DNA from: Ignavibacteriota bacterium | Lineage (GTDB): Bacteria; Bacteroidota; Ignavibacteria; UBA10030; CAVZMI01 | DNA: 64,000 bases | Direction of reading: 5' to 3' | Assembly (NCBI GenBank): GCA_963776275.1 | Contig: CAVZMI010000015.1 | Coordinates: 96,001-160,000 of the forward strand | Shown: piece after piece, positions 1 to 64,000 of the stretch | How positions within the stretch are numbered: the first letter of the stretch is position 1 | How the letters are laid out: each line of letters opens with the position of its first letter | Program-made: the position numbers and the translations under genes | Notes under the pieces: generated by a model | Database searches by the model: none | Seen by the model: only the letters and a program-made list of their open reading frames with translations | What the model was told of the DNA's origin: nothing

Positions 1-83
1 TCGATAATGGTAAAAGGTTTTTGCTGCGCAAAAACCGATGTACATAATAATACCATAAAGCATAAAAAATATAAATATTTCAT
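1..83 (-). CDS. N-terminus of a secreted protein (runs off the window)
   Basis: AAGGAG RBS then ATG at 83; translates MKYLYFLCFMVLLCTSVFAQQKPFTII, a Sec signal peptide. Confidence 0.7.
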   Translation of the reverse strand, partial: MKYLYFLCFMVLLCTSVFAQQKPFTII

Positions 84-127
84 ATTATACTCCTTAATAT
101 ATCGGGCATTTGAATATTCCCGATTGT

Positions 128-886
128 TTAAAAAAATCTGTCGTACAATAATTTTATCGTTGTTAGAATCACCATTGTAATGAATACCGGCCTGATGAAG
201 CGGACACCTTTTTGTATAACCAATCCTGCTCCGATCCGTGCCCCGAGAATTTGTCCGACCGCCATGGCGATTCCTGCAGTAAACCAAACCAATCCGCCTG
301 CGAGAAATATAAAAAATGAAACAATATTACTGGTAAAATTCATCACTTTCGTATAGCCCGTAGCACGGGTCAGGTCGAATCCTAGTCCTGTCACTAATGC
401 TATAGCCCAGAAAGATCCAACACCGGGGCCAAAAAAGCCATCATAAAACCCAAGTGCTGACCCTGTAACAGCATAAAACATGATAGGTGAAATTTTTGCC
501 CGGCTCTCGATCCGCCCGACCGATGGAGTGAAGAGCATATAGACGGCGATGACGAGCAGTGCGACGGGGATAGCACTGGCAAGAACACGGTTGTCGATTT
601 GCTGGATTACCCATGTTCCAAGTGCGGCACCAATTAATGTGAAAAGAATCCCCGGGAATGCATCATGCAGCGATACAACATTACCGCGTACGTAATAATA
701 CGACGCGGTGAAACTGCCAAAACTTGCTTGAAATTTATTTGTTGCAAGGGCAACTTGCGGTGGAAAACCGAGGCCGAGAAGAACCGGCAGGGTAATCAAT
801 CCGCCCCCACCGGCAATCGAATCGACCAGTCCTGCAAAGAGTCCTGCAAGAAAAAGAATTGGATAGAATAAGAACGAGTTATGCAT
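128..886 (-). CDS. TSUP (TauE/SafE, YfcA-like) membrane transporter
   Basis: AGLVDSIAGGGGLITLP and GFYDGFFGPGVGSF motifs; highly hydrophobic. Confidence 0.92.
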   Translation of the reverse strand: MHNSFLFYPILFLAGLFAGLVDSIAGGGGLITLPVLLGLGFPPQVALATNKFQASFGSFTASYYYVRGNVVSLHDAFPGILFTLIGAALGTWVIQQIDNRVLASAIPVALLVIAVYMLFTPSVGRIESRAKISPIMFYAVTGSALGFYDGFFGPGVGSFWAIALVTGLGFDLTRATGYTKVMNFTSNIVSFFIFLAGGLVWFTAGIAMAVGQILGARIGAGLVIQKGVRFIRPVFITMVILTTIKLLYDRFF

Positions 887-890
887 AGTG

Positions 891-1655
891 TCATTCTTGG
901 AGAAATTTAATCACAATTCGTGCAAATTCTCCGGGTGCTTCAGCGTGAACCCAATGACCGGCACCGGCAATTGTTGCGATAGTCGATTTGGGAAAAAGCT
1001 TTTTTATCATTGGCATGTCTTTTTGCGTGATGTAGTTTGAAAGCCCCCCTTTGATAAAGAGTGTCGGTTTTCCGAATTTCTCTTTGGTCTCGAGTCCGGC
1101 GTTGATCTCGGCATAGTTTTTCCGGATTATATCGAGATTCATTTTCCACTTGAACTTTCCTTCCTTATCCCGCATTAGATTCTTCATTAGAAACTGACGG
1201 ATCGCGAATTCCGGAATATTTTTTATTAGTAACGCATCGATCTCCTTCCTATTAGTAAATGAAGTAAGATCCAGCGATGCAAGAGCCAAAAGATCAGGAC
1301 TGTAATTTGCGGCGTATGCCTGCGGCGCAATATCAACAACAATAAGTTTATCGACACGATCAGAGAAAGTCAGAGCAAACTGTATTGCCGTTTTTCCACC
1401 CATTGAATGTCCCAGAAGAAACGCCGAAGATAATTTTTGTTGCTCCATGAAATCTCTAACATCATCAGCCAGGACCCGGTAATTAAACTCAGTACTGTGC
1501 GGAGAACGGCCATGATTGCGTGCGTCGAGAGCAAATGTGTGAAATGATTCCCCGAATTGCTTCCCCATCGTATGCCAGTTATCCGATGAACCGAGAAGAC
1601 CGTGGAGTATGATTAGAGGGTGTCCGGAACCATATGATTGGTAATAAAGCTGCAT
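891..1655 (-). CDS. alpha/beta hydrolase, YbfF-like esterase
   Basis: HGLLGS, DARNHGRS, GHSMGGK nucleophile elbow, GHWVHAE catalytic His. Confidence 0.92.
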   Translation of the reverse strand: MQLYYQSYGSGHPLIILHGLLGSSDNWHTMGKQFGESFHTFALDARNHGRSPHSTEFNYRVLADDVRDFMEQQKLSSAFLLGHSMGGKTAIQFALTFSDRVDKLIVVDIAPQAYAANYSPDLLALASLDLTSFTNRKEIDALLIKNIPEFAIRQFLMKNLMRDKEGKFKWKMNLDIIRKNYAEINAGLETKEKFGKPTLFIKGGLSNYITQKDMPMIKKLFPKSTIATIAGAGHWVHAEAPGEFARIVIKFLQE

Positions 1656-1806
1656 AAATCGGATTTTTTGAAAAATTATGTTTTATAAGGTACGCCATTC
1701 ACGCTCGAATTTCAAGTAAAAACACAAGAGGATACCGGAACAAAGAACTCTGGAAAGATGTTAATTACTCGTGACTAATAATTATTTTTTTGGGGGATAA
1801 TTTCCA

Positions 1807-2004
1807 ATGGCAGAAAAAGTCGGTATTCTTGGAACAGGTATTGTTGGACAAACAATTGCCTCAAAGCTTGTGTCGCTTGGATACAATGTAATGATTGGTA
1901 CACGCGATTGGGTGGATCATCGCCGGTGCAGTCATATTTCTGAGTGCGTTCATACTTCTTCGCAGATTAATTCGATCGTTGCGATGGAAACGATGACTCT
2001 TTAA
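1807..2004 (+). pseudogene. Truncated NADP-binding oxidoreductase (F420-dependent NADP reductase-like N-terminus)
   Basis: [18 protein letters not shown]...VMIGTRD Rossmann start; similarity is lost after about 34 aa. Confidence 0.6.
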
Positions 2005-2026
2005 TGTGATTCTGGTGTTATGAAAT

Positions 2027-3244
2027 TTAATGTCCCTGGTAGGCCAATGCTTTCAAGACCATGATACGTTTTCTTAATGGCGGGTGAGTTGCAAAGAGAT
2101 CGGCAAAAAAGCCCTCTTTTTCGTTAACTCTTTTTCCCAACGGGTCGATAATACAAAATGCTGCAACGCCCCTCTTGCAGGAGACCGTAGGTGCCGAAGC
2201 ATTCTCGATTTTTTCGAGTGCACGGATCAATCCGCTGGGATTTCGCGTTAGCTCGACTGCGGATGCGTCGGCAAGATATTCGCGGTTACGCGATATGGCC
2301 ATTGCAAGAAGCCACGCGATAAGCGGTGCGAAAAGTACCGTGATGAGCCATGTGGTGATAAAGATTATTTTAAAAACCCCCTTGACCTGTACAACGTTGT
2401 GTAAACCGTACTGACCAAAGAATAAGCCTTTTCGCGACCAATCGGAAAGAAGCACAACCGAACCGAAAAGTGCAAGGTAGGCAGTCCGTAAACGAATATC
2501 GTAGTTACGGATATGGCTCATCTCATGCGCGATCACACCCTGAAGCTCTTCCCTGTTCAATGCCGTTAACAGACCTTTTGTCACTACAATGCATGAATTT
2601 TCCGGGTCTCTCCCCATTGCAAAAGCATTTGGATCCTTGTCGTTCAAAATCTGGAGTTCGGGATAGGGAATTCCTGCTGCGATGCGCATTTCATCGACGA
2701 CATCGAGAAATTCTTTGCATTCGGGATCGGATTCATCTACCGGAACGGCGTGGAGAGCCCAGAGAATCGAGTGTGAACCCCAGTGAAGAGATGTTGCCGC
2801 ACAGACGATTCCAATGACACCGGCGAATATTGTCCCTAATGGAAAAATCCCATGCAATTGAAATTGTGGAAGAGGCGGACGATGAAAAAGATACTGGTAA
2901 TATTGTTCCCACCCGAGATATGCAATAAAGGCAAAGACAATAAGGAAACGGATGAAGAACATCATCATTCGACCCGGTTCGAGAATATCCGACTCATCGT
3001 CATCCACAGATGACGTAAATCCCATCCTCATCCGGCGCCTTAATCTGAAGAGACTCGATCCGACAATCATTATGATGACCGGCAGTGAGGCAACACGAAA
3101 TGTAAAATGGGAATTTAATACTGAATCAAAAACGAACCCCATCAAGGTCATCAGTACCATAAATGAAACAATCAGGAACAGCGTCATCCGCTGGTTATGA
3201 CGCTGCTGCTCGTACAGGTTTCTGTGATACTCATAGGGCTGCAT
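2027..3244 (-). CDS. M48 family zinc metalloprotease, HtpX paralogue with extra TM segments
   Basis: PNAFAMG, HEMSH (HExxH), SRNREYLADA, FATHPP. Confidence 0.9.
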   Translation of the reverse strand: MQPYEYHRNLYEQQRHNQRMTLFLIVSFMVLMTLMGFVFDSVLNSHFTFRVASLPVIIMIVGSSLFRLRRRMRMGFTSSVDDDESDILEPGRMMMFFIRFLIVFAFIAYLGWEQYYQYLFHRPPLPQFQLHGIFPLGTIFAGVIGIVCAATSLHWGSHSILWALHAVPVDESDPECKEFLDVVDEMRIAAGIPYPELQILNDKDPNAFAMGRDPENSCIVVTKGLLTALNREELQGVIAHEMSHIRNYDIRLRTAYLALFGSVVLLSDWSRKGLFFGQYGLHNVVQVKGVFKIIFITTWLITVLFAPLIAWLLAMAISRNREYLADASAVELTRNPSGLIRALEKIENASAPTVSCKRGVAAFCIIDPLGKRVNEKEGFFADLFATHPPLRKRIMVLKALAYQGH

Positions 3245-4292
3245 GAGTCTCTGGTGATCTCTGATATGCCATTGCCTGTAAAAGCATTATTCGTTTTCTT
3301 ATCGGAGGGTGAGTGCCGAATATTTCGGCAAAGAATCCTTCCTTCTCGTTGATTTTCCTTTCATGTGGATCTGCGATGCATAAATGTGCCGTTCCTTTTT
3401 TGATCGATGTTGTCGGTTCAACCGCCCTATCGATTTTTTTCAGAGCTTCTGCCAGACCAAGGGGATTTCGTGTTAATTCTGCAGCAGAAGCGTCGGCAAG
3501 ATACTCCCGTTTACGCGATACAGCCATTGCCATTAATTGGGCGAGGAGCGGAGCGAGAAGGACTCCGATAATCCAGATGACAAAAAGGATAGCACCGAAC
3601 GGTTCACTGTCCGAACGCGACGAGTCTCGTCGTCTACCGCCGAACCGCATACTGAGTCTTGCCCAGTTGGAGATTAGAATGATCGAGCCTACGAACGCCG
3701 CAATAATTGTCATGAGGCGCACATCGTAATTCCGGATGTGACTCATTTCATGTGCAACAACACCCTGGAGTTCATCGCGATTTAACTTGTCGAGCAAGCC
3801 CTGAGTCACTGCAATATATGAATTATCAGGACGCGTTCCCGTCGCAAAAGCATTCGGATCGGGATCGGGAACAATATAAACCCCAGGCTGTGGAAGACCT
3901 GAAGCAATTCTCATCTCTTCAACGACATTGATTAACTGCTTCTCTGCAGGTTTTCCCGGTGAGGCAGGCACCGCACCGGTTGAAGCAAGGATTGCGCGCG
4001 CCCCGCCGCTCATGCTCCAGAATGCCATCACTACGCCGATGATGATTGCTATCGATGTGCCGATCGGAATTGGAAACGAGGATTCGGAATCCTCATCGAC
4101 ATCATAATATCGTGTAAAATGTTGCGATGGATATCGATGAGAGTAAGTGTCAAGAGTTCCGGTAATGTATAGATCGAAACCGAATCCAAGAAAAACGAGA
4201 AAGAGTCCGAACAGCAGCATTACAACAACAGTCATCCGCTTGTTGTGAGTCTGCTGTTCGTAGAGATTGCGTGAAAGATTTGATGGACTCAT
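3231..4292 (-). CDS. htpX: M48 family zinc metalloprotease HtpX
   Basis: PNAFATG, HEMSH, SRKREYLADA, THPP; directly downstream of lemA. Confidence 0.9.
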   Translation of the reverse strand: MSPSNLSRNLYEQQTHNKRMTVVVMLLFGLFLVFLGFGFDLYITGTLDTYSHRYPSQHFTRYYDVDEDSESSFPIPIGTSIAIIIGVVMAFWSMSGGARAILASTGAVPASPGKPAEKQLINVVEEMRIASGLPQPGVYIVPDPDPNAFATGTRPDNSYIAVTQGLLDKLNRDELQGVVAHEMSHIRNYDVRLMTIIAAFVGSIILISNWARLSMRFGGRRRDSSRSDSEPFGAILFVIWIIGVLLAPLLAQLMAMAVSRKREYLADASAAELTRNPLGLAEALKKIDRAVEPTTSIKKGTAHLCIADPHERKINEKEGFFAEIFGTHPPIRKRIMLLQAMAYQRSPETHAAL

Positions 4293-4865
4293 TTATTTCT
4301 TCAATGACAGATTCACTGTAGGTGCTTCACGTTCTGCAGCTTCGGTGACTTCAAACAACTCCAACGTCCTGAAGCCAAACATTGATGCGATGATATTCCC
4401 CGGAAAAACCTGCTGCATTATATTGAATTTCGTAGCAATATCATTATAAAATTGCCGGGCAAAGGAGATTTTATTCTCGGTGCTGGTCAGCTCTTCCTGA
4501 AGCTGGAGAACGTTCTCGTTCGATTTCAATGTCGGATAATTTTCGACGAGTGCAAAGAGTTTCGAAAGGGCACCGGTCAATACATTTTCCTTCAAAGCAG
4601 AATCCGCTATTCCCTGTGCGCTGACGGCGGAATTCCGAGCGGCAATGACACGCTGAAGCGTTTCCTGCTCAAATTCCATCTGTCCCTTCACCGTGTTCAC
4701 TAGATTCGGAATTAAGTCATGGCGGCGTTTGAGCTGGACATCAATCTGCTTCCAGCCGTTTGTGGTTTGATTCCGGAGTGTGACTAACTGATTGAATTTA
4801 ATGATCGCCCATAGGAGTACTGAGATGATCAAAAAAAGAATAATGAGTGAGATAAGTGCTATCAT
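4293..4865 (-). CDS. lemA: LemA family protein
   Basis: N-terminal TM; IDVQLKRRHDLIPNLV, ENYPTLKSN, TENKISFARQFYND. Confidence 0.95.
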   Translation of the reverse strand: MIALISLIILFLIISVLLWAIIKFNQLVTLRNQTTNGWKQIDVQLKRRHDLIPNLVNTVKGQMEFEQETLQRVIAARNSAVSAQGIADSALKENVLTGALSKLFALVENYPTLKSNENVLQLQEELTSTENKISFARQFYNDIATKFNIMQQVFPGNIIASMFGFRTLELFEVTEAAEREAPTVNLSLKK

Positions 4866-4931
4866 TGAACGGTCTCCTTAAATAAGAAGGTATACTGAAA
4901 TAATACAATTTCAGAAAGCGAAAAGCAATAT

Positions 4932-6075
4932 TTATCCTTGAAACACCGGTAACCCCAGTTCCCTTGCATTCAAAATGCTTGGAACTGCTTCCGGCGGATT
5001 AATGCCAAGGAAAGGATTCATATCAACATGATGCCAGACAGGATAACCCTTTAGAATTCCAATAATATTCAACGCTGCGAGAAGGGCCATGTTCTTCCGT
5101 GTCCAGAGTGTTCCAGAACCTACATGAGGCATCAGGATAACGTTTTCGAGCTGACTTAATCCAGAAGCAAGAACAGGTTCTTCTTCGTACACATCGAGTC
5201 CGGCACGGAAATGCGGATGAGCCCGACAGTGATCCACCAGAGCTTTTTCATCGATGACCGGTCCGCGGCTTGTATTCACAAGAATTGCATTGTCCTTCAT
5301 CATTAGAAGCCTGGATTGATCGATCATATGCCGCGTCGACGGTGTCAGCGGCACATGAAGACTTACAAGATCTGATTTACGGAGAAGTTCGTCGATCGAT
5401 GATGAACGTTTCCAACGGATCGGGTCTTCTCCCTGATCGTGCAAAAATGCAGCGTACCGTGTGAGATAAATTTCAAAAGCTGCATTCTGATGATTGTCGT
5501 AATACACAAGGTTCATTTTATGTCCTTCGACCATCATGCGGGCATATGAAGTACCAATCCGTCCAGCACCGATGATACCCAGAGTTTTCCGCCAGAGAAG
5601 CTCACCGAGGAGAAGATCAGGCAACCAGCCGGTAAATTTTCCTTCACGCATGTATGAGTCTCCTTCGACAATTCTCCGTGCTGCGGCAAATGTCAGTGAA
5701 ACTGCCAGCTCTGCGGTAGTTTCCGTAAGGGACCCCCGGTGTATTTCCGATTGCGATGCCGTGCAGCGTTGCTGCTGCCATATCGATATTATTAAAGCCT
5801 ACGGCATAATTACTATAAACCTTCCCTCCTGATTTTGCCAATGCATCAAATAAAGCATCGGAACACTGATCGAACAATTGTCCGAGGATACCATCGCAGC
5901 GGTTCCCGATTGCTGCGAAGAGTTCCCCGGCCGGCAGAGTATCGCTTCCACAATAAATTTCCACACAACAATCAGCTTCAGCAAATACTTTTTTCCATTC
6001 CTCACCGGGGAGATTTCTGGTAACAATAATACGCTTTTTCCCGGATGGATTATATATATTCCATAGCGCATTCAT
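4932..6075 (-). CDS. D-glycerate dehydrogenase / hydroxypyruvate reductase (plant HPR1-like); one frameshift near 5730
   Basis: ORFs 5644-6075 and 4932-5651 join at a G-run to give GNTPGV-LTETTAELA; GAGRIG, SRGPVIDE, LDVYEEEP, PHVGS motifs. Confidence 0.9.
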
Positions 6076-6243
6076 TGGTACATCTGTTTTTTCTTTGAAG
6101 AAAAGAAAATACCGGAACTATCAATATACACTTCTAGAATCGTAGCGGTCATAAAATCGCACGATTTAGTAGACTGCAGAATTTCACCGAGATCAAAGAG
6201 TGTTAAGGGCCGTTCAATTTAATGTCTCGACTGATGCTCGACA

Positions 6244-8881
6244 CTAGGCCCATAAAATCAACCCATGGCGTAGAGGTTGATCGAGTTCACTATGCCGTGG
6301 GAGGACGCGTACTGTATAACCATGCCGGCCACTTTTTTCACTACTGAGTGTGGTGGTGAATTCAACAACGCCGCCGCGTTTGCTCTCGGTGGGTTTCATT
6401 GGAATAATCTGAGGCTCGGAGATAGATTCATTGGCATCGAGGACGCCCTGATATAACTCAACTGTGACATCTGCAGACGTCAATTTTCCTAGATCGAGCG
6501 TTGCGGTTACCTGCAATGGATCGCCGACTTTCAGGGGATCGCCTATAACGTGCTCCAGCTGCCAGAGTCTCGATACGTTCATCCTGTTCTGACATCCGTC
6601 GGACTGTCTGGGCTTTAACATTTAAGATTTTAATACTCGACCATTGATCACGTAGTGTTGCTTTCCATGCTGCGAGTTCCTTTGCCCGCTGCATTTCGTC
6701 GCTTCGAAAGTGGATATAACGATTGTATGCGGGGAGATAAGACTTTTCGGTATATTCACGAACCATCCGGTTTGTATTGAACCGTGGACAAATCGCACGC
6801 ATCGCCGTTTTCATGCGGCTAATCCATGCCCGGGGTAGGTCGTCGGCACTGCGTTGATAAAAAAGCGGAATAATTTCTTTTTCAAGCAGATCGTATAGAG
6901 CATTGGATTCAACATCGTCCTGATAATTTTCATCATTATAATCTTCGCCGCGTCCGATTGCCCACCCTGTGTTTATCTCGTAGGCTTCGTCCCACCATCC
7001 ATCGAGAATACTCAGATTGATTGCGCCGTTCAGAGTTGCTTTCATTCCGCTTGTTCCGCTTGCCTCCAGCGGACGACGCGGTGTGTTCAGCCAGACATCG
7101 ACACCCTGAACGAGATATCGGGCAACAACCACATCGTAATCTTCAATAAAGACCATCCTGCGGCGGACTTCCGGCAATCGCTCGAAGTGAATGATTTGTC
7201 TGATAATTTCTTTTCCCGGTGTATCAAGTGGATGCGCTTTACCGGCAAATAAAATTTGCACAGGCCGCTCTTTGTTGGTAAGGATACTTTTTAGGCGTTC
7301 GGGATTACGAAGGATAAGCGAAGCTCGTTTATATGTTGCAAACCGTCGTGAGAACCCGATTGTCAGCGCATTCGGATTCAGTATCTCATCAGCGAGGGCG
7401 ACCTCGCTGTGGGGAATACCGCGCGATTCGAGTTGAGCACGTAAACGACTCCGTGCGAATGCTACGAGGCGTTCACGGCGGCGTTCGTGAGTCAGCCATA
7501 ACTCTTCATCAGGGATCTGATGCACACGGCCCCAGAGTTCAGCTTCGCCTGGATTTTCCCGCCAGGTGGGCCCAAGATATCGGTCGTACAATCCTGCCAT
7601 GTCGCGGCTGATCCACGACGGGGCATGCACACCATTGGTAATTGAGGCGATGGGGACTTCGTCGACGGGGATGGCCGGCCACACGTTCTGCCACATTTTT
7701 CGCGAGACGGTTCCGTGCAGTTTGCTCACACCATTACTGTAGCACGACATGCGCAATGCCATGATCGTCATACAGAAACTTTCGTTTTCGTCATTGGGAT
7801 TCTGACGGCCGAGTCCGAGGAATTCTTTCCGGGTCAGCCCAAGTTCCTTATAATAATTTGAGAAATATTTATCCATTAATTCAGGAATGAAGTAATCGTT
7901 TCCGGCGGGGACAGGGGTATGAGTCGTGAACACCGAACCGGCGGTTGTTACTTCACGTGCCTCGGCAAAGCTTAGATGATATTCTTTCATCAACCTGCGG
8001 CATCGTTCGAGCTGAAGGAATGCAGAATGGCCCTCGTTCATATGACAGACTGCGATGCGCTTCCCAAGTGCATGAAGAGCACGACATCCGCCTATTCCGA
8101 GCATGATCTCTTGCTTGACGCGCATTTCTTTGTCGCCGCCATATAATTGATCGGTGATATCTTGATCTTCCTGAGTATTCGGAGGAATGTTGGTATCGAG
8201 GAGATACAACGATACACGACCGACCTGAACACGCCAGATCTGTGCAACGATGGAACGTCCAGGATATTCTACTGATATGGTAATTGGCTTCCCATCCGGA
8301 TCACGCTCGAGTGTCAGCGGCATTGTATAAAAATTGTTCTCGGGATACCGTTCCTGCTGCCAACCGTCGGCATTGAGGTATTGACGAAAATATCCCTGCT
8401 GGTAGAGAATACCGACGCCGATGAGAGGGATACCAAGATCGCTTGCCGACTTCAGGTGGTCGCCGGCAAGCATACCGAGACCTCCCGAGTAAATCGGGAG
8501 ACATTCGGTAAGACCGAATTCTGCAGAGAAGTATGCGATGGTTGGACCGTCCGAAGGCGGATGGACTTTTTTATACCAGGTGACGGGGTTATTCATATAT
8601 GTAGTGAAGCGTTCCCACATTCTGTCGAGCTGGGCAAGGAATGCCTCATCGCGGGCAGCGTTAAGGAGTCGTTCCTGCTTAATGCGTCCGAGCATCAGGA
8701 CCGGATTATGTTGACTGACTTCCCATAAATCCGGATCGAGCCGCATAAAAAGGGCAAGGATCTCGTGATCCCACACCCAGAGCAGGTTATCGGCAAGCTC
8801 ACGAAGGCGTTCGAGTTCTTTTGGTAGCGAAGGAGCAACAGTGTACTTAAAAATGGGGCGGGTCATAATATCCTCCAGCAT
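6244..8881 (-). CDS. glgP: alpha-glucan (glycogen) phosphorylase; frameshift near the C-terminus (about 6550-6620)
   Basis: YSGGLG, NEGH, RRFATYKR, EASGTSGMK PLP-lysine motif; C-terminal domain continues in ORF 6244-6621. Confidence 0.95.
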
Positions 8882-9040
8882 CTAATGAATATTCAATATT
8901 AACGGGTGGAGAGAAGAAAAGCAAGTCAGAGGAAAGCATGGTAGTGGTATACAAATGGAACACACGTTAGCGGGGAGAAAATTGTAGTGAATTCAGTGTG
9001 GATATAGCTATAAAATAGAAACCGAGTGTCTACGATTGAC

Positions 9041-9078
9041 CCCGACATTCCCTGATTGTCATCGGGGTAAACGTCGGG
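9041..9078. repeat. Nested REP-like palindromic element
   Basis: CCCGAC...GTCGGG outer stem enclosing CCCTGAT-TGTC-ATCGGGG inner stem. Confidence 0.5.
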
Positions 9079-9234
9079 ATGACGGGCCCTCAGGGGAGAG
9101 ATGAGAGCTCTCTTACGACGAAAAAGGGATTAATTCTTTTTTCATCCTTCTGAGCTATTCCCGTTTCGAGTAATTATCGATATACTTATCTACAATGCAG
9201 CGCATAGACAACTTACAAACAAAGGAGTATTACT

Positions 9235-9402
9235 ATGAAAATCACGAAGAATCTTGGCATGCTGTTGCTGAGTATCTGGCTCATTGTCTCGGGTCTGGTA
9301 GGGATTATTCCGGCTCTCTATTTCAATGGTCTAAGTACGCTCCTGGCGATACTCGCTGTCGCGGCCGGCGTTTTCGTCCTGCTCGACCGCCGGATCGACT
9401 GA
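9235..9402 (+). CDS. Small 55-aa two-TM membrane protein (not in the ORF track)
   Basis: AAGGAG RBS 8 nt upstream of ATG; MKITKNLGMLLLSIWLIVSGLVGIIPALYFNGLSTLLAILAVAAGVFVLLDRRID*. Confidence 0.8.
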   Translation: MKITKNLGMLLLSIWLIVSGLVGIIPALYFNGLSTLLAILAVAAGVFVLLDRRID

Positions 9403-9426
9403 AAGATATCAAGCTATGAGCTGCGC

Positions 9427-10728
9427 TTAGGTCTCAACAAAGCCGGGGCAGACTCGTCTCAATCCTCTCTCGCTGAGACGAACGCTTGGTGGAATGGGTT
9501 GGCGACCAGGCAGTTTTTTCCCTAATTGTTGGAGATGATTCTTCATTTGCCGGAAATATTCGAAACGAACGGGTGAATATTTTTCCATCGCGCTCACGTA
9601 ATCCGGAGTATAATATGTGTGGTGCCGGGCAATCGCTTCGAGAACCAGAATAAGGCAGCTCCTTTCAATGAGCTTTCTCAGGCCACCGTCTCCATTAAAT
9701 CGAGGCCGTGGGGCGAGTGCAAGAGTCCGGTACATAAATGTAATTAGACGGTTGGTAATTTCGTCAAGGAGTTCCCTGCCGGCTGCATCACCGATAATGG
9801 TTGTCTGATGGTCGTCAAGGTCGCTCTGGAGATCTTGTAGATCGTCGATGATCTGAAGAAATACCCCATAACCAAAAAGAAACTCCGCATCTTCTGTTGA
9901 TAAATCTCCTTTAATGAGATATCCATCGGCAAGCACCGATGTTCCACCTTTTTCAATGCTGATGTCAAGAAGTTCGTGCGAGGAGGGTTTTCTGTTGGTG
10001 CTTTGTTGGGAAACGCTACGAGTCTGGGCATGATGGATAGCCAGAAGACTTTCGAACACATGGGGATATGTTGCGCGATCGAATTCCTTCTCGATCATCT
10101 CAAAAAGTCTGTACATGTCTCGTTCAAGATCGTTCGTTATTGACACCGGCATTCCTGCAAGTCTGAGAGCAAGACGTTGATTGAGTCTACGCTTCGTTTC
10201 TCGATCGATATCCGGTGCATCGAGAGTGTTGTCGGTGTATGGATATAACATGCTGTAAGCGAAGCAGGAAGGCGTCATCGCGACTTTTTGATCGAGATAC
10301 ACCTGAATACTGTTCATGATCCAGACATTCCTGAGAGCCTGGTATATGTCATCAATGCTTAATTCCGGATTGAATTTTTTCGCCTCGTTGATGAAATCAT
10401 CCGTTGATAAAGAAAATTCCTTTTGGGTCTGCTCGTCGAAAGTACAACGGAAAAGTCCGACTGAATTAATAAGTGAATTTCGAACGATGTTTTTTATATG
10501 ATGAAAGCGGATCGCATCGTTGCGCGTATTGTCGTTTGTCAATGAAGAAGAAGCCTGCGCAATGATACAATCGAGTTCTTTCTCTTTCTGACATTGCTGT
10601 TCGGGAGTGAATTGTTCGTGTAATTTTGAAAAACCACCGGAAGAAACATTCCAGAGTCTTTTATAGTAAGACTTTAACGAATTCACGAAAGCGTAAAAGC
10701 CTGTATCGGTATAGGAATAAGTCTGCAT
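9427..10728 (-). CDS. Class I isoprenoid/terpenoid synthase-fold protein of unknown function
   Basis: Asp-rich motifs YPYTDNTLD and QIIDDLQD; EKGGTSVL; predominantly helical. Confidence 0.65.
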   Translation of the reverse strand: MQTYSYTDTGFYAFVNSLKSYYKRLWNVSSGGFSKLHEQFTPEQQCQKEKELDCIIAQASSSLTNDNTRNDAIRFHHIKNIVRNSLINSVGLFRCTFDEQTQKEFSLSTDDFINEAKKFNPELSIDDIYQALRNVWIMNSIQVYLDQKVAMTPSCFAYSMLYPYTDNTLDAPDIDRETKRRLNQRLALRLAGMPVSITNDLERDMYRLFEMIEKEFDRATYPHVFESLLAIHHAQTRSVSQQSTNRKPSSHELLDISIEKGGTSVLADGYLIKGDLSTEDAEFLFGYGVFLQIIDDLQDLQSDLDDHQTTIIGDAAGRELLDEITNRLITFMYRTLALAPRPRFNGDGGLRKLIERSCLILVLEAIARHHTYYTPDYVSAMEKYSPVRFEYFRQMKNHLQQLGKKLPGRQPIPPSVRLSERGLRRVCPGFVET

Positions 10729-10739
10729 TCTATCTTTCG

Positions 10740-10765
10740 TACGAACGATAGGGTGTAAAGTTACA
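10740..10765 (-). promoter_or_regulatory. Candidate ECF sigma promoter
   Basis: TGTAAC-N16-CGTA just upstream of ATG 10728. Confidence 0.45.
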
Positions 10766-10920
10766 GTAAATTTTCTATTCCTAAAGTATTCTATCAGGTT
10801 ATTGAATATACGGACGGTGTTGTGAGGTTGAAATTATAGGGAAAAAATCAACAACACCTACGATCTAACGACTTGCAGAGGTCGCAGGACAGATGAGAGT
10901 TTAATTTCTTTAGAATGACG

Positions 10921-11760
10921 TTATTTTGCCGGTTTATAATATTTTATAGCTTCGGGTATTTCCTGTTTAATTTTATCGATCCTGGTTTGATCCGAAGGAT
11001 GAGTGCTTAGAAACTCTGGAGGCGCTTGTCCGCTTTTCATCTGGGCCATCCGCTGCCAGAATGCTACAGCAGTGTTCGGGTCATAACCTGCCATCGCCAT
11101 GAAGATTAAACCAAGATGGTCTGCTTCATTTTCATGGAGGCGACTGTACGGCAATAGGGCGCCATATTGCGCACCGAGTCCAAACACGGTCATCCACAAT
11201 TGTTTTGTTTCATCGGGTTTTTCCTTCAATGCTTCGAGTAATGCTATGCCGCCGAGCTGGGTTATAAGTTCCTGACTCATCCGTTCGTTGCCATGCTCGG
11301 CGATCGCATGAGAAATTTCATGACCCAACACAACTGCCAGACCGTTTTCATCTTTTGTCACCGGCAAAATCCCCGTATACACAACGACCTTACCACCGGG
11401 CATGCACCAGGCGTTCACCTCTTTGCTCTCAACGAGGTTGAATTCCCACTTGTATCCTTCCAGCCGCTGGCTCATATTCTGTTGTGTAAAATATTGCTCA
11501 ACGGCAGTCTGGATTTTCTTACCAACTTTGTTCACAAGTTGAATCCCCTTCTGATCTTTGCTGGGCGGATTAGACTTGAGAAAATCGCCGTATTCTTGGG
11601 CACTCATCGAAAGCATAGTTGTTCCAGGAATAAGGCTTAATTGACTGCGGCCGGTGACAGGGACAGTACTGCATGAAATGAAAACTATTTCAAGAAGAAC
11701 AATGATACTTAGAAATAAAATATGTCTACAATAATTCTTTTTCATAATATACCTCCTCAT
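10921..11760 (-). CDS. M48 family (Oma1-like) metallopeptidase lipoprotein
   Basis: Lipobox ISC, VPVTGRSQL, NAWCMPGGK, HEISH, EFLSTHPS. Confidence 0.92.
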   Translation of the reverse strand: MRRYIMKKNYCRHILFLSIIVLLEIVFISCSTVPVTGRSQLSLIPGTTMLSMSAQEYGDFLKSNPPSKDQKGIQLVNKVGKKIQTAVEQYFTQQNMSQRLEGYKWEFNLVESKEVNAWCMPGGKVVVYTGILPVTKDENGLAVVLGHEISHAIAEHGNERMSQELITQLGGIALLEALKEKPDETKQLWMTVFGLGAQYGALLPYSRLHENEADHLGLIFMAMAGYDPNTAVAFWQRMAQMKSGQAPPEFLSTHPSDQTRIDKIKQEIPEAIKYYKPAK

Positions 11761-11809
11761 GAATATCCGTTATCTGCTTAACATGGTGTATGAAAAATAA
11801 ATCTTGAAT

Positions 11810-12442
11810 TCAATCGAATGCAGGGGGGCGATTGGGATCTCTCAAATGTTCGAAAACATCGCTTATATGACGGGTATTTGTACGATTCGAAGACAATGCG
11901 GGAAGAGCATCGGGATTGAAAAAGTCAACGGTGAGTGTTTCCTCACTCGCGCACCCTTCACCGCCGATAATGTCGCAGAGGAAAATAATTTTGAAAGCGT
12001 GATAAAATTCAATTGGGATTCCCCCTCTGTTGGCGTCATATATGCCGATAATTTTTCGCGGCATAACAATGAATCCACTCTCTTCCCGGACTTCCCGAAC
12101 GACGGCTTCAGATGGCGTTTCACCGACATCAGCCCAACCACCAGGCATACACCAGCAATTATCGATGCGCTCCTGTACAAGAAGGATTTTACCATCGCGG
12201 ACAACCGCTCCACGAATGTCGATTTTCGGAGTGGCATATCCCGGTTGTAACCGGAAGTTTTCAACCAGTTCCTCGCGAGGGCAATTGGAATAATTCTCGA
12301 TGATTTCGGCCGCAATTTCGAGTAATCGCCGGTATCGCTGAACGTCATAGTCGGTCGTACTGTAACTCAGGCCGGTCTGCCCTAACGCCTGAAGTTCACG
12401 AGCCCAGGAAAGCCATAGCGGTTGAAGTGAATTGGCCATCAT
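11810..12442 (-). CDS. NUDIX hydrolase (YjhB-like) with Nudix N-terminal domain
   Basis: GYATPKIDIRG; Nudix box GGWADVGETPSEAVVREVREESG. Confidence 0.92.
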   Translation of the reverse strand: MMANSLQPLWLSWARELQALGQTGLSYSTTDYDVQRYRRLLEIAAEIIENYSNCPREELVENFRLQPGYATPKIDIRGAVVRDGKILLVQERIDNCWCMPGGWADVGETPSEAVVREVREESGFIVMPRKIIGIYDANRGGIPIEFYHAFKIIFLCDIIGGEGCASEETLTVDFFNPDALPALSSNRTNTRHISDVFEHLRDPNRPPAFD

Positions 12443-12459
12443 ATTTTTTTGTCGGCTAT

Positions 12460-13599
12460 TTATGATTCACGTTTGATGATAACGAGCGAGAGATCGTCGC
12501 TCGGATACGCGTCGCCTATGAACCGGTCAACCTCGATGAGTAACCGTTTTCCAATGTCTGCGCATCCTGCCGAACTCAGGGTGAGAATGAGACGATGAAA
12601 ACGATCATCGCCAAAAAAATCTCCGTTGCGGTTTTGTGCTTCGGTAATACCATCGGAATATACAATTATAGTCTCATGGGGACTGAGTTCAACGTGTTGT
12701 TCGATGAATTCCGCATCAGGCATGATACCAAGTGCCGGTGCGACGCTATTTAATTGTTCAATCTCTCCATGCCGGATGATAAGTGGCGGTAGATGTCCTG
12801 CGTTGAGAAGTCGGATTGCCCCGCAGTCCGACGAGATTTCCAGATATGCGAGTGAGGCAAATCTGCTTGGAATACTGTCGCGGCAAAAAATTTCATTCAG
12901 GCGCGTTCCCAGTTCGGAAAGAGAAGGAAAATAGGGTGCAAGCGCCCGAAGGGTCGACTGTAATTTCGACATCAATAATGCCGCCCCCAATCCTTTTCCT
13001 GCGATATCCCCGAGCGCGATTCCCATGCGGTTATCTGAAAGTGGAATAGAGTCGACCAAATCTCCACCCACATCGTTTGCCGGTCGCGAGAAAAGCCAGA
13101 TCGACCATCCTGAGAGTACAGGATTCTCCTTCGGCATCAGTGCAGATTGAACGACACGGCCCGCTTCGAGTTCACTTCGTGCGAGAAGTTTATCTTTGAG
13201 CTCAAGCATGAGAATCAGGAGAATAAGAATAAACCCAAATATGGAAAAATGGAATGATATGTTTGAGGAGTCAAATTGGATTGTCGAGTTTCCTAACCAC
13301 ATTACGATAATACTCAGGACAAGTAAAATTCGACGGGTGGGGCTGAGTCGAAGAATCAATACTCTGAAGAGTTGAAATCCAGTCGAGAAAAAGCGTTTGA
13401 CCCGGCCTTTTGAGGCAAGACGCTTTTGTGTTTCCTTATCAATGAAAAATTCATACAGGTCATCGAAATCACGACGGATGTTTTTACCGAGATCTTTACG
13501 ATGAAGATCATCCCAGATAGTTTTACGAATTCCCGTCTTTATCCTTCCCCCGTTTTCATGCTGTGAGGAATTGCCATTCATTGCTGTATTTTTAAACAA
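12460..13599 (-). CDS. Membrane-anchored PP2C/SpoIIE-type Ser/Thr phosphatase
   Basis: VGGD, GDIAGKG, NAGH, SDGITEA, DDLS motifs; two TM helices. Confidence 0.9.
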   Translation of the reverse strand: MFKNTAMNGNSSQHENGGRIKTGIRKTIWDDLHRKDLGKNIRRDFDDLYEFFIDKETQKRLASKGRVKRFFSTGFQLFRVLILRLSPTRRILLVLSIIVMWLGNSTIQFDSSNISFHFSIFGFILILLILMLELKDKLLARSELEAGRVVQSALMPKENPVLSGWSIWLFSRPANDVGGDLVDSIPLSDNRMGIALGDIAGKGLGAALLMSKLQSTLRALAPYFPSLSELGTRLNEIFCRDSIPSRFASLAYLEISSDCGAIRLLNAGHLPPLIIRHGEIEQLNSVAPALGIMPDAEFIEQHVELSPHETIIVYSDGITEAQNRNGDFFGDDRFHRLILTLSSAGCADIGKRLLIEVDRFIGDAYPSDDLSLVIIKRES

Positions 13600-13630
13600 T
13601 GTAGAAAGTCTGTCATTCTTTCCTTATTGA

Positions 13631-13655
13631 TACGCTGAGCCTGTAATATTGTTCC
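13631..13655 (-). promoter_or_regulatory. Candidate ECF sigma promoter
   Basis: GGAAC-N16-CGTA upstream of the PP2C gene. Confidence 0.45.
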
Positions 13656-13703
13656 ACTGCATATGCTATGCTCCTTGTGGACGCCGTGTACGGAGCAAGC
13701 GGC

Positions 13704-14138
13704 TTAAATTAATTCTTCGACAATCGCTGCGGCATCTTTTACATACTGCAGGCACCGGGTTCTGAAAAGATCCTGTTCTTTTATTACCCTTTGGCCCTCC
13801 TCGGTATTCATGTCGGCTCCTAATAACTCGCCACAGTTTATCGTTTTATGGAGCGCAAGAAACTTATTCGTAAAGGTATTAACAAGTTTATAGGTGTGTT
13901 CTTTTGCTTCTTCATCCTCCCGGGTGTACCTACCATATTTCAGACCCAGGACAAGAAATGCACCGACAACTGCCCCGCAGGTTCCCTGCATCCGCCCCAT
14001 TCCCGCACCAAATGGGCAGGCGATTTTCAGAGCCTGCTGTTCGTTGAGTCCGAGTGAAGGCGAAAAGGTCGAAAATACGGCCTGGGCGCAGTTGAATCCT
14101 TTACTGAACAATTCAACAGCGTTTTCTGGATTTTTCAT
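13704..14138 (-). CDS. C-GCAxxG-C-C family putative redox protein
   Basis: GFNCAQAV, GTCGAVVG, INCGELLG, RC pattern; start taken at ATG 14138. Confidence 0.9.
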   Translation of the reverse strand: MKNPENAVELFSKGFNCAQAVFSTFSPSLGLNEQQALKIACPFGAGMGRMQGTCGAVVGAFLVLGLKYGRYTREDEEAKEHTYKLVNTFTNKFLALHKTINCGELLGADMNTEEGQRVIKEQDLFRTRCLQYVKDAAAIVEELI

Positions 14139-14294
14139 AGTCGATAAAATAAATAAGTGACTTGTTAATGTTTTTTTATCACACAAGAAAAATTAAAGCA
14201 ATCTCCGATGTTGGCGACAATTTATTTTCTCGGTTTACATCTTCTTGCACATTGCAATAAATTCTATTTTGATATAAAACGCAATAGCAAGACG

Positions 14295-14597
14295 TTACAC
14301 CTCATAATCGACGACTGCCCGGGATTCTCTTATTGAGCCGGCAAAATCCGATACTCTAACATGATCGGGATGTTTTTGATATGTTTCAAGATCGTCTTTG
14401 TTCCGAAATTCAGAGTATAGCACGATATCATATGCCATAGTACTTGGACTAAAATTGCAGCCAACTTCCAGTGCCTGAATAACAGAAATTTTTTCCTTGA
14501 GTTCTTCAAGCATCGACTTCATTTTCTTAAGATTTTCTTCTTTCGACAGTTCATCGACATTCTTTTTAATTTTCCACATTACGATGTGTTTAATCAT
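14295..14597 (-). CDS. Dabb (stress-responsive alpha/beta barrel) family protein
   Basis: MIKHIVMWK...YQKHPDH...AVVDY. Confidence 0.9.
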   Translation of the reverse strand: MIKHIVMWKIKKNVDELSKEENLKKMKSMLEELKEKISVIQALEVGCNFSPSTMAYDIVLYSEFRNKDDLETYQKHPDHVRVSDFAGSIRESRAVVDYEV

Positions 14598-14615
14598 ATA
14601 TACCTATTCTCCGCA

Positions 14616-15113
14616 TCATGTATAAGACTCGTTTATTTTATAATCAGGAGATAATACGTTACCCTGATGCACCGGGTTTAAAACAACAATAACATCTATT
14701 AGGATTTTAAATGTTGAGCCCTGAGTAACGAAATAGTTAAAGGTGCCCTGAATGATCGAGATCATCAAAATCGATATAAGAAGGATCTTCGAGACCGTGG
14801 TATTAAATTCAGGATGACCTGTTATAAGAAAATAGCTATGAATGCAAAAAGCTGCAATACCAGAGAGAGCTATTGCCAGCGAATAGATATAGCCTGTGAG
14901 CGTTTCTTCCATGAGTTTTTTATAACCGTACACTGCTGCAAGAATGACGACAAAATTTAGTATGAGAAATACATTAATTCCTCCTCCGAGGCCGAAAAGA
15001 TCCCATTCCTTCCAGTATGCCGAATCGATTTCGTGCGTAAAAAGGACTGTCATATTCAGTAAATACAAAAGACAGTTCAACGACTTCATAGTCATGGAGT
15101 GCTTCATGAACAT
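14616..15113 (-). CDS. Hypothetical membrane protein
   Basis: THEIDSAYWKEW motif and four TM segments; C-terminal tail may be a frameshift artefact. Confidence 0.7.
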   Translation of the reverse strand: MFMKHSMTMKSLNCLLYLLNMTVLFTHEIDSAYWKEWDLFGLGGGINVFLILNFVVILAAVYGYKKLMEETLTGYIYSLAIALSGIAAFCIHSYFLITGHPEFNTTVSKILLISILMISIIQGTFNYFVTQGSTFKILIDVIVVLNPVHQGNVLSPDYKINESYT

Positions 15114-15730
15114 TATTTTCCTGGGATATTGAATACGGGGAAGTGACGAACTAATATTCTTTCAACATCATCAAGCCATTCGATACGTTGATCGGGTGTG
15201 CTTGTGACTATGACACCATATGTTGTCCTATGAAAATTCCTTACGCCGCATAAGTTAAAAATACAATTTTTCCAGATGGTTTCCAAAGGATCGCCAAAAA
15301 CTTCCCGCTCTCTTTCCGGCCGGGTATTCGATGTGTTGAAGACGACGGCTGTTTCGGCTTTAAGAAGACCGAGCGGTGTGCCCTCGCCGCTATCGCCATT
15401 GATAAACTGATATGTAACAGCAGGACGAAAGACACGATCGATCCACCCTTTCAATATTGCAGGCGGTTGCCCCCACCAATTCGGATGAACAATAACAATT
15501 CCATGCGAATGTACAATTTCATCGCAGTGCAATTTAATGGTTTCCGGGATGACGGCAGTCGTCTGAAATTCTTCGAATGGAAGAATAGGATCGAAATGCT
15601 CTGCATAGAGATCGTGATAAAACACAGAATAGCCAAGATGCCTTAATACTTCAGCACTCCGGCGGGCAATTGCATGATTGAAACTCTGTGTGTTGGGGTG
15701 TGCAACGATAACGGAAATATTTTTATTCAC
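15113..15730 (-). CDS. NAD(P)H dehydrogenase (quinone), flavodoxin-like fold
   Basis: AHPNTQSFNHAI, DLYAEHFDP, PNWWGQPPAILKGWIDRV. Confidence 0.9.
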   Translation of the reverse strand: MNKNISVIVAHPNTQSFNHAIARRSAEVLRHLGYSVFYHDLYAEHFDPILPFEEFQTTAVIPETIKLHCDEIVHSHGIVIVHPNWWGQPPAILKGWIDRVFRPAVTYQFINGDSGEGTPLGLLKAETAVVFNTSNTRPEREREVFGDPLETIWKNCIFNLCGVRNFHRTTYGVIVTSTPDQRIEWLDDVERILVRHFPVFNIPGK

Positions 15731-15764
15731 GGGGATTGGTATCCTTTTTTACATCCGAAATTTT

Positions 15765-16328
15765 TTATGAAGGAGATTTTCGATTGTTGTCGTCGGGGAT
15801 CAGAACACTGCATCCAACACGTGTTGGATGATCCCGAACAAGTGTTTTAGATTCTAACCTGCGGATTATACAGAGAATAAGTAAGTCTCCACCCGCACCC
15901 ATGGTAAAAATCAAGCCAAAAAATAATAACCAGCCGGATCCCGTAATCACCGATACGATTGATGGAATAAATCCCTCCAGCAGATACGGCATCACGCACC
16001 CAATTCTGTACGAGCGGGCATCCATAGACTCGGTACAATGTGCGAATGGTGAAAGAGATTTCCAGTGCATGCCAAAATGAATCGTTTGAAGAGGTTTACC
16101 GGCAAAAAAAGACCACGATAATCCGTGAACGAGTTCGTGGAATGCACTCCCGAGTACGACAAATAGCAAAAGTAGAAAAAGGAATGCCGTGTTTTTCATG
16201 AAGGCGATAATTTCAGTATAACCCCAGAAATGATGATAGAGGGCTAAAAAAAACATCGCAAGCGGCAGAGGAATAAGGATACCGAGTATTGTCGCTTTTG
16301 TGAAAGAGATAGAAATGTCTTTTTCCAT
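15765..16328 (-). CDS. DUF3267-like putative membrane zincin peptidase
   Basis: HELVHG motif after TM helices; GAGGDL; DHPTRVGC. Confidence 0.8.
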   Translation of the reverse strand: MEKDISISFTKATILGILIPLPLAMFFLALYHHFWGYTEIIAFMKNTAFLFLLLLFVVLGSAFHELVHGLSWSFFAGKPLQTIHFGMHWKSLSPFAHCTESMDARSYRIGCVMPYLLEGFIPSIVSVITGSGWLLFFGLIFTMGAGGDLLILCIIRRLESKTLVRDHPTRVGCSVLIPDDNNRKSPS

Positions 16329-16424
16329 TTTATCAAAGCGTTAATTTTTAAGGTGAATACGCTGCAACCGTTTCCGGTACAACTGCCGGAATTGTGACAG
16401 AAATGTTCTCCCAAGGCCAAGGTT

Positions 16425-16853
16425 CTACCGCTTTATTTCCATTCCGGGAGCATCATCCGGTCGTCTCACAAAACCCAGTTTTTCATAAAACGTCGTTTTC
16501 TCTTTTGCACAGAATAGTTGAATATCCCGGATATTCTTCGAGCGGCAATGTTCAATAAGTCGGTTCATGATAGCGCTACCAATTCCCTTGTATTGATATT
16601 CAGGAAGAACGATGACATCGATGATAAGAGCATGGAAAACGCCGTCGGAAAGAATTCGTCCGAACCCGACAAGGGAATCTTTATGATAGGCTGAAATCAT
16701 GTACCAGCTCCGTCCGAGAGCTTCGTGCAGCTGATTCTCATCCAGGCGATATTCTTTATTCCATCCTGCGGATTCGAAGAGTCTATAGAAAGCTTCCCGT
16801 GAGGGAAGAGTAACTTGATATTCATAGGAATCCATCGGCATGCTTCCTTTCAC
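16425..16853 (-). CDS. GNAT family N-acetyltransferase
   Basis: LVGFGR, DVIVLPEYQYKGIGS acetyl-CoA motif, FYEKLGF. Confidence 0.92.
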   Translation of the reverse strand: MKGSMPMDSYEYQVTLPSREAFYRLFESAGWNKEYRLDENQLHEALGRSWYMISAYHKDSLVGFGRILSDGVFHALIIDVIVLPEYQYKGIGSAIMNRLIEHCRSKNIRDIQLFCAKEKTTFYEKLGFVRRPDDAPGMEIKR

Positions 16854-17076
16854 TACTCTATACTAATTTAACAGATAACTTTTCTTAAGCAATATTACAG
16901 GATTTTTTGGATGTCAGCCAATATAGGCAGGTACTTGTGCGAAGTGTTAATAGGAGAATTTTTTAGATATGCGATGAAAATGAGGAATGGTTGTTCAAGA
17001 GAGGCAAGTTCTCTCATATCCGAAGACAGAATAGCATATAAAAAAAATCCATTCGAATTTCTCCTTTCTCACCGTA

Positions 17077-17319
17077 TTACTGAAGGTTCGGTACTTCAGG
17101 ATGAGCGAGTGAATGTTTTTTCAATTCATCTTCAATGGCCAATGCGACTAGTCGAAGAAGTGATGTCGAACCGGTATCTTGAGAAACAGTATCAAGCCGT
17201 TCATCTTCTCGATAGTAATCGTCAACCGACCTGACCACCTCCCGTATCAAACGCGCGGCCTCATGAAGTTTTATCTTTTCGGTCTCGGTAAGCGAAAATT
17301 CAATTTTTGGACGTACCAT
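17077..17319 (-). CDS. Small hypothetical helical protein
   Basis: GGAGGA RBS; 80-aa amphipathic ORF with no recognised family. Confidence 0.55.
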   Translation of the reverse strand: MVRPKIEFSLTETEKIKLHEAARLIREVVRSVDDYYREDERLDTVSQDTGSTSLLRLVALAIEDELKKHSLAHPEVPNLQ

Positions 17320-17530
17320 AAATTCAATCCTCCGATAAATTCCTTTATTGATAAGTACCCCCCATTACTTATACCGCAGCCACTACGGATTTTGTGACAG
17401 ATATTTCGTTTTGGCCTTATTTTTCAGGGTAAAAACGATGGAGAATCCAAGAATATATGAGTTCTGGATAAGTCTAGGGAGTACTTTTAATTTCAGATGC
17501 TAGCATGCTGTTCTCGAGTGAGATGCACGG

Positions 17531-18226
17531 TTAATCTTTGGGGGCTTTCTCAAATATTGAGATGATTTTCTTTAAAACTTCGGTATAGTCGAATGTAACT
17601 CCAACACCGACTCCCGGCGTAGTGATATGGTACGGTCCATAGGTCTGGTTTCGTTGCAGCATCATTAATTGATTGAGTGTGGTCGGATCGATTTTTCCAT
17701 AGCGGGACATTTGTGCGTTGAAATTTTCTTTTGCCCACGCGAGCAAAGAGTCTTTCCGTGTTTTCGGTCGGGTTTTTTTCATTTCTTCACGCAACGCAAA
17801 CTGTTTGAAACCGGGATAAAGAATAATAAGAGAATCAATTGCACCTTGTGAAACCTTTCCGTTGCCTGACGCGACAGTTGAGGTTGTATCGTTGGAACCG
17901 ACACCGGCGATGACCGGAGATTCAGATGTGTCGCTGACTTTATCGGGGACAGGAACCGGAAATCCACCGACTGGTCTTCTTGGTTGGTAAACTCCCCCAT
18001 TGTGAACTTTTATGGGTGATGTGGTTGTCGATAGTGAACTGAAAAGTATGGATGGTGCGTGTGGATTCGAAGAGATGACAACTGTAATTTCCGGTTGATG
18101 AACTTCAAGATAGCTTCCGGGATTCAGTATAATTACTATAACAATTAAGAGTGCGAATACAATCAATGCTGTAACAAGGGCGTACTTTTCCTCCTGCGTA
18201 ACCTTATATGATCGTATGCTCTTCAT
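17531..18226 (-). CDS. Single-pass membrane protein with Pro/Ser-rich linker (reminiscent of a TonB N-terminus)
   Basis: N-terminal TM, GFPVPVPD low-complexity stretch. Confidence 0.6.
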   Translation of the reverse strand: MKSIRSYKVTQEEKYALVTALIVFALLIVIVIILNPGSYLEVHQPEITVVISSNPHAPSILFSSLSTTTSPIKVHNGGVYQPRRPVGGFPVPVPDKVSDTSESPVIAGVGSNDTTSTVASGNGKVSQGAIDSLIILYPGFKQFALREEMKKTRPKTRKDSLLAWAKENFNAQMSRYGKIDPTTLNQLMMLQRNQTYGPYHITTPGVGVGVTFDYTEVLKKIISIFEKAPKD

Positions 18227-18251
18227 ACTTCCATTGTATTGGTATTCCTAC

Positions 18252-18279
18252 TTAGACAGTCGGATCGAAAAAAAGTTAC
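18252..18279 (-). promoter_or_regulatory. Candidate ECF sigma promoter
   Basis: GTAAC-N17-GTCTAA upstream of ATG 18226. Confidence 0.35.
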
Positions 18280-18460
18280 GCCAGGGGAGGCGAATTTTTT
18301 TAAAAAATCCCCCTCGATAATCTTTTAAGGAGAACAATCTCCGGGTGGAAGGTACCCCTGTATTGTCATTCCAACGGAGGGTGATCACTTCTCAGCAGGT
18401 AACAATAGAAGCCCCCGACGAGTGATTGTTATTCACCATACCGTAAATCTACGAAGGATA

Positions 18461-19378
18461 TCAATCTATTTTTTCCAGATCGTACGGCGTACGCTGATAG
18501 ATGTAGTAGTTCAGCCAATTTGAGAAAAGCAAATTGGCATGACTTCGCCACCGAACAATTGGCATTTTTGTAGGATCATTATTGGGAAAATAATTTTCAG
18601 GCACTTCAATTTTCAATCCTTTTTTAACATCTCTATCATATTCCTCCTTCAGGGTAAGGGGATCATATTCGGAATGTCCTGTAACGAAGACCTGCCGTCC
18701 ATCGGTCTTTGCGAGAATATAAAGACCGGCTTGTTCCGATTCCGAGATAATTTCTAAATCGGGAACGGTAGCAACATCCGATTTTCTGATTTCGGTATAT
18801 CGTGAATGAGGAGCAAGAAAAACATCGTCGAATCCGCGGACAATCGACGCTGTTTTATTATTGACAGTATGGGGGAAAACGCCAAACATTTTTTTTGGCA
18901 GCGGATATTTGGGAATACCATAATGATAATACAATCCTGCCTGTACACCCCAACAGATATATAGAGTGGATGTCACATGATGTATTGTCCATTCCATAAT
19001 ATCTTTCAACTCTTCCCAGTAATCCACCTCCTCGAATTCCATCTGTTCGACAGGCGCTCCGGTGATGATCATGCCGTCATATTTACTTTGATTCACCTGG
19101 TCAAAAGTTTTATAGAATTTCTCAAGGTGATCTATCGGTGTATTGCTTCCGGTATAAGATTTTGTCCGGAGAAGGCCGATTTCGACCTGAAGCGGAGAAT
19201 TCGACAGATTACGCAGTATATGTTTCTCGGTTGTGATTTTTAGCGGCATCAGGTTGAGTATAAGTATCCGTAATGCGCGGATATCCTGATGAAGGGCATG
19301 TGATTCGCTCATCACGAACACATTTTCATTCCGCAATGTTTCTATTGCCGGCAATTCATCGGGAAGGATGAGTGGCAT
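18461..19378 (-). CDS. metA: Homoserine O-acyltransferase MetA (acetyl-CoA type predicted)
   Basis: LNLMP, TGAPVE, ICWG catalytic Cys, PHSR, GHSEY. Confidence 0.95.
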
Positions 19379-19453
19379 AACGACTCCTTACTTTATTGAT
19401 ATTCATCAATTGTTTTTAATAAGATACGACATTTAAGGCCACTTTTTCAAGCG

Positions 19454-20689
19454 CTATTCATTGATCCGTTTGATGGTTACGATGGTTTTATCGTCGGCAA
19501 AGGGGGCCTGCGCCGAATAGACCTGAATATCCTCGAGAATTCTCTGGGTAATTTCTTTTGCAGAAAGATGTTTATACGCAAGTAATTTTTCGCTCAGGCG
19601 CTCTTCACCAAACATCTCTTTATTAGCATTCATTGCTTCCGTGATGCCGTCGGTATATAGGAGCATAATATCGTTCACATGAAGGTTGATATTCTCGGTC
19701 GAAAAACTCTGGTCGGGTGCAAGACCAAGAACCGGGCCGGTGTTTTCAAGCTGCGTGATCGTATCGGTCCGGGCTGAATAATGCAACGGACTATTATGGC
19801 CTGCGTTGCAGAAGAGGCAGAGACCTTTCTTGTTATCGAATAATTCGGCATAAAAAAGGGTCACAAACCGCTCATCAGGGAATGTGCGATGAATGAGGTT
19901 GTTGATTTTTTTGATTATGGTGTTAATCTTTGTTTCGAAACTTGCACCCATTTTCAATGCACCGGAAATATACAATGCCTGGATTGCCGCTGAGAGTCCT
20001 TTACTAGCGGCATCACCGACCACAACCCCGAGGCGATCGTTCGACGCGCCAATATCCAGATAATCGAAGAAGTCTCCACCGACGATACGTTCCGGAAGTG
20101 AGACGCCGAAAAGCTGATAAGGCCCGAAATCATGTTCATGTGCGGGCAGAATGCTGCGCTGGATTTCCCGGGCCTGATCGATGTCGCGCTCGAGCCACCG
20201 TTTCTGCTCGGCGATATTTCTGTTGCGCATTGCCGATGTCACGGCGCTGCTGATGATATTCATCGTATCTATCAGCTCCTGATTCAGTGAGGGGGAATTC
20301 AATGCAAGAATATATTGATAGAGGCGCTGTTCGCCTATTTTAATGCGCTCGCCGACTCCGGTTGCAGAATAACGCTGGATGCCCTTCCTGCGTAAATAGG
20401 CATTTGTTTCGTTTGCGAGGATGGATCGGTGTTTCCCGACCTCATAAAAAATCGGATTTTCGGATACACGAAGAGAATATCGATCCTCGATCTGCGCCAT
20501 ATCGCCGAGCTGTTTCAACAGAATATATGATTTTTTCGATGGACTCAGACTCCATAGCCGTCCGCCGGTAATATTTACTGTCTCATGTGTGATAATTTCC
20601 CTCAGAACATGCAAAAGGAGTTCTTCGTTCGTCTGGAAATTCTCGGGTGTAAGTCGTTCAATTGTACGGAAGAGTTTTCGTTGATTCAT
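19454..20689 (-). CDS. PP2C/SpoIIE phosphatase with GAF-like N-terminal domain
   Basis: VGGDFFD, GDAASKG, NAGH, TDGITEA, DDKT. Confidence 0.9.
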   Translation of the reverse strand: MNQRKLFRTIERLTPENFQTNEELLLHVLREIITHETVNITGGRLWSLSPSKKSYILLKQLGDMAQIEDRYSLRVSENPIFYEVGKHRSILANETNAYLRRKGIQRYSATGVGERIKIGEQRLYQYILALNSPSLNQELIDTMNIISSAVTSAMRNRNIAEQKRWLERDIDQAREIQRSILPAHEHDFGPYQLFGVSLPERIVGGDFFDYLDIGASNDRLGVVVGDAASKGLSAAIQALYISGALKMGASFETKINTIIKKINNLIHRTFPDERFVTLFYAELFDNKKGLCLFCNAGHNSPLHYSARTDTITQLENTGPVLGLAPDQSFSTENINLHVNDIMLLYTDGITEAMNANKEMFGEERLSEKLLAYKHLSAKEITQRILEDIQVYSAQAPFADDKTIVTIKRINE

Positions 20690-20866
20690 GAAGGAATAAT
20701 GATATGTGAAGAACAGACAATTCTTTTATAAGATATTAAAAAGTCTCATCGAATTCAAATCGTTTTTTGATTTGATCTGTTGAAATCCCATTTATAATTA
20801 TAACATAAGTAAATGCAGTTTCGTTGACGGTTTTATTATTAATAAATAGGGAGGAACTTAAAAGAA

Positions 20867-21085
20867 TTATTTTGATTCTTTTACAAGGCAGTGATCATTC
20901 TTGCGGTTAAATTTTTTTAGGAATTTACAATACACAGCCTGCTCGCGTCGGCATGCCCCCACTGCAGAAGCAGGAGAAAACGTTGCATAACGGCATAAAA
21001 AATCGCAGAACAATGGAAACGACGGACGTGATGGTGCCGATTGTAGGTTGGATTTTTTCTTCGTTTTGGTTCTGCTCTTTGCCAT
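20867..21085 (-). CDS. Small basic Cys-rich protein (possible metal-binding)
   Basis: Starts 16 nt after the permease stop; CDFLC...GACRREQAVYC...HC, five Cys. Confidence 0.55.
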   Translation of the reverse strand: MAKSRTKTKKKSNLQSAPSRPSFPLFCDFLCRYATFSPASAVGACRREQAVYCKFLKKFNRKNDHCLVKESK

Positions 21086-21101
21086 ACATATGGTTTAAGT
21101 A

Positions 21102-22094
21102 CTATTTTCGCAGCAGCCAGATAAAAAAAGGTGCGCCGAGAACTGCCGTAATTGCACCCACCGGTATTTCTGCCGGTGCCAGTATGGTGCGGGCAATCAA
21201 ATCTGCAAGGAGGAGAAATATCGCACCGGTTAGAAATGATGTCGGGAAAACAATCCGGTGATCGGGCCCAAAGAGGATACGACAGATGTGTGGAATGACC
21301 AGACCCACGAAGCCGATGACACCGCTGACAGAAACAACGATCCCGATCATCATGGATGCAAGAATATATGAGATCACTTTCAGTCTTGGAACATTCACGC
21401 CAAGTTGTGTTGCACTGTCTTCACCACTCGCAATCAAATTGAACTGGCGGCCGAACGACCAGAACACCATCGATCCGATAAGAACGACGGGAATAACAAT
21501 AAAGAGTGATGCCGTATTGGCATTGCTTAAATTTCCCAGAAGCCATAAATAACTGGTACGCAGCTCCTGGTTGTACAATGAAATAAGGAGAAGGATTATG
21601 GCATTGAAAAACGTGCCGATCATGACGCCGGCAAGTAATAGAATGTTAGTATCAAGTTGCCCCCGCCGGCGTCCGATGGTATACACAAGAACCATCACGC
21701 TTAACGAGCCAATAAATGAAGCACCCGGAACAAGCGTAGCCGTTCCGGCGACCAATGCAATCAGTGTCCCGACCGTCCCACCGCTTGATATGCCAAGGAT
21801 ATAAGGCTCTGCGAGCGGATTACGAAACAAAGCCTGAAACACACAACCTGTGACGGATAGAGCGGCACCGACCATCATTGCAAGTATTACACGAGGAAAC
21901 CGCAATTGCCAGAGGATCACAAGCTCGCTCGACGGGATGGCGTCGGTTTTTCCCAGAAGTGTGTCTGTAACATGCGAGAAAGGAATCGTCACACTTCCGA
22001 TAGCGAGTGAAACGACACCCGTAATGAAAAGGATCGCAGCAAGACTGCCGGTACTAATTGCCGTACGCCTGAATGTGAGAAAGGGAGGTTTCAT
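21102..22094 (-). CDS. FecCD/BtuC family ABC permease (cobalamin, haem or siderophore)
   Basis: LRFPRV, QALFRNPLAEP, GVIGFVGLVIPH, EIPVGAIT. Confidence 0.92.
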   Translation of the reverse strand: MKPPFLTFRRTAISTGSLAAILFITGVVSLAIGSVTIPFSHVTDTLLGKTDAIPSSELVILWQLRFPRVILAMMVGAALSVTGCVFQALFRNPLAEPYILGISSGGTVGTLIALVAGTATLVPGASFIGSLSVMVLVYTIGRRRGQLDTNILLLAGVMIGTFFNAIILLLISLYNQELRTSYLWLLGNLSNANTASLFIVIPVVLIGSMVFWSFGRQFNLIASGEDSATQLGVNVPRLKVISYILASMMIGIVVSVSGVIGFVGLVIPHICRILFGPDHRIVFPTSFLTGAIFLLLADLIARTILAPAEIPVGAITAVLGAPFFIWLLRK

Positions 22095-23092
22095 CTGTTT
22101 GCAATTTCAATAAATTGCCAGAGTGTTTCAATCAGGCTGTCGATACCCTCGTGTGAGACTGCAGAAATCTGATAAACAGGAATTTTTGTCTCAAATTTTA
22201 TTTTATCCAATTTCTTTCGTGCATTGTCATCGAGCGTATCGATCTTTGTCAGTGCAACGAGGCGCGGTTTATTTAGAAGCGAAGGATTATACGATTCTAA
22301 TTCGTTCATCAGGATTTCAAAATCGTTTTTCGGCTTCTTGCTGAAGCATTCGATTAGAAAAACGAGCACTTTAGTTCTTTCAATATGGCGCAAAAACTGC
22401 ATTCCCAGGCCTTTTCCCAGATGTGCACCCTCGATCAACCCGGGAATGTCAGCAACCGTGAAGCTTTTAAATTCCTTATATCGGACTATACCGAGGTTCG
22501 GGACAAGTGTCGTGAAGGGATAATCCGCGATTTTTGGTTTTGCTGCCGAGATACTGGCTATCAATGTAGATTTCCCGGCATTCGGGAAGCCGATAAGGCC
22601 GACATCTGCGAGAAGCTTCAATTCTAATTGGATTGTTATTTCTTCACCCGGTTCACCCGGTTGTGCAATGCGCGGTGTTTGATTGGTAGGAGTAGCAAAT
22701 TCTGCATTTCCTTTTCCACCCCGTCCGCCGCGAACGACAATAGCGGTATTCCCGTGCTGTAGCAAATCGGCAATGATTTCATCAGTAACAATATTGCGCA
22801 CGATTGTTCCGCACGGAACCTCGAGAACGATGTCATTTCCATTCTTTCCGGTTTTGTTCGCGCTCTGACCGGGGACACCATTACCCGCTTTGTATTGTCG
22901 GTTATATCTGAAATCGAGAAGTGTGTTGAGGTGCTTTGTTGCCCGCACGATGACGTCGCCCCCTTTGCCTCCGGTTCCTCCGTCAGTTAGTCCTTTCGGG
23001 ACGTATTTTTCACGGCGAAAGCTCACCATTCCTTTTCCACCGTGACCGGCGTGAACCGTGATTGTTGCAAGATCGATAAATTGCATCGTCAA
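22091..23092 (-). CDS. obgE: GTPase ObgE/CgtA
   Basis: FRREKYVP, Gly-rich Obg domain, GFPNAGKST, YPFTT, DIPG. Confidence 0.96.
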   Translation of the reverse strand: MTMQFIDLATITVHAGHGGKGMVSFRREKYVPKGLTDGGTGGKGGDVIVRATKHLNTLLDFRYNRQYKAGNGVPGQSANKTGKNGNDIVLEVPCGTIVRNIVTDEIIADLLQHGNTAIVVRGGRGGKGNAEFATPTNQTPRIAQPGEPGEEITIQLELKLLADVGLIGFPNAGKSTLIASISAAKPKIADYPFTTLVPNLGIVRYKEFKSFTVADIPGLIEGAHLGKGLGMQFLRHIERTKVLVFLIECFSKKPKNDFEILMNELESYNPSLLNKPRLVALTKIDTLDDNARKKLDKIKFETKIPVYQISAVSHEGIDSLIETLWQFIEIANR

Positions 23093-24390
23093 TTTGTCCT
23101 TGATTCGGGGTAGCGGGTATAGATGAGATCTGCAAATCGCATGGCATCTTTTGAATCGGGGTCGATATCATTCGTAATAAATATCTCGTCCAGAAATGCC
23201 GCGGCTTCTTTCCAGGTATGTATTTTATTCAGTTTAAGGATAGCAGCAGAGTATTCAACTTCGTTCCGCTTGAATATCTTTTTAATAATTCTCTTTTGTT
23301 CTGAAGGATCGATTGATTTTCTCAGATCGAGGAGTTTCGGCTCTTTTTTTTCAATCACCCCCTCCTCATCGAATGCTTTAACGGATTTTCGGCGTTGAGA
23401 CTCAGGGCCAGTAGGTGTCGGTTTTTGGATCTTTTTTTCTACGACGGGTTTTTTAATCTCCGACGGTGGTTGTGCCAGCGCTTCCGGTGTTATTGCTTCG
23501 GCAGGTGGTTCTTCGCTCATTTCAATCATTTCGGTTTCGTGTGAAGGCTGTTGTTCTTCTTCGGCGACACCTGAAGAGGGTTTTTCCATCTCAACCGAAG
23601 CGTCTTCATTTCCGCTTCGTATTTTTTCAATGATTGTTGCAAGTTGCCAGACGGAGATTTCCTTTACTCCATGAAGCATCTTCTCTTTTTCAAGCCGTGC
23701 GCGTATGGTATCCAGGCGCTTGTCATCGAAGAAAATGATAAGAGCATCGACAGTTACTTCATCTTTATGGTCGGTCTTTCCGAAATTGAGAAAGTCAAAG
23801 ATCGGCGTTGTCAGCCGGGCAAGCTCGATACTATTGTGAGTCTGAACAACACGATCGTCGATTTTCTGGATAAGAAGACGAAACTCGTCGACACGGATTG
23901 ACACAATACCTTTTTCGGTAAAGTATTGCTCCAGGATTTCATTAAAGTACAGGTATTCTGAACAGTATGTAAGCTTAAAAAGAATTTCATGAATGCTTTC
24001 CGTACTTTTTTGATTGAAAAGAAAATTAATCAATGTCCACTCGGGACGGAGCAAATAATTGAAGTAGAAATGGATTGACTTATCCAACGTTGCTAAGAAA
24101 TCGTCACGGTCAAAAACAAACCGACTCACAAGCAACATATCGATCTGTTGTTGCAGGCTTTGAATTTCTGGTAAATTATAGTTGAACCGTTTCGAGGCAG
24201 ATGAAGCCGTACGTTCTTCCTTAAGCCATTGCCGGACTTCGGATTTAAAGTATGTTTTGATTGTTGGCGGTATTGCGCTTCGCTGGACCTGCAAGAGTGA
24301 GATTGTTTCCGCATCAAGAATCGTCGCAGCGATGAGAGCCTGGTTGATTGCCGTCATCTCCTCTTCAAACATGGGGCGCTGTTCGTTCAT
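23089..24390 (-). CDS. Hypothetical protein (acidic linker, C-terminal helical domain)
   Basis: 433-aa ORF overlapping both neighbours by 4 nt (translational coupling). Confidence 0.75.
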   Translation of the reverse strand: MNEQRPMFEEEMTAINQALIAATILDAETISLLQVQRSAIPPTIKTYFKSEVRQWLKEERTASSASKRFNYNLPEIQSLQQQIDMLLVSRFVFDRDDFLATLDKSIHFYFNYLLRPEWTLINFLFNQKSTESIHEILFKLTYCSEYLYFNEILEQYFTEKGIVSIRVDEFRLLIQKIDDRVVQTHNSIELARLTTPIFDFLNFGKTDHKDEVTVDALIIFFDDKRLDTIRARLEKEKMLHGVKEISVWQLATIIEKIRSGNEDASVEMEKPSSGVAEEEQQPSHETEMIEMSEEPPAEAITPEALAQPPSEIKKPVVEKKIQKPTPTGPESQRRKSVKAFDEEGVIEKKEPKLLDLRKSIDPSEQKRIIKKIFKRNEVEYSAAILKLNKIHTWKEAAAFLDEIFITNDIDPDSKDAMRFADLIYTRYPESRTN

Positions 24391-27300
24391 TTTTTCCCCT
24401 CTTGTTGAACAAGGTTTTTCACGCGACGGATTTCTTTTTCGGCAGCGGCTTTGAATGTTGCATCGAGGCCGGGCCGATCGATGATTTGTTGGTACATACC
24501 GATTGCCTGTTTGTACTTACTCATTTTTTCATAGGATTGACCCGACATGTAAAATGCATTCGCGGTCCAATCGATTTTCGTTTTCTTCGTAACCAGGTAT
24601 GGAACTTTTAAAAACTCGAGAATTGCTTCCTGATATTGGGTTTGATAAAAATAGCACTCGCCGAGATAATAACGGATCTCGGCCTCAAGATCGCTGTCCG
24701 CTTCGTCGAGCAGATGTTGGAATTGAATAATAGCCTGATCATAGTAACCGAGTTTTTCGTAAAGAATACCTATATCCACACGTTTGTCGGTAATACTTTC
24801 GTCGTTGGGATATAGTGAAATAAATTTTCGTGTCAATTGCAATGCTGCATCGTACACACCGACCTCTTTATATGCTACAATGATGTTATTCAATGCAAGC
24901 GGAAGAATCTCGGCATCCGTACTACTATCGACGACAACACGGTAATAACCGATGGCTTTTTCATATTGTTCTTTTCGGAAAAAAATATTGCCGAGAGCAA
25001 GCCGGGTTCGTGAAAGGATCGGTGCCGTCGGATATCGCTCCATAACATCCTGTAGAATCTTCACGGCTTCATCGGTACGATTCTGTGTCTCGGTGATGCA
25101 TCCGTTCCAGTACAGAGCTGCAGGGGCCGATGCCGTCTCGTCATAATCGTCAAGGATTTCATCGAACGCCTTTTTTGCCTTCTGATATTCCTGTTTCCTA
25201 TAATAATGGGTACCACGCTCGAGGGTAAATTCAGCAATGAGTTCATATTCATTTTTATAGTTTTTCTTGAATTGTTCGGTTCTGCGCTCGGCGTCTGTAA
25301 TGGCATTGGATCGGAATTGGGCAATGATAATGCGTGATTCGCAATATTTTTTTTCTTCATCGGAAGTACTTTGTTGTTCAATTGTGGAATATTGAATAAT
25401 AGCATCGGCATAGTTACCGCTCTGAAATAAAAGATCGGCCATTTGACGGCGAGTTCCAGCGGCGGCATTCAATTCACTGGCACGTTTGAAGAAAGATGTG
25501 GCCAGCTCAATATTTCCTTCGCTTCGGGCATAATTACCCAGTGCAGTGAGGGCGTCAACGGCGGGTGCACCGGTGTTATCTAGCGTAAGATATTCCCGGT
25601 ATAATTCTTTTGCATGCATGGCATCATTGAGCTTTGCGTAGAGTGATCCAAGCGCGATGATGATATCAGGCCGTGGAGTCTCTGACGTGAACGCATTTTC
25701 TTTTTGTTTATTGAGGAGGGCGTTATACAAAGTAATTGCATCATTGTAGCGTGCAGCGCGGGCTGCAGCTTCCGCCTTGAGAAGTTCTGCCTGCTGTGCA
25801 TACAATGTATATGAAAACTGACTGAGAATCCGGTCACATAATGAAATCGCATCTGCTGTTTTTCCTTCATCGAGGGAATGTTGCGCCCTCCGGATCAACG
25901 CGTCTGCAGTGTGTCGATGGTTGGAGTACAATTCGGAGTATTGTGCATACAGGACTGCAGCAGAATCCTTTCTCCCGCTCAATTCTAGTGCATGGGCTGA
26001 CAGATAAAGAGCCTCCTGATCGGTTGTACCGAAGGGCTGCAGAAGATGCAAGGCACTGTCGTAATTCTGTGCTGTAATCGCCCGTTCAGCGATTTGAATA
26101 GCATAAAAAGCCCGCTTCTCTGGAGAAGAAAGTCTTGCGATGAGTTCGTCTACGCCGGTCAGTAAACCCTCGCGCATCAAACCGCGTTCAAGGGTTACTT
26201 CGGGGGCCAATGATGAAGATGGATATCGCTGCAGAAACTCGTCGTACGCCTTCAACGCATCGTCAGAGACGTGCTCATCGATGGCCGAGAGCAGGCGAAG
26301 CGATCGCGCGCGAGCCACAGAGGCCGTTTGCTGCTGTGTTGTGTCAGAGAGTCCCTGCGCGATTGCATTCGTGTATTGTGCGGCTGCCGAACGATAGTCT
26401 TTCAGATCATTGAAATATATTTCGGCAAGCTTGTATGAAAGATCGGCGCGCGATTGTTGTGCAATTATGTCGGCCATTATTCGTGCGAGTTTGTCAAGGC
26501 CGCCGTCGCGATTCTTAAGTACATACGTCTGTAGTGAATCGATGCGATGCTCGATTGTTTCCGTAAAATCGGTTGCCGGATATTGCTGCAGAATATCTTG
26601 ATATGCTGCAATGGCTTTCTCGGTAGTCGAGGTCGATTCGGTACAGCGTGCAATACCAAAGAATGCTTCGTCGGCATATTCGGAATTGCTATATATGACT
26701 GTAATATCGTGGTATAGTTCCAGTGCCAGAGGAGGATCGTTGAGATTCTTTTCTGCGATTTCGGCCGTAGTTAGCAGCATTCGCGGTGTACCACCATCAT
26801 CAGGGTAGGCAGAAATAAAGTGTCGTGCAAAAGTAATGGCTTCACGATAATGCTTTTGCATTGATGCGTTCTGTGTACAATGGACAAGGGCGAGCCGCGT
26901 TTCAGGCGATGCGGGGAAGCGTTGTACAATCTGTTTGAAATATCCCTGCGATTTCTGAAGATCGTTATTCTGTTCCGATGCTTTGCCGGCAGAGAACAAC
27001 ACTTGTGGAAGAAGCGGACTTACTGGAAATCTCCGGATAAAGGTGTCATATGAACTTAAGGCCGTTCGTATATCGTGCAGCTGGTATGCAGTGGTTCCGT
27101 ATTGAAGAAGTGCATTTTGCTGTAATGTCGTATCAACGTTTGTCGTATCATTAGCCGCTTTTTTCAGCAGGTCGTTTGCAGCCGTAAGATTTCCCTGTTG
27201 ACGGTACAATGTCCCGAGGGCCAGTGCAGCAGCCGGTGCAATTGAACTTTTCCCATACAATGACAATGCTTCGCGAAGATTTTTTTCCGCTTCTTCAATT

Positions 27301-27980
27301 TTTCCGATTGTGGCGTTGAGGTTTCCAAGTGAAACAAGAGCTTCGGCTTTAAGTCCCGGAATTGATCCATCAAGAACGCGGCGAAACTCTGCCCGCGCCT
27401 GCTCGGTATTACCTTCTTTTGCGAACAGCGAACCGAGACGAAGACGTGCTATTAGCACCGATTGATTTGTAGTGTATTCCTGAATAAGTGCGCGGAGGAC
27501 TTTCTTCGCATTTTCCATATCGGATGCGCGCTGGAAGAAATCACTCGCTCGGAGAAGCGCATCCGGCGCAAGTTTGCTTGTCGGATAAAAAACTTTCAGA
27601 CGTTCAAACGCTGAAGCCGCTTCCGCAGCGTTGCCAAGCGCCGCATAAGATTCGCCCACCTGCCACCATGCATCCGCAGCTTTCGGATGCTGGGGATAGC
27701 TGATGGCAAAATTCTGGAATTGTGTGCGTGCCTCTTCGTATCTTTTTAACTTCAGCAATGCGGCGCCAATATAATACCGTGCTTCGATTCCCTGTTCGGT
27801 GTTCGGATATGCTGTAACGAAATTTCTGAATTGATCCACCGCAAGGTCAAAGAGCTGATCATTAAAAAGGTTCAATGCAAGTTTAAAATCGGCATTTTCC
27901 TTGGTATCCTGAGCCGGTGAGAGCGAGGATAATGAACAGACAATGCAGCTAAAAAGGAGAAATTTGTGGATGCGAATCAT
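24387..27980 (-). CDS. Large exported TPR-repeat protein (BamD/CpoB-like repeats)
   Basis: Signal peptide; many TPR helix pairs with YP turns over 1197 aa. Confidence 0.85.
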   Translation of the reverse strand: MIRIHKFLLFSCIVCSLSSLSPAQDTKENADFKLALNLFNDQLFDLAVDQFRNFVTAYPNTEQGIEARYYIGAALLKLKRYEEARTQFQNFAISYPQHPKAADAWWQVGESYAALGNAAEAASAFERLKVFYPTSKLAPDALLRASDFFQRASDMENAKKVLRALIQEYTTNQSVLIARLRLGSLFAKEGNTEQARAEFRRVLDGSIPGLKAEALVSLGNLNATIGKIEEAEKNLREALSLYGKSSIAPAAALALGTLYRQQGNLTAANDLLKKAANDTTNVDTTLQQNALLQYGTTAYQLHDIRTALSSYDTFIRRFPVSPLLPQVLFSAGKASEQNNDLQKSQGYFKQIVQRFPASPETRLALVHCTQNASMQKHYREAITFARHFISAYPDDGGTPRMLLTTAEIAEKNLNDPPLALELYHDITVIYSNSEYADEAFFGIARCTESTSTTEKAIAAYQDILQQYPATDFTETIEHRIDSLQTYVLKNRDGGLDKLARIMADIIAQQSRADLSYKLAEIYFNDLKDYRSAAAQYTNAIAQGLSDTTQQQTASVARARSLRLLSAIDEHVSDDALKAYDEFLQRYPSSSLAPEVTLERGLMREGLLTGVDELIARLSSPEKRAFYAIQIAERAITAQNYDSALHLLQPFGTTDQEALYLSAHALELSGRKDSAAVLYAQYSELYSNHRHTADALIRRAQHSLDEGKTADAISLCDRILSQFSYTLYAQQAELLKAEAAARAARYNDAITLYNALLNKQKENAFTSETPRPDIIIALGSLYAKLNDAMHAKELYREYLTLDNTGAPAVDALTALGNYARSEGNIELATSFFKRASELNAAAGTRRQMADLLFQSGNYADAIIQYSTIEQQSTSDEEKKYCESRIIIAQFRSNAITDAERRTEQFKKNYKNEYELIAEFTLERGTHYYRKQEYQKAKKAFDEILDDYDETASAPAALYWNGCITETQNRTDEAVKILQDVMERYPTAPILSRTRLALGNIFFRKEQYEKAIGYYRVVVDSSTDAEILPLALNNIIVAYKEVGVYDAALQLTRKFISLYPNDESITDKRVDIGILYEKLGYYDQAIIQFQHLLDEADSDLEAEIRYYLGECYFYQTQYQEAILEFLKVPYLVTKKTKIDWTANAFYMSGQSYEKMSKYKQAIGMYQQIIDRPGLDATFKAAAEKEIRRVKNLVQQEGKK

Positions 27981-28251
27981 GATCAGAGCACTGTGAAATT
28001 ATTTTGATAAATGTACTATTTAATGAACTGCCAATCAAGAGCAGTGGCTCTCACAATAAAATTAGGGTTGGTAGTACGGACTGCAACTCACGGACAGGCA
28101 GCTTGAATCTGGAGGCGGAAATCTGTATTTTTCCCAAAGAACGCTCCACTGCCGGGTTACTCACAAAATCGATTTGCCATCTTACACCTAGGCCTTTCAA
28201 GTGGGTTCCCTGAGGCATCTCGGAATATCAAAACTCCTCAAGGAGACGGCT

Positions 28252-31200
28252 ATGCGAAATATCATCCTTCTTTCCTTTTCTCTAATTCTCAGTGTCACAT
28301 CGATGGTCGTTCCCCAAACAAGCGGCAAAGTTGAATTAATCATAACAACACCTATGGGAGAAACTCAGACTATCGATCAAACACAGATGATCGTTGCTAC
28401 TTTCAATCAGCCAATGGTTCCGCTAAGAGAAGTTCCGGTTAATGAAGACAGCGGTTCACTTCTGATTCGACCGACTGTATCCGGTAAATACAGGTGGCAG
28501 GGAACAAGAACATTGAGTTTTATTCCTGCCGACCGCTTGCCATATTCAACGGAATACACTGTGAAGATTCCTGCCGGGACAAAATCAATCTCGGCTAAGG
28601 TCATGGATCGTGATTTTATCTGGAAATTCGAGACACCGAGGCCGAGAGTGATTTCCCATTCTCCTTCAAACCAACAAAAGAATGTTGAATTGGATCATGC
28701 AATTCTCATTCGGTTCAACCAGCCTGTCGACCCGCAAACCGTCAGCAAATGGATTTCAATTGAAGAACATATCGGTAATAACATCGCCTATATTCCATTC
28801 ACAGCGAGTCAGGCCGATGATAAGAAAGAAGTAATAGAGAATACTATCCTTTTAAAATCCACAAATGGATGGCAGAAGGAGGGCGTGTACGTCGTCCGGT
28901 GCAAAGCAGGTATCGTGGGAACAGAGGGCCTTCTTCCCATGACATCGGATTATTCATTCACATTTAAGACATTTAGGGAATTTAAATTTGAAGGTATTAG
29001 AAATGTAGATGGTTTTTATCCAACACAGGCACTTCGTTTACATTTTTCGAATCCGGTACCACGCAAAGAAGTACTCTCTCATTTCTTATGTATTCCACCG
29101 GTTCATATCGAACAGGAAGAGTCAGATGAATATTATCCGACTAACGAAATACATATTTCCCTTCAGCTAGAACCGGAAAAGAACTATATCGGTGTTCTCA
29201 CGCCGGGAATAAAAGATCGCTTCGGGAATATTCTCAAGGATACGGTGAAATTTTCGTTTCGCACCGGATCCTTTTTACCGTCGGTAAAAATGACGACGGT
29301 CCAGGGGTCCTTGAAGCATATGAAGCTCATCGATATCCAGTGACATTCACCAATGTCGATTCAGTCATGCTATCGCTTGGAAGGATTGATCCGGAAAAAA
29401 TTATTCCTGTGATGCGAAGGCTCGACTACTCGGCAGCGCAAGAACTTATCTGGCATGAAGCAATTCTTGATTGGGGCGATGCGCGAAGTGAAGATACATC
29501 GAATTTCACCATAACATCACTCTGGTATCCCTCGATTCCACGAAATAAACCGACGGAATGTGATATTAATCTTGATAAGGTGCTGGGGAAATCGAAGTTA
29601 GGCATCGTGCTTGTCCAGGTCGACAATCTCTTCCGTGATCCCAACAAACGCCGATATCTCAAAGCATTGATTCAGGTGACGAATCTGGGTGTAACCGCAA
29701 AATTTTCGCCCGAGAATAATCTTATATGGGTGACACAACTGAAAGATGCGGAACCTGTAGAAGGTGCAAAAGTCGAAATACGGAATGATAGTAATGTTGT
29801 CATCTGGAAAGGAGAGACAGATAGTCATGGATGTGCAAAGAGTCCGGGATGGGGGAAACTCGGATTCGAAGGCAAGAGAATTTCCGATGAAGAAGAGGAA
29901 TATTGGTACGATTCCGGCCAGCCCCGGCAGTGGGTTATCGTAAAATACAAAGGTGATGTTGCGGTAACAAATTCTGAATGGAACGAAGGGTTGCAGCCGT
30001 GGACGTTCGGAGTTCCTATCGAATGGCGCCCGCAATTTGAACCTATTGAAGGAGAGATCTTTTCCGATCGCGGATTATACAGGGCGGGTGAACAGGTCGA
30101 TATCAAAGGAATTCTCCGTGTCCGCCGTGACGATGAGCTGCGCATTCCCAAATTGATGCCGCTTCGTCTGACGATTCGTAATTCACGCAATGAAGAAATA
30201 TTTAAAACGACACCGGTGCTGTCAGAATTCGGATCATTTGCGACAAGTCTGATGTTAAAGCCCTCGGCTCCGCTCGGTTATTATTCGATGCGGTTAGAGG
30301 TTCAGATGAAATCGAAGGGTAAGGAACGATGGGTGTCGGTCGCTTCGGACGATTTCCGTGTGGAGGCATTCCGTCCCGCGGAATTTCAGGTTATTGCACA
30401 GACAGCAAAGAAATTCTGCATTATCGGTGATACAGTTTCCGGGATTTTCTCGGCGAAATATCTTTTTGGGGCTCCATTACAAAACGCACCGGTTACGTGG
30501 CGCGCATCGGTCTCTCCCTCCTACTGGCAGCCGGAAGGATTTGAAGATTATTTCTTTGGAACAACCGGATGGTTATCAAAATATCGAAGATCGCAATATC
30601 AAGTACTCTCGACAAAAGATACTGTACTCGATAAATTCGGTAATCTTGGTGTCAGTACCGATCTTAACGTTGGAGAAATTCGCGGGACGGCCATGTTAAC
30701 ATTTGAAGCCGAAGTCCAATCGCCATCGCGACAGGCAATTGCCGGCAGAGCATCGGTTGTTGTTCATGGGGGTGAATATTACATAGGAATAGCCCCCGCA
30801 TCGACATTTGTTAAAAGCGACACAATCTTTTCATATAAAATTATCACAGTAACCCCGGAAGGAAAACCGGTGTCAGGACAAACTCTTAACGGTAAGATAT
30901 TCAAAAGAATCTGGCGATCAGTGCGAAAAGCAGAGACGGGGGGACGATACTACTGGCAATCGGAAACTGAAGATATCCCCGTTGATAGTCTAATACTCGA
31001 GAGCGATGGGAAAGCCGTTGTGCAGACATATACACCGAAGGAGCCCGGTTTTTACTATATCCATTTTCAGGGGAAGGATCAACGGGGAAATACAATCACA
31101 AGTGAAGCCTATTTCTATGTCAGTGGTTCGTCATATGTTCCGTGGGAGCGCAGCAATGACGATCGGATTGAATTGATTACGAATAAGAAAAATTATAAGA

Positions 31201-33908
31201 CGGGTGAGACAGCAAGTATAATAGTAAAATCGCCATATGAGAAGGCAATTGCATTGGTTTCACTCGAGCGGAATGGGATTCTACGTCACTTCGTAACGAC
31301 GCTTGTCGGGAGTGCTCCCCAAATCGATCTGCCGATTTCCCGTGATTGTCTGCCGAATGTTTTTGTTTCTGTAATTTTATTACAGGGACGGGTTGCGCGT
31401 CCTGCAGAATCGCGTGAAGCGGATGTCGGTCGTCCATCGTTCAAGATTGGATACACGACGCTCTTGGTCAGCCCGCTGGAAAAAAAGCTTGCCGTTAATG
31501 TTGTATCGACAAAAACGGAGTATCGGCCCGGTGATAGCGTGGAAGTGCAAATTTCAACAAAAGATTTTTCGGGACGGGGAATGTCTGCGGAAGTGACACT
31601 GAGTGTCGCCGACCTTGGCGTCTTGAACCTGATCAACTATCGGCTGCCGGATATCTTCCAGAGATTCTATCGTACTCAATCCCTTGCAGTTGTCACAACA
31701 GAGACGCGCCTGAATCTTGTCAAACAACGAAACTACGGGGAAAAAGGAGAAGATGAAGGCGGCGGCGGGGGTGATGAGAATGCTCAGGGTTACGACGCCG
31801 AAGGTATCAGAAAACTCTTCAAACCTTCCGCATATTGGAATCCATCCATTCTGACGGACCGGAAAGGAAATGCAATCGTGCGGTTTAAACTCCCGGATAA
31901 CCTGACATCGTTTGAAATCATGGCTGTCGCACATACAAAAGAATCGGATTTCGGTTACGGAGAGAACAGTTTCCGGGTCAGCAAACCACTTCTCATGCAT
32001 CCTGCACTTCCACGGTTTGCCCGTGTGGGTGATTCATTCGAAGGAGGCGTTCTCCTGCTGAATTATACAGATAAGGATAGACAGGTTAAATTGATGACGA
32101 ATGTGAAAGGACTTTTATTTAACGGTCCTGATTCCATGGCGTTTACACTTAAAGCGGGGGAAGGAAAAGAAATACGCCATGCATTTCGAGCGGAAAAAAT
32201 CGGAACCGCCGTCCTGACCTTCAAAGTATTATCAGAAACCGATCGTGACGGACTTCAGTGGAAGATACCGATACAAGTCCCACGGCTAAAAGAGACAGTT
32301 GCACTTTATGAATCATCGAAAGATCCGTCAGTAGAAGAGCAGACCGTCGTTCCCAGGAACATCTATAAAGAACTCGGTGAAATTAATGTCACCCTCTCCT
32401 CGACGGCTATGGTGGGACTGGAGAAAGGAATTAAATATTTATTTGAATACCCCTATGGGTGTCTCGAACAGCGCTTATCGCATGCACTCCCTATTATTAT
32501 GGCAAAAGATATAGTCGAATCATTTAATTTTGAAGAGTTGAAAGATAAAAATTACCGTGCGGCCGCAGAGAAAGTCCTTGACGAGATACCGGCATTTCAG
32601 CGCGAGAATGGTGGTTTTTCGTATTGGAAAAATACTTATGATGTGTCGCCGTATCTGTCTGCTTTCGCGATGTATTCACTTGCGCAGGCACAGCGAAATG
32701 GGTATACGGTAGAAAAAAGGGTAATGGATAAAGGATTTCAATATTTAAGGAAAGTCCTTGAAGATGAACAAGATATCTTCTGGTATGATAAAACGGTCTC
32801 CTTCTGTACGGATGCGCTCATTCTCTATACATATGCGCTGGCCGGAAAACCCGATTACGGGTATATGGAAAATCTGTATACTCAACGATCACATATGCCG
32901 CTTTTTGCACGGGCATATTTGCTTAAAGCCTTGAGCGCTGCAAAAGGAAATGAGATGATGATTTCCAATCTAACTCGGGAACTGTTAAACATGGCAAAGG
33001 TTTCATCGACATCTGCTCATTTCGAAGAAGGTGAATCGAATTACTGGGCATGGATTTTCCATTCGAATGTACGAACCACGGCTCTAGTCATGCAGGCAAT
33101 AGTCGAAACACACCTCGAAAATCCGATCATCCCAAAAGTTGTGCGCTGGTTGATCGATCAACAGAAAATGTGTCGCTGGCGTACAACGCAGGAAAATCTG
33201 TATGTTGTCGATGCTCTTGCAACATATTTCAGAAAATATGAAAGTGAAGAACCCGACTTCAAAGCAGAAGCGCTCCTTGAAGGAGGGAAATTGGTGGAAT
33301 CGATTTTTAAAGGACGAAGTCTGAAAACTGCCTCAGGTTCGATAGCTCTCGCGGAACTTATCCCCGGGGTGACATATAAATGGGAATTCAAGAAAGAGGG
33401 TACCGGACGGATGTACCGGAATTTGACGATGAATTATTATCCACAAGGAGAAACGACGGCGAAGGAAGAAGGACTCTCGGTGATGAAAATTATTGTCGAT
33501 CCGCAGAAACCGAATACTCCTCTGGGAACATTAACAGCAGGAAGCGTAGCAAAAATATCGCTCACGATCGCGACGACACAAGATCGGAATTTCGTTGTGG
33601 TGGATGACCCGATTCCGGCCGGATTTGAGATTATCGATCGGTCATTCGAGACGACAGCGTCGAGTATCCTTCCGTCCGAAATGAAACCTGAAGAACAATG
33701 GCGATGGAATCCGTTTAAACATCGGGAGTTTTACGACGATCGTGCGCTCTTTTTTGCCGATTATCTCCCCGCGGGAATTCATACAGTGAGCTATCTGGTA
33801 CGCGCGACACGCTACGGGTCGTTCCAGCTTCCGTCGACTCGCGCAGAAGGAATGTACGAACCGGAGGTCTTCGGTCAGACTAGTTCTAAAATCTTTAAAG
33901 TCGAGTAA
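28252..33908 (+). CDS. Bacterial alpha-2-macroglobulin with N-terminal Ig-like domains; frameshift near 29298
   Basis: SDRGLYRAGE, FKLPDNLTSF, thioester PYGCLEQ, VDDPIPAGFE, EGMYEPE; two ORFs join as MTT-GPGVLEAY. Confidence 0.93.
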
Positions 33909-33929
33909 TATTATTTTATCGATAAAAAC

Positions 33930-36338
33930 GTGACAATCATCATTCCATATCGATTTCAATTAATTCGATCCAGGAAATTCCGATGGGTGATCTGTTCCAT
34001 CGTCGTATTGCTGGTTGCCGGACTCATTTCGATTTTTATCCCGCTTTCCCGGGATGGATTTAGTCCGATCACGATCCGATCAATGTGTGTTGTAGACCGA
34101 AACGGCTATATGCTTCGCGAATTTCTCAATGATCAACAGGGCCGCGGAGAGTGGATCCCATATGAAAAAATTTCTCCCTGGCTGATAAAGGCGACAATAG
34201 CCATAGAAGACAAGCGCTTCAGATATCACCCGGGTGTCGATCCGTTAGCACTGGCACGTGCTGTCTTGCAGAACGTACAGGCGGGCGCATTTCGGTCAGG
34301 CGCGTCAACGATCACGCAACAGGTTATCCGTAATGTGTACCATCATCCTCGGACAATTCCGGCGAAGATCCTCAAGGCATGGTATGCACTCCGCCTTGAA
34401 CGGATGATGACAAAAAATGAAATTCTTGGACAGTATCTGAACAGGGCGCCCTACGGGAATCAACTTTTTGGTGTCGAGGCAGCATCCAGGACTTATTTCA
34501 ACAAACCCGCGGGCGATCTCTCACTGGCCGAAGCAGCATTTCTTGCAGCGCTCCCGAATGCACCTTCATCGTTGAATCCATATAATAAATTTGACGCAAC
34601 CATAAAACGTCAGCACATTATTTTACAAAGGATGCTCGATCAAAAAGAGATCACCCAGGATGAATATGAACGGGCAGTCGAACAGCCAGTGAAAATTCTT
34701 CCGGCTGATGTAGCATTTCGGGCTCCACATGCAGTTGAAATGATATCCAAATATTACTCGCAATTTCCTGATGTAGTGAAGATTCAGTCGACTATCGATG
34801 CACCGCTCCAGCAGGAGATACAATTTCTCGTCAGAAGCGATCTCGATCGTCTTAAAAAGAAAAATGTCTCCAATGCTGCAGTTGTCGTAATCGAAAATGC
34901 GTCAAGCGCTATCAGGGTTCTTCTTGGCTCGGTGAATTTTTTTGACTCAAAGGCCCAGGGACAGATCAATGGTGCTCTGGCGTTACGTCAGCCGGGTTCG
35001 GCGCTGAAGCCGTTTACATATGTCACTGCGTTCCAGATGGGATATACACCCGCGACACTACTTGCTGATATTCCTACGAATATTCCTGATGAGCGGGGAG
35101 ACTATGTCCCGGAGAATTATGATAAAAAATTTCATGGGCCTGTACGTGCGCGAACAGCTCTTGCGTGCTCGTACAATGTACCTGCTGTGCGTGTACTTCG
35201 TTCTATAGGTAAAGAAACGCTGATACAAACACTCCAATCCATCGGATTTACTTCGCTTACGCAAAATGCTGAGTATTACGGACTCGGGTTGACTCTGGGC
35301 AACGCCGAAGTCTCGCTGCTTGAATTAACCAATGCATACCGCGTACTGGCCAATCGTGGAGAATGGAGACCGTTGCAACTTGTCCACTCGATAAAGAGTG
35401 CAGAAGACGTTACTATTGAACTTCCCGTAATGGATATCGAACGAGGCACACCCCGCAGGGTTTTCGATGAGCGTGCTGTATACCTCCTTACAGACATATT
35501 GGAGGATCCGAATGCGCGGCGGCCGGCGTTTGGAAGTGCACTGCGTCTTCCTTTTCCATGTGCCGTTAAAACAGGAACTACGAAAGATTATAAAGATAAT
35601 TGGACCATCGGATATACGACCGAATATACCGTCGGGGTGTGGGTTGGAAATTTTGATGGAACGCCGATGCGTGGTGTGTCGGGCGTAAGCGGAGCCGGAC
35701 AGGTATTTATCGACGTAATGACATTTCTGTATTCGAGATTGCCCGATCTCTCGCCTCCCGATTTCACAATTCCAAAAGGAATTGCCCGGCAACGAATTTG
35801 CTCGCGCTCCGGAATGCTCCCCACCGAGAATTGCCGGAAGACAATGCTCGAGTGTTTTTATGTCTCCGGTATTCCGCGGGAACATTGTACGATTCATCGA
35901 CGATTCACGGTGATGAACGAACAGTGTGAAAAAGTATCGAGGATCTTCGAAGTATATCCACCAGAATTCAGCGAGTGGGCGGAAGCCGAACGGCTTCCAC
36001 AACCTCCACCGCATGCACTACCGGTTTTTCCGACTGATGAAAAGGCCGGTTCATCCGCTTCTCATCTCATACGATTATCGATAGTTGCACCGGGAAACGG
36101 AGAGATTTTTAAAATCGATCCGGTTTTAAGACCCGAATATCAATCGATAAAAATTGTGGGAGTCGTACCTGAAGGAACTTCTGATGTCCGAATAAGGTTC
36201 GATGATGTAGGAGAATTTCCCTATACGGATGGGGGAGTCTGGTGGAATTTGCAGCGAGGGATTCATAAGTTTTGCCTCAGAGGGCATGCTCAAAATAAGG
36301 AGGTTGTATCAAGATCGGTCACTATAATGGTAGAATAA
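33930..36338 (+). CDS. pbpC: Penicillin-binding protein 1C
   Basis: EDKRF, GASTITQQ, SALK (SxxK), SYN, KTGT; canonical partner of alpha-2-macroglobulin. Confidence 0.94.
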   Translation: MTIIIPYRFQLIRSRKFRWVICSIVVLLVAGLISIFIPLSRDGFSPITIRSMCVVDRNGYMLREFLNDQQGRGEWIPYEKISPWLIKATIAIEDKRFRYHPGVDPLALARAVLQNVQAGAFRSGASTITQQVIRNVYHHPRTIPAKILKAWYALRLERMMTKNEILGQYLNRAPYGNQLFGVEAASRTYFNKPAGDLSLAEAAFLAALPNAPSSLNPYNKFDATIKRQHIILQRMLDQKEITQDEYERAVEQPVKILPADVAFRAPHAVEMISKYYSQFPDVVKIQSTIDAPLQQEIQFLVRSDLDRLKKKNVSNAAVVVIENASSAIRVLLGSVNFFDSKAQGQINGALALRQPGSALKPFTYVTAFQMGYTPATLLADIPTNIPDERGDYVPENYDKKFHGPVRARTALACSYNVPAVRVLRSIGKETLIQTLQSIGFTSLTQNAEYYGLGLTLGNAEVSLLELTNAYRVLANRGEWRPLQLVHSIKSAEDVTIELPVMDIERGTPRRVFDERAVYLLTDILEDPNARRPAFGSALRLPFPCAVKTGTTKDYKDNWTIGYTTEYTVGVWVGNFDGTPMRGVSGVSGAGQVFIDVMTFLYSRLPDLSPPDFTIPKGIARQRICSRSGMLPTENCRKTMLECFYVSGIPREHCTIHRRFTVMNEQCEKVSRIFEVYPPEFSEWAEAERLPQPPPHALPVFPTDEKAGSSASHLIRLSIVAPGNGEIFKIDPVLRPEYQSIKIVGVVPEGTSDVRIRFDDVGEFPYTDGGVWWNLQRGIHKFCLRGHAQNKEVVSRSVTIMVE

Positions 36339-36379
36339 GTGGTTATCATTCTTGATTGTTGCATGAAGGAGTGTATTCT

Positions 36380-36913
36380 ATGATTAAAACCGCACTTCCA
36401 TATATTGCTCTTCTAGGATTTTCCGGTTGTGGAATATTCGGAAGTACAACCTATCCGCCGCTCGATGTAGTTTCCCATGTCGATCTGACCAAATATGCAG
36501 GGAAATGGTACGAGATCGCGTCACTGCCAGTGTCTCAGCAAAAAGGGTGCTCATGCACAACGGCTGAATACATACCGATCGATAGTGAAGTCGTCAGAGT
36601 AATCAATACGTGTAAAAAAGGTTCTGAGGGTGAGATCGCCCGCGCCGAAGGAAAAGCATTTGTCGTCCCGGGAAGCAACAATGCGAAGCTCCGGGTGCAG
36701 TTCTTCTGGCCATTCCGCGGCGATTACTGGATACTCGACCTCGACAAGGATTATACCTATGCTGTTGTGGGACTTCCAAGCAGAAAGTATTGCTGGATTC
36801 TCTCGCGAACTCCACAGATGGAAAAGGAATTACTCGATAAGCTTATCGAAAATCTTCGGTTAGAAGGATTTGATGTCGATAAAATGCAAAGGACGGTACA
36901 TAATTGCGATTGA
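36380..36913 (+). CDS. blc: Outer-membrane lipocalin
   Basis: Lipobox FSGC; YAGKWYEIA, GDYWILDLD, WILSRTP. Confidence 0.93.
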   Translation: MIKTALPYIALLGFSGCGIFGSTTYPPLDVVSHVDLTKYAGKWYEIASLPVSQQKGCSCTTAEYIPIDSEVVRVINTCKKGSEGEIARAEGKAFVVPGSNNAKLRVQFFWPFRGDYWILDLDKDYTYAVVGLPSRKYCWILSRTPQMEKELLDKLIENLRLEGFDVDKMQRTVHNCD

Positions 36914-36964
36914 AAATCTCGGATCATTTTCTTAAAAACCCTAATAAATAAATCTTTTTTGAGA

Positions 36965-36989
36965 GAACTTTCTCGTATTACTCATCGTT
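36965..36989 (+). promoter_or_regulatory. Candidate ECF sigma promoter for the metal efflux operon
   Basis: GAAC-N17-CGTT; nearby TAAAACGAT direct repeat (36996, 37031). Confidence 0.35.
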
Positions 36990-37063
36990 ACATATTAAAA
37001 CGATTATTATTTTCGAGCTCATTCAACTTTTAAAACGATATAATAGTAATATACTATCGTATA

Positions 37064-37489
37064 ATGCGAAAATCTCTCTTCCATAAGATTCCGCTCATCG
37101 GATTGGCACTGACCGTCCTTTTTGCCAGTGCTGGATTCATGACAATCATTGAGTCCCGTTGTGCGATGATGGGGGACTCGAATACAGAATCATGCCCGAT
37201 GATGTCTTGCTGCGAAACTCCTGCATCTAAGATGGATAATGGACTTTCATATACATCGCCTTTGAAATGTCATGCTCTTACACTTGCCGGCTTAACTTCG
37301 ACGCTTCTTTCCACTCCGGCACAAGAACAAAATGCGACAAAAATCTTTTTTACACTCCATGATTATGTTTCGTTGATTACTCCTTCCGAAATCGACAATT
37401 CGAAATCAGCAATTATTAGTACTTCTATTCATACTCCCAGACCACCTTCGGTGGAGAGGTATGTCCTTACATCAGCATTTCTCATTTAA
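37064..37489 (+). CDS. Putative metal-responsive leader protein (HYC_CC_PP / DUF2946-like architecture)
   Basis: N-terminal TM, C/M-rich CAMMG..CPMMSCC, C-terminal RPP...FLI; first gene of the cus operon. Confidence 0.6.
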   Translation: MRKSLFHKIPLIGLALTVLFASAGFMTIIESRCAMMGDSNTESCPMMSCCETPASKMDNGLSYTSPLKCHALTLAGLTSTLLSTPAQEQNATKIFFTLHDYVSLITPSEIDNSKSAIISTSIHTPRPPSVERYVLTSAFLI

Positions 37490-37644
37490 AGAAAACTCCA
37501 CTTCAACAGCTTTCATTCAATATTCTTGGTATATTCACCGTGTATATTGTGTTTACTCTGTAATTGCCGTATTTATGTTTTTTGAAAGGAAAATCTAAAA
37601 ACAGGATTTCAAAATCATATTTTACAACACTATTGAAAGAAGAT

Positions 37645-38937
37645 ATGAAAAATAGGTTTACTATCGTCCTTATCATTGTCACGAGTGTTTCTTGTATGCG
37701 ATATTCCATTTCTTCACCGCAGGATAAGAATCAACTCCGGCTCGACGAACTCGTTACGGAAGCAGTCCGGAATAATCCGCAACTTCAGGCAGCACGGTAT
37801 CAGACCGCTGCGTATCGTAAAAGAGCCGACCAGGTAACCGCGTTGGATGCACCACAGTTGGGAATAGAATTTTTTCAGTTGCCTGTCGGTTCGTTTCCGA
37901 ATCCATTCAGAAATAATATGGAAACCGATTATTCTATCCAGCAAATGATCCCCTTTCCGGGGAAACTCTCCGCAATGGGACAGGCTGCCGAAAATAATGC
38001 CGGCATGGCCGAGCAATCAGCAAGGGCGCTTGAACGCAAGATCATCAAAGATCTAAAAACTGCTTATTACGAATTGTATCTCGTCCAACGGAAGATTCAA
38101 TTTAATAATGAGAATCAAGAGCTCATGCGGCGGTTTCTTGATATTGCGCGGAGCCAGTACGAAGTTGGAATGGGAAAACAGCCCGATATCCTTCGTGCAC
38201 AGACCGAACTTTCTACTCTCATTAATGATGGGATAACCCTGCAGAAAGAAAAAACAGTCGTAGAAGCGATGATCAATACGCTGTTGAATCGACCTGTCGC
38301 GTCTCCACTCGGAGAAGTACCGGAGATCGAAGCAAATATTCCTCAATGGACTCTCGATCAACTCCGGCCGCTGGTCATCGAGAATCGTTCTGAACTCAAG
38401 GAAATGGATTTGAACATCGCGATGAACAGGGCGGAGTTGTCGGTATCGAAACGAGAGTATTTGCCCGATCTCATGGTGCGCACGATGTACAAGGATATGG
38501 CAATGACGCGAGACGACTTCTGGTCGGTAATGATTGGAATCAGTATACCACTGTCACCATGGTCCGGCGGGAAATATACCGCCAGGGTCGAAGAGAATGA
38601 GTTGAATGTAAATAAAGCAGAAGCGGAATACCAGAATATGAGGAATATGGTTTTTTTCGAAGTGCAGGATGCGCTTGTGAAGGTCCAGACTAACCGGAAT
38701 CAGGTAGAACTTTATAAAAAGACGATAATTCCACAAGCGGAACAGACGCTTCAATCGACCATCGCAGCGTACCAAACAGGGAAGACAGAATTTCTCATGC
38801 TCATCGACGCGTACCGGATGCTGCTCATGGTAAAAAACGATCATGCGATGGCGGTGATGAATTATATGGCGAGTCAGGCAGAATTGGAGCAAGCGGTCGG
38901 TTTAGACGTGAAAGAAATTACAGAGAAAATACAATAA
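37645..38937 (+). CDS. TolC-family outer membrane efflux protein (CusC-like)
   Basis: OEP repeats (NNPQL, Q.IPFPGKL, YQTGKTEF), Met-rich. Confidence 0.9.
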   Translation: MKNRFTIVLIIVTSVSCMRYSISSPQDKNQLRLDELVTEAVRNNPQLQAARYQTAAYRKRADQVTALDAPQLGIEFFQLPVGSFPNPFRNNMETDYSIQQMIPFPGKLSAMGQAAENNAGMAEQSARALERKIIKDLKTAYYELYLVQRKIQFNNENQELMRRFLDIARSQYEVGMGKQPDILRAQTELSTLINDGITLQKEKTVVEAMINTLLNRPVASPLGEVPEIEANIPQWTLDQLRPLVIENRSELKEMDLNIAMNRAELSVSKREYLPDLMVRTMYKDMAMTRDDFWSVMIGISIPLSPWSGGKYTARVEENELNVNKAEAEYQNMRNMVFFEVQDALVKVQTNRNQVELYKKTIIPQAEQTLQSTIAAYQTGKTEFLMLIDAYRMLLMVKNDHAMAVMNYMASQAELEQAVGLDVKEITEKIQ

Positions 38938-38951
38938 TTGAGGAATGTCAT

Positions 38952-40391
38952 ATGCGAACAACTATTATCACGGCTATTCTGTGTCTCATCATCGGCGTTG
39001 GTGGCGGGTGGCTCTTGTTTCGTTCATCAGGTACAAAGACCGGTACAAAAGAACGAAAGATATTGTACTATCGGGATCCGATGAATCCTGCAAACACATC
39101 TCCCATGCCGAAGAAGGCATCCGATGGGATGGACTTCGTACCGGTCTATGAGGAGCAAGGGACTTCATCCGCCGAGAAAAAAATAGCCTATTATAAAGAC
39201 CCGATGCATCCCTGGTATACATCCGATAAACCCGGAAAAGCTCCCGATTGTGGGATGGATCTCGTTCCTGTCTATGAAGGCGAGGGTATCGCAGAGGGTA
39301 TTAAGATTGATCCGTCAGTTGTACAGAATATCGGAGTAAAAACCGAACTGGTGGTAAGAAAGAAATTATCAAGGGTAATCAGAACTGTCGGGAAAGTCGA
39401 TTTCGATGAAACGAAAATATTTTCGGTGAATACAAAAGTCATGGGATGGGTCGAACGCCTCTTTGTCGATTACACCGGTAAGCCTGTTCGAAAGGGCGAA
39501 CCATTGCTCTCGATATACAGTCCGGATCTGGTCACAACACAGGAAGAGTATCTGCAGGCGATCCGTTATCGCCGTACACTCGCCGAGAGCAGTTCTGAGG
39601 AAGCGAGAAAAGGTGCAGAAAGCCTTGTGGAAAGTGCTCGGCGGCGGCTTCTTAATTGGGACATTCCTGAGAAAGAGGTTAAAGCTCTCGAAGAACGAGG
39701 AACTCCGACGAAAACGATGACAATATACGCTCCTGCCGATGGATTTGTGATGGAAAAAATGGTTCAGAAAGGGCAGAATGTCATGTCCGGAATGGAACTC
39801 TATAAAATTGCAAATCTCTCGAAAGTATGGGTCCTTGCCGAAATTTATCAATACGAACTTGCATGGGTAAAGGTCGGGCAACATGCCGATATCGATCTTT
39901 CGTATTTACCGGGAAAGAGTTTCAAGGGAATTATCACGTATGTCTATCCGATGGTTAATATGGAAACTAAAACTGCGAAAGTAAGGATAGAACTTCAAAA
40001 CACATCGCACTATGAGTTTAAACCTGAGATGTTTGTGACAGTGAAAATCGCTTCGCCGCTGTCGATCGAATCGATCGCAGTACCTGAACAATCGATTATC
40101 CGATCGGGTGAAAGAAATATTGTCGTCGTGGCTCTCGGCGGTGGTTACTTCGATCCGCGCGAAGTAAAGCTTGGTGCCAGTGCCGACGGTTTTGTGCAGA
40201 TTCTCGATGGTCTCCATGAAGGCGAGACGATCGTGACCTCTTCCCAATTTCTCATCGATTCCGAGAGTAACCTGAAAGCGGCAATCAGCCAGATGTCCGG
40301 TCACGCCGGCTTATCGAAACCGATTGATCAATCGACTCCATCGAATCATACAGAACATCGGGATACGATGGATACAACTGAAATAAAATGA
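38952..40391 (+). CDS. cusB: RND periplasmic adaptor CusB with two heavy-metal-binding repeats
   Basis: YRDPMNP..GMDFVP and YKDPMHP..CGMDLVP; YSPDLVTTQEE, FLIDSESNL. Confidence 0.92.
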   Translation: MRTTIITAILCLIIGVGGGWLLFRSSGTKTGTKERKILYYRDPMNPANTSPMPKKASDGMDFVPVYEEQGTSSAEKKIAYYKDPMHPWYTSDKPGKAPDCGMDLVPVYEGEGIAEGIKIDPSVVQNIGVKTELVVRKKLSRVIRTVGKVDFDETKIFSVNTKVMGWVERLFVDYTGKPVRKGEPLLSIYSPDLVTTQEEYLQAIRYRRTLAESSSEEARKGAESLVESARRRLLNWDIPEKEVKALEERGTPTKTMTIYAPADGFVMEKMVQKGQNVMSGMELYKIANLSKVWVLAEIYQYELAWVKVGQHADIDLSYLPGKSFKGIITYVYPMVNMETKTAKVRIELQNTSHYEFKPEMFVTVKIASPLSIESIAVPEQSIIRSGERNIVVVALGGGYFDPREVKLGASADGFVQILDGLHEGETIVTSSQFLIDSESNLKAAISQMSGHAGLSKPIDQSTPSNHTEHRDTMDTTEIK

Positions 40392-40438
40392 CCATAGATC
40401 CGTAAAATGATACTGCTTGATCGATACGGAGAACAATC

Positions 40439-43400
40439 ATGCTGAAAAAAATTATCGAAGTGTCGGTTCACAATAAATTTATCGTGATTCTTGCCGTACT
40501 GTTTTTAATCGGGTGGGGTATATATTCGATGCTCAATATTCCGATCGATGCGATACCCGATCTGAGCAACGTCCAGGTAATAATTTACACCGAGTATCAG
40601 GGGCAATCTCCTCGTACCGTCGAGGATCAGATTACATATCCTCTCACAACTGCAATGGTATCGGTTCCGGGATCAAAAGTTGTTCGAGGCTATTCGTTTT
40701 TCGGATATTCGCTGGTATACGTCATTTTCGAAGATGGGACGGATATTTACTGGGCTCGAAGTCGTGTTCTCGAGTATCTGAATTATGCCCGGAAACGATT
40801 GCCTGAAAAAATCATTCCGACACTTGGACCGGATGCAACCGGAGTCGGATGGGTTTACATGTACACCTTGACATCGGATAAGCGTTCGCTCCAGGAATTA
40901 CGGTCGTATCAGGATTGGTACATGAAATACCAATTGACTGCGGTCAAAGGAGTCGCCGAAGTGGCAAGCATCGGCGGTTTTGTGAAGCAGTATCAGGTGA
41001 CGGTCGATCCGGCGAAGCTCCTTGCATATAATATCCCGCTCGGGATGGTCGAGATGGCTATAAAAAATTCAAATAACGATGTCGGCGGAGAAGTGATCGA
41101 GATGGGTGAGACGGAGTTCATGGTCCGCGGTCTCGGGTATATCAAAACCATCGATGATGTGAAAAATATTCCGGTGATGACAGACCGAAAAAGCGGAACA
41201 CCGGTATTCATCAAAGATATTGGTGATGTGACACTCGGACCTGAGATGCGACGCGGCGTGGCGGAATCAAATGGAGAAGGAGAGGTGGTCGGCGGGATTA
41301 TTGTCATGCGCTATGGACAAAATGCCCTCGAAGTAATTAGGAACGTCAAAAAACAGATCGAAGTACTCAAACAGGGTCTCCCGGCCGACGTGAAAATTAC
41401 GCCTGTTTATGATCGGTCCGGTCTGATCGAGCGCGCGATCGATACCCTCAAAGGAAAATTACTGGAAGAAATTATAATTGTTGCTCTTGTATGCATCATC
41501 TTCTTACTCCATGCACGGAGTTCGTTTGTGGCTATATTCACGCTGCCGACGGCAATCCTGATGGCGTTCATCGTCATGAAAATGCAGGGGATCAATGCCA
41601 ACATCATGTCGCTCAGCGGTATAGCAATTGCAATCGGCGCAATGGTCGATGCTGCAATTATTATGGTCGAAAATACGCATAAGCATATAGAACATGAAAT
41701 GCTTAAGCCGCCCGTGGAGCGTCGGGATCACTGGCAGATTATTCTCGATGCATCAAAAGAAGTCGGACCGGCGCTTTTCTATTCGCTTCTCGTCATTACA
41801 GTATCGTTCATCCCTGTCTTCACACTCGAAGCTCAGGAGGGGCGGTTGTTCCGTCCCCTGGCGTTTACAAAAACATATTCGATGGGAGCGGCAGCGATAC
41901 TCTCGATCACCATTGTCCCCATCCTCATGGGATACTGGATCAGGGGAAAGATACTCCCGGAGGATCGAAATCCCATCAATCGTTTTCTTATCCGGGTGTA
42001 CACACCGGTTGTGGATTTTGTATTGAAACATTCCAAATGGATAATTGTAGCTGCTCTTCTTTTATTGGGCATCACGATTATTCCATTCAACAAAATAGGA
42101 TCGGAGTTCATGCCGCCGTTGTATGAAGGTGATTTACTCTATATGCCCACGACTCTTCCGGGAATGTCGATAACTAAGGCCAAGGAAGTCCTGCAACAGA
42201 CCGATAAGATCATCCGGCAGTTTCCGGAAGTTCATCATGTTTTCGGTAAGGCAGGACGAGCGGAAACAGCGACAGATCCGGCCGGCCTCGATATGTTTGA
42301 AACCACCATTATGCTCAAACCGGAGGGCGAATGGCGGCCGGGAATGACTGTGGAGAAACTCGTCGATGAAATGGATAAGGCCATCCAGTTTCCAGGGATT
42401 ACCAATGCATGGACGATGCCTATTAAAACTCGCGTTGATATGCTCAGCACCGGCATTAAAACCCCCGTAGGAATCAAAATATCCGGACCTGATTTGATGG
42501 TGCTGGAAGATATCGGCCGGGAAGTGGAAGCGGTTATGCGCACGGTTCCCGGTACGCTCAGTGCATTTGCTGAGCGGGCAGTCGGTGGGAATTATCTCGA
42601 TTTCGACATTAACCGCCAGGAAGCCGCCCGGTATGGTCTGACGATCGGTGATGTCCAATCCGTTATCGAAACAGCAATGGGCGGAATGAGTATAACGAAT
42701 ACCGTTGAAGGATTGGAACGCTATACGGTAAATCTGCGCTATAGTCGTGAACTGCGGGATAACATCGAGGCTTTGAAGCGTGTCCTTGTGCCGACTCCAT
42801 CAGGTCAACAGATCCCGGTCGGACAACTTGCAGCAATAACAACCCGAAAAGGGCCGATGGTTGTCAGGAGCGAAGGTACCCGTCCCAACGCATGGGTGTT
42901 TGTGGATATTAAAAATATCGATATCGGAACGTATGTCCAGAATGCACAACGCATTGTGGCGGAGAAAGTAAAAATACCCCCCGGATATAATCTTATCTGG
43001 AGCGGAGAGTATGAATATATGCAGAGGGCACAGGAAAGGTTGATGTACGTCATTCCGATGACGCTGTTCATCATTTTCATCATCATCTATCTAAATACCC
43101 GTTCTGTGACAAAAGTAGCGATCGTTTTTCTTGCGGTGCCATTTTCGCTTATCGGCGCGTTCTGGTTTCTCTATATTCTCGGTTATAACCTGAGTATTGC
43201 CGTCTGGGTCGGCATTATTGCACTTGCAGGACTCGATGCAGAGACGGGAGTTGTTATGCTTCTGTATCTGGACCACGCCTATGATGATTGGAAAAAGAAG
43301 GGCTTGATGAGAGGGTTGCAGGCAGCCTCAAAGATGCCATTCATCACGGTGCCGTTCAGAGAGTACGACCAAAAATAATGACAGCCTCGGTGATTATCGC

Positions 43401-43593
43401 CGGTCTCCTTCCGATCATGTGGAGCCATGGAACCGGAGCCGATGTGATGAAACGTATCGCGGCGCCGATGGTCGGTGGAGTAGTAACATCGGTATTGCTC
43501 GAACTTGCAGTGTATCCGGTAGTTTACTATATATGGAAAAGTCGCGGCTTGAAGAAAAAATTAGAATTACAGCCAGACGCCATTAATGTATAA
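40439..43593 (+). CDS. cusA: CusA/SilA Cu(I)/Ag(I) RND efflux permease; frameshift near 43315
   Basis: DAIPDLS, GPDATGVGWVY, GAMVDAAIIMVEN, MPIKTRVDMLSTG; C-terminus RVRPKIMT in ORF 43288-43593. Confidence 0.95.
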
Positions 43594-43698
43594 TGCTGAT
43601 GATTGTGAAAACGCGTGATTTCTATTTCTTTTTTTTCTACCTTACTATGTTTTAAAATTAAGTAACCAATTTATCGGTTAATGTAGAGAGGATAAGTT

Positions 43699-44094
43699 AT
43701 GAAGAAATCAGTTCGCTTTTGGGGAATTCTTTTGAGTGCAGCACTTGTTGCAGGTTCGTGGGCATACGCTCAACAGACCAAACAGAATACTCAAGATGCG
43801 AATATATCGAAAAAAGAAATTATAAAAGAAAAACCATGTGCAAAAGATAGTTGTTGTAATATATGTCTCCAAAAAGATAAATCGAGAGAATGTGGTAAGT
43901 CAGAATGTTGTAAGTGGAATTGCCGGAAGCCAGATTATTGTAAAGCAGATTGCTGCTCGATGAAATCCGATTCGACAAAACAATGCTGCAATACAATGAT
44001 GCATGATTCAAAAAAACATGGAATGGGGTGCTGTGAGAAATTGAAAAAAGGCGGTTGTGAAAAAATGATGAAGATAAAAGGTGAGCAGAATTGA
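43699..44094 (+). CDS. Secreted Cys/Met/Lys-rich protein (metallothionein-like)
   Basis: Signal peptide ending AYA; 16 Cys including five CC pairs. Confidence 0.7.
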   Translation: MKKSVRFWGILLSAALVAGSWAYAQQTKQNTQDANISKKEIIKEKPCAKDSCCNICLQKDKSRECGKSECCKWNCRKPDYCKADCCSMKSDSTKQCCNTMMHDSKKHGMGCCEKLKKGGCEKMMKIKGEQN

Positions 44095-44150
44095 GACTAA
44101 AGAAAAACATCGAATATAATGAAATTACCTGAACCCAAGGAAGCTGACAA

Positions 44151-46527
44151 ATGATCCTCGGCAGTATTCTTATTATTGTTGCACTCTGTGCGGCAATTTT
44201 CTCTGGCTTGCAATATTTATGGATTGAATTATTTGTATCTGATGTAATGAAAAATCCACGCGGGCGTTTATATGTCCGCGTCGGTTTTACCATTTTAATT
44301 GTTATTACATCACACATTATCGCTTATGCCCTGATCACTCATCAATTTATTGGTGCACTCTGTGCAACAATATTCTTTGGTTTGCTATTATATTTTTTAA
44401 TTAAATTATTTGCATTGGCAGATGCAATAAAAAATCCGCGCGGGCATTTATATGCACGCGTTAGTTTTACCATTTCAACTTTTGCTGTTGGCACTGCGTC
44501 GGTCATTCTCATCTATGCCCTGGTCACGCATCAATTCCAGGTTTCGTATGTCTCGCAATATAGTTCGCTCAACCTGCCGCTGGGATATCTCATTTCGGCG
44601 TTCTGGGCGGGTCAGCAGGGTACATTCCTTCTCTGGATTTTATTGATATCGGTCATGGGGCAGGTGTTTATCAGAACAGCCAGGCAATTTGAAAATTATG
44701 GAATGCTGTTCATTAATATTATTCAGGCCTTGCTCCTTGCGATATTGGTGAAAAGAAGTCCGTTCGAATTACTGCAGCATGTTCCTCCTGACGGTGCAGG
44801 TTTAAACCCGCTTCTTCAAAGCCCATGGATGGTGGTTCATCCGCCGATTCTCTTTATCGGATACGCCGCCATGGCGTTTCCTTTTGCAATAGCACTCGCG
44901 GCACTCTCACGGCGTGAATATGGGTCGTGGATCTATAAAGCACTTCCGTGGGCGCTCTTTACGGCGGTGATGCTCGGTGCCGGTATTGTCATAGGCGGAT
45001 TCTGGGCATACGAAGTGCTCGGCTGGGGCGGATACTGGGGATGGGATCCGGTGGAAAACTCTTCGCTTATTCCACTGCTCACGGTTCTTGCACTGGTGCA
45101 CGGTCTGCTGATTCAAAAAAACAAAGGAGCACTTCAACGGACAAATTTTTTTCTCGCCATACTCTCGTTCATCCTCGTTGTGTATGCAACTTTCTTAACA
45201 CGGAGCGGTATCCTTGCCGATTTTTCCGTTCATTCGTTTCAGGACCTCGGTATAAATACATTTCTCATTCTCTTTGCCGTTGTCACCACGTTATTTGGTG
45301 CCGGGATGCTCGGTCTCCGGTTCGGTGAAATACCCGCTGCACGGATCGATAGTAGTTCACTCAATCGCCAGAACGCACTTTTTTTCAGCATGTGTGTTCT
45401 TTGTGCATCGGCTCTTGTCACCTGGGTGGGAACATCACTCCCGATCATCACAAAATTGTTTGGAAAAATATCGCAGGTTGATATAGCATTTTACAATAAA
45501 GTAAACCTGCCGATCGGGATTCTCATGGCGCTGTTGCTCGGGATTACCCCATGGTTGATGTGGAAAGAGGATGGATATTTCAATGCACTTCGCAGATCGA
45601 TAGTTCCTTTTATTCTCGGAATCCTTACGGCGATATTTTCCTTGATCGCAGGAATTACGGAAGTGGAGTTTCTTCTCTTTGCATTTGCGAGTGGATTTGC
45701 ATTCTGGACGAACCTCCATTTTGCGGGTCCGAAATTGGAAAAACGGATGGCTCACAATCGGTGCACCCCTTTCGCATATTGGCGTATCGTTGATGCTTAT
45801 TGGCATCATTGTCTCGGGTCAACTTACAAAGACGAAACAGATAGTTCTTACACGAGACGTACCAGGACAAATCTTCGGGTATACTTTTGTATATAACGGT
45901 ATGACAGCCGGAGAAGACGGGAAAGACCGACTCAATATGAAATTTTCCACACCCGGTGGTTCGGAATATTCTGCTGTCCCGAAGTTATATTTTAATACAA
46001 CATCGAACGGACTCATGCGCGAGCCCGAGATCCAGACCTTTCCACTTCAGGACATATATATTTCTCCGCTTGAGAAACCGGAACAGGAACGGAACGACCT
46101 TGTGTTGGGAAAGGATGAGACTGTCGATTTTAATAAATATCGGATACACTTTGTCGATTTCGAACTTGGAAATCATGGAAGTAGAGACAGCATCCGTGTA
46201 GCCGCAAGAATTGAAGTCACGGCAGAAGGAATTACAACTACGCTCTCGCCTGCTATGATCATTGCTAAGGGTAAACGAAAAGCCGATGCGCTTTCCCTTC
46301 CTACGCTTTCATCAAAAGCAGGTGGAGGTGCATTCATAAGTCTTGAAGGTGTCGATGTCACGGCAAAATCGGTTCATCTGACGATTGCAGATGATAACTC
46401 CGATCAGGTGGTAGTTGAAGTAAGTATGAAACCGTTCATGAACGTACTCTGGCTGGGGGCGATTGTGATGGTCGTTGGCGTTGGAGTCGCAATTGTAAAA
46501 CGTCTCCAATGTGATCCGTTAATGTGA
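44151..46527 (+). CDS. ccmF: Cytochrome c biogenesis haem lyase CcmF/NrfE family; frameshift near 45720
   Basis: FWAGQQG, GLNPLLQSPWMVVHPP, WWD domain WAYEVLGWGGYWGWDPVEN, TFLTRSG; C-terminus in ORF 45679-46527. Confidence 0.9.
44180..44537 (+). repeat. Diverged tandem duplication within the ccmF 5' end
   Basis: Copies start TGCACTCTGTGC at 44180 and 44354; both encode ALCA.IF.GL...KNPRG.LY.RV.FTI...YAL.THQF. Confidence 0.85.
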
Positions 46528-46664
46528 TTGGGAGTAATGAGGAGAAGGAGAAATTCTGTAACAATCAGAAGTGAAAACGAGTCGTTATCTGAAAAAGAGA
46601 ATAGCAACGTTCTCTTCCGAAAATGGCCATAGGGTAAATTTTCAATAAAAAGGAAACAGTAATT

Positions 46665-49600
46665 ATGGAGTGCACTGGAATACAATATCGGTCTTGGCGA
46701 AACATTCTTTACCATTATCTATGGCTGTTTGTGGTGATTATTACAATCAATTCCCTTTGTCTATTTTCACAGCAGGTTGATCCGGGGTGGAATGTGATTC
46801 GCTCAACTCCATCGGAGTTGATTATCGAGTATCGTCCGGTATATCTCCCGTCGAAAGAGGTGCATATTGGTCAGCAAACTTTTACAACGATAGATTTTCT
46901 CGGATCCATTTCTTTTTCTTATCAGCATGAGGGATATCCCGATATTCGTTTCGCCAGCAGTTGCATCGGTGTTCCATCACGCACGATTCATACGACAATT
47001 ATTGCGGCAACATATGATGAGGTTCCCGGAATAAGTCTTCCTCCGATTCAAGTAATGGACGGCCGGATAAATGAAGCTGCAACCGAGAATAACCGGCAAA
47101 AAAATCCTGCATTCAATCAGGCGGCATATTCTTCGATGATATACTTGCCCGATACACTCGCACGTGTTATAGAAATCCGTGAAGTACAGCAAATGCTTGT
47201 GGCAAATATTGAAATCTTTCCTGTTCAATTCAATGCAGCGGCGCACAGTGTACGGAAATACAACCGAATTGTAATACAAATTCAATTTGGGATTCCAGCA
47301 GTCTATACTGTCCCAGCTGCATCCCCATCTCCGATTCTCTCGGTGATGTTGAATAAAGAGACGGCACGCAGTTGGAGAACCCGGCTGCCGGTCCTGAAAA
47401 AAGTACCGACCCCGAGTGTTCTCGCCAGTGGCGAGTGGTACAGGATTGAAGTAAAAAACACTGGTCTTTATAAACTCGATTATACGATGTTAAAAATTGC
47501 CGGTATAAATGTCGATCAAATCGACCCACGGACAATAAAAATTTATAATAACGGTGGAAGAGAACTCCCCGAACCTCTCTCGGTATCCCGCCCAAGTGAT
47601 CTTGTTGAAAACTCAATCCTGGTGAACGGTGAAGAAGACGGAAAATTCGATCCGACGGATGTCATTCTATTCTATGGAAGATCGCCCCGCGGGTGGACGT
47701 ACGATCAACTTAAAAAAACATTTCGTCATTATATCAACGATTATGCGGAATCAAATTATTACTGGTTGACATATAACGGGGTTCCCGGTAAACGGATGTC
47801 GGTCGTACCCGAAACGGAATCGCAAAATCCATATCGACCGTCGGGTATTGTCGGTAAAATCTTCTATGAAGAAGAAATGAACAAGATAATTCTCGGCGGT
47901 GCAGATGGATCCGGCCGCGCGTGGTATGGACCCAAATTGACCTCTCAGTTAAATTCACTTTCACGGCGAGAGACGCTCTCTGATGCCATTCCGGGAAATC
48001 CTGTCAGAATCAGAGTCAAAGCTGTGGGTCGTGCTGATCAGAGAACGACCATGCTTGTGTCGCAAGATAACAATGCTCTGGGCTCAATCGCCTTCTCTGC
48101 GGCGTCAAGTAGTGAGGAAGCGGATGAACCGGGACAAGTCGAATTTATTGGAAAAGTTCCTACAGGTACCGCTCAAACGATGATCCAATTCCAGTACGGG
48201 TGCCAAAGCGTTGCTGCAGAGGCTTATCTTGACTGGTATGATATCCTTTATTGGCGGGAGTCGCGTGCAATCAACGATGAATTACCGTTTGATGCACCTG
48301 ATACGAATGCAGTCGTTCTATACCACCTCGATGGATTTTCTTCGACAGATGTGAAGATTTTTGATGTTTCGGATTATGCTAATGTGAAAATCATGCAAAT
48401 GCATGCGGCGGCATTGACGGGGTATGAGCTACAGGTTCGGGCATCCTCCGGAAGCATATCGTCATATTTTGCCGTCGTATCGTCCGCATATAAAACACCC
48501 CTGGGCATTCAAAAAATGGCAAATTCGAACCTGCATGAGATCGATCCAAGTGCCGATTTGCTCATTATTACCCATAAAGATTTTTGGGATGCGGCATCAC
48601 GTCTGGCAACTTATCGAAATGCGGCTGGACGAAATTCCATGAAAACCGCAGTTGTCGACGTGGCAGATATATATAATGAATTTTCCTCAGGTCAATTGGA
48701 TCCGGTGGCGATCCGCGATTACATCCGACTTGCATACACTTCTTGGAAACATCCGCCAAAGTATGTTCTCCTCTTTGGAGATGGGACATATGATTTTAAA
48801 AATATTCTTGGCCGTGGACTGGAATGGATCCCGCCATATGAAACCGAAGAATCGCTTAATTACATTGACAGTTACACCTATGATGATTTCTATGTTATGC
48901 TTGATCTATACAGCAAGCTTCCAACAATTGCTATCGGACGGATTACATGCCGCTCACTCGATGAGGCCAATATATGGGTAGATAAAATTATCAACTATGA
49001 AACAAGTACGGATTTTGAAGAATGGAGAGACCTCCTGGTGTTTTGTGCCGATGACGGACTGAAATCGGAATCGCAAATAAACAGCGAGCCATATCATACA
49101 GAGGATACAGAGGCACTGAGCAATCTCTCTGCGTTAAAACGGTTTGATCAAAAAAAGATATATCTCGTTGAATATCCAACTGTGTTAAGTTCAAGCGGGC
49201 GCACAAAACCAGATGCAGCAGAAGCATTAATTAATCAGTGGAATCGCGGGGCATTGATGATCAGCTGGATGGGACACGGCAATCCAGAATATTGGGCTCA
49301 TGAACATGTTTTTGACCGGACAAAAACAATACCGCGATTAAACAACGGCAGTCGACTCCCTCTTGTTACTGCAGCGACATGCGATTTTGGACACTACGAC
49401 GCACTCGAGCAAAGTAGTGCTGAAGATCTGGCAAGCAGGAAAGAAGGAGGATCGATAGTCACAATTGCGACCTCACGTCCTGTCTTTGGTTCATTCAATG
49501 CAATGTTCATGATTTCATTGTATAAGGAATTACTCGGCCGGACCGATTCGATAGGACAAATTAGCCGTCTCGGCGACGCATGGATCCGGGCAAAACAAAA

Positions 49601-50738
49601 TCCTTCAGATCTCACAAACAACCAGAAATTTCTCATCATCGGAGATCCATCGATTCTTCCACTGGCACCACGAGCATTAATAGTAATCGATAGTATTAAC
49701 GCCATAGGCGCAGGTGAAACCGGCACGATTCTTATTCCAGCCCTGAAAAAGACAACAGTCCAGGGTCACCTTCGCCCGCCTCTTGACGTTCCGGGCACAC
49801 AACCGATGCAAGTTTCATTTGTTGTCAGAGATGGAAATAAGCATGTATCTCTTGTTGATGAATTGGACGGCCATTTTGATTTTAACAAATCCGGTGAAAT
49901 ACTTTTCCGAGGAATTGTTACGGTCCCGAATGGAAAATATACCGGCACATTTATCCCTCCTAAGGATATCTCGTACTCGGATAATAACGGACGCATCACC
50001 CTCTATGCCAATGATGGTACTCAGGATGCAGTAGGGTATTCAAATTCTATCTTGATAGGAGCTGTAGACAGCACGACAGTTACTGATACACAGGGACCAC
50101 AAATTTCGCTCTTCCTCCAGTCACGGAATTTCCAATCGGGCGATGTTGTCAATGAAAATCCCACACTCTATATCGATCTCTTTGATGAAAACGGTATCAA
50201 CCTTTCAACGGCAAGTATAGGTCACGGACTCGATATGTGGCTTGATGAAGCGTCGAAAAGTGTTCCTTTATCAGAATATTATCGCAGCGCACCCGATTCA
50301 TATCAAAAAGGGACAATTGAATACCCGCTTCAATCACTCTCATCAGGCGATCATACGCTGAAGGTGCGAGCTTGGGATGTGTTTAATAATTCAACAACAG
50401 CTGAAACAAAATTCCGGGTTGTATCGAGTGACGTATTCGTTGTAACCGATGTCATGAATTATCCAAATCCATTCTCGTCACAAACAACATTTACATTCAA
50501 TCAAAATCAGATCGAAGGCGTCGATGTCGAAGTAAAAATTTATACAGTTGCCGGCAGATTAATCCGAACATTGAAAGAACCGGGAATATCCGAGAGTTTT
50601 GTACGAATCCCATGGGATGGAACTGATGGAGATGGATCGCCGCTTGCCAATGGTGTCTATCTGTACAAGGTAATTGTGAAAACTGTAAGCGGTGATAAAA
50701 CGCAGGAAGTCCTTGGCAAACTGGCAGTCCTGAAATAG
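46665..50738 (+). CDS. porU: Type IX secretion system sortase PorU (C25 peptidase)
   Basis: SVLASGEWYRIEV, IYNEFSSG..DPVAIRD, GHG and ATC catalytic dyad, C-terminal NYPNPF...NGVYLYK CTD. Confidence 0.92.
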   Translation: MECTGIQYRSWRNILYHYLWLFVVIITINSLCLFSQQVDPGWNVIRSTPSELIIEYRPVYLPSKEVHIGQQTFTTIDFLGSISFSYQHEGYPDIRFASSCIGVPSRTIHTTIIAATYDEVPGISLPPIQVMDGRINEAATENNRQKNPAFNQAAYSSMIYLPDTLARVIEIREVQQMLVANIEIFPVQFNAAAHSVRKYNRIVIQIQFGIPAVYTVPAASPSPILSVMLNKETARSWRTRLPVLKKVPTPSVLASGEWYRIEVKNTGLYKLDYTMLKIAGINVDQIDPRTIKIYNNGGRELPEPLSVSRPSDLVENSILVNGEEDGKFDPTDVILFYGRSPRGWTYDQLKKTFRHYINDYAESNYYWLTYNGVPGKRMSVVPETESQNPYRPSGIVGKIFYEEEMNKIILGGADGSGRAWYGPKLTSQLNSLSRRETLSDAIPGNPVRIRVKAVGRADQRTTMLVSQDNNALGSIAFSAASSSEEADEPGQVEFIGKVPTGTAQTMIQFQYGCQSVAAEAYLDWYDILYWRESRAINDELPFDAPDTNAVVLYHLDGFSSTDVKIFDVSDYANVKIMQMHAAALTGYELQVRASSGSISSYFAVVSSAYKTPLGIQKMANSNLHEIDPSADLLIITHKDFWDAASRLATYRNAAGRNSMKTAVVDVADIYNEFSSGQLDPVAIRDYIRLAYTSWKHPPKYVLLFGDGTYDFKNILGRGLEWIPPYETEESLNYIDSYTYDDFYVMLDLYSKLPTIAIGRITCRSLDEANIWVDKIINYETSTDFEEWRDLLVFCADDGLKSESQINSEPYHTEDTEALSNLSALKRFDQKKIYLVEYPTVLSSSGRTKPDAAEALINQWNRGALMISWMGHGNPEYWAHEHVFDRTKTIPRLNNGSRLPLVTAATCDFGHYDALEQSSAEDLASRKEGGSIVTIATSRPVFGSFNAMFMISLYKELLGRTDSIGQISRLGDAWIRAKQNPSDLTNNQKFLIIGDPSILPLAPRALIVIDSINAIGAGETGTILIPALKKTTVQGHLRPPLDVPGTQPMQVSFVVRDGNKHVSLVDELDGHFDFNKSGEILFRGIVTVPNGKYTGTFIPPKDISYSDNNGRITLYANDGTQDAVGYSNSILIGAVDSTTVTDTQGPQISLFLQSRNFQSGDVVNENPTLYIDLFDENGINLSTASIGHGLDMWLDEASKSVPLSEYYRSAPDSYQKGTIEYPLQSLSSGDHTLKVRAWDVFNNSTTAETKFRVVSSDVFVVTDVMNYPNPFSSQTTFTFNQNQIEGVDVEVKIYTVAGRLIRTLKEPGISESFVRIPWDGTDGDGSPLANGVYLYKVIVKTVSGDKTQEVLGKLAVLK

Positions 50739-50881
50739 AAACGTTGTCTGCACCGTCGCCATATCCATTTCAGCGGAATTATAGAAGTAGGATTAGTCCG
50801 CTATGCGCATCGGTATCGCGAGTCGGGTGTAAATATACCCTCCGCCTTTCTGGAAGAAGAATGGGTAAGAATCAATCCGGA

Positions 50882-51379
50882 TCAACGAATATTGTTTATG
50901 CGGTTCTTCGCACTATCGTGATTACTTTTCATGATGTTCGGAATGAGCGTGAAACGCCGGTTTTCATCCGATAGTTTGTTCTCTAGACCGATGTACTTTA
51001 GGTAATAGGCCTGGTTCATCTCCCTCATAGTGTTTGTTTGGGTCTTCGGGTCATTGGTCTTCGTTTGTACAGCCTTATTCAGATCTGCCTGCCATCGATT
51101 GGCGAGATCATAAAGTCGTTGGCTGGAGTTTTTCAGCCACAGGGTAAAACGATTCGCCTCGGTTTGTTCGGAGGCGGGAAGATTCGCAGGAAGAGGTTGA
51201 TTTGCAAGTTCTTGCAGAGCCTTTGCCGTCTGCCGTAATATCTCGATTCGCTGCCTAGCAAATTTGGGTGTCTCCATTTGTTTGTCCTGTCCGAACGTCG
51301 TGCCGTCTATGACAGGTATAATAGCCAGTGAAGAGATTAAAATAAGGTTACATAGGAACGAAGTAGTTTTGGATTTCAT
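50882..51379 (-). CDS. Secreted helical hypothetical protein
   Basis: AGAGG RBS, signal peptide, C-terminus ENRRFTLIPNIMKSNHDSAKNRINNIR. Confidence 0.75.
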   Translation of the reverse strand: MKSKTTSFLCNLILISSLAIIPVIDGTTFGQDKQMETPKFARQRIEILRQTAKALQELANQPLPANLPASEQTEANRFTLWLKNSSQRLYDLANRWQADLNKAVQTKTNDPKTQTNTMREMNQAYYLKYIGLENKLSDENRRFTLIPNIMKSNHDSAKNRINNIR

Positions 51380-51439
51380 TTTTTCCTCTCTGTCTATTAC
51401 ACCATCGTGGGGACGTTGTCAACAGCGTCCCCACATTTA

Positions 51440-51623
51440 TGTACCGGTGGCCCGATTCGAAGCGATCTCAGTAAATTGTTCGAGAAAGTCTTCACGATTT
51501 CTATAGGTGACTTCAGCCGTAAAAGTGCAAGGTTTAAACGAAAATCATAATCGCAACAGAATCATAACTGCGACAATATCTTCCGCTCGTGAGAGTTATG
51601 GGATTGAGTTGCAGTTACGATTC
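51440..51623. repeat. Degenerate tRNA-Met 3'-end core plus element terminus, copy 1
   Basis: TGTACCGGtGGcccGATTCGAA resembles the tRNA 3' end; downstream sequence aligns with 52588-52770 and ends in inverted repeat GAATCATAACTGC/GCAGTTACGATTC. Confidence 0.75.
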
Positions 51624-51655
51624 TAATTGCACAGGATTCTTTCATCCGAATGTCA

Positions 51656-52255
51656 TTACTGGACTGCATATCCTGCAGGAACTTTGAATTTTTCTTCTGA
51701 TACTTTTACATTTTCCTCTACTTTAACAGCTTTTTGTAATGTTTCAACACTTGTTGTCTTAACATGTAAATACATCAGAATCTTATTCCAACCTCCATAT
51801 ACAGTGACGGTTCCTTTTCCATCATCCGAGCCGAATGACTCACAATTCTTTCCAGCAATAGACATTGCAGGCATTTTTTTTATCTTACCCGACTGACGGT
51901 CTTTTTCAGTTCCGAAATCCGTCCATTCTATGCGTAATTCAGTACCCCTATATGCATCGCCCCGCTTGTAAGCGATTTTTTTTGTAGGGCTCACTGAATA
52001 TAAACTTTTTCCGTTGCTAAAGTAGGTTTCTTCCAATTTATTATCTTTAGAAAACGTTTCTCTGCATTCCTTCATACCGTAATCGTCGAAATACACAATT
52101 GTATTCTTTTTAATTTCCATTGTACCCACTTTCATAGTCATATCATATTTTACGATACCGGACTTGATATCGTATTTTTTGATCTGACTCCTGAGCGGAG
52201 ATGCAAGCATTAAAAATGTTGCACAGAATAGTAAAAATATTGTATAGGTTTTCAT
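51656..52255 (-). CDS. Secreted beta-rich protein (DUF4412-like)
   Basis: AGGAGG RBS, signal peptide, YFDDYG, IAGKNC, FKVPAGY. Confidence 0.75.
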   Translation of the reverse strand: MKTYTIFLLFCATFLMLASPLRSQIKKYDIKSGIVKYDMTMKVGTMEIKKNTIVYFDDYGMKECRETFSKDNKLEETYFSNGKSLYSVSPTKKIAYKRGDAYRGTELRIEWTDFGTEKDRQSGKIKKMPAMSIAGKNCESFGSDDGKGTVTVYGGWNKILMYLHVKTTSVETLQKAVKVEENVKVSEEKFKVPAGYAVQ

Positions 52256-52587
52256 TCGACCTCCTGACAGAAAAATAGACGATTATTGACGATAAAACTA
52301 ATGAATCTCGGCACGAATGGCAAGCTTTTTTAGCTTCCCATGTTGAATATTCGTTTGGTCTGGAAAACTCTGAGAATATACATATAAATATAGAGCCCCT
52401 CATCATCCACAGACAAGGGCCTTTTTTATTTCGTCGTAATGTATCAGTATTCTTCAGGCGAAAGAATAATGAAAAAGCCGAACTAAAACGAATCCGGCTT
52501 TCTTCTGCGCACAAACAATACGCTGTTTTAAATCAACAGCGCTCCTTTAAACATTCACAATTCTGAACTCTGAATTCACTATTTACA

Positions 52588-52770
52588 TGTACCGGGGGAG
52601 CGTCTTAAAACGCTTTCAGCAAATTGTCCGAGAGAGTATTCACAATTCCGGTAGCCGACTTTAGCCGGAAGTCTCGAAAAATAAAGCAATAATCGTAACA
52701 GTAACAGGATCGTAACTGCGACAACGACTTGCGCTCGTGAGAGCTGTGGATCTGAGTGGCAGTTACGGTT
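52588..52770. repeat. tRNA-Met 3'-end core plus element terminus, copy 2
   Basis: Exact TGTACCGGGGGAG core; CGTAACTGC...GCAGTTACG inverted repeat; shares GCTCGTGAGAG with copy 1. Confidence 0.8.
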
Positions 52771-52851
52771 TTCCATTGTTCCCCACTTTAATCCATATCA
52801 TCCTTTTTACAGACTTAAAATAGACCACTTTGGGGGGAAGGTCAGATACCC

Positions 52852-52992
52852 TCACAGAATTCCGAATATTTTTAAAACTATCACGAGAACACCTAAAGCC
52901 ATCACACAGAGAAGAAATATCAGTATAAATTTTTTTCCAGGACTTAATTCATCGGTCATTTGTTGTTGCTTTGAAGAATCATTATGTGTCAT
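52852..52992 (-). CDS. Small 46-aa C-terminally anchored membrane protein
   Basis: GGGAGG RBS; MTHNDSSKQQQMTDELSPGKKFILIFLLCVMALGVLVIVLKIFGIL. Confidence 0.6.
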   Translation of the reverse strand: MTHNDSSKQQQMTDELSPGKKFILIFLLCVMALGVLVIVLKIFGIL

Positions 52993-53111
52993 GATAACCT
53001 CCCATTTGGTGGAACACGTTAAAATACAAATGACATCGACATTCATCTACCGTAGATGAAATCGACGTATTGCATTCCTGACTACTGAATAATACTGTTA
53101 TAGGAAGAATA

Positions 53112-53462
53112 TCATGATACAGGCGGGTCTCTGGAAAGGTATCGGAGATAGATAGCCTGCGTAAATTGATTAACCTCAGGCTGAATGGGAAGTAATACAG
53201 AGATTGAGTGAATCACCAATCCATCGACAGCAATGATCGCTGCGGAATGGACTGTGGTCTCCTGAAGGAGATGCTTCTGTGGGATTTGGAAACGATGTTC
53301 TTTCGGAATTGGATATTTTGAATCGTGAGTGGGCGAACCATAGGTATACGCACTGTCGATAACTATTGTCGTTTCTGATTTCACGGATTGACCGGCATAT
53401 ATGGTCGTCGGAAATCCGGCAATGACAAAAATAAATATACTATGGAGTAATACAGATTTCAT
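53112..53462 (-). CDS. Hypothetical exported protein ending in an RxPP motif
   Basis: Signal-like N-terminus, His-rich middle, C-terminal YLSRDPPVS*. Confidence 0.55.
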   Translation of the reverse strand: MKSVLLHSIFIFVIAGFPTTIYAGQSVKSETTIVIDSAYTYGSPTHDSKYPIPKEHRFQIPQKHLLQETTVHSAAIIAVDGLVIHSISVLLPIQPEVNQFTQAIYLRYLSRDPPVS

Positions 53463-53690
53463 TGCGAGAAGATAAGGAATTCCTGTTCTACAAACAATAC
53501 ATTTTTCAAATGGCTTTCTTGCTTAGATCTCTCTAAATCGATTATGTCAATGAATTTAGAGTGAAGAATGGAAGGTTGAAAAGGAAAAAGAAAAAAAGGT
53601 GAGAATTTAGATATGATAATTAAAGGGCGGTTTTACTTTAGCCAGCCACCGAAACATTCACAATTCACTACTCACAATTCACTATTGACT

Positions 53691-53835
53691 TGTACCGGGG
53701 GAGGGATTCTCCGCCGCAATGGACCGAGCTCTGGAGGCGGATCAGCCTCACCGATTTATAATGCGTGGCTGAGAATACATACCATCCCTTCGGGATGGTA
53801 GTACTGCTCGCTCCGCTTGCTGCCCACGACCTACG
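53691..53835 (-). repeat. att-like 35-bp duplicate of the tRNA-Met 3' end, interrupted by two hairpin inserts
   Basis: TGTACCGGGGGAGGGATTC [63 bp] GAA [47 bp] CCCACGACCTACG; with inserts removed it is identical to 59137-59171. Confidence 0.9.
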
Positions 53836-53934
53836 TATTTCAATACTAAGCACAAGACGATGCGGGAAAAATCTAATGCTAAATCACAGCCGAGTTTTTA
53901 TTCACAAGTCAATCTTCACAATTCACTATTTGTT

Positions 53935-53949
53935 TGTACCGGGGGAGCG
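53935..53949. repeat. Additional tRNA-Met 3'-end core
   Basis: TGTACCGGGGGAGCG, identical to 52588-52602, preceded by TTCACAATTCACTA. Confidence 0.75.
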
Positions 53950-54340
53950 CCATGTAACGTCGGGAAGAATTCTCACTCCCTCTTTTTTGCTCGAAACACC
54001 CACTTTTTGTTGGGAAGAGTCATCTTTTCGGATTAATGACAAATCATTCCTACCTGTTCGTCTTCTAGAACTGCCAAGCGGATACATTCACGGGAATCTG
54101 CCTTGTATCTTGTCTTTAAACTTGTTACAGCAATACAACAAAGGTTCAGAAAAATCAATGCTTATAAACCTGTAAATGAAACAATTAACCAATTAAAACT
54201 AAAATCTAAGCCCGGGTTACGGCGGGTCGCTTAATTATTTTTTAAAAAACTATTGACATTAACTCATTTTTATACTAATTATGGTTAATAAAATTAACTT
54301 GTTTATATTTGTATCAATATTTATTTTTAAACATAAAACA

Positions 54341-54962
54341 ATGGACAAAACAATGGACAAAACAACTTTAACACCTGAAGAAAGTCTCTTGTTAATAACA
54401 AAGACAATAGAAGAGACTAAAAAAAGATTTGAAGAAAATGGCTTCATTATTATTATTTTGGGGCATACTTATCTTTTATTGTATCACTAAGTCAGTTTGT
54501 ACTCACAAAACTGGGAATAAACAAGATCGTTTATATAGAAAATTATACAATTCGTAACTGGACTGTTATTTTATACCCGTTGTTTGGTGGGATAATACAT
54601 TTAATATATGTTAAAAAAACATAAAAAAAATTACCCAAAACCATCATAGGAAAGATCATTGGAGCAATGGGTTGGTGATGGTTCTGAATTTTATGATATT
54701 AGGTTTTTTCTTTGGGGACACACTTGGTGGACGCCTTATCCCTATATTTTTAATTTTACTTGCCTTCTGGTGCATAATCAATGGAGTTTCAATTAGTTTT
54801 AAACCGCTTATAATTGGAGGTATTCTGTTAAATTTGATTGGATTTGCTGCTTTTCATATCAACTGGCAATACCAGCCGTTAATGCTTACAGCAGGATCAT
54901 TAGTAGCTTTAATAATTCCGGGTATATTACTCAACAAAAACAAAAAACAGGAAAATGTTTAA
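54341..54962 (+). CDS. Multi-pass membrane protein, frameshifted
   Basis: MDKTTLTPEESLLLITKTIEETK start and TM-rich end in ORF 54672-54962; breaks fall at T/A/G runs. Confidence 0.65.
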
Positions 54963-55244
54963 AGATTTAGACCCATATTACACTCGCAGCTTCGTTTGTC
55001 AATAGTCTCTATTTTAATGACAGTTGATGAAGCCAATTTTAGTTTTATAAAAGAAACTACTAAGGCTGCAGCCGGCAATATAAGTATCCAAATAAAAAAA
55101 TTACAGGAGGCGGGATATGTTAAAGTAAAAAAAACTTTCAAAAATAATTATCCAAATACTACTATATCAATAACAAGTAAAGGAATAGAAGCATTTGAGG
55201 ACTATGTAAATAATCTTAAAAAATATATAAATCCCCAAAAATAA
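54955..55244 (+). CDS. Winged-helix (MarR-like, HTH_34) transcriptional regulator; frameshift near 54974
   Basis: MFKDLDP-ILHSQLRLSIVSIL...GNISIQIKKLQEAGYV...TSKGIEAF. Confidence 0.85.
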
Positions 55245-55293
55245 TTTTTTTACCAAAATGGTTAATATTATTAACTACTTAAAAGGATTAATT

Positions 55294-56987
55294 ATGAAAA
55301 CTACAATATTTATCTTAATGATTTCCATCCTGATGGAATTAAGTTGTGCTCAAAATAACTCGCAAAAGGTTGATGGGCAGATTCTGAAAAATACATTTAG
55401 TAAAGACGACATCCAGGCATTAAACTTCTATCGTCAATATAGTTCGTTTACCGATCCGGGAGAATATAAATATTTGTATAAAAATCTGCCTGATTCATTA
55501 CCGGAGCTTTGCAGTTTAATAAGATCCCAGTTTATTCATCCCTATGAGGAATTGCCAAAATATCGTGAACAAATTCCCAAAGAGAGATGGGATGAAACAT
55601 TAAAGTATCCAACAGTTAAATCGATTTTGAAGGGTCTTTTATCCTATGACTCCAGGGGTTTAGTGAAAGATCGGAAACCTGAAAACCGATTAGTACTTGC
55701 TTGCCGGGAAAATGCAATTTTACTGGCGTCAATATTAAAATATCGTGGCATTCCGGCCAGGGTTCGTGGTGGTTATGCTACTTATTTAATTCCTGACTTT
55801 CATACGAATCACGCAATTTGTGAAGTATGGAATGAAAATGACAAGCGTTGGATGCTTGTTGACCCTAGCACAGGTATGATTGATTTCAGCAGAGATAAAT
55901 TTGACTTTAGTAACGATGCATGGTTAAAAATGCAAAAGAAGGAAATAGATCCAAACTTATTTGGGATGCCTGGCCAACATCCGGGAGTTCTTTCGATAAT
56001 TGCGATAGTTTGTACTGATCTGGCATTCATATTGGGTACTGAATATACTATTTATCAATATGCACCAATATTGGATTATGCCTTTCAAAACAATAATCAA
56101 CTAACTTCAAAACATATAGAAACCCTAAACAGAATAAGTGAATTAATGAAATCGCTTGATGCCGATAACCTTTCGAAATTACAAGATATTTATAACAATA
56201 CACCTGAAATTCAAATTACAAAGACATTTGAATCTGATACAAAAAAATCAGAAAATTCGAAAATAACGCGAAGGCTAAAAATACTTCAATAAATAAACCA
56301 GATATTGAATTTGTAGATATACCAGGAGGTACATTTATGATGGGAAGCCCTGTTACCGAGCAGGGAAGAAAAGATGACGAGATACAACATCAAGTTACAC
56401 TGAGCGCTTTTAAAATGAGTAAATATCCTATCACCTTTGAGCAATACGATTTATTTTGTGACGCGACAGGAAGAACTAAACCCTGGGGACGTGAACAGGG
56501 AAATATTCCGGTTTCACGGGTTACCTGGTATGATGCGGCTGCATTTGCCGAGTGGATGGGTTGCAGGCTGCCAACTGAAGCAGAATGGGAATATGCAGCT
56601 CGTGCAAATACAACCACTCCTTTTTACACTGGTGATTGCCTGACATCTGATCAAGCAAATTTTAATGGGGAAGAACCTTATACAAATTGTGCTAAAAGTG
56701 AAAACAGAAATAAACCATTGCCAGTGGGTAGTTTTCCACCCAATGCCTTTGGATTATATGATATGCATGGTAATATATTGCAATGGTGCAATGATTGGTA
56801 TGGTGAATACAACGTAAATGAAAAAATAAATCCGAAAGGACCTGAAAAGGGAGCCAATAAAATAATTCGCGGTGGCGGCTGGCATAACGCGGCATGGGAA
56901 TGTCGGTCAGCCTATCGAGGAGGAGTAGGTCTTTATCCAGGAACCAGAGGTACGGGTATTGGTTTTAGGATAGTGAAAGATAAATAA
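55294..56987 (+). CDS. Transglutaminase-like lipoprotein probably fused to an FGE/SUMF1 domain; frameshift near 56260
   Basis: CREN...NHAICEVW...LVDP triad; alternate frame reads INKPDIEFVDIPGGTFMMGS into RLPTEAEWEYAAR and NAFGLYDMHGN. Confidence 0.8.
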
Positions 56988-57005
56988 TAATCAAAAAGAA
57001 ACTAT

Positions 57006-57933
57006 ATGATTGATGTTTCAAACCTAAGAAAAACATTCGATACCATTGAGGCGTTGAAAGGTATTTCATTCAACATTCAACAAGGTGAATGTTATGGACT
57101 TTTGGGTCCCAATGGTGCAGGTAAAACAACTACGATCTCCATCATGAGTACAATAGTAGAACCAAATGAAGGAGAAGTGAGAATTGCCGGATATGATTTG
57201 AAGAAGAATCCGTTGGAATGCAAGAAAAACATTGGCGTTGTTACACAGGAAATAGCACTTTATAATGAGCTCTCGGCATATGATAACTTACTATTTTGGG
57301 GAGGCTTATATAATGTTCCGAAACCGGAATTAACTAAGCGTATTGATGAAACAGTAAACCTGCTCGGACTGACCGACAGGAAGAATGATAAGGTAAAAAC
57401 CTATTCCGGTGGAATGAAACGCAGAATTAATATCGCTTCTGCATTGCTTCACAGGCCTAAAGTTCTGTTTATGGATGAACCTACTGTGGGTATTGACCCT
57501 CAGAGCCGGAATTTGATTTTTGAAGTGGTGGAAAAGCTGCATAAAGAGGGAATGACAATTGTTTATACCACTCATTATATGGAAGAGGCTGAGCGTTTGT
57601 GCGATCGTATCGGAATTATTGACAATGGAGAAATCATTGCGCAGGGAACATTGGATGAATTAAGGACATCAGGTTCGATGAAAGAAACCGTTGTAATCTC
57701 TTATACAAATCTTACAGATGAACGTTACAATACAATAGAAAAAGAATGGAATGATCTCCAACGTTTTGAAGACACGATACATTTTTATTCCATGAATATT
57801 CAGGGTGATTTATCAAAAATAATATTGAAGTGCAATGACGTTTGGTCTTGATATCCGGCATATTGATATCAAAAAGATTAACCTTGAAACCATATTTTTA
57901 AGTTTAACCGGAAAAAAACTAAGAGACAAATGA
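57006..57933 (+). CDS. ABC-2 type exporter ATP-binding subunit; frameshift near 57842
   Basis: GPNGAGKTT, YSGGMKRR, MDEPT; corrected end NLETIFLSLTGKKLRDK* overlaps the next ATG. Confidence 0.92.
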
Positions 57934-58727
57934 TAAAACTAGTTAAGAAAGATCTGAAATTATTCTTCAGTAATAGGCAAGACATGATGCTTACTTTTGT
58001 ATTGCCCATAATATTTATTACCCTGTTTGCTTTTGTTTTCGGGAAAATGAACAATTCTGAAGAAAATCATTTAGTGAGTCTTGTTCACTCGGTGGCAGGT
58101 ACATCAGTAATGATGCTATTATTTTCAGTAGCTGGAATAGGTGGAAGTTTTTTGGATGAAAAGCAGGAAGGTATGTTGAAGAAGTTACTTTGCTCACCCA
58201 TACCTCCTAACTATATCCTTTTTGGGAAATTGGTATTTGCTAATATCATTTCCATTATTCAGCTGTCAATCATGTTTATTTACGCCTGGCTGTTTTTTGG
58301 CTTAGACATTATGCACCATCTCCCTTCTCTTATACTTATAATTTTAACAATGGCATTTGCTTGTTCCGGTTTTGGTATAGTTCTTGCCTCATTTGCTAAA
58401 ACACGCCAACAAGTTCAGGGATTTTCATCAATAATTGTACTTATTATGAGTGGTATTGGAGGTAGTATGATCCCTATATTTGTAATGCCTGAAATTATGC
58501 AAAAGATAGCTGTTTTTACAGTTAATTATTGGGCGATACAGGGGATTTATGACATCTTCTGGAAGCTTGTTCCGATTAACAGATATTACATTCTTATCAA
58601 GAGTTTTTGTTTTAATTGGCATTGGAACTTTATTGAATTTCATAGCTCTTCAGATGTACAAGAGAAATATTTTAAAGATTGTTTAAATGGGCAAAAAAGT
58701 GCTGGCTATAACATCGTGTATAAGTAA
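57930..58727 (+). CDS. ABC-2 type permease (3' end probably frameshifted)
   Basis: DEKQEGMLKKLLCSP, GIGGSMIP; multiple TM helices. Confidence 0.88.
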   Translation: MIKLVKKDLKLFFSNRQDMMLTFVLPIIFITLFAFVFGKMNNSEENHLVSLVHSVAGTSVMMLLFSVAGIGGSFLDEKQEGMLKKLLCSPIPPNYILFGKLVFANIISIIQLSIMFIYAWLFFGLDIMHHLPSLILIILTMAFACSGFGIVLASFAKTRQQVQGFSSIIVLIMSGIGGSMIPIFVMPEIMQKIAVFTVNYWAIQGIYDIFWKLVPINRYYILIKSFCFNWHWNFIEFHSSSDVQEKYFKDCLNGQKSAGYNIVYK

Positions 58728-58837
58728 TGGCGGGGTTTATAGCGTATTTAACGTCTCGTTTAGCAGCGTAGGTCTGTAACGTGTGATACGGACGCAGCTC
58801 TGAAGTCCCTTACTGTTCCTACCGTCGACCGTTAGTC
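58705..58837 (+). other. Degenerate attC-like site
   Basis: GCTATAAC...GTTAGTC ends about 133 bp apart at the end of the permease gene; partial inner complementarity (AGTAA/TTACT). Confidence 0.4.
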
Positions 58838-58980
58838 GCAATTTCACGCCAAGCAATTGGTACTTTACAAACATTATAACTATGGAAGAAAATTTTTTCA
58901 TTAGAGATAGTTCACATATCGGATACTGTTCATTTAACCAAAATACAAAATCCCCCAAAACATCTGGAGGAATTTTCACT

Positions 58981-59136
58981 CAATTCTTCAATCTTCAATC
59001 TTCCCGCCTACGCTAAAGCTTCGGCGGGTGAACCGGGCATTATCAATCTTCATTCTTTCCGTCCAAAAAACATGGCGGATTTCGTTCAGCCCGCCTATGG
59101 CGGGCTTCACTCAACAATCTTAAATCTTCAATCATT
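58981..59136. repeat. TCTTCAA heptamer repeats interleaved with three GC hairpin elements
   Basis: CCCGCC-tacgctaaagcttc-GGCGGG, TCCGtC...GGCGGA, AGCCCGCC-tat-GGCGGGCT between (A)ATCTTCA units. Confidence 0.75.
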
Positions 59137-59138
59137 TG

Positions 59139-59212
59139 TACCGGGGGAGGGATTCGAACCCACGACCTACGGATTATGATTCCGACGCTCTAACCAGCTG
59201 AGCTACCCCGGC
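59139..59212 (-). tRNA. tRNA-Met (CAU), elongator-like; CCA not encoded
   Basis: GCCGGGGTAGCTCAGCTGGTTAGAGCGTCGGAATCATAATCCGTAGGTCGTGGGTTCGAATCCCTCCCCCGGTA folds as a cloverleaf; Ile2 not formally excluded. Confidence 0.93.
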
Positions 59213-59272
59213 ATTGAATTGCGATGATGAAAAATGGCGTCATTCAACGACGCCATTCATATGACCGGAAAA

Positions 59273-59301
59273 AAGATAAGGAAAATATACTCGAAAAGCA
59301 A
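59273..59301 (-). promoter_or_regulatory. sigma70-like promoter for the intact tRNA
   Basis: TTGCTT-N17-TATCTT. Confidence 0.5.
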
Positions 59302-59403
59302 TGGAGAAATGCCGTTCGAAAACAACTCCGGCTCTCGTGCATCCTCAAGGACAGAGGCAATTCAGAGGAGATGGTCAAAGGCTGTCTTTGCTCTCAATAA
59401 ATG

Positions 59404-59687
59404 TTCCGGGGGAGGGATTCTCCGCCACGACTGATGATACGAGAAGGCGGATGCCTGCCCGCCGCTCCGCTCTTGCAGGCGGGCGCCTCTGGCGCAGAAC
59501 ACTGGGCTGCCTTCTGCAGCCCAGTACTGCTCGTCCCTCAAGGGACTTGCTGCCCACGACCGGAGTTTATCCCGCCGTTATTTGGCGGGAGATTATGATT
59601 CCGACCTGTCCCGATTGCTCTTGATCGGGACGCTCTAACCAGCTGCCTGCCCGCCGTGCTTCATCTTTTGGCGGGAGCTACCCCGGC
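59404..59687 (-). pseudogene. Second tRNA-Met(CAU) copy interrupted by five palindromic inserts
   Basis: Six collinear segments (59404-20, 59497-99, 59553-61, 59591-605, 59632-45, 59676-87) reproduce 70 of the 74 nt of the intact tRNA, with one substitution. Confidence 0.92.
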
Positions 59688-59698
59688 GCCTACTTTTC

Positions 59699-59727
59699 AA
59701 TATAAAAAATAAATCCTTCGGTTGCAA
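59699..59727 (-). promoter_or_regulatory. sigma70-like promoter for the interrupted tRNA copy
   Basis: TTGCAA-N17-TATATT, 11 nt upstream of tRNA position 1. Confidence 0.6.
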
Positions 59728-60137
59728 TCTATCTATAGTCTGCCATCTCCACGTTGCCAAATACTCTATAGATAATACTGACACACTATATGTCAAATAG
59801 AAAAATTGGTTCCTGGGCATTATAGGGTATCCGAAAACCGACATTATTAATTGATTCTAAATGCATATTTTCATTCCTTTCTAAGAAAGGAATATGTCGA
59901 ATTCTATCTCTTAATTTCAATCCTGTTTTGGTATGCTAGGCTTTGAAACTATGTACAGCATTTTACAAAGCATGACATCTTCGTCGGGGTTTCTGTGGAA
60001 CACATAATTGCTGTTTTAAGCCGAAGCCTTTTGCGATGTCCTGTCACGCTTCGGCACTCAGTCATCCTGACCAGCGCAATCTTCGGACTTTCTGGAACTC
60101 TCTATTTACAGGAAATTCCTAAGAAAGGAAGGAGAAT

Positions 60138-60837
60138 TTGATGATTTATAAAAGGAAAAAAAAGGAATCTCGAGCCGCTTCTATACTTGGATATCCTGCT
60201 TCTTCACAGAATCTACTACCGATCGAACTGCCGAGGCCCACACTTGATCGTGGTAAATCAGTATTAAAAGCATTACAGCAAAGAAAAACTATCCGTGAAA
60301 TAAGTGATAAAAAACTTACTTTGCAAGTACTTTCAAATCTCCTCTGGGCAGCATGCGGAGTAAATCGTAAAAAAGGTCCGTTTGGAATTCCTGGAAGAAC
60401 TGCTGCTTCAGCAAGTAACTCACAGGAAATTGATCTTTATGTTGCCATTCAGGAAGGAATTTATTTATATGATGCATTTCATCACAGGCTGGTTCCAGTT
60501 GTTGCGGGTGACCTGCGTACCCTGGCAATTGGTCATGGCCAGGCGAATTTTGTAGCTAAGGCTCCGGTTCATCTCATTTACATTGTGGATGTCAATAAAC
60601 TTTCCAATACATCCGGTTATCAGGAACCTGGATTGCAAGATCCTGAAATTCAAAAATCATATTATTATGTTGATACAGGTCTCATTGCAGGCAACGTATA
60701 TTTGTTTGCTGCTTCTCAAGGTCTGGCGTCATGGTTCCATAATTGCAATAAATCCGGTCTTACAGCAAAATTAAAATTGCGTGCCTGACCAGCGGGTACT
60801 CTTTGGCCAGACAGTTGGATATCCTGTTAGGAAATAA
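60138..60837 (+). CDS. Nitroreductase family (SagB/ThcOx-like) protein; frameshift near 60785
   Basis: ALQQRKTIRE, LSNLLWAACG, RTAASASNSQ, GNVYLFA; corrected end DQRVLFGQTVGYPVRK*. Confidence 0.88.
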
Positions 60838-60930
60838 TAAAATTAGCTCTTTCCGGAATATTGGGAAAATCTACCAGTCAAATATAGATCTCGATTCACG
60901 GAAATAAAAAAATAATGCAGGAGATTTCAA

Positions 60931-61686
60931 ATGGAGATTTCAGGAAATACCGTATTAATTACGGGTGGGGCGACGGGTATAGGTTATGCAATGGCCGAAT
61001 CTTTCTTGGAAGCGAAGAATGAAGTCATTATTTGTGGTCGTAGGAAAGAAAAACTTCTTGAAGCCCAAAAAAAACATCCGAATTTCCATATTAAAGTATG
61101 TAATGTAGCCGAAGAAGCGGATCGAAGAACACTGGTGGAATGGATAACTACCAGCTTCAGCAATTTGAACATTCTGGTGAACAATGCCGGTGTGCAAAGG
61201 GATATTGATTTCACGAAAGGTATTGCCGAGTTTCTGGCCGGAGAAAATGAAATCAAAATCAATTTGGAAGCCCCGATAGTTCTATCCGGACTGTTTATTC
61301 CATATTTGACCGGAAAGAAAGGAGCTGCCATCATCAATGTTTCATCCGGATTGGGTTTTGTGCCTGCTGCCCGAATGCCGGTATATAGTGCGACCAAAGC
61401 CGGGATGCACGCTTTTTCAATGGCGCTAAGACAGCAACTTTTAAAACTTGGGATCAAAGTTTTTGAGGTGGTTCCGCCGGCGGTTGATACGGAATTAAAC
61501 CCGGAAGGAAGAGCTAAAAGAGGAAATTTTAAAGTGGATCTAAAGCCTGAGGAATTTGTGGCCTCGGTAATGAAAGGTATCAAAAATGACGTATTCGAAA
61601 TAGGTTATGGGATGACGGAAGGAACTATCAAAGCGTCCAGAGCAGAGTTGGACAAAAGCTTTCAACAGATGAATAGTCGGTGGTAA
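60931..61686 (+). CDS. Short-chain dehydrogenase/reductase, DltE-like
   Basis: TGGATGIG, NNAG, SSGL, YSATK, PPAVDT. Confidence 0.92.
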   Translation: MEISGNTVLITGGATGIGYAMAESFLEAKNEVIICGRRKEKLLEAQKKHPNFHIKVCNVAEEADRRTLVEWITTSFSNLNILVNNAGVQRDIDFTKGIAEFLAGENEIKINLEAPIVLSGLFIPYLTGKKGAAIINVSSGLGFVPAARMPVYSATKAGMHAFSMALRQQLLKLGIKVFEVVPPAVDTELNPEGRAKRGNFKVDLKPEEFVASVMKGIKNDVFEIGYGMTEGTIKASRAELDKSFQQMNSRW

Positions 61687-61724
61687 ATCTGTGTAGAAAA
61701 TTTTTAAGCAACCAACAAAAACAA

Positions 61725-61795
61725 TCCCGACTGGTCGGGACACAGAGTGGTCACTTCGACCACTCGACTGAGCTCGCGGCAAGCAAGCTCAGTGC
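61725..61795. repeat. Cluster of REP-like palindromic elements
   Basis: TCCCGAC-tg-GTCGGGA, then CTTCGAC[CACTCGACTGAGCTCGCGGCAAGC]AAGCTCAGTGC with an apparent nested insert. Confidence 0.5.
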
Positions 61796-61923
61796 AGGCT
61801 TTTTGTCAATTGTGCGTCGTTTCTTGCCCATTGATGCCTCCTTTGATCCATAATATACTTTTTACTAAATTCAAAATGGATCACTTTTTGGGGGACAGGT
61901 TACATCATGAAAGGATAATCTCA

Positions 61924-64000
61924 TTGAAAAAGTTAATATTGGTATTACTATTTTTACATCCATTGAAATTATGTGCCGTTCTTCCAGTTGATAATGCTGA
62001 GACTGGTACTAATACAAATACTCTGGGAGGTGCATGGATAACATTCAATGATGAATTCTCTTCGACAGTTTTTACTCCGAATGTATCCCCGGGTTATACA
62101 GGAACGTACTGCAGATTATTTGAATGGATGTTTAATGCAGGTAGTTCTGAGACCTTTTGCCGGAGCTTCAACAGGCCTGAATTCCAACTGGACTGGAGTT
62201 GATTTAAGCCAATATTTCGGTGTGAGGTTTTATGCAAGGGGAAACGGCAGATACGACATTAGTCTTGCCACAAACCAGACTCGTGCTGATAATAACCACT
62301 ATGTTAAAGCAATTAATTTAACTTCTGAGTGGAAGTTATATGAACTTCCATTTTCGCAATTTGCTCAAACATGGGGGCCACCAAAACCTTGGGATTCTTC
62401 AACCGTTTTTGCAGTCGGATTTAACGCAGTTGCTTCCTATGGTATGAGCGGACAAATATGGATAGACGATATTGAATTTTATCTTGCATCGGAAGCTCAT
62501 CAAATTACTGACCCAAATGTTATTATTCTAGAACCAAAGGTGAACCAGTTAGGATACTTGCCTGGTGAAAAAAAATATTTTTGTATCGTATCGGATATTG
62601 CTTCAGTCGGGGATACATTTCATATCCTCAATTCTTCTAATGATACTGTCTTAACCGGGACAATATCCGGTACACCAATTAACGATACTGCCTCAACAGG
62701 GGAAAATGTTTGGAAGGTTGATTTTTCCAGTCTTAATATTTCTGAAAATTATATTATAAAAATGAACAATAGAGAAAGTTATCAATTTCAAATAGGAGAT
62801 AGCGTCTATAATAATCTCTTTAAGGATGCCTTGAGGTGTTTCTACCTTATTCGATGCGGGTTGGCTGAAAACGATCCTGTAACGGGAATTAATAGACCCG
62901 CATGTCATTTAAATGATGCAAAGATTAGAGCAGGTTCAGGCAGTATAGATGCTACTGGTGGATGGCACAACGCTTGTGATAAAGGAAAATTTGTCAACGA
63001 AACAGCAATCAGTATCGCCTATATGCTGTGGCTTTATGAATTAAGAGGAAACGTTTTAAAAGATCTTAATATCGATATTCCTGAATCCAGTAATGGAATT
63101 TCAGATCTCTTGAATGAGGCAAGATGGGGATTAACCTGGCTGCTTAAAATGCAGAAACCAGACGGGACAGTTTATCATAAAGTTGATAGCGAGCCTTATC
63201 TTTATTATTGTCCCGATCAGGCGCCGGATATGGATCCTTATGATAGTTACCGATTTGCTGAGTTCCAGAAAAGTGACGAACCACAAACACCTTCTACAAT
63301 TGATGCTGCTGATTTTACAGGAGTAATGTCTCAAGCTGCAAGAGTATTCAAAGATATAGATAGCTCTTTTGCAGCAGTATGTCTTAATGCTGCCCAAAAA
63401 TCATGGACATGGGTTAGTAGTAATACAAATATTGGACAGAGCGATCCTTATTATGTCGACCCGGTACCATGGCAGGAATATTTATGGGCTAAAGGTGAAA
63501 TGGCAAGAACTTTAAACAGCGGTGTTTTACGTTCGGAATTTAGTGCTGATATAGATACAGTATCGCTTACATCCGGAGGGTGGGGAGAGCCGCAGCTTTT
63601 TGGTTATCTGGCGCTTTATCATGACAGCAATACAGATGCTGCACTTAAAGATAAAATAAGATCCAAATTTGTTTCTTTGTGTAATTCAATTGTAACGATA
63701 TCGGAGAACAGCGGTTATGGCGTAGCTCTCCAGTCGTGGGAGTATTGGTGGGAATCGAACGAGAATATTATGAATAAAGGTAACTTACTCCTATTCGGTT
63801 ACAATATGACAGGTAATAGTGTCTACAAGGATGCAGCTCTCAGGCAATTAAACTATATACTCGGTCTAAACAGCTTGAATAAATCTTTTGTTATGTGCCA
63901 TGGAAGCAATCCGATGATGCATCCGTTTCATTGGATTTATAATGTTTATGGAAAATCTATACCGGGATGGACTGCAGGGGGTGCGAACAGTTATGGAGGC
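61924..64000 (+). CDS. Secreted glycoside hydrolase family 9 with N-terminal CBM11/CIA30-like and Ig-like domains (partial; frameshift near 62157)
   Basis: TTG start after AAAGGA; after the shift the frame reads GVRFYARG, IWIDDIEF, VNQLGYLP, DATGGWHNACDKGK, DLLNEARWGL.WLLKMQ, QLNYILGLN, MHPFH. Confidence 0.85.

Follow-up and report, generated by a model that had tools for sequence, protein, structure and literature searches.

The window analyzed here is a 64,000-nucleotide stretch of a 175-kb contig from an Ignavibacteriota bacterium. An intact elongator tRNA-Met(CAT) gene was predicted in the window and its last bases coincide with a 13-mer, TGTACCGGGGGAG, which is present as exact copies at 52588, 53691, 53935 and 59137. 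These are the only four exact copies in the genome (3,698,693 bases in 38 contigs). With up to two mismatches allowed six matches were found in the window compared to 0.66 expected, and none of 100 shuffles reached six. Four more copies with one mismatch were found genome-wide, including one at 59402 in the window. An earlier note on this DNA had described these tRNA-end copies as dividing the region into modules of about 1.15, 1.1, 0.24 and 5.2 kb, with a degenerate copy at 51440. The measured spacings of 1148, 1103, 244 and 5202 bp agree with this, and the degenerate copy aligned with the true tRNA end of a sister species of the same genus, G001 (82%). The modules are numbered 1 to 4 from the degenerate copy towards the tRNA, and their features are listed in Table 1.

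Table 1. Features at the tRNA-Met locus, with positions in the window.
Feature	Position	Strand	Evidence or remark
1357-aa ORF, left anchor of the interval, labelled porU in the earlier note	46665-50738	+	Identity 95% (G001) and 47% (G002); near tRNA-Met in both
Extra 641-bp segment with 165-aa signal-peptide ORF (50882-51379)	50739-51379	-	38 bp in G001; no Pfam family
Original tRNA-Met downstream flank and displaced degenerate tRNA 3' end (51440-51461)	51380-51461	-	Homology to G001
D1 arm of module 1	51440-51622		Two direct and one inverted ATCRTAAC; long hairpin
Module 1 cargo, 199-aa secreted-type protein	51656-52255	-	No Pfam family
Start of module 1, read in the tRNA direction	52256-52587	-	Heptamer trailer (52549-52587), then hairpins
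Exact 13-nt tRNA-end copy, module 2/module 1 boundary	52588-52600	-	Window and genome search
D1 arm of module 2	52601-52770		Homology to module 1 arm
Module 2 cargo, 64-aa ORF, small membrane protein according to the earlier note	52852-53046	-	No Pfam family
Module 2 cargo, 116-aa signal-peptide ORF	53112-53462	-	No Pfam family
Heptamer trailer, start of module 2	53652-53690	-	87% identical to module 1 trailer (repeat family D3)
Third tRNA-end copy, end of 244-bp module 3	53691-53844	-	Hairpin-riddled tRNA-Met 3' half
Heptamer trailer, start of module 3	53896-53934	-	Repeat family D3, 71%
Exact 13-nt core and distal arm of module 4 (CGCCATGTAACGTCGGGAAGAATTCTCAC)	53935-53975	-	Same arm in G201
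Module 4 cargo block	54281-58727	+	Small membrane ORFs and operon; Pfam
HTH_34 regulator, module 4	54996-55244	+	Pfam
Transglutaminase-like protein, module 4	55258-56292	+	Pfam
FGE-sulfatase domain protein, module 4	56337-56987	+	Pfam
ABC ATPase, module 4	57006-57851	+	Pfam
ABC-2 permease, module 4	57930-58727	+	Pfam
tRNA-proximal end of module 4	58728-59136	-	GATTGAA-type heptamers; GC-rich CCCGCC...GGCGGG hairpins
Intact elongator tRNA-Met(CAT)	59138-59212	-	ARAGORN; Rfam tRNA 66 bits; last bases are the fourth exact core at 59137
Spare full-length tRNA-Met copy with hairpin insertions	59402-59692	-	1-mismatch core; upstream of the real gene, outside the array

The sister species G001 has an empty site. 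Its porU-labelled ORF is followed by only about 100 bp and then tRNA-Met, so window positions 50739-59136 are extra DNA. The tRNA end of G001 and the directly following flank (L022, 13969-14051) matched window positions 51461-51380 at 82%, and a terminator-like hairpin is present within this original flank at 51407-51434. The 641-bp segment next to the porU-labelled ORF has no tRNA-end copies at its borders. G002, a different member of the family, contains other content at its tRNA-Met with only one 285-bp unit. Outside the family of this genome the porU-labelled ORF is 36-43% identical, compared to 68-93% for the module 4 proteins in G201 (see below). At 19 of 22 loci with an elongator tRNA-Met no further core copy was found in the downstream DNA examined. 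Occupancy thus differs between genomes, a close relative having nothing inserted. The earlier note had proposed comparing this interval across relatives and had suggested tRNA 3'-end integration; the comparison made here supports the view that the interval is a variable hotspot where DNA inserts at the 3' end of tRNA-Met.

Modules 1 and 2 share a layout. Read in the tRNA direction, each opens with a short trailer, continues with the cargo and closes with an arm, resembling an attachment site, that leads into the 13-nt core. Module 4 is arranged likewise, with a different type of trailer and a different arm. In module 1 the trailer is followed by terminator-like hairpins at 52542-52520 and 52503-52472. 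The heptamer motif of the trailers was also found 3' of at least eight other tRNA genes in the same genome. The trailer that begins modules 1-3 is thus of the type that ordinarily flanks these tRNA genes, and elements brought in from outside would not obviously have it. The tRNA-end copy at 53691 comprises 19 nt common to the tRNA, a T-loop insertion of about 120 nt (53710-53831) and then CCCACGACCTACG; the spare tRNA-Met copy of G001 matches it at 85.5%. The spare copy at 59402-59692 has a conserved counterpart in G001 whose hairpins differ.

The arm of modules 1 and 2, termed D1, is a conserved sequence of about 185 nt, and the module 1 copy is 72% identical over 184 nt to positions 52587-52770. 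Further copies were found in G050, G055 and G117 and on four metagenome contigs, giving nine in all. A tRNA-Met-end core or a remnant of it adjoins eight of the nine, and none was recognisable beside the G055 copy. In G050 the arm marks the distal end of an RND-efflux island of 6.6 kb beside tRNA-Met. Across families a similarity of about 80% is kept in a central part of about 90 nt but not in the flanks. The D1 hairpin has a 16-bp stem bounded by AAC...GTT, and several G-T pairs form in just one of the two strands. Compensatory change was seen in 3 of its 26 predicted pairs. The genome is 96% complete and has no D1 motifs outside this locus. The exact arm motif of module 4 was present in 3 of 277 genomes.

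The GC contents of modules 1, 2 and 4 are 0.369, 0.391 and 0.352, respectively, compared to 0.438 for the window. The module 1 protein has a best same-genus match of 55%, to paralogues, and its closest relatives (85 and 84% amino acid identity) belong to genus g32 of family f9, with DNA homology limited to 51640-52324. Of 277 genomes of the order, 5 encode the 116-aa protein of module 2, its own genome included, and the other four proteins are 28-37% identical. Module 3 (244 bp) consists of a trailer and a hairpin-riddled tRNA 3' half and has no gene. Module 4 resembles a block behind tRNA-Met in G201 (the same as G075) at 68-93% amino acid and 79-85% nucleotide identity. In G201 tRNA-Met is followed by two mini-units, a 6.4-kb module, another mini-unit and the module 4 homologue, which is closed by the same arm and a degenerate core and is missing the tRNA-proximal end. 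Modules 1 and 2 have their genes on the minus strand, and the operon of module 4, with its own HTH regulator, is read from the plus strand. The closest relatives of the module 1 gene and the module 4 operon belong to another family and, judged by these comparisons and GC content, both are foreign cargo. Together with the conserved ends this bears out the cargo modules described previously.

No tyrosine recombinase (PF00589) was matched anywhere on the 175-kb contig and no serine recombinase (PF00239) in the whole genome. The seven tyrosine recombinases of the genome gave no fragment by tblastn against 50737-59700 (best E-value 0.25). PF00589 matches were also absent from the contigs with D1 copies in G050, G055 and G117, from the island contig of G201, and within about 280 kb (G279) and 485 kb (G202) of the tRNA-Met locus. 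The earlier note had reported no integrase in view, and none was found as gene or fragment in the modules or in comparable islands of five other genomes. Elsewhere the genome encodes two Xer-like genes and two 99% identical IntI/XerA-like recombinases, on contigs C23 and C22. These scored 237.7 and 220.6 bits against TIGR02249, for which the integron-integrase cut-off is 265. They had no close homologue in the array-bearing genomes G050, G201 and G279 (best matches 32-35%). No helper recombinase was found, and neither the 13-mer nor D1 motifs lie elsewhere in the genome. No autonomous element with the module arms was found in 201 genomes by DNA, 277 by pattern, metagenome contigs or viral contigs. 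The metagenome contigs yielded no circular or excision junction, those of relatives being short and none having a usable junction.

Tandem units ending in a hairpin-modified tRNA copy were found at tRNA-Gly(TCC), tRNA-Lys(CTT) and initiator tRNA-Met (147, 126 and 349 bp, respectively). Many other tRNAs of the genome have tandem cargo-free partial copies in which hairpins replace loops. Units of 126-285 bp are small as circular substrates of a tyrosine recombinase. The cargo-free copies hint that something broader, and perhaps not classical integration, takes place at tRNA ends.

Given the empty site in the sister species, the modules were likely inserted serially by a recombinase encoded elsewhere. 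We lean towards 51440-59136 being an islet formed by four successive site-specific insertions of recombinase-less modules. The enzyme is predicted to come from elsewhere. Each insertion would cross over inside the last 13 bases of tRNA-Met, restoring the tRNA and shifting earlier modules towards the porU-labelled ORF. Module 4 (5.2 kb, with the regulator and ABC exporter operon) would have arrived last and module 1 first. The trailer, with the terminator-like hairpins in module 1, would end tRNA transcription, and the recombinase would be supplied in trans from an unlinked locus. The best reading is that the modules are non-autonomous and CIME-like, stacked by tandem accretion via a putative unlinked recombinase. 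We infer that a recombinase acted, that it acts in trans and that the modules can still move. Points against this reading are the negative searches for a helper, for an autonomous relative and for circular or excision junctions, the native type of the module 1-3 trailers, and the small cargo-free units at other tRNAs. The array is a known kind of tRNA hotspot in an unusually bare form.

Several described systems come close to this arrangement. CIMEs at ICE/IME sites (ICESt1 family, Streptococcus thermophilus) are characterized in PMC5704250 by attL/attR-type repeats at the target gene 3' end and the absence of integration and transfer genes. The tRNA-Met modules share both features. Direct repeats of the target 3' end are present as four exact copies and one degenerate copy, the last adjoining the original flank, and no integration or transfer genes were found in the units (Pfam, PF00589, PF00239, tblastn). 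A difference is that no autonomous ICE, IME or prophage partner with the same arms was found in their own genome or among the 201-277 genomes of the order searched. The modules are also very small (0.24-5.2 kb), and arms related to theirs are seen at the ends of islands with cargo alone in several families. Descent from a decayed ICE is for these reasons at most a possibility. Prochlorococcus tycheposons, as described in preprint 10.1101/2020.12.28.424599, are tRNA-anchored with partial tRNA copies between serial integrations, newcomers pushing older elements inward and leaving scattered scars. The tRNA anchor and the partial tRNA copies separating successive integrations are common to both. 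By the definition given there tycheposons carry a tyrosine recombinase, often with replication genes, and the tRNA-Met modules contain no recombinase or fragments of one.

It is unlikely, in our judgment, that each module is the decayed stump of an integrase-bearing island or ICE/IME, the modules then being deletion-made CIMEs and immobile scars. Such decay is the textbook route to tandems as set out in section 2.3 of PMC5704250 and in the preprint 10.1101/2020.12.28.424599. The degenerate distal copy at 51440, the gene-free module 3 and the tRNA-proximal 0.4 kb of module 4, which resembles hairpin and heptamer debris, would fit it. Against this, 50737-59700 contains no integrase fragment, the comparable islands in G050, G201, G279 and G202 are without integrase, and the D1 arm is kept across families where its surroundings diverge. 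The three internal cores are still exact, and for deletion to leave 1.1-kb modules complete at both ends it would have had to be very neat on two occasions. Slightly less probable still is an origin with no dedicated recombinase. This could be homology-facilitated illegitimate recombination of relatives' DNA, with the tRNA as anchor and the core as microhomology, or the process behind the hairpin-bearing partial tRNA copies. No helper was found in any search, tandem hairpin-modified units are present at three other tRNAs, the 285-bp unit of G002 and module 3 are both of the hairpin-copy kind, and the module 1-3 trailers are of the genome's own type. However, the four junctions are base-exact and the end of module 4 falls on one and the same base in both families that have it, where microhomology joins would be expected to scatter. 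The conserved 185-nt arm with its repeated 8-mers also resembles a protein-binding attachment site.

A true integron-type platform is highly improbable. The D1 hairpin would then be an attC-like site folded from a single strand, and an integron-type integrase would insert at the tRNA end. The stem, ends and one-strand G-T pairs of the hairpin and the near-identical IntI/XerA-like pair are in its favor, but the better of these recombinases is under the cut-off and, as read, is without the long insert of IntI proteins. Their genes are on other contigs and are poorly matched in the three array-bearing genomes. Few predicted pairs showed compensatory change. The attC consensus boxes are RYYYAAC and GTTRRRY. 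The D1 hairpin ends in TCGTAAC/GTTACGA, with two misfits per side, and is about 100-180 nt from the module boundary, which is the tRNA core and not the hairpin. With no tyrosine recombinase on the contig there is no intI next to the insertion site. Integron cassettes are mostly promoterless and in one orientation, and the orientation here is mixed with a regulator of its own in module 4. The term integron-like, used in the earlier note, is for these reasons not retained in the strict sense. The array is like those of integrons in having short units placed serially at one fixed site, a conserved site-like closure and an enzyme outside the units; it is unlike them in that the crossover core is the tRNA end and no attC-type boundary is present. 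The pdif modules of Acinetobacter plasmids and IMEX elements are recombinase-less, are moved by a host tyrosine recombinase and have 28-bp dif-like ends. The tRNA-Met modules are also recombinase-less units, but their boundary is the tRNA end.

A bolder form of serial insertion by an unlinked recombinase is doubtful and is put forward only tentatively. Ignavibacteriales may have a dedicated gene-capture platform on elongator tRNA-Met, in which the sole defining parts of a recombinase-less cassette, whatever its cargo, are a short trailer and a conserved arm of about 185 nt that contains a strand-specific hairpin as well as three ATCGTAAC boxes. A chromosomal unlinked recombinase, possibly a housekeeping Xer-type enzyme, would insert and shuffle such cassettes at the last 13 bases. 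Such a platform would be a functional, tRNA-based analogue of the integron, and the cargo-free repeats with hairpins that follow many other tRNAs would be related to it.

For islands at tRNA genes the usual explanation is an integrase that moves along with them. At this tRNA gene cargo-only modules appear to have been exchanged between bacterial families, and among their cargo are an efflux pump, an ABC exporter and secreted proteins. Their ends are conserved and of the attachment type, and no recombinase gene was found in any island examined. The conserved D1 arm is a concrete handle for tracing the predicted enzyme. If a host or unlinked enzyme moves the modules, much "orphan" tRNA-island DNA could be an active helper-dependent gene pool and not wreckage.

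The 13-mer TGTACCGGGGGAG is the reverse complement of the last bases of elongator tRNA-Met and is referred to here as the core. Exact copies were found at four positions in the window and the 3.70-Mb assembly contains no others. Allowing up to 2 mismatches gave 6 matches compared to 0.66 expected, and 0 of 100 shuffles reached 6. The tRNA-end copies named in the earlier note, four exact and one degenerate, were confirmed, and the degenerate copy is real. A further match with one mismatch belongs to a complete second tRNA-Met, interrupted by hairpins and located upstream of the real gene. In G001, a genome of the same genus, this second copy is retained; its D loop has no hairpin, and a nested hairpin lies in its anticodon loop. 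Repeats identical to the window's D-loop hairpin are present on contigs C4 and C23. The tRNA was the sole Rfam match over 50500-60500 at E up to 1, with none for the spare tRNA copy or for D1, the conserved arm closing modules 1 and 2. Repeats of the tRNA-Met 5' end (GAGCTACCCCGCC, strand shown) were seen, two to three copies each, upstream of tRNA-Met in G050 and G037, which belong to other families. The copies are ~67 nt apart in G050, separated by a hairpin, and 150 nt apart in G037, where the D-loop hairpin of the window's spare tRNA-Met copy recurs.

Positions of the features in window coordinates, or in those of the contig or locus named
Feature	Position	Content
DNA aligned with G001	50736-44923	G001 14089-19901
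DNA aligned with G001	51461-51380	G001 13969-14051
DNA aligned with G001	59645-59135	G001 13457-13992
Segment missing from G001	50739-51379	641 bp, 165-aa signal-peptide ORF
Degenerate core copy	51440	TGTACCGGTGGCCCGATTCGAA
D1 arm of module 1	51440-51622
Module 1		199-aa secreted-type protein, no family (Pfam scan)
Module 1 DNA homology	51640-52324
D1 arm of module 2	52587-52770
Exact core copy	52588
Module 2		ORFs of 116 aa and 64 aa, no family (Pfam scan)
Exact core copy	53691	19 nt common with tRNA, ~120-nt insertion at T loop position, then CCCACGACCTACG
Module 3		244 bp, no cargo
Exact core copy	53935
Module 4		HTH_34 regulator, membrane ORFs, transglutaminase-like, FGE-sulfatase domain protein, ABC ATPase, ABC-2 permease (Pfam)
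Exact core copy	59137	end of tRNA-Met(CAT)
tRNA-Met(CAT)	59138-59212	minus strand
Second tRNA-Met	59402-59692	minus strand; core match at 59402; hairpin insertions at D loop, position 26, anticodon loop, T loop
tRNA-Gly(TCC) units	C23:437300-438000	3 further 3'-end copies, 147-148 bp spacing
tRNA-Lys(CTT) units	C26:44500-45000	2 further copies, 126 bp spacing
Initiator tRNA-Met units	C10:40586-42000	4 further copies, ~349 bp spacing
IntI/XerA-like recombinase	C23:235771-236259	score 237.7
IntI/XerA-like recombinase	C22:9836-10312	score 220.6
Tyrosine recombinase	C29:88713-89411	359 aa, directly downstream of another tRNA(CAT)
5'-end repeats, G050	L041 2880-3020
5'-end repeats, G037	L003 1400-2100
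Orphan tRNA-Met-end copies	L075 (G075:C7) 1300-1540	behind terminators, one with module 4 arm

The window was compared to its relatives. In G001 porU, as the earlier note called the 1357-aa ORF at the left of the interval, is 95% identical and is followed by ~100 bp and then tRNA-Met. DNA identity between G001 and the window is 94-95% on either side. The alignments identify 51380-51461 as the old tRNA end together with its flank, which bears a terminator, both displaced by 7.7 kb. Judged from the alignment, 51462-59136 is entirely extra DNA relative to G001. The 641-bp segment between porU and the old tRNA flank has no bounding tRNA-end copies. In G002, from the same family and another genus, porU and tRNA-Met are 5.8 kb apart with different genes in the interval. 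One 285-bp unit lies behind this tRNA-Met, comprising a trailer and a hairpin-riddled 3' two-thirds of tRNA-Met with the same core at its end. The interval is variable across relatives and not invariant, being empty in G001 and holding other content in G002, as the earlier note's reading would have it. Within the DNA fetched, 19 of 22 public-genome loci with this tRNA lacked additional core copies downstream. With up to 2 mismatches allowed, four copies were found downstream of the tRNA in L061 and one each in L065 and L046. Short contigs of relatives from public runs covered small parts of the stretch and left module 2 and the porU end uncovered. The joints termed "goes back 1136" and "skips 5875" were rejected as circles or deletions, since they arise where one D1 arm matches the other and where one hairpin-riddled tRNA copy matches the other.

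Read in the direction of the tRNA, modules 1 and 2 consist of a short GTGAATT-type heptamer trailer, the cargo and an arm running into the 13-mer. The trailer of module 1 is followed by terminator-like hairpins. Module 3 comprises only the heptamer trailer and the 3' half of a hairpin-riddled tRNA copy, the end being 85.5% identical to the spare tRNA copy of G001. Module 4 differs from these in trailer type and also in its arm, CGCCATGTAACGTCGGGAAGAATTC, which is not D1. The two D1 arms share 72% identity over 184 nt. D1 contains ATCGTAAC three times, two direct and one inverted, and folds as a hairpin whose 16-bp stem precedes a T-run on the plus strand. Most of its predicted pairs (N = 26) are invariant and 3 show compensatory change. 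The hairpin was not called by a simple terminator scan because its loop is too long for the scan. No terminal inverted repeats were seen by eye between module starts and ends, which makes a DDE-type transposon with a 13-bp target duplication unlikely.

The GC contents of modules 1, 2 and 4 are 0.369, 0.391 and 0.352, compared to 0.438 for the window. Of 277 genomes of the order, 44 encode the module 1 protein. Its nearest relatives (85 and 84% identity) are in genus g32 of family f9, while the best match from the same genus is 55%. Homology at the DNA level is confined to 51640-52324. The flanks of the g32 genes, fetched over ~9-10 kb (G057) and 1-10 kb (G075, contig end) on each side, contained no tRNA or core and therefore the module 1 arms do not travel with the gene there. 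The module 4 proteins are 68-93% identical to those encoded by one block of G201 (family f9; G201 and G075 are one genome), compared to only 36-43% for porU in families other than the window's own.

In G201 the module 4 block is also behind tRNA-Met, further out than in the window. The order from the tRNA is two ~130-bp mini-units, a 6.4-kb module (ORFs of 288, 801, 466 and 226 aa), a mini-unit and the module 4 homologue. At the far end of the homologue the same arm leads into TGTAACGGAGAAG, a degenerate core, beyond which the DNA is unrelated. The 6.4-kb module shares a third type of arm with an island of 6.4 kb in L046. In G202 the part of module 4 that contains the regulator lies 1.5 kb behind tRNA-Met. 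At 1 mismatch across 277 genomes the module 4 arm motif matched about as often as a reversed-pattern control; only exact matches with an adjoining core were counted. The orphan tRNA-Met-end copies in L075 have no tRNA gene within 1.5 kb. In G050 (family f7) D1 adjoins 12 nt that copy the end of the G050 tRNA-Met and closes a 6.6-kb island with OEP, AcrB, HlyD and TetR genes. A degenerate core remnant adjoins D1 in G117 and none was seen adjoining it in G055. Four metagenome contigs, one very like G050, carried D1 next to a core or core remnant. Viral contigs yielded no D1 copy.

Modules 1-3 have trailers of the kind that ordinarily flanks at least eight other tRNA genes of the genome on the 3' side. 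The shared trailer (TGTAAATAGTGAATTGTGAAT..., heptamer repeats) lies directly 3' of tRNA-Leu(TAG), His, Glu(TTC), Val(CAC), Gly(CCC), Gln(CTG), Gly(TCC) and Tyr. It is present and shorter in G001, and that of tRNA-Leu(TAG) is 81 nt longer in the window's genome than in G001, between GTGAAT repeats. This occurrence at other tRNAs and the shorter G001 form led to the heptamer trailer being rejected as an element-specific arm. Several tRNAs of the genome are followed by cargo-free tandem units, each closed by a partial tRNA copy whose T loop is replaced by a hairpin. The initiator tRNA-Met units carry a tRNA copy with the D loop replaced by a hairpin, and each has a small GIY-YIG-like ORF recognised by eye.

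The earlier note had no integrase in view and this held. There was no PF00589 match on the window's contig, no PF00239 match in the genome, and a best E of 0.25 when seven tyrosine recombinases were searched by tblastn against 50737-59700. The seven PF00589 matches in the genome are all on other contigs; besides the IntI/XerA-like pair they comprise two Xer-like genes and those at C21:17375, C29:88713 and C2:33916. No PF00589 match was found on the D1-copy contigs of G050, G055 and G117 or on the island contig of G201, and the nearest to the tRNA-Met locus are ~280 kb away in G279 and ~485 kb in G202. Neither D1 nor the 13-mer was found elsewhere in the genome, and TCGTAAC/GTTACGA box clusters were found neither near the 7 tyrosine recombinase genes nor elsewhere in it. 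The two IntI/XerA-like recombinase genes (L129 and L130) are 99% identical, with an IS481-family transposase beside one and an ArsN1-like acetyltransferase near the other. Orthologues were found only in G002. This recombinase was rejected as helper since G050, G201 and G279 have no close homologue, only Xer-level matches at 32-35%. Both copies scored below the integron-integrase cut-off of 265, and the integron-like array proposed in the earlier note was not upheld in the strict sense. The C29 integrase was rejected as helper as the tRNA it serves is another tRNA(CAT), whose end differs. Copies of the last 12 nt of that tRNA are located 86.6 kb away, three at 152-bp spacing, which suggests a putative large integrated element with its own mini-array.

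The layout is as expected when elements integrate one after another, site-specifically, at the 3' end of a tRNA. The empty G001 site, the displaced tRNA end and the exact 13-mers support tRNA-anchored accretion. Cis-mobilizable elements that keep attL and attR, lose their integration genes and accrete in tandem are described in PMC5704250, and the window layout matches that picture. It likewise matches the Prochlorococcus islands in 10.1101/2020.12.28.424599, where successive integrations are separated by partial tRNAs. The window differs from both systems in that none of the genomes examined here showed an autonomous partner.

Non-autonomous modules moved by an unlinked recombinase are considered somewhat probable. 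This is favoured over dead stumps of ordinary islands because no autonomous partner was seen in the genomes examined, the arms are conserved across families, and the same arms enclose cargo genes whose origins are unrelated. The kept arms and unrelated cargo count against dead stumps, which are judged unlikely. We infer that the modules would be mobilised in trans. The trailers of modules 1-3 fit this poorly, being the genome's ordinary tRNA 3' flank. The cargo-free tandem tRNA units are of a size that would suit a classical integrase poorly, and a recombinase-free or single-strand mechanism therefore keeps a low probability, at or just under that of dead stumps. With modules mobilised by an unlinked recombinase as the preferred reading, the array is of a known kind, tRNA-end accretion. 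What sets it apart is that no autonomous partner was seen in the genomes examined and that the arms are nevertheless kept across families.

Follow-up and report, generated by a model that had tools for sequence, protein, structure and literature searches.

A displaced fragment of a tRNA-Met gene is interrupted by two structured inserts, A and B, at two separate T-loop junctions. We favor, with modest confidence, the view that A and B represent two families of short DNA modules with hairpin structure, copied in a specific orientation into the loops of redundant tRNA copies, with a GIY-YIG nuclease as the candidate trigger. The inserts are best read as not being parts of a working tRNA. Across the copies described below, the junction is constant and the payload is not. 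The fragment occupies positions 53691–53835 of the window, by which we mean the whole 64,000-nucleotide stretch analyzed (contig C15:96001–160000 of a 3.70 Mb draft genome with 45% GC, here called G000).

Reading the fragment along the plus strand gives the reverse complement of the tRNA 3′ end as far as GGATTC, then A, the triplet GAA, B, and finally CCCACGACCTACG. The first tRNA-derived piece (53691–53709, minus strand) copies tRNA-Met positions ~58–76, comprising the 3′ acceptor strand and the 3′ half of the T-arm, with 100% BLAST identity to positions 58–75 and an exact spliced match. Insert A (53710–53772, 63 nt), delimited by sequence reading and splicing, falls between tRNA positions 56 and 57 and is a double hairpin, TCCGCC-20nt-GGCGGA followed by TCAGCC-19nt-GGCTGA. 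Splicing also places the retained T-loop triplet (53773–53775, minus strand; GAA on the plus strand corresponds to tRNA TTC 54–56), beyond which insert B (53776–53822, 47 nt; covariance-model E 8.9e-14) falls between positions 53 and 54 and is laid out as YACWT, a first hairpin, AGTACTGCTCG, a reduced second hairpin, and CTTGCTG. The final piece (53823–53835, minus strand; placed by splicing) copies positions ~42–53, that is, the 5′ T-stem, the variable loop, and the start of the anticodon stem. Joined together, the three tRNA-derived pieces give 35 nt that exactly match the intact tRNA-Met (59137–59171), a minus-strand tRNA-Met(CAT) gene at 59138–59212 (start at 59138/9) recognized by ARAGORN and by Rfam RF00005 (66 bits).

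Beyond the intact gene lies a full-length but decayed tRNA-Met copy (59404–59692, minus strand), in which sequence reading, splicing, and comparison with an ortholog in the same-genus genome G009 resolve five inserts. Two occupy the 56/57 (59421–59496, 76 nt) and 53/54 (59500–59552, 53 nt) junctions, and the others sit on the anticodon stem/variable side (59562–59591), after the D-stem (59606–59631), and in the D-arm (59645–59675). Both loci are thus interrupted at identical junctions, GGATTC^GAA^CCCAC. Splicing and the 35-nt tRNA match bear out the original prediction of inserts at two junctions, with B first stems that are unrelated in sequence between the loci, each of which still pairs on a shared scaffold. 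Its description of A as a double hairpin in both places holds at 53691 and needs correction at 59421, where the second part of the insert is not a simple TGCGCC-tct-GGCGCA hairpin: it contains an extra GCCTGC...GCAGGC hairpin followed by a 5-bp GCGCC/GGCGC stem. Folded as single-stranded DNA and compared with shuffled sequences, the fragment gave a z-score of −2.8 and the full copy −5.0. Chance is excluded by the exact 35-nt match taken with the finding that both modules turn up at identical junctions in other tRNA settings. As a separate observation, a GTCCCGAT...ATCGGGAC stem follows the D-stem (GAGC) both at 59606–59631 and in five tandem tRNA-Gly(gcc) 5′ fragments at C18:93450–93812, which would fit a third position-specific module.

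The fragment and the intact gene are separated by an island-like segment of ~5.3 kb (53836–59137), in which Pfam identifies genes for a transglutaminase-like protein, an FGE-sulfatase, and an ABC transporter. The interval ~53900–59100 had no significant match in either G009 or the same-family genome G018, so that a direct repeat of the tRNA 3′ part (35 nt without A and B) bounds DNA that is missing from relatives. The best reading of 53691–53835 is that it is an att-like leftover, the displaced 3′ end of tRNA-Met beside ~5.3 kb of foreign DNA, and a fragment that tolerated both modules because it was non-functional. As the original prediction suggested, disruption of this att duplicate could conceivably fix the island in place. 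A second, 12-nt remnant of the tRNA-Met 3′ end, found by sequence reading, lies behind a similar AATTCACTAT flank (53935–53946, minus strand). Pfam identified no recombinase or integrase among the 10 ORFs of at least 80 aa between 46665 and 61686, and the 53691/59404 locus contains no nuclease, transposase, or integrase genes. Upstream of the locus (46665–50738) is a gene for a gingipain-like Peptidase_C25 protein of 1357 aa with a propeptide, an FlgD-Ig domain, and a Por secretion tail, a protein that places the genome in the FCB group. We also observed AATTCACTA / TGAATTGTGA repeats just past the 3′ ends of several tRNA genes and fragments (window 53640–53690 and 53915–53934; elsewhere in G000, C15:164940–164990 and C23:276040–276075), often preceding a CTG-TCCGCC hairpin of the type that flanks Y1 transposase genes.

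In G000 and two relatives, modules of the A or B type are found at these two junctions in spare tRNA copies of Met, Met2, Lys, Pro, Ser, Thr, and Val-like identity. We searched 201 genomes of the order for an A signature, defined as the second stem and its TCACC loop, and obtained 11 matches: 9 in G000, 2 in G009, and none elsewhere. Seven of the 11 copies lie at the 56/57 T-loop junction of Met, Ser, Pro, or Thr fragments, in one orientation throughout; flanks were inspected for 10 copies, the remaining one being from G009. Two tRNA-Ser fragments on contig C37 carry, at this same junction, a module near-identical to the window's A. Three of the nine G000 copies fall outside recognizable tRNA sequence, within a 330-nt non-coding repeat, at a T-loop-like GATC^GAA site. 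This repeat of ~330 nt is present in three copies (C15:78900–79700, which is outside the window, C6:30030–30830, and C31:15700–16498), starts with a long perfect hairpin, tgtccctttctttc...gaaagaaagggaca, carries the A-type double hairpin at GATC^GAA, and has no Rfam match at E≤0.1.

For B, a covariance model trained on 7 distinct copies and run on 150 genomes (threshold E<1e-6) returned 14 strong matches, all within a single family (f1), in G000 (8 copies), G009, and G018. Thirteen of these interrupt Met, Met2, Lys, Pro, or Val-like fragments at the 53/54 junction, including 3 that were absent from the training set, while 1 of the 14 lies outside any tRNA sequence. The three Lys copies, from G000 and G009, have TCA in place of GAA. 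Strict sequence patterns for A and B matched only within this genus, and the looser B model added only the sister genus represented by G018. A metagenome scan for the B scaffold yielded at least 120 matching stretches, which we attribute to chance because the B model fitted 0 of 80 among the matches listed.

Other hairpins also use the 56/57 position. A long CCGC...GC hairpin occupies 56/57 at tRNA-Pro(tgg) and in a tRNA-Met fragment of G018, and the composite at window position 59421 is another hairpin type sitting at this junction. At C18:99155–99489 an intact tRNA-Leu(taa) gene is nested within an older copy of itself that is split at 56/57, the inserted segment being bounded by 13-nt perfect inverted repeats (GTCCCGACAGACG / CGTCTGTCGGGAC) that adjoin CCCGCC/GGCGGG. 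The varied hairpins and the Leu gene segment at 56/57 indicate a constant site with a variable payload. Target duplication is absent from the insertion differences between G000 and G009, host-specific bases being retained up to the module ends, and in some fragments a hairpin substitutes for 7–8 nt rather than being cleanly inserted.

BLAST against the genome placed spare partial tRNA copies within ~2 kb of 16 of the 46 tRNA genes predicted by ARAGORN, several of them in short tandem arrays, and the hairpins in these copies are located at, or take the place of, the D-loop, the anticodon region, or the T-loop. G000 contains 15 GIY-YIG matches, 8 of which are small ORFs adjoining tRNA genes that have hairpin-bearing copies: one each at Pro-ggg, Pro-tgg, Ser-cga, and Ser-gga, and four in tandem units at a tRNA-Met on contig C10. 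All eight have an intact tRNA on one side and a hairpin-bearing copy on the other, so that five tRNA loci have a GIY-YIG gene of ~70–100 aa between tRNA copies. The GIY-YIG gene on C37 (20836–21036), which encodes a 72-aa protein with paralogs on C20 and C10, is bracketed by two A modules that share ~96% identity with the A of the window, and the nearest solved relative of its product is a UPF0213 protein (a weak match, E 1.6e-4). At the window locus itself, tblastn with 11 G000 GIY-YIG proteins found no remnant at E<0.01 in 52500–55300 or 58700–60200, and no GIY-YIG gene accompanies B at any B locus inspected.

The region C10:40586–42065 contains an intact initiator-like tRNA-Met and, after it, four 349-bp units in tandem. 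Every unit combines a mini GIY-YIG ORF with a full tRNA copy in which a TCCGCC-GAA-GGCGGA hairpin stands in for the D-loop, and the ORF continues into the next tRNA copy and its hairpin. At C21:225020–226577 a decayed tRNA-Arg(tct) copy has hairpins at, or replacing, the D-, anticodon-, and T-loops. An ORF of ~1.1 kb, a putative transposase by eye, separates this copy from the intact gene, and the upstream flank was duplicated along with the tRNA.

The company that these loci keep bears on whether A and B could instead be REP-like repeats moved by Y1 (RAYT/IS200-type) transposases rather than by a GIY-YIG nuclease, an explanation to which we assign a small probability. Y1 enzymes insert hairpin DNA without target duplication. 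G000 has nine Y1_Tnp matches, and the Y1 genes at C23:193133, C28:53606, and C12:68627 adjoin TCCGCC...GGCGGA hairpins, whose stem is the commonest 6-bp GC-rich stem in G000 (111 loci) and forms the first stem of insert A as well. However, the transposase-linked hairpins have a CTG prefix and a GGAACGAAGTGAA-type loop, neither of which is found in A, and the TCCGCC stem is missing from B altogether. No Y1 gene lies near any inspected tRNA fragment array or A- or B-bearing locus; the tRNA loci are paired with GIY-YIG genes instead.

Comparison of sister genomes reveals hairpins being gained, nested, and swapped within the genus. The G009 ortholog of the 59404 copy is 80% identical to its counterpart, versus 94% for the adjacent coding flank, and the two copies carry different hairpins on the same scaffold. 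The T-loop inserts of the G009 copy are of the 53691 type, unlike the 59404-type inserts of its G000 ortholog; a 30-nt D-arm hairpin present in G000 is missing from G009, and G009 has one extra hairpin nested in the loop of another. Similarly, a Val-like fragment contains a 76-nt insert in G000 that is absent from its G009 ortholog. The clearest contrast comes from a tRNA-Pro fragment whose orthology is established by ~200 nt of flank at >90% identity: in G000 it has A at 56/57 and an empty 53/54 junction, whereas in G009 it has B at 53/54 and an empty 56/57 junction. This G009 B shares an identical 41-nt stretch with the B of a Met2 fragment in G000.

These differences clarify the choice posed by the original prediction, which had set independent site-specific insertions by two element families against an ancestral insertion with structure-preserving stem replacement. 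Independent insertion is upheld by the occurrence of A alone and B alone at their own junctions, and by the tRNA-Pro fragment. Stem replacement is upheld by covariation of the B stems and by the different hairpins on a common scaffold in the orthologous full-length copies. The evidence supports a mixture of both in place of the proposed either/or. Public sequencing runs contained at most 0.20 of the sampled words, with depths of only 0 to ~1.6 over 53621–53841 and 59367–59587, and at that depth gave no sign of movement at read level; in one low-depth contig (X1, depth 2.8), 59223 is connected with 59553 by 40 letters of other sequence.

The same comparison informs an alternative that needs no dedicated mechanism, in which A and B were each inserted once, long ago, and gene conversion among similar T-arms then spread them over the tRNA fragments. 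Near-unchanged A and B occur together in two different tRNA-Met copies, the full-length one in G009 and the 53691 fragment in G000, which fits transfer of a whole T-arm segment, and GGTTCGAA is common to the T-arms of different tRNAs. Against this, the flanks are host-specific up to the module ends (GGATTT in Pro and Thr, GGATTC in Met and Ser), leaving homology of only ~6 nt on one side and 2–3 nt on the other, and the tRNA-Pro fragment indicates that A and B move separately. We consider gene conversion an improbable explanation for the distribution of A and B.

We found that the two stems of B covary. In an alignment of 7 sequences, 91.3% of cells pair, as compared with 72.9% after shuffling (0 of 500 shuffles reach the observed value) and 29–50% when partners are slid, and 8 of the 14 pairs in the two stems are changed on both sides. 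These 7 distinct sequences come from three genomes, and the structure was derived from the same sequences; the covariation is limited to this number because only three genomes have B. In A, the third pair of the second stem is A-T, C-G, or T-A depending on the copy. Loops are mostly of three bases (TTC/GAA, GTA), and 3-nt loops of this kind are typical of stable DNA mini-hairpins and not of RNA.

Covariation of the B stems could also arise if the insert-bearing copies were structured-RNA genes, built from tRNA-derived scaffolds with expansion hairpins, so that pairing is preserved by RNA function. Two genera have conserved the single-stranded linkers of B, and both G000 and G009 retain the full-length copy, as would be expected of such genes. 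Yet a search of Rfam 15 at E≤1 gave only tRNA, at the intact genes, and weak chance matches, with nothing of note for the insert-bearing copies. The 59404 copy evolves faster than its flank, its hairpins are swapped, nested, and unlike between sister species, many loops take the 3-nt DNA mini-hairpin form, and the points at which fragments are truncated vary. RNA function of the insert-bearing copies is, in our assessment, decidedly unlikely.

Scarcely credible is ordinary decay of a single recent duplication from which the 53691 and 59404 loci inherited their shared positions: both derive from the same tRNA gene and have B linker sequences in common, but their A loops and B first stems are unrelated, and at a point where a hairpin interrupts the full copy the fragment still reads cctacg, as in the intact gene. 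Five other tRNA species contain these modules too, and the tRNA-Pro contrast further excludes the point divergence of one duplication, which the original prediction had named among the outcomes that would refute it.

Several other candidates were rejected along the way. Multiple tRNA introns of the archaeal type do not apply to a genome that is bacterial (Peptidase_C25 with a T9SS tail; 46 ordinary tRNAs) and in which the copies adjoin intact genes. Apparent UUCG tetraloops, considered as a sign of antisense RNA, are in fact 3-nt TTC loops closed by C-G. The 632- and 633-nt introns called in tRNA-Thr and tRNA-Lys by the ARAGORN intron mode fall within coding sequence, are mutually unrelated, and represent false calls.

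On the reading of A and B as modules copied into redundant tRNA copies, both probably belong to a genome-wide system of tRNA-lodged mini GIY-YIG nucleases and hairpins. A nuclease acting on folded single-stranded tRNA-gene DNA would cut in a loop, the prime candidate being a tRNA-lodged mini GIY-YIG protein working in trans. A hairpin module would then be copied into the break, destroying the site; modules would enter the T-loop junctions in one fixed orientation and without target-site duplication, A at 56/57 and B at 53/54. Afterwards, compensatory change could preserve the stems, or new hairpins could take their place. Such cutting and copying-in, by destroying the target, would explain why a constant site carries differing hairpins, and by inference a nuclease-triggered, target-destroying copy-in offers the most economical account.

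The originally predicted recognition of hairpin structure together with a target sequence is plausible, since the inserts sit in the loops of tRNA arms and of earlier hairpins. More tentatively, we raise the possibility that bacteria of this group possess a structure-aimed insertion process that reads the loops of folded single-stranded tRNA genes and of earlier hairpins and writes modules at exact phosphodiester positions of the T-loop (53/54 and 56/57), probably by way of a minimal tRNA-lodged GIY-YIG protein. Such a process, if real, would define a novel class of site-specific mobile DNA, with an invariant site and a payload that can be anything from a bare hairpin to an entire substitute tRNA gene. 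Placement of the modules by an enzyme that reads folded single-stranded DNA would provide a compact natural system for exact-site insertion in conserved genes, and would explain the arrays of broken tRNA copies that confuse annotation in many uncultured bacteria. As candidates for that enzyme, the small nucleases whose genes lie nearby might serve as tools for single-strand DNA, and the tRNA-Pro contrast between sister species offers a concrete, datable pair of events.

In the literature we searched, neither spare tRNA copies filled with hairpins nor mini GIY-YIG cassettes lodged at tRNAs had been described; the related work that we found concerns att fragments, organellar hairpin elements, and Ssn nucleases. 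New here are the two separate junctions, the two module families, the A-versus-B contrast between sister species, the covariation of B, and the constancy of the junctions. Integrative elements reportedly leave partial tRNA genes (attL/attR) behind, and the 53691 fragment resembles these in being a 35-nt copy of a tRNA 3′ part at the far end of a 5.3-kb segment that relatives lack. It differs from them in that no integrase was found here and in its two structured inserts, which classic att fragments are not known to contain.

Phage T4 SegB offers a second parallel. This free-standing GIY-YIG homing endonuclease gene resides in a tRNA gene cluster and presumably spreads by cutting a tRNA-gene target; in both cases a GIY-YIG gene of small size is lodged among tRNAs. 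Enzymes of the SegB type have DNA-binding domains, and we know of none reported together with hairpin-filled spare tRNA copies. REP/REPIN elements and their RAYT (Y1) transposases resemble A and B as short, GC-rich, lineage-specific palindromes in which stems are kept and loops are free, and Y1 genes in G000 are flanked by TCCGCC hairpins, though of another subtype than A. In contrast to these high-copy extragenic palindromes, A and B are low-copy (9 and 8 in G000), lie at exact junctions within tRNA-derived DNA in a single orientation, and share no tag, prefix, or loop with the CTG-TCCGCC transposase-linked hairpins.

Mitochondrial hairpin elements, which include the Allomyces DHEs, yeast GC clusters, and sponge RHEs, are described in the available portion of their source as small hairpins, whether single, double, or triple, that multiply in their host genome and are not the same in closely related species (PMC2800124). 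One element may be nested in another, and RNA genes are among the places where they can be found (PMC2800124), all of which recalls A and B. For the Allomyces elements that portion reports no flanking duplication and gives the mechanism as unknown (PMC2800124). These elements are organellar, and neither a fixed tRNA-loop position nor a link to spare tRNAs appears in the same text (PMC2800124).

By analogy, and judging from the accessible part of the published account, the nearest characterized system appears to be that of Ssn, the one family of single-domain GIY-YIG single-stranded DNA nucleases to have been characterized, with its NTS/SRM hairpin repeats (Chenal et al. 2025, PMC11893778). The repeats described there are dispersed in hundreds of copies without fixed tRNA positions, and tRNA is mentioned nowhere in the text of that paper that was available (0 occurrences; PMC11893778). 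The SRM search motif published in that text is unmatched by the hairpins described here (PMC11893778): as a regular expression on both strands, HGTCWY..YYVSBRH..WNVSBRG..RNCYNB had 6 matches in G000, versus ~11 expected under a Markov-1 model, and none in the tRNA loci of the window or within 600 bp of 10 GIY-YIG loci. The Ssn system has a single-domain GIY-YIG protein of ~90–100 aa flanked by the repeats; the 8 small GIY-YIG ORFs of G000 that adjoin tRNAs with hairpin-bearing copies lie elsewhere in the genome, with none at the window locus. As far as the source text extends, Ssn recognizes folded single-stranded DNA and cuts just outside the hairpin (PMC11893778). The likeness would lie in single-domain GIY-YIG proteins of very small size, encoded by genes with short GC-rich hairpin repeats on their flanks (PMC11893778, in the part available), which may find its counterpart here in the C37 gene with an A module on both sides.

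What the first reader, a model, noticed from the sequence alone, without database searches (positions are those of the whole stretch)
59404..59727. A full-length tRNA-Met copy split by five different hairpin insertions, with an intact promoter
Seen: about 190 bp upstream of the intact tRNA-Met is a collinear second copy broken into six pieces by inserts of 76, 53, 29, 26 and 30 bp (59421-496, 59500-552, 59562-590, 59606-631, 59646-675). These fall at tRNA positions 56/57, 53/54, about 40-45, 25/26 and 12/13. Each insert is a GC hairpin (TCCGCC..GGCGGA, CTGGGCTGC..GCAGCCCAG, TCCCGCC..GGCGGGA, GTCCCGAT..ATCGGGAC, CCCGCC..GGCGGG). The tRNA pieces are nearly unmutated (one substitution at position 72, 4 nt lost), the immediate flanks lack such inserts, and a TTGCAA-17-TATATT promoter remains. 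Inference: five hits in 74 bp suggests miniature hairpin elements that target tRNA sequence or structure, with the redundant gene acting as a sink. A less likely alternative is a transcribed, structured tRNA-derived RNA or removable intron-like inserts. Standard tRNA finders would miss this locus.
Basis: partly seen in the sequence, partly recalled or inferred. Interest (0 to 1): 0.9.

Follow-up and report, generated by a model that had tools for sequence, protein, structure and literature searches.

The report
Hairpin-riddled spare tRNA-Met gene copy
A spare copy of a methionine tRNA gene in an Ignavibacteria genome is chopped into six pieces by small GC-rich hairpin repeats that land at the same tRNA positions beside many other tRNA genes, pointing to miniature elements that home in on tRNA genes.

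Summary
A collinear copy of tRNA-Met(CAU), here called S (window 59403-59687, minus strand), lies 190 bp upstream of the intact gene. Five inserts of 30, 26, 29, 53 and 76 nt split it. The spliced-alignment score is 85, against a null maximum of 34.

It is not an assembly artefact. A congeneric genome and an independent metagenome contig carry the same split locus. Both lack the 30-nt insert and have an extra 34-nt insert nested in another hairpin.

The locus is one case of a genome-wide and order-wide pattern:
- 22 hairpin-interrupted partial tRNA copies sit beside 14 tRNA genes in this genome.
- 6 of 20 orthologous tRNA-Met loci in relatives have such copies.
- Hairpin families recur at fixed tRNA coordinates (12/13, 25/26, 53/54, 56/57) in different tRNAs.

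Some families resemble the hairpins that flank the genome's nine IS200/RAYT-like transposase genes.

My best reading (about 0.6) is a redundant, decaying tRNA copy colonised by position-specific REP-like miniature elements. A functional tRNA-like RNA or removable inserts are not excluded, and no RNA evidence was obtained. I classify it as a new variant of a known kind, with interest about 0.7.

The parts
59403..59687 (-). S: full-length collinear copy of tRNA-Met(CAU) in six pieces. It lacks linear 42-45 and has A at canonical 72.
59646..59675 (-). Insert at 12/13. A CCCGCC-14 nt loop-GGCGGG hairpin plus a CAGG tail (the '12/13 family', carrying the CCTGCCCGCC tag). Absent from the orthologous site in G001.
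59606..59631 (-). Insert at 25/26. A GTCCCGAT..ATCGGGAC hairpin, 26 of 26 nt identical in G001. Related hairpins sit at the same site in tRNA-Gly(GCC) copies (x5) and tRNA-Thr copies.
59562..59590 (-). Insert replacing linear 42-45. A TCCCGCC..GGCGGGA hairpin plus TAAACTCC. In G001 its loop carries a further 34-nt insert.
59500..59552 (-). Insert at 53/54. A two-hairpin module of the form CAGC-hpA-GAGCAGTAC-hpB-GTG. [quoted passage not shown]
59421..59496 (-). Insert at 56/57 (T loop). A chain of GC hairpins ending in TCCGCC..GGCGGA. Other tRNA copies carry hairpin modules at this same site.
59699..59727 (-). Sigma-70-like site TTGCAA-17-TATATT upstream of S. Both hexamers are conserved in G001.
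59213..59402 (-). 190-bp spacer between S and the intact gene, about 92% identical to G001. It contains an AT-rich hairpin followed by a T run (59231-59262). No GIY-YIG remnant was detected.
59138..59212 (-). Intact tRNA-Met(CAU).
53692..53835 (-). Second partial copy (linear 38-75) with 53/54 and 56/57 modules. These modules are 93.8% identical over 112 nt to the modules of G001's split copy.
53936..53947 (-). 12-nt fragment of the tRNA-Met 3' end (linear 64-75).
50737..59137 (.). About 8.4 kb lying directly 3' of the intact tRNA-Met and absent from G001. Island-like, with no integrase found. It holds the two partial copies above.

Best explanation
S is a redundant, probably non-functional tandem paralogue of tRNA-Met(CAU). 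Small, ORF-less, GC-rich palindromic elements of several families have colonised it at five sites.

These elements resemble REP or miniature IS200/IS605-type hairpin repeats, with one difference: several families are tied to single tRNA coordinates (12/13, 25/26, 53/54, 56/57). They are seen only in spare tRNA copies, because a hit in the single working gene would be lethal.

Spare copies arise often in this lineage. Sources include tandem duplication, small GIY-YIG gene cassettes lodged between an old and a new tRNA copy, and islands at tRNA 3' ends.

Shown:
- The collinear split copy, and that its inserts fold as hairpins.
- Its conservation in a congener, with inserts gained or lost between the two.
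- Recurrence of the same families at the same coordinates in other tRNAs and other genomes.
- Related hairpins next to Y1 transposase genes.
- An intact tRNA gene, or for Asp a gene cut by a contig end, for every amino acid.

Inferred:
- The inserts move as DNA. They could move as single-stranded hairpins handled in trans by the Y1 (IS200/RAYT-like) transposases, or spread by microhomology-guided copying between tRNA arms.
- S has no function of its own.
- The conserved promoter persists because it may also serve the downstream intact gene.
For: (1) Not tRNA-like to gene finders. Only the intact gene is called. 4 nt of the anticodon stem are missing and position 72 is A. The other 19 amino acids have an intact tRNA, and tRNA-Asp is cut at a contig end.

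(2) Insert turnover within one genus. The 30-nt insert is absent and a 34-nt nested insert is present in G001 and in an independent contig of run X2. A 197-nt contig of run X1 matches 100% across the 30-nt insert and both of its junctions.

(3) Multi-copy families. There are exact copies of the 30-nt insert on C4. Its pattern gave 51 matches in 43 loci, all from Ignavibacteria- or Bacteroidota-labelled MAGs. 9 of the 51 lie exactly after tRNA nt 12, in Asp, Gly, Met, Val and other copies.

(4) Position-specific families in G000. The 56/57 module matched its strict pattern 4 times, all 4 in T loops (Thr x2, Pro, Ser), plus variants in the Met copies. The 53/54 module occurs 6 times, all 6 in T arms (Met x2, Lys x2, Met-C29 x2), with compensatory stem changes.

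(5) 22 curated interrupted copies lie beside 14 tRNA genes. GC hairpins run at 16.0 per kb inside the copies (48 in 2997 nt) against 3.4 per kb in their 200-nt flanks (25 in 7423 nt).

(6) 6 of 20 orthologous tRNA-Met loci (G000, G001, G002, G005, G018, G024) carry interrupted copies, with inserts after 15, 25/26, 53/54 and 56/57.

(7) There are 9 Y1_Tnp hits. Two ORFs score above the IS200/IS605 TnpA cut-off. The CCTGCCCGCC tag carried by two of the inserts has 28 copies, 5 of them within 1 kb of a Y1 hit, in 0.63% of the genome. No reverse transcriptase was found.
Against: - Few substitutions in the tRNA pieces. Since the split from G001 there are 0 changes in G000 and 1 in G001 over about 71 nt, where about 2.5 per lineage would be expected from the 5-8% flank divergence. 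The shortfall is not significant, but it leans towards constraint or very recent turnover.
- The promoter-like site and the spacer are well conserved.
- Hairpin stems covary across copies. Functional RNAs would show the same.
- The 12/13 family has no common flanking target outside tRNAs. A simple target-sequence rule therefore does not explain its exact site.
- Subtypes of the 56/57 module follow the flanking T-loop sequence (GAATCC versus AAATCC). This fits copying by microhomology as well as it fits transposition.
- No transposase, integrase or GIY-YIG gene lies at this locus.
- No cleavage or transposition has been observed.
- The REP_Tyr_transpos model scores below its cut-off (37.9 against 80).
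Confidence: 0.6

Rival explanations
1. S and its relatives are functional structured RNAs. S would be transcribed from the conserved promoter as a tRNA-like scaffold with extra arms. It could act as a leader for the downstream tRNA-Met, as a decoy for tRNA-binding enzymes or tRNA-targeting mobile elements, or as a processing platform that releases hairpin RNAs.
For: - Promoter hexamers are identical and the spacer is about 92% identical in G001, and the tRNA pieces are almost unchanged.
- Hairpins at 53/54 keep pairing through compensatory changes across three tRNAs and three genomes, with a conserved single-stranded linker GAGCAGTAC.
- Modules are in tRNA sense orientation in every tRNA-embedded copy aligned.
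- The ends of S pair in the minimum-energy fold.
Against: - Many copies are arbitrary truncations (for example 36-74, 40-76, 1-30) or tandem arrays.
- Inserts come and go between congeners.
- The acceptor stem is damaged (A72; an additional change in G001) and 4 nt of the anticodon stem are lost.
- No Rfam family matched above its gathering score.
- No RNA contig covered S in the one RNA run laid. That run gives contigs only and is weak evidence.
- Covariation is equally expected for hairpin elements that must fold as DNA.
Confidence: 0.17
2. The hairpins are not autonomous or trans-mobilised elements that target tRNA. A few chance insertions were instead copied from one tRNA-like sequence to another. 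The route would be microhomology-guided template switching or short-patch gene conversion, using the conserved D-arm and T-arm motifs as flanks. This keeps the register automatically.
For: - The 53/54 and 56/57 modules were found only in tRNA arms.
- Subtypes of the 56/57 module follow the flanking loop sequence: Ser and Met share GAATCC and one subtype, Thr and Pro share AAATCC and another.
- The module pair in the island copy is 93.8% identical to that of G001's split copy, although the surrounding tRNA pieces differ (T72 and CGTA present, against A72 and CGTA lost).
Against: - The shared flanks are only about 7-15 nt.
- The 12/13 hairpin also occurs in many non-tRNA contexts and near Y1 transposase genes.
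- The same coordinates are hit in other families of the order by unrelated hairpin sequences. This calls for repeated first insertions at these sites.
Confidence: 0.12
3. The inserts are intron-like and are removed from the transcript, so that S yields a working tRNA-Met. That would be a bacterial multi-intron tRNA.
For: - The pieces are collinear and nearly unmutated, and a promoter-like site is present.
- One RtcB ligase gene is present, but RtcB also matched in 10 of the 14 control genomes.
Against: - No splicing endonuclease (tRNA_int_endo) was found in a genome that is 96% complete.
- Removing the inserts leaves a tRNA lacking 4 nt of the anticodon stem and with a G1-A72 mismatch.
- The inserts are too small for group I introns, and no intron family matched.
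- An intact gene lies 190 bp away.
- Most sister copies are truncated.
Confidence: 0.03
4. Assembly chimera or misjoin of a repeat-rich MAG.
For: - The genome is a 38-contig MAG with 5.3% contamination.
- tRNA-Asp sits at a contig break.
Against: - The same architecture is assembled independently in G001 and in a 1580-nt contig of run X2.
- A 197-nt contig of run X1 matches 100% across the 30-nt insert and its junctions. X1 may be the source sample.
Confidence: 0.01

Closest known systems
REP / REPIN elements with RAYT (IS200-like Y1) transposases
   Same: - Short GC-rich imperfect palindromes without ORFs, in many copies, often in chains.
- Related hairpins flank single-copy Y1 transposase genes.
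- They persist within a lineage.
   Different: - The GTAG/CGTC end tags that define the two REP superfamilies are not present here. That definition comes from PMC3733652 (abstract start in the listing; passages). The ends here are GCCTG.., TCC..GGA and similar.
- Several families sit at fixed nucleotides of tRNA gene copies rather than at gene 3' ends.
- The REP_Tyr_transpos model scores below its cut-off.
IS200/IS605 miniature derivatives (PATE-type elements; recalled from memory, no paper read here)
   Same: - Two subterminal hairpins and no terminal inverted repeats.
- No target duplication at the one clean empty/filled pair (12/13 insert).
- One fixed orientation relative to the target.
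   Different: - The modules are much shorter (15-76 nt), with hairpins flush with the junctions.
- The apparent target is an 8-11 nt tRNA motif or structure, not a tetranucleotide.
- No cognate TnpA has been identified.
Mitochondrial GC clusters and repetitive hairpin-forming elements
   Same: GC-rich hairpins spreading through an AT-richer genome, alone or as double hairpins. They insert into intergenic DNA and structural RNA genes and are not removed from transcripts. Source: PMC2800124 (abstract start in the listing; passages).
   Different: - Here the genome is a bacterial chromosome.
- The elements show coordinate-specific association with tRNA gene copies.
- Candidate transposases are present.
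Archaeal multi-intron and split tRNA genes (Thermoproteales and others; recalled from memory)
   Same: tRNA genes interrupted at several non-canonical positions, including the D and T arms.
   Different: - Those introns carry bulge-helix-bulge motifs cut by EndA, and they restore a complete tRNA.
- Here no EndA was found, 4 nt are missing, and an intact paralogue exists.
tRNA-targeting integrases and their att-site remnants; phage T4 SegB GIY-YIG endonuclease in a tRNA cluster (both recalled from memory)
   Same: - Partial direct repeats of tRNA 3' parts bound strain-specific DNA: 8.4 kb is absent from G001.
- Small GIY-YIG genes lie between old and new tRNA copies.
   Different: - These explain where spare copies come from, not the hairpin inserts.
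- No integrase or GIY-YIG gene lies at this locus.

Membership tests
Functional tRNA gene (Rfam RF00005 / ARAGORN) | Recognised as a cloverleaf by covariance-model or heuristic gene finders | tested here: not met
   Only 59138-59212 is called. Nothing is called at 59403-59687 even at E <= 1.
Functional tRNA gene (Rfam RF00005 / ARAGORN) | Complete stems once the inserts are removed | tested here: not met
   Linear 42-45 are missing and there is a G1-A72 mismatch.
REP/REPIN-RAYT system | Short imperfect palindromes in many intergenic copies | tested here: met
   - The 30-nt insert has 3 further copies in G000.
- The CCTGCCCGCC tag has 28 copies and TCCGCC..GGCGGA has 95.
- The 12/13 pattern gave 51 matches in other MAGs.
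REP/REPIN-RAYT system | The same repeats flank a single-copy RAYT gene | tested here: inconclusive
   - 5 of 28 CCTGCCCGCC copies lie within 1 kb of 4 Y1 genes.
- The ORFs pass the IS200/IS605 TnpA model, not the REP_Tyr_transpos model.
REP/REPIN-RAYT system | Conserved GTAG or CGTC tetranucleotide at one end (PMC3733652) | tested here: not met
   The ends of the five inserts read otherwise.
IS200/IS605-type miniature element | Insertion without target duplication, in one orientation, next to a fixed target | tested here: inconclusive
   - There is one clean empty/filled pair: GGGGTAGCT|CAGCTGG in G001. No duplication beyond a 1-nt ambiguity.
- Orientation is constant in all tRNA contexts.
- The target is longer than a tetranucleotide.
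IS200/IS605-type miniature element | Cleavage and strand transfer by a cognate Y1 transposase | not testable with these tools
   Needs biochemistry.
Archaeal-type tRNA introns | Splicing endonuclease (tRNA_int_endo) encoded | tested here: not met
   0 matches in G000 (96.4% complete). The control search matched in 4 archaea.
Group I intron in tRNA | Ribozyme core of more than 200 nt matching an Rfam intron family | tested here: not met
   The inserts are 26-76 nt and no intron match was found.
att-site remnant of an integrated island (applies to the second copy at 53692-53835, not to S) | Direct repeat of the tRNA 3' part bounding DNA that is absent from a close relative | tested here: met
   Window about 50737-59137 is absent from G001, and the flanks align at 95-98%.
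att-site remnant of an integrated island (applies to the second copy at 53692-53835, not to S) | Integrase gene in the island | tested here: not met
   - No Pfam or NCBIfam recombinase among the island ORFs scanned: 7 ORFs and 4.
- None of the 7 Phage_integrase hits is on this part of C15.

The most novel reading that the evidence does not exclude
Ignavibacteria harbour a guild of miniature hairpin elements that recognise tRNA-gene DNA itself, either as conserved D-arm and T-arm motifs or as a cloverleaf-like single-stranded fold. They insert with single-nucleotide precision at 12/13, 25/26, 53/54 and 56/57. They would work alongside tRNA-duplicating cassettes (GIY-YIG genes, islands) that keep supplying spare targets. 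That would be a self-contained parasitic cycle centred on tRNA genes, and a new way of choosing a target site.
Probability: 0.35. Interest if true: 0.8.

Novelty: new variant of a known kind. Interest (0 to 1): 0.7.

Why it matters
Small palindromic repeats (REPs and similar) are usually treated as intergenic filler with loose target preferences. Here several families keep to exact tRNA coordinates in many tRNAs and in several families of one bacterial order. That implies either a recognition mechanism for tRNA-gene DNA or a homology-guided copying process.

If the first is true, it adds a new kind of target selection for miniature elements and a possible source of programmable, structure-guided insertion enzymes.

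It also matters for annotation:
- These loci are invisible to tRNA finders.
- They break assemblies. tRNA-Asp ends a contig here.
- They mark sites where islands and small GIY-YIG cassettes enter genomes.

If the copies instead prove to be transcribed and functional, they would be a new class of expanded tRNA-like RNA.

Tried and rejected
- Raw-read confirmation and expression. The look-up of sequencing runs found no run holding half of the sampled words; the best shares were 0.22 and 0.19. Read laying returned contigs only. These confirmed the architecture in a relative (X2) and the junctions of the 30-nt insert (X1). They cannot show transcription. The RNA run X6 covered only the intact tRNA, which is no evidence either way.
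- First spliced-alignment pass. Unlimited insert length gave noise. I replaced it with 450-nt windows and a stronger insert penalty.
- Generic GC-hairpin density. With 6-bp stems about half of the 3088 hits are expected by chance. With 8-bp stems and a crude ORF mask, the enrichment near tRNAs was only 2-3 fold. I dropped this as the main test and used family-specific counts instead.
- Strict 56/57 loop pattern. It was found in 1 of 277 genomes of the order, G000 only. The G001 variant differs by 1-2 nt, so this shows a young lineage-specific family, not absence elsewhere.
- GIY-YIG remnant in the S-T spacer. None at tblastn E <= 1.
- Selection on S. There are 2-3 differences in about 125 nt of pieces plus shared inserts, against 20 in 293 nt of flanks (counted by eye). 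This is suggestive but not significant, so I did not use it as evidence of function.
- Island ORFs. Four small ORFs have no Pfam or NCBIfam family.
- Not done. I built no covariance models of the inserts. I did not correlate transposase or GIY-YIG counts with interrupted copies across genomes.
- Literature. Searches listed 9-15 top titles each, out of up to 6,991 papers. None describes hairpin-interrupted tRNA gene copies in bacteria. This is a weak negative, because only listings were seen apart from passages of PMC3733652 and PMC2800124. Supplements were not requested.
Full report
**What is there.** The window belongs to contig C15 of a 3.70-Mb, 38-contig bacterial genome with 45% G+C. The genome has a tmRNA and 46 tRNA genes found by ARAGORN. 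Public records that share one of its hairpin repeats are all labelled Ignavibacteria or Bacteroidota MAGs.

ARAGORN and Rfam find one tRNA in the window, tRNA-Met(CAU) at 59138-59212 on the minus strand. A second, collinear copy, which I call S, spans 59403-59687. It is broken by inserts of 30, 26, 29, 53 and 76 nt at canonical positions 12/13, 25/26, about 41-45, 53/54 and 56/57. Four nucleotides of the anticodon stem are lost, and position 72 is A instead of T.

The alignment scores 85. The null maximum was 34 in 1500 random genome windows and 30 in 500 shuffles. Four of the five inserts fold far better than shuffled sequence. The 76-nt insert is a chain of stems and does not stand out as a whole. 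A TTGCAA-17-TATATT site lies 12 nt upstream of S.

**It is not an artefact.** A genome of the same genus (G001) has the same arrangement: promoter-like site, split copy, spacer about 92% identical, then an identical intact tRNA.

Three of the five insertion sites carry recognisably the same inserts there. The 26-nt insert is identical, the 29-nt insert differs at one base outside the added 34 nt, and the 53/54 module is the same type with different stems. Three things differ:
- The 30-nt insert at 12/13 is absent from G001, where the D arm is contiguous.
- The loop of the 29-nt hairpin holds a further 34-nt insert in G001.
- Most of the T-arm inserts (the second hairpin of the 53/54 module and the 56/57 insert) are replaced by other hairpins.

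A 1580-nt contig from an unrelated peat metagenome run (X2) shows the G001 form, including the same 34 letters. A 197-nt contig of run X1 matches the window 100% across the 30-nt insert and both of its junctions. X1 may be the source sample.

**The locus is one of many.** BLAST and spliced alignment of all 46 tRNAs against their own flanks found interrupted or partial copies, always in the same orientation as the gene. After I dropped 15 of 37 alignments that overlapped another annotated tRNA or spanned more than 330 nt, 22 copies remained beside 14 tRNA genes.

They include:
- tandem arrays: tRNA-Gly(GCC) x5 at 86-bp period, tRNA-Gly(UCC) x3, initiator tRNA x4 at 349-bp period;
- 3' parts just downstream of the gene (Pro, Lys, Thr, Ser);
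- 5' parts or full copies upstream (Met, Ser-GGA, Asn, Arg, Gly-CCC).

GC-rich hairpins occur at 16.0 per kb inside these copies, against 3.4 per kb in their 200-nt flanks. Tandem copies are not independent, so this ratio overstates the number of events.

Among 20 orthologous tRNA-Met loci in 20 genomes of the order, 6 carry interrupted copies: G000, G001, G002, G005, G018 and G024, from four families.

**The hairpins are families tied to tRNA coordinates.**
- *12/13 family.* The hairpin is CCCGCC, a 14-nt loop, GGCGGG and CARG. It has exact copies on C4 and a 94% copy on C23. Its pattern matched 51 times in 43 public loci. 9 of the 51 lie exactly after tRNA nt 12 of partial copies, including tRNA-Asp, Gly, Met and Val copies, next to the intact gene where the locus shows one. 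The other 42 lie in unrelated repeated contexts.
- *56/57 family.* This is a two-hairpin module with a conserved loop, followed by TCCGCC..GGCGGA. It sits between GGTTC and RAATCC in copies of Thr (x2), Pro, Ser and Met. All 4 strict-pattern matches in the genome are in T loops. The strict pattern occurs in 1 of 277 genomes of the order, so the family is young.
- *53/54 family.* The module has the form CRGC-hairpin-GAGCAGTAC-hairpin-GTRTG. It occurs 6 times in G000, all 6 in T arms (Met x2, Lys x2, a second Met x2). It also occurs in G001 and G002, with compensatory stem changes.
- *25/26 site.* Hairpins sit here in Met, Gly(GCC) and Thr copies and in G024.
- *Other genera.* Unrelated hairpins occupy 15/16 and 56/57 in other genera.

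**Who might move them.**
- G000 has 9 Y1_Tnp hits. Two ORFs tested pass NCBI's IS200/IS605 TnpA model. The REP-associated model scores below its cut-off.
- Each of these genes is flanked by its own GC hairpins.
- The CCTGCCCGCC tag, present in two of the inserts of S, is about 28-fold enriched within 1 kb of Y1 genes: 5 of 28 copies in 0.63% of the genome.
- No reverse transcriptase was found.
- There are also 2 IS110-type genes, 7 tyrosine recombinases and 2 TnpB genes. None lies at this locus.

**Where spare copies come from.** Small GIY-YIG ORFs sit between an intact tRNA and a partial or interrupted copy at five loci of G000. One of these is a fourfold tandem array. The same arrangement is seen at the orthologous tRNA-Met of G005. 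No remnant is detectable in the S-T spacer here.

Directly 3' of the intact tRNA-Met, G000 has about 8.4 kb that G001 lacks. This segment holds a second partial copy (53692-53835). Its T-arm modules are 93.8% identical to those of G001's S, although the tRNA pieces around them differ. It also holds a 12-nt fragment of the tRNA 3' end. At tRNA-Leu(UAA) the intact gene itself lies inside a long inverted-repeat insert in the T loop of an older copy.

**Interpretation.** The simplest account is that S is a redundant copy that has lost function and has been colonised repeatedly by small palindromic elements. Several of these keep to exact tRNA coordinates.

I cannot tell whether an enzyme places the elements or whether they are copied between tRNA arms by microhomology. 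The 56/57 subtypes follow the flanking loop sequence, which fits either route.

Removable inserts are unlikely. There is no splicing endonuclease, 4 nt are missing, position 72 is mismatched, and an intact gene lies next door.

A functional tRNA-like RNA is not excluded. The promoter-like site, the spacer and the pieces are well conserved, and the stems covary. However, the number of substitutions expected is too small for a test, and truncated sister copies and insert turnover argue against it. No RNA evidence could be obtained.

**Comparison with known systems.** The elements work like REP/REPIN or miniature IS200/IS605 repeats, and like the GC clusters and hairpin elements of mitochondria (PMC3733652 and PMC2800124, passages read). 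They fail the end-tag definition of the two REP superfamilies, and they differ by their coordinate-specific link to tRNA gene copies.

Four literature searches listed nothing on such loci. That is a weak negative, because I saw only the top listings.

**Verdict.** It is a new variant of a known kind, with interest 0.7.

Noticed in passing
G000 C10:40586-42065 (outside the window): Four tandem 349-bp units. Each holds a 110-codon GIY-YIG ORF whose 3' end runs into a variant initiator tRNA. In that variant the D loop is replaced by a 15-nt TCCGCC..GGCGGA hairpin. An intact initiator tRNA heads the array.
   Followed up: partly
G000 C20:153652-154163, C21:75316-75840, C37:15169-15977, C37:20354-21388; L082 (G005) 1501-1866: Small GIY-YIG genes lie between an intact tRNA gene and a partial or interrupted copy of the same tRNA. 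In G000, 8 of 13 small GIY-YIG hits (5 of 10 distinct loci) do so. This suggests tRNA-linked mobile nuclease cassettes.
   Followed up: partly
window 50737-59137: About 8.4 kb directly 3' of tRNA-Met is absent from the congeneric genome. It carries a transglutaminase-like gene, an FGE-sulfatase-like gene, an ABC-2 transporter pair and several ORFs with no family. No integrase was found.
   Followed up: partly
G000 C18:99155-99489: An older tRNA-Leu(UAA) copy is split in its T loop by an insert of about 250 nt. The insert is bounded by inverted repeats (CCCGCCGTCCCGACAGACG ... CGTCTGTCGGGACAAGCAGGCGGG) and contains the intact tRNA-Leu gene.
   Followed up: no
window 53660-53690 and 53915-53930; G000 C15:164950-164985 and others: A GTGAATNGTG-type repeat (for example TAGTGAATTGTGAGTAGTGAATTGTG) follows the 3' end of 6 of 46 tRNA genes. 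8 of its 48 genome copies lie within 80 nt downstream on the same strand. It also follows both partial tRNA-Met copies in the island.
   Followed up: partly
G000 C37:44773-46300: A Y1 (IS200/RAYT-like) transposase ORF immediately upstream of tRNA-Arg(CCU) is interrupted by a long tandem array of a roughly 30-nt repeat (CTCCCCAGATAGTGAGGATAGGATGAGGAT).
   Followed up: no
G000 C25:1-59: tRNA-Asp, the only amino-acid specificity that ARAGORN missed, is cut by a contig end. In relatives (L004, L014) tRNA-Asp has a hairpin-interrupted 5' copy just upstream, which may be why the assembly breaks here.
   Followed up: partly
G000 C22:9836-10576 and C23:235672-236259: A tyrosine recombinase gene is followed directly by a GIY-YIG ORF on C22. 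A fragment 82% identical to that ORF's C-terminus overlaps a second recombinase locus on C23.
   Followed up: no
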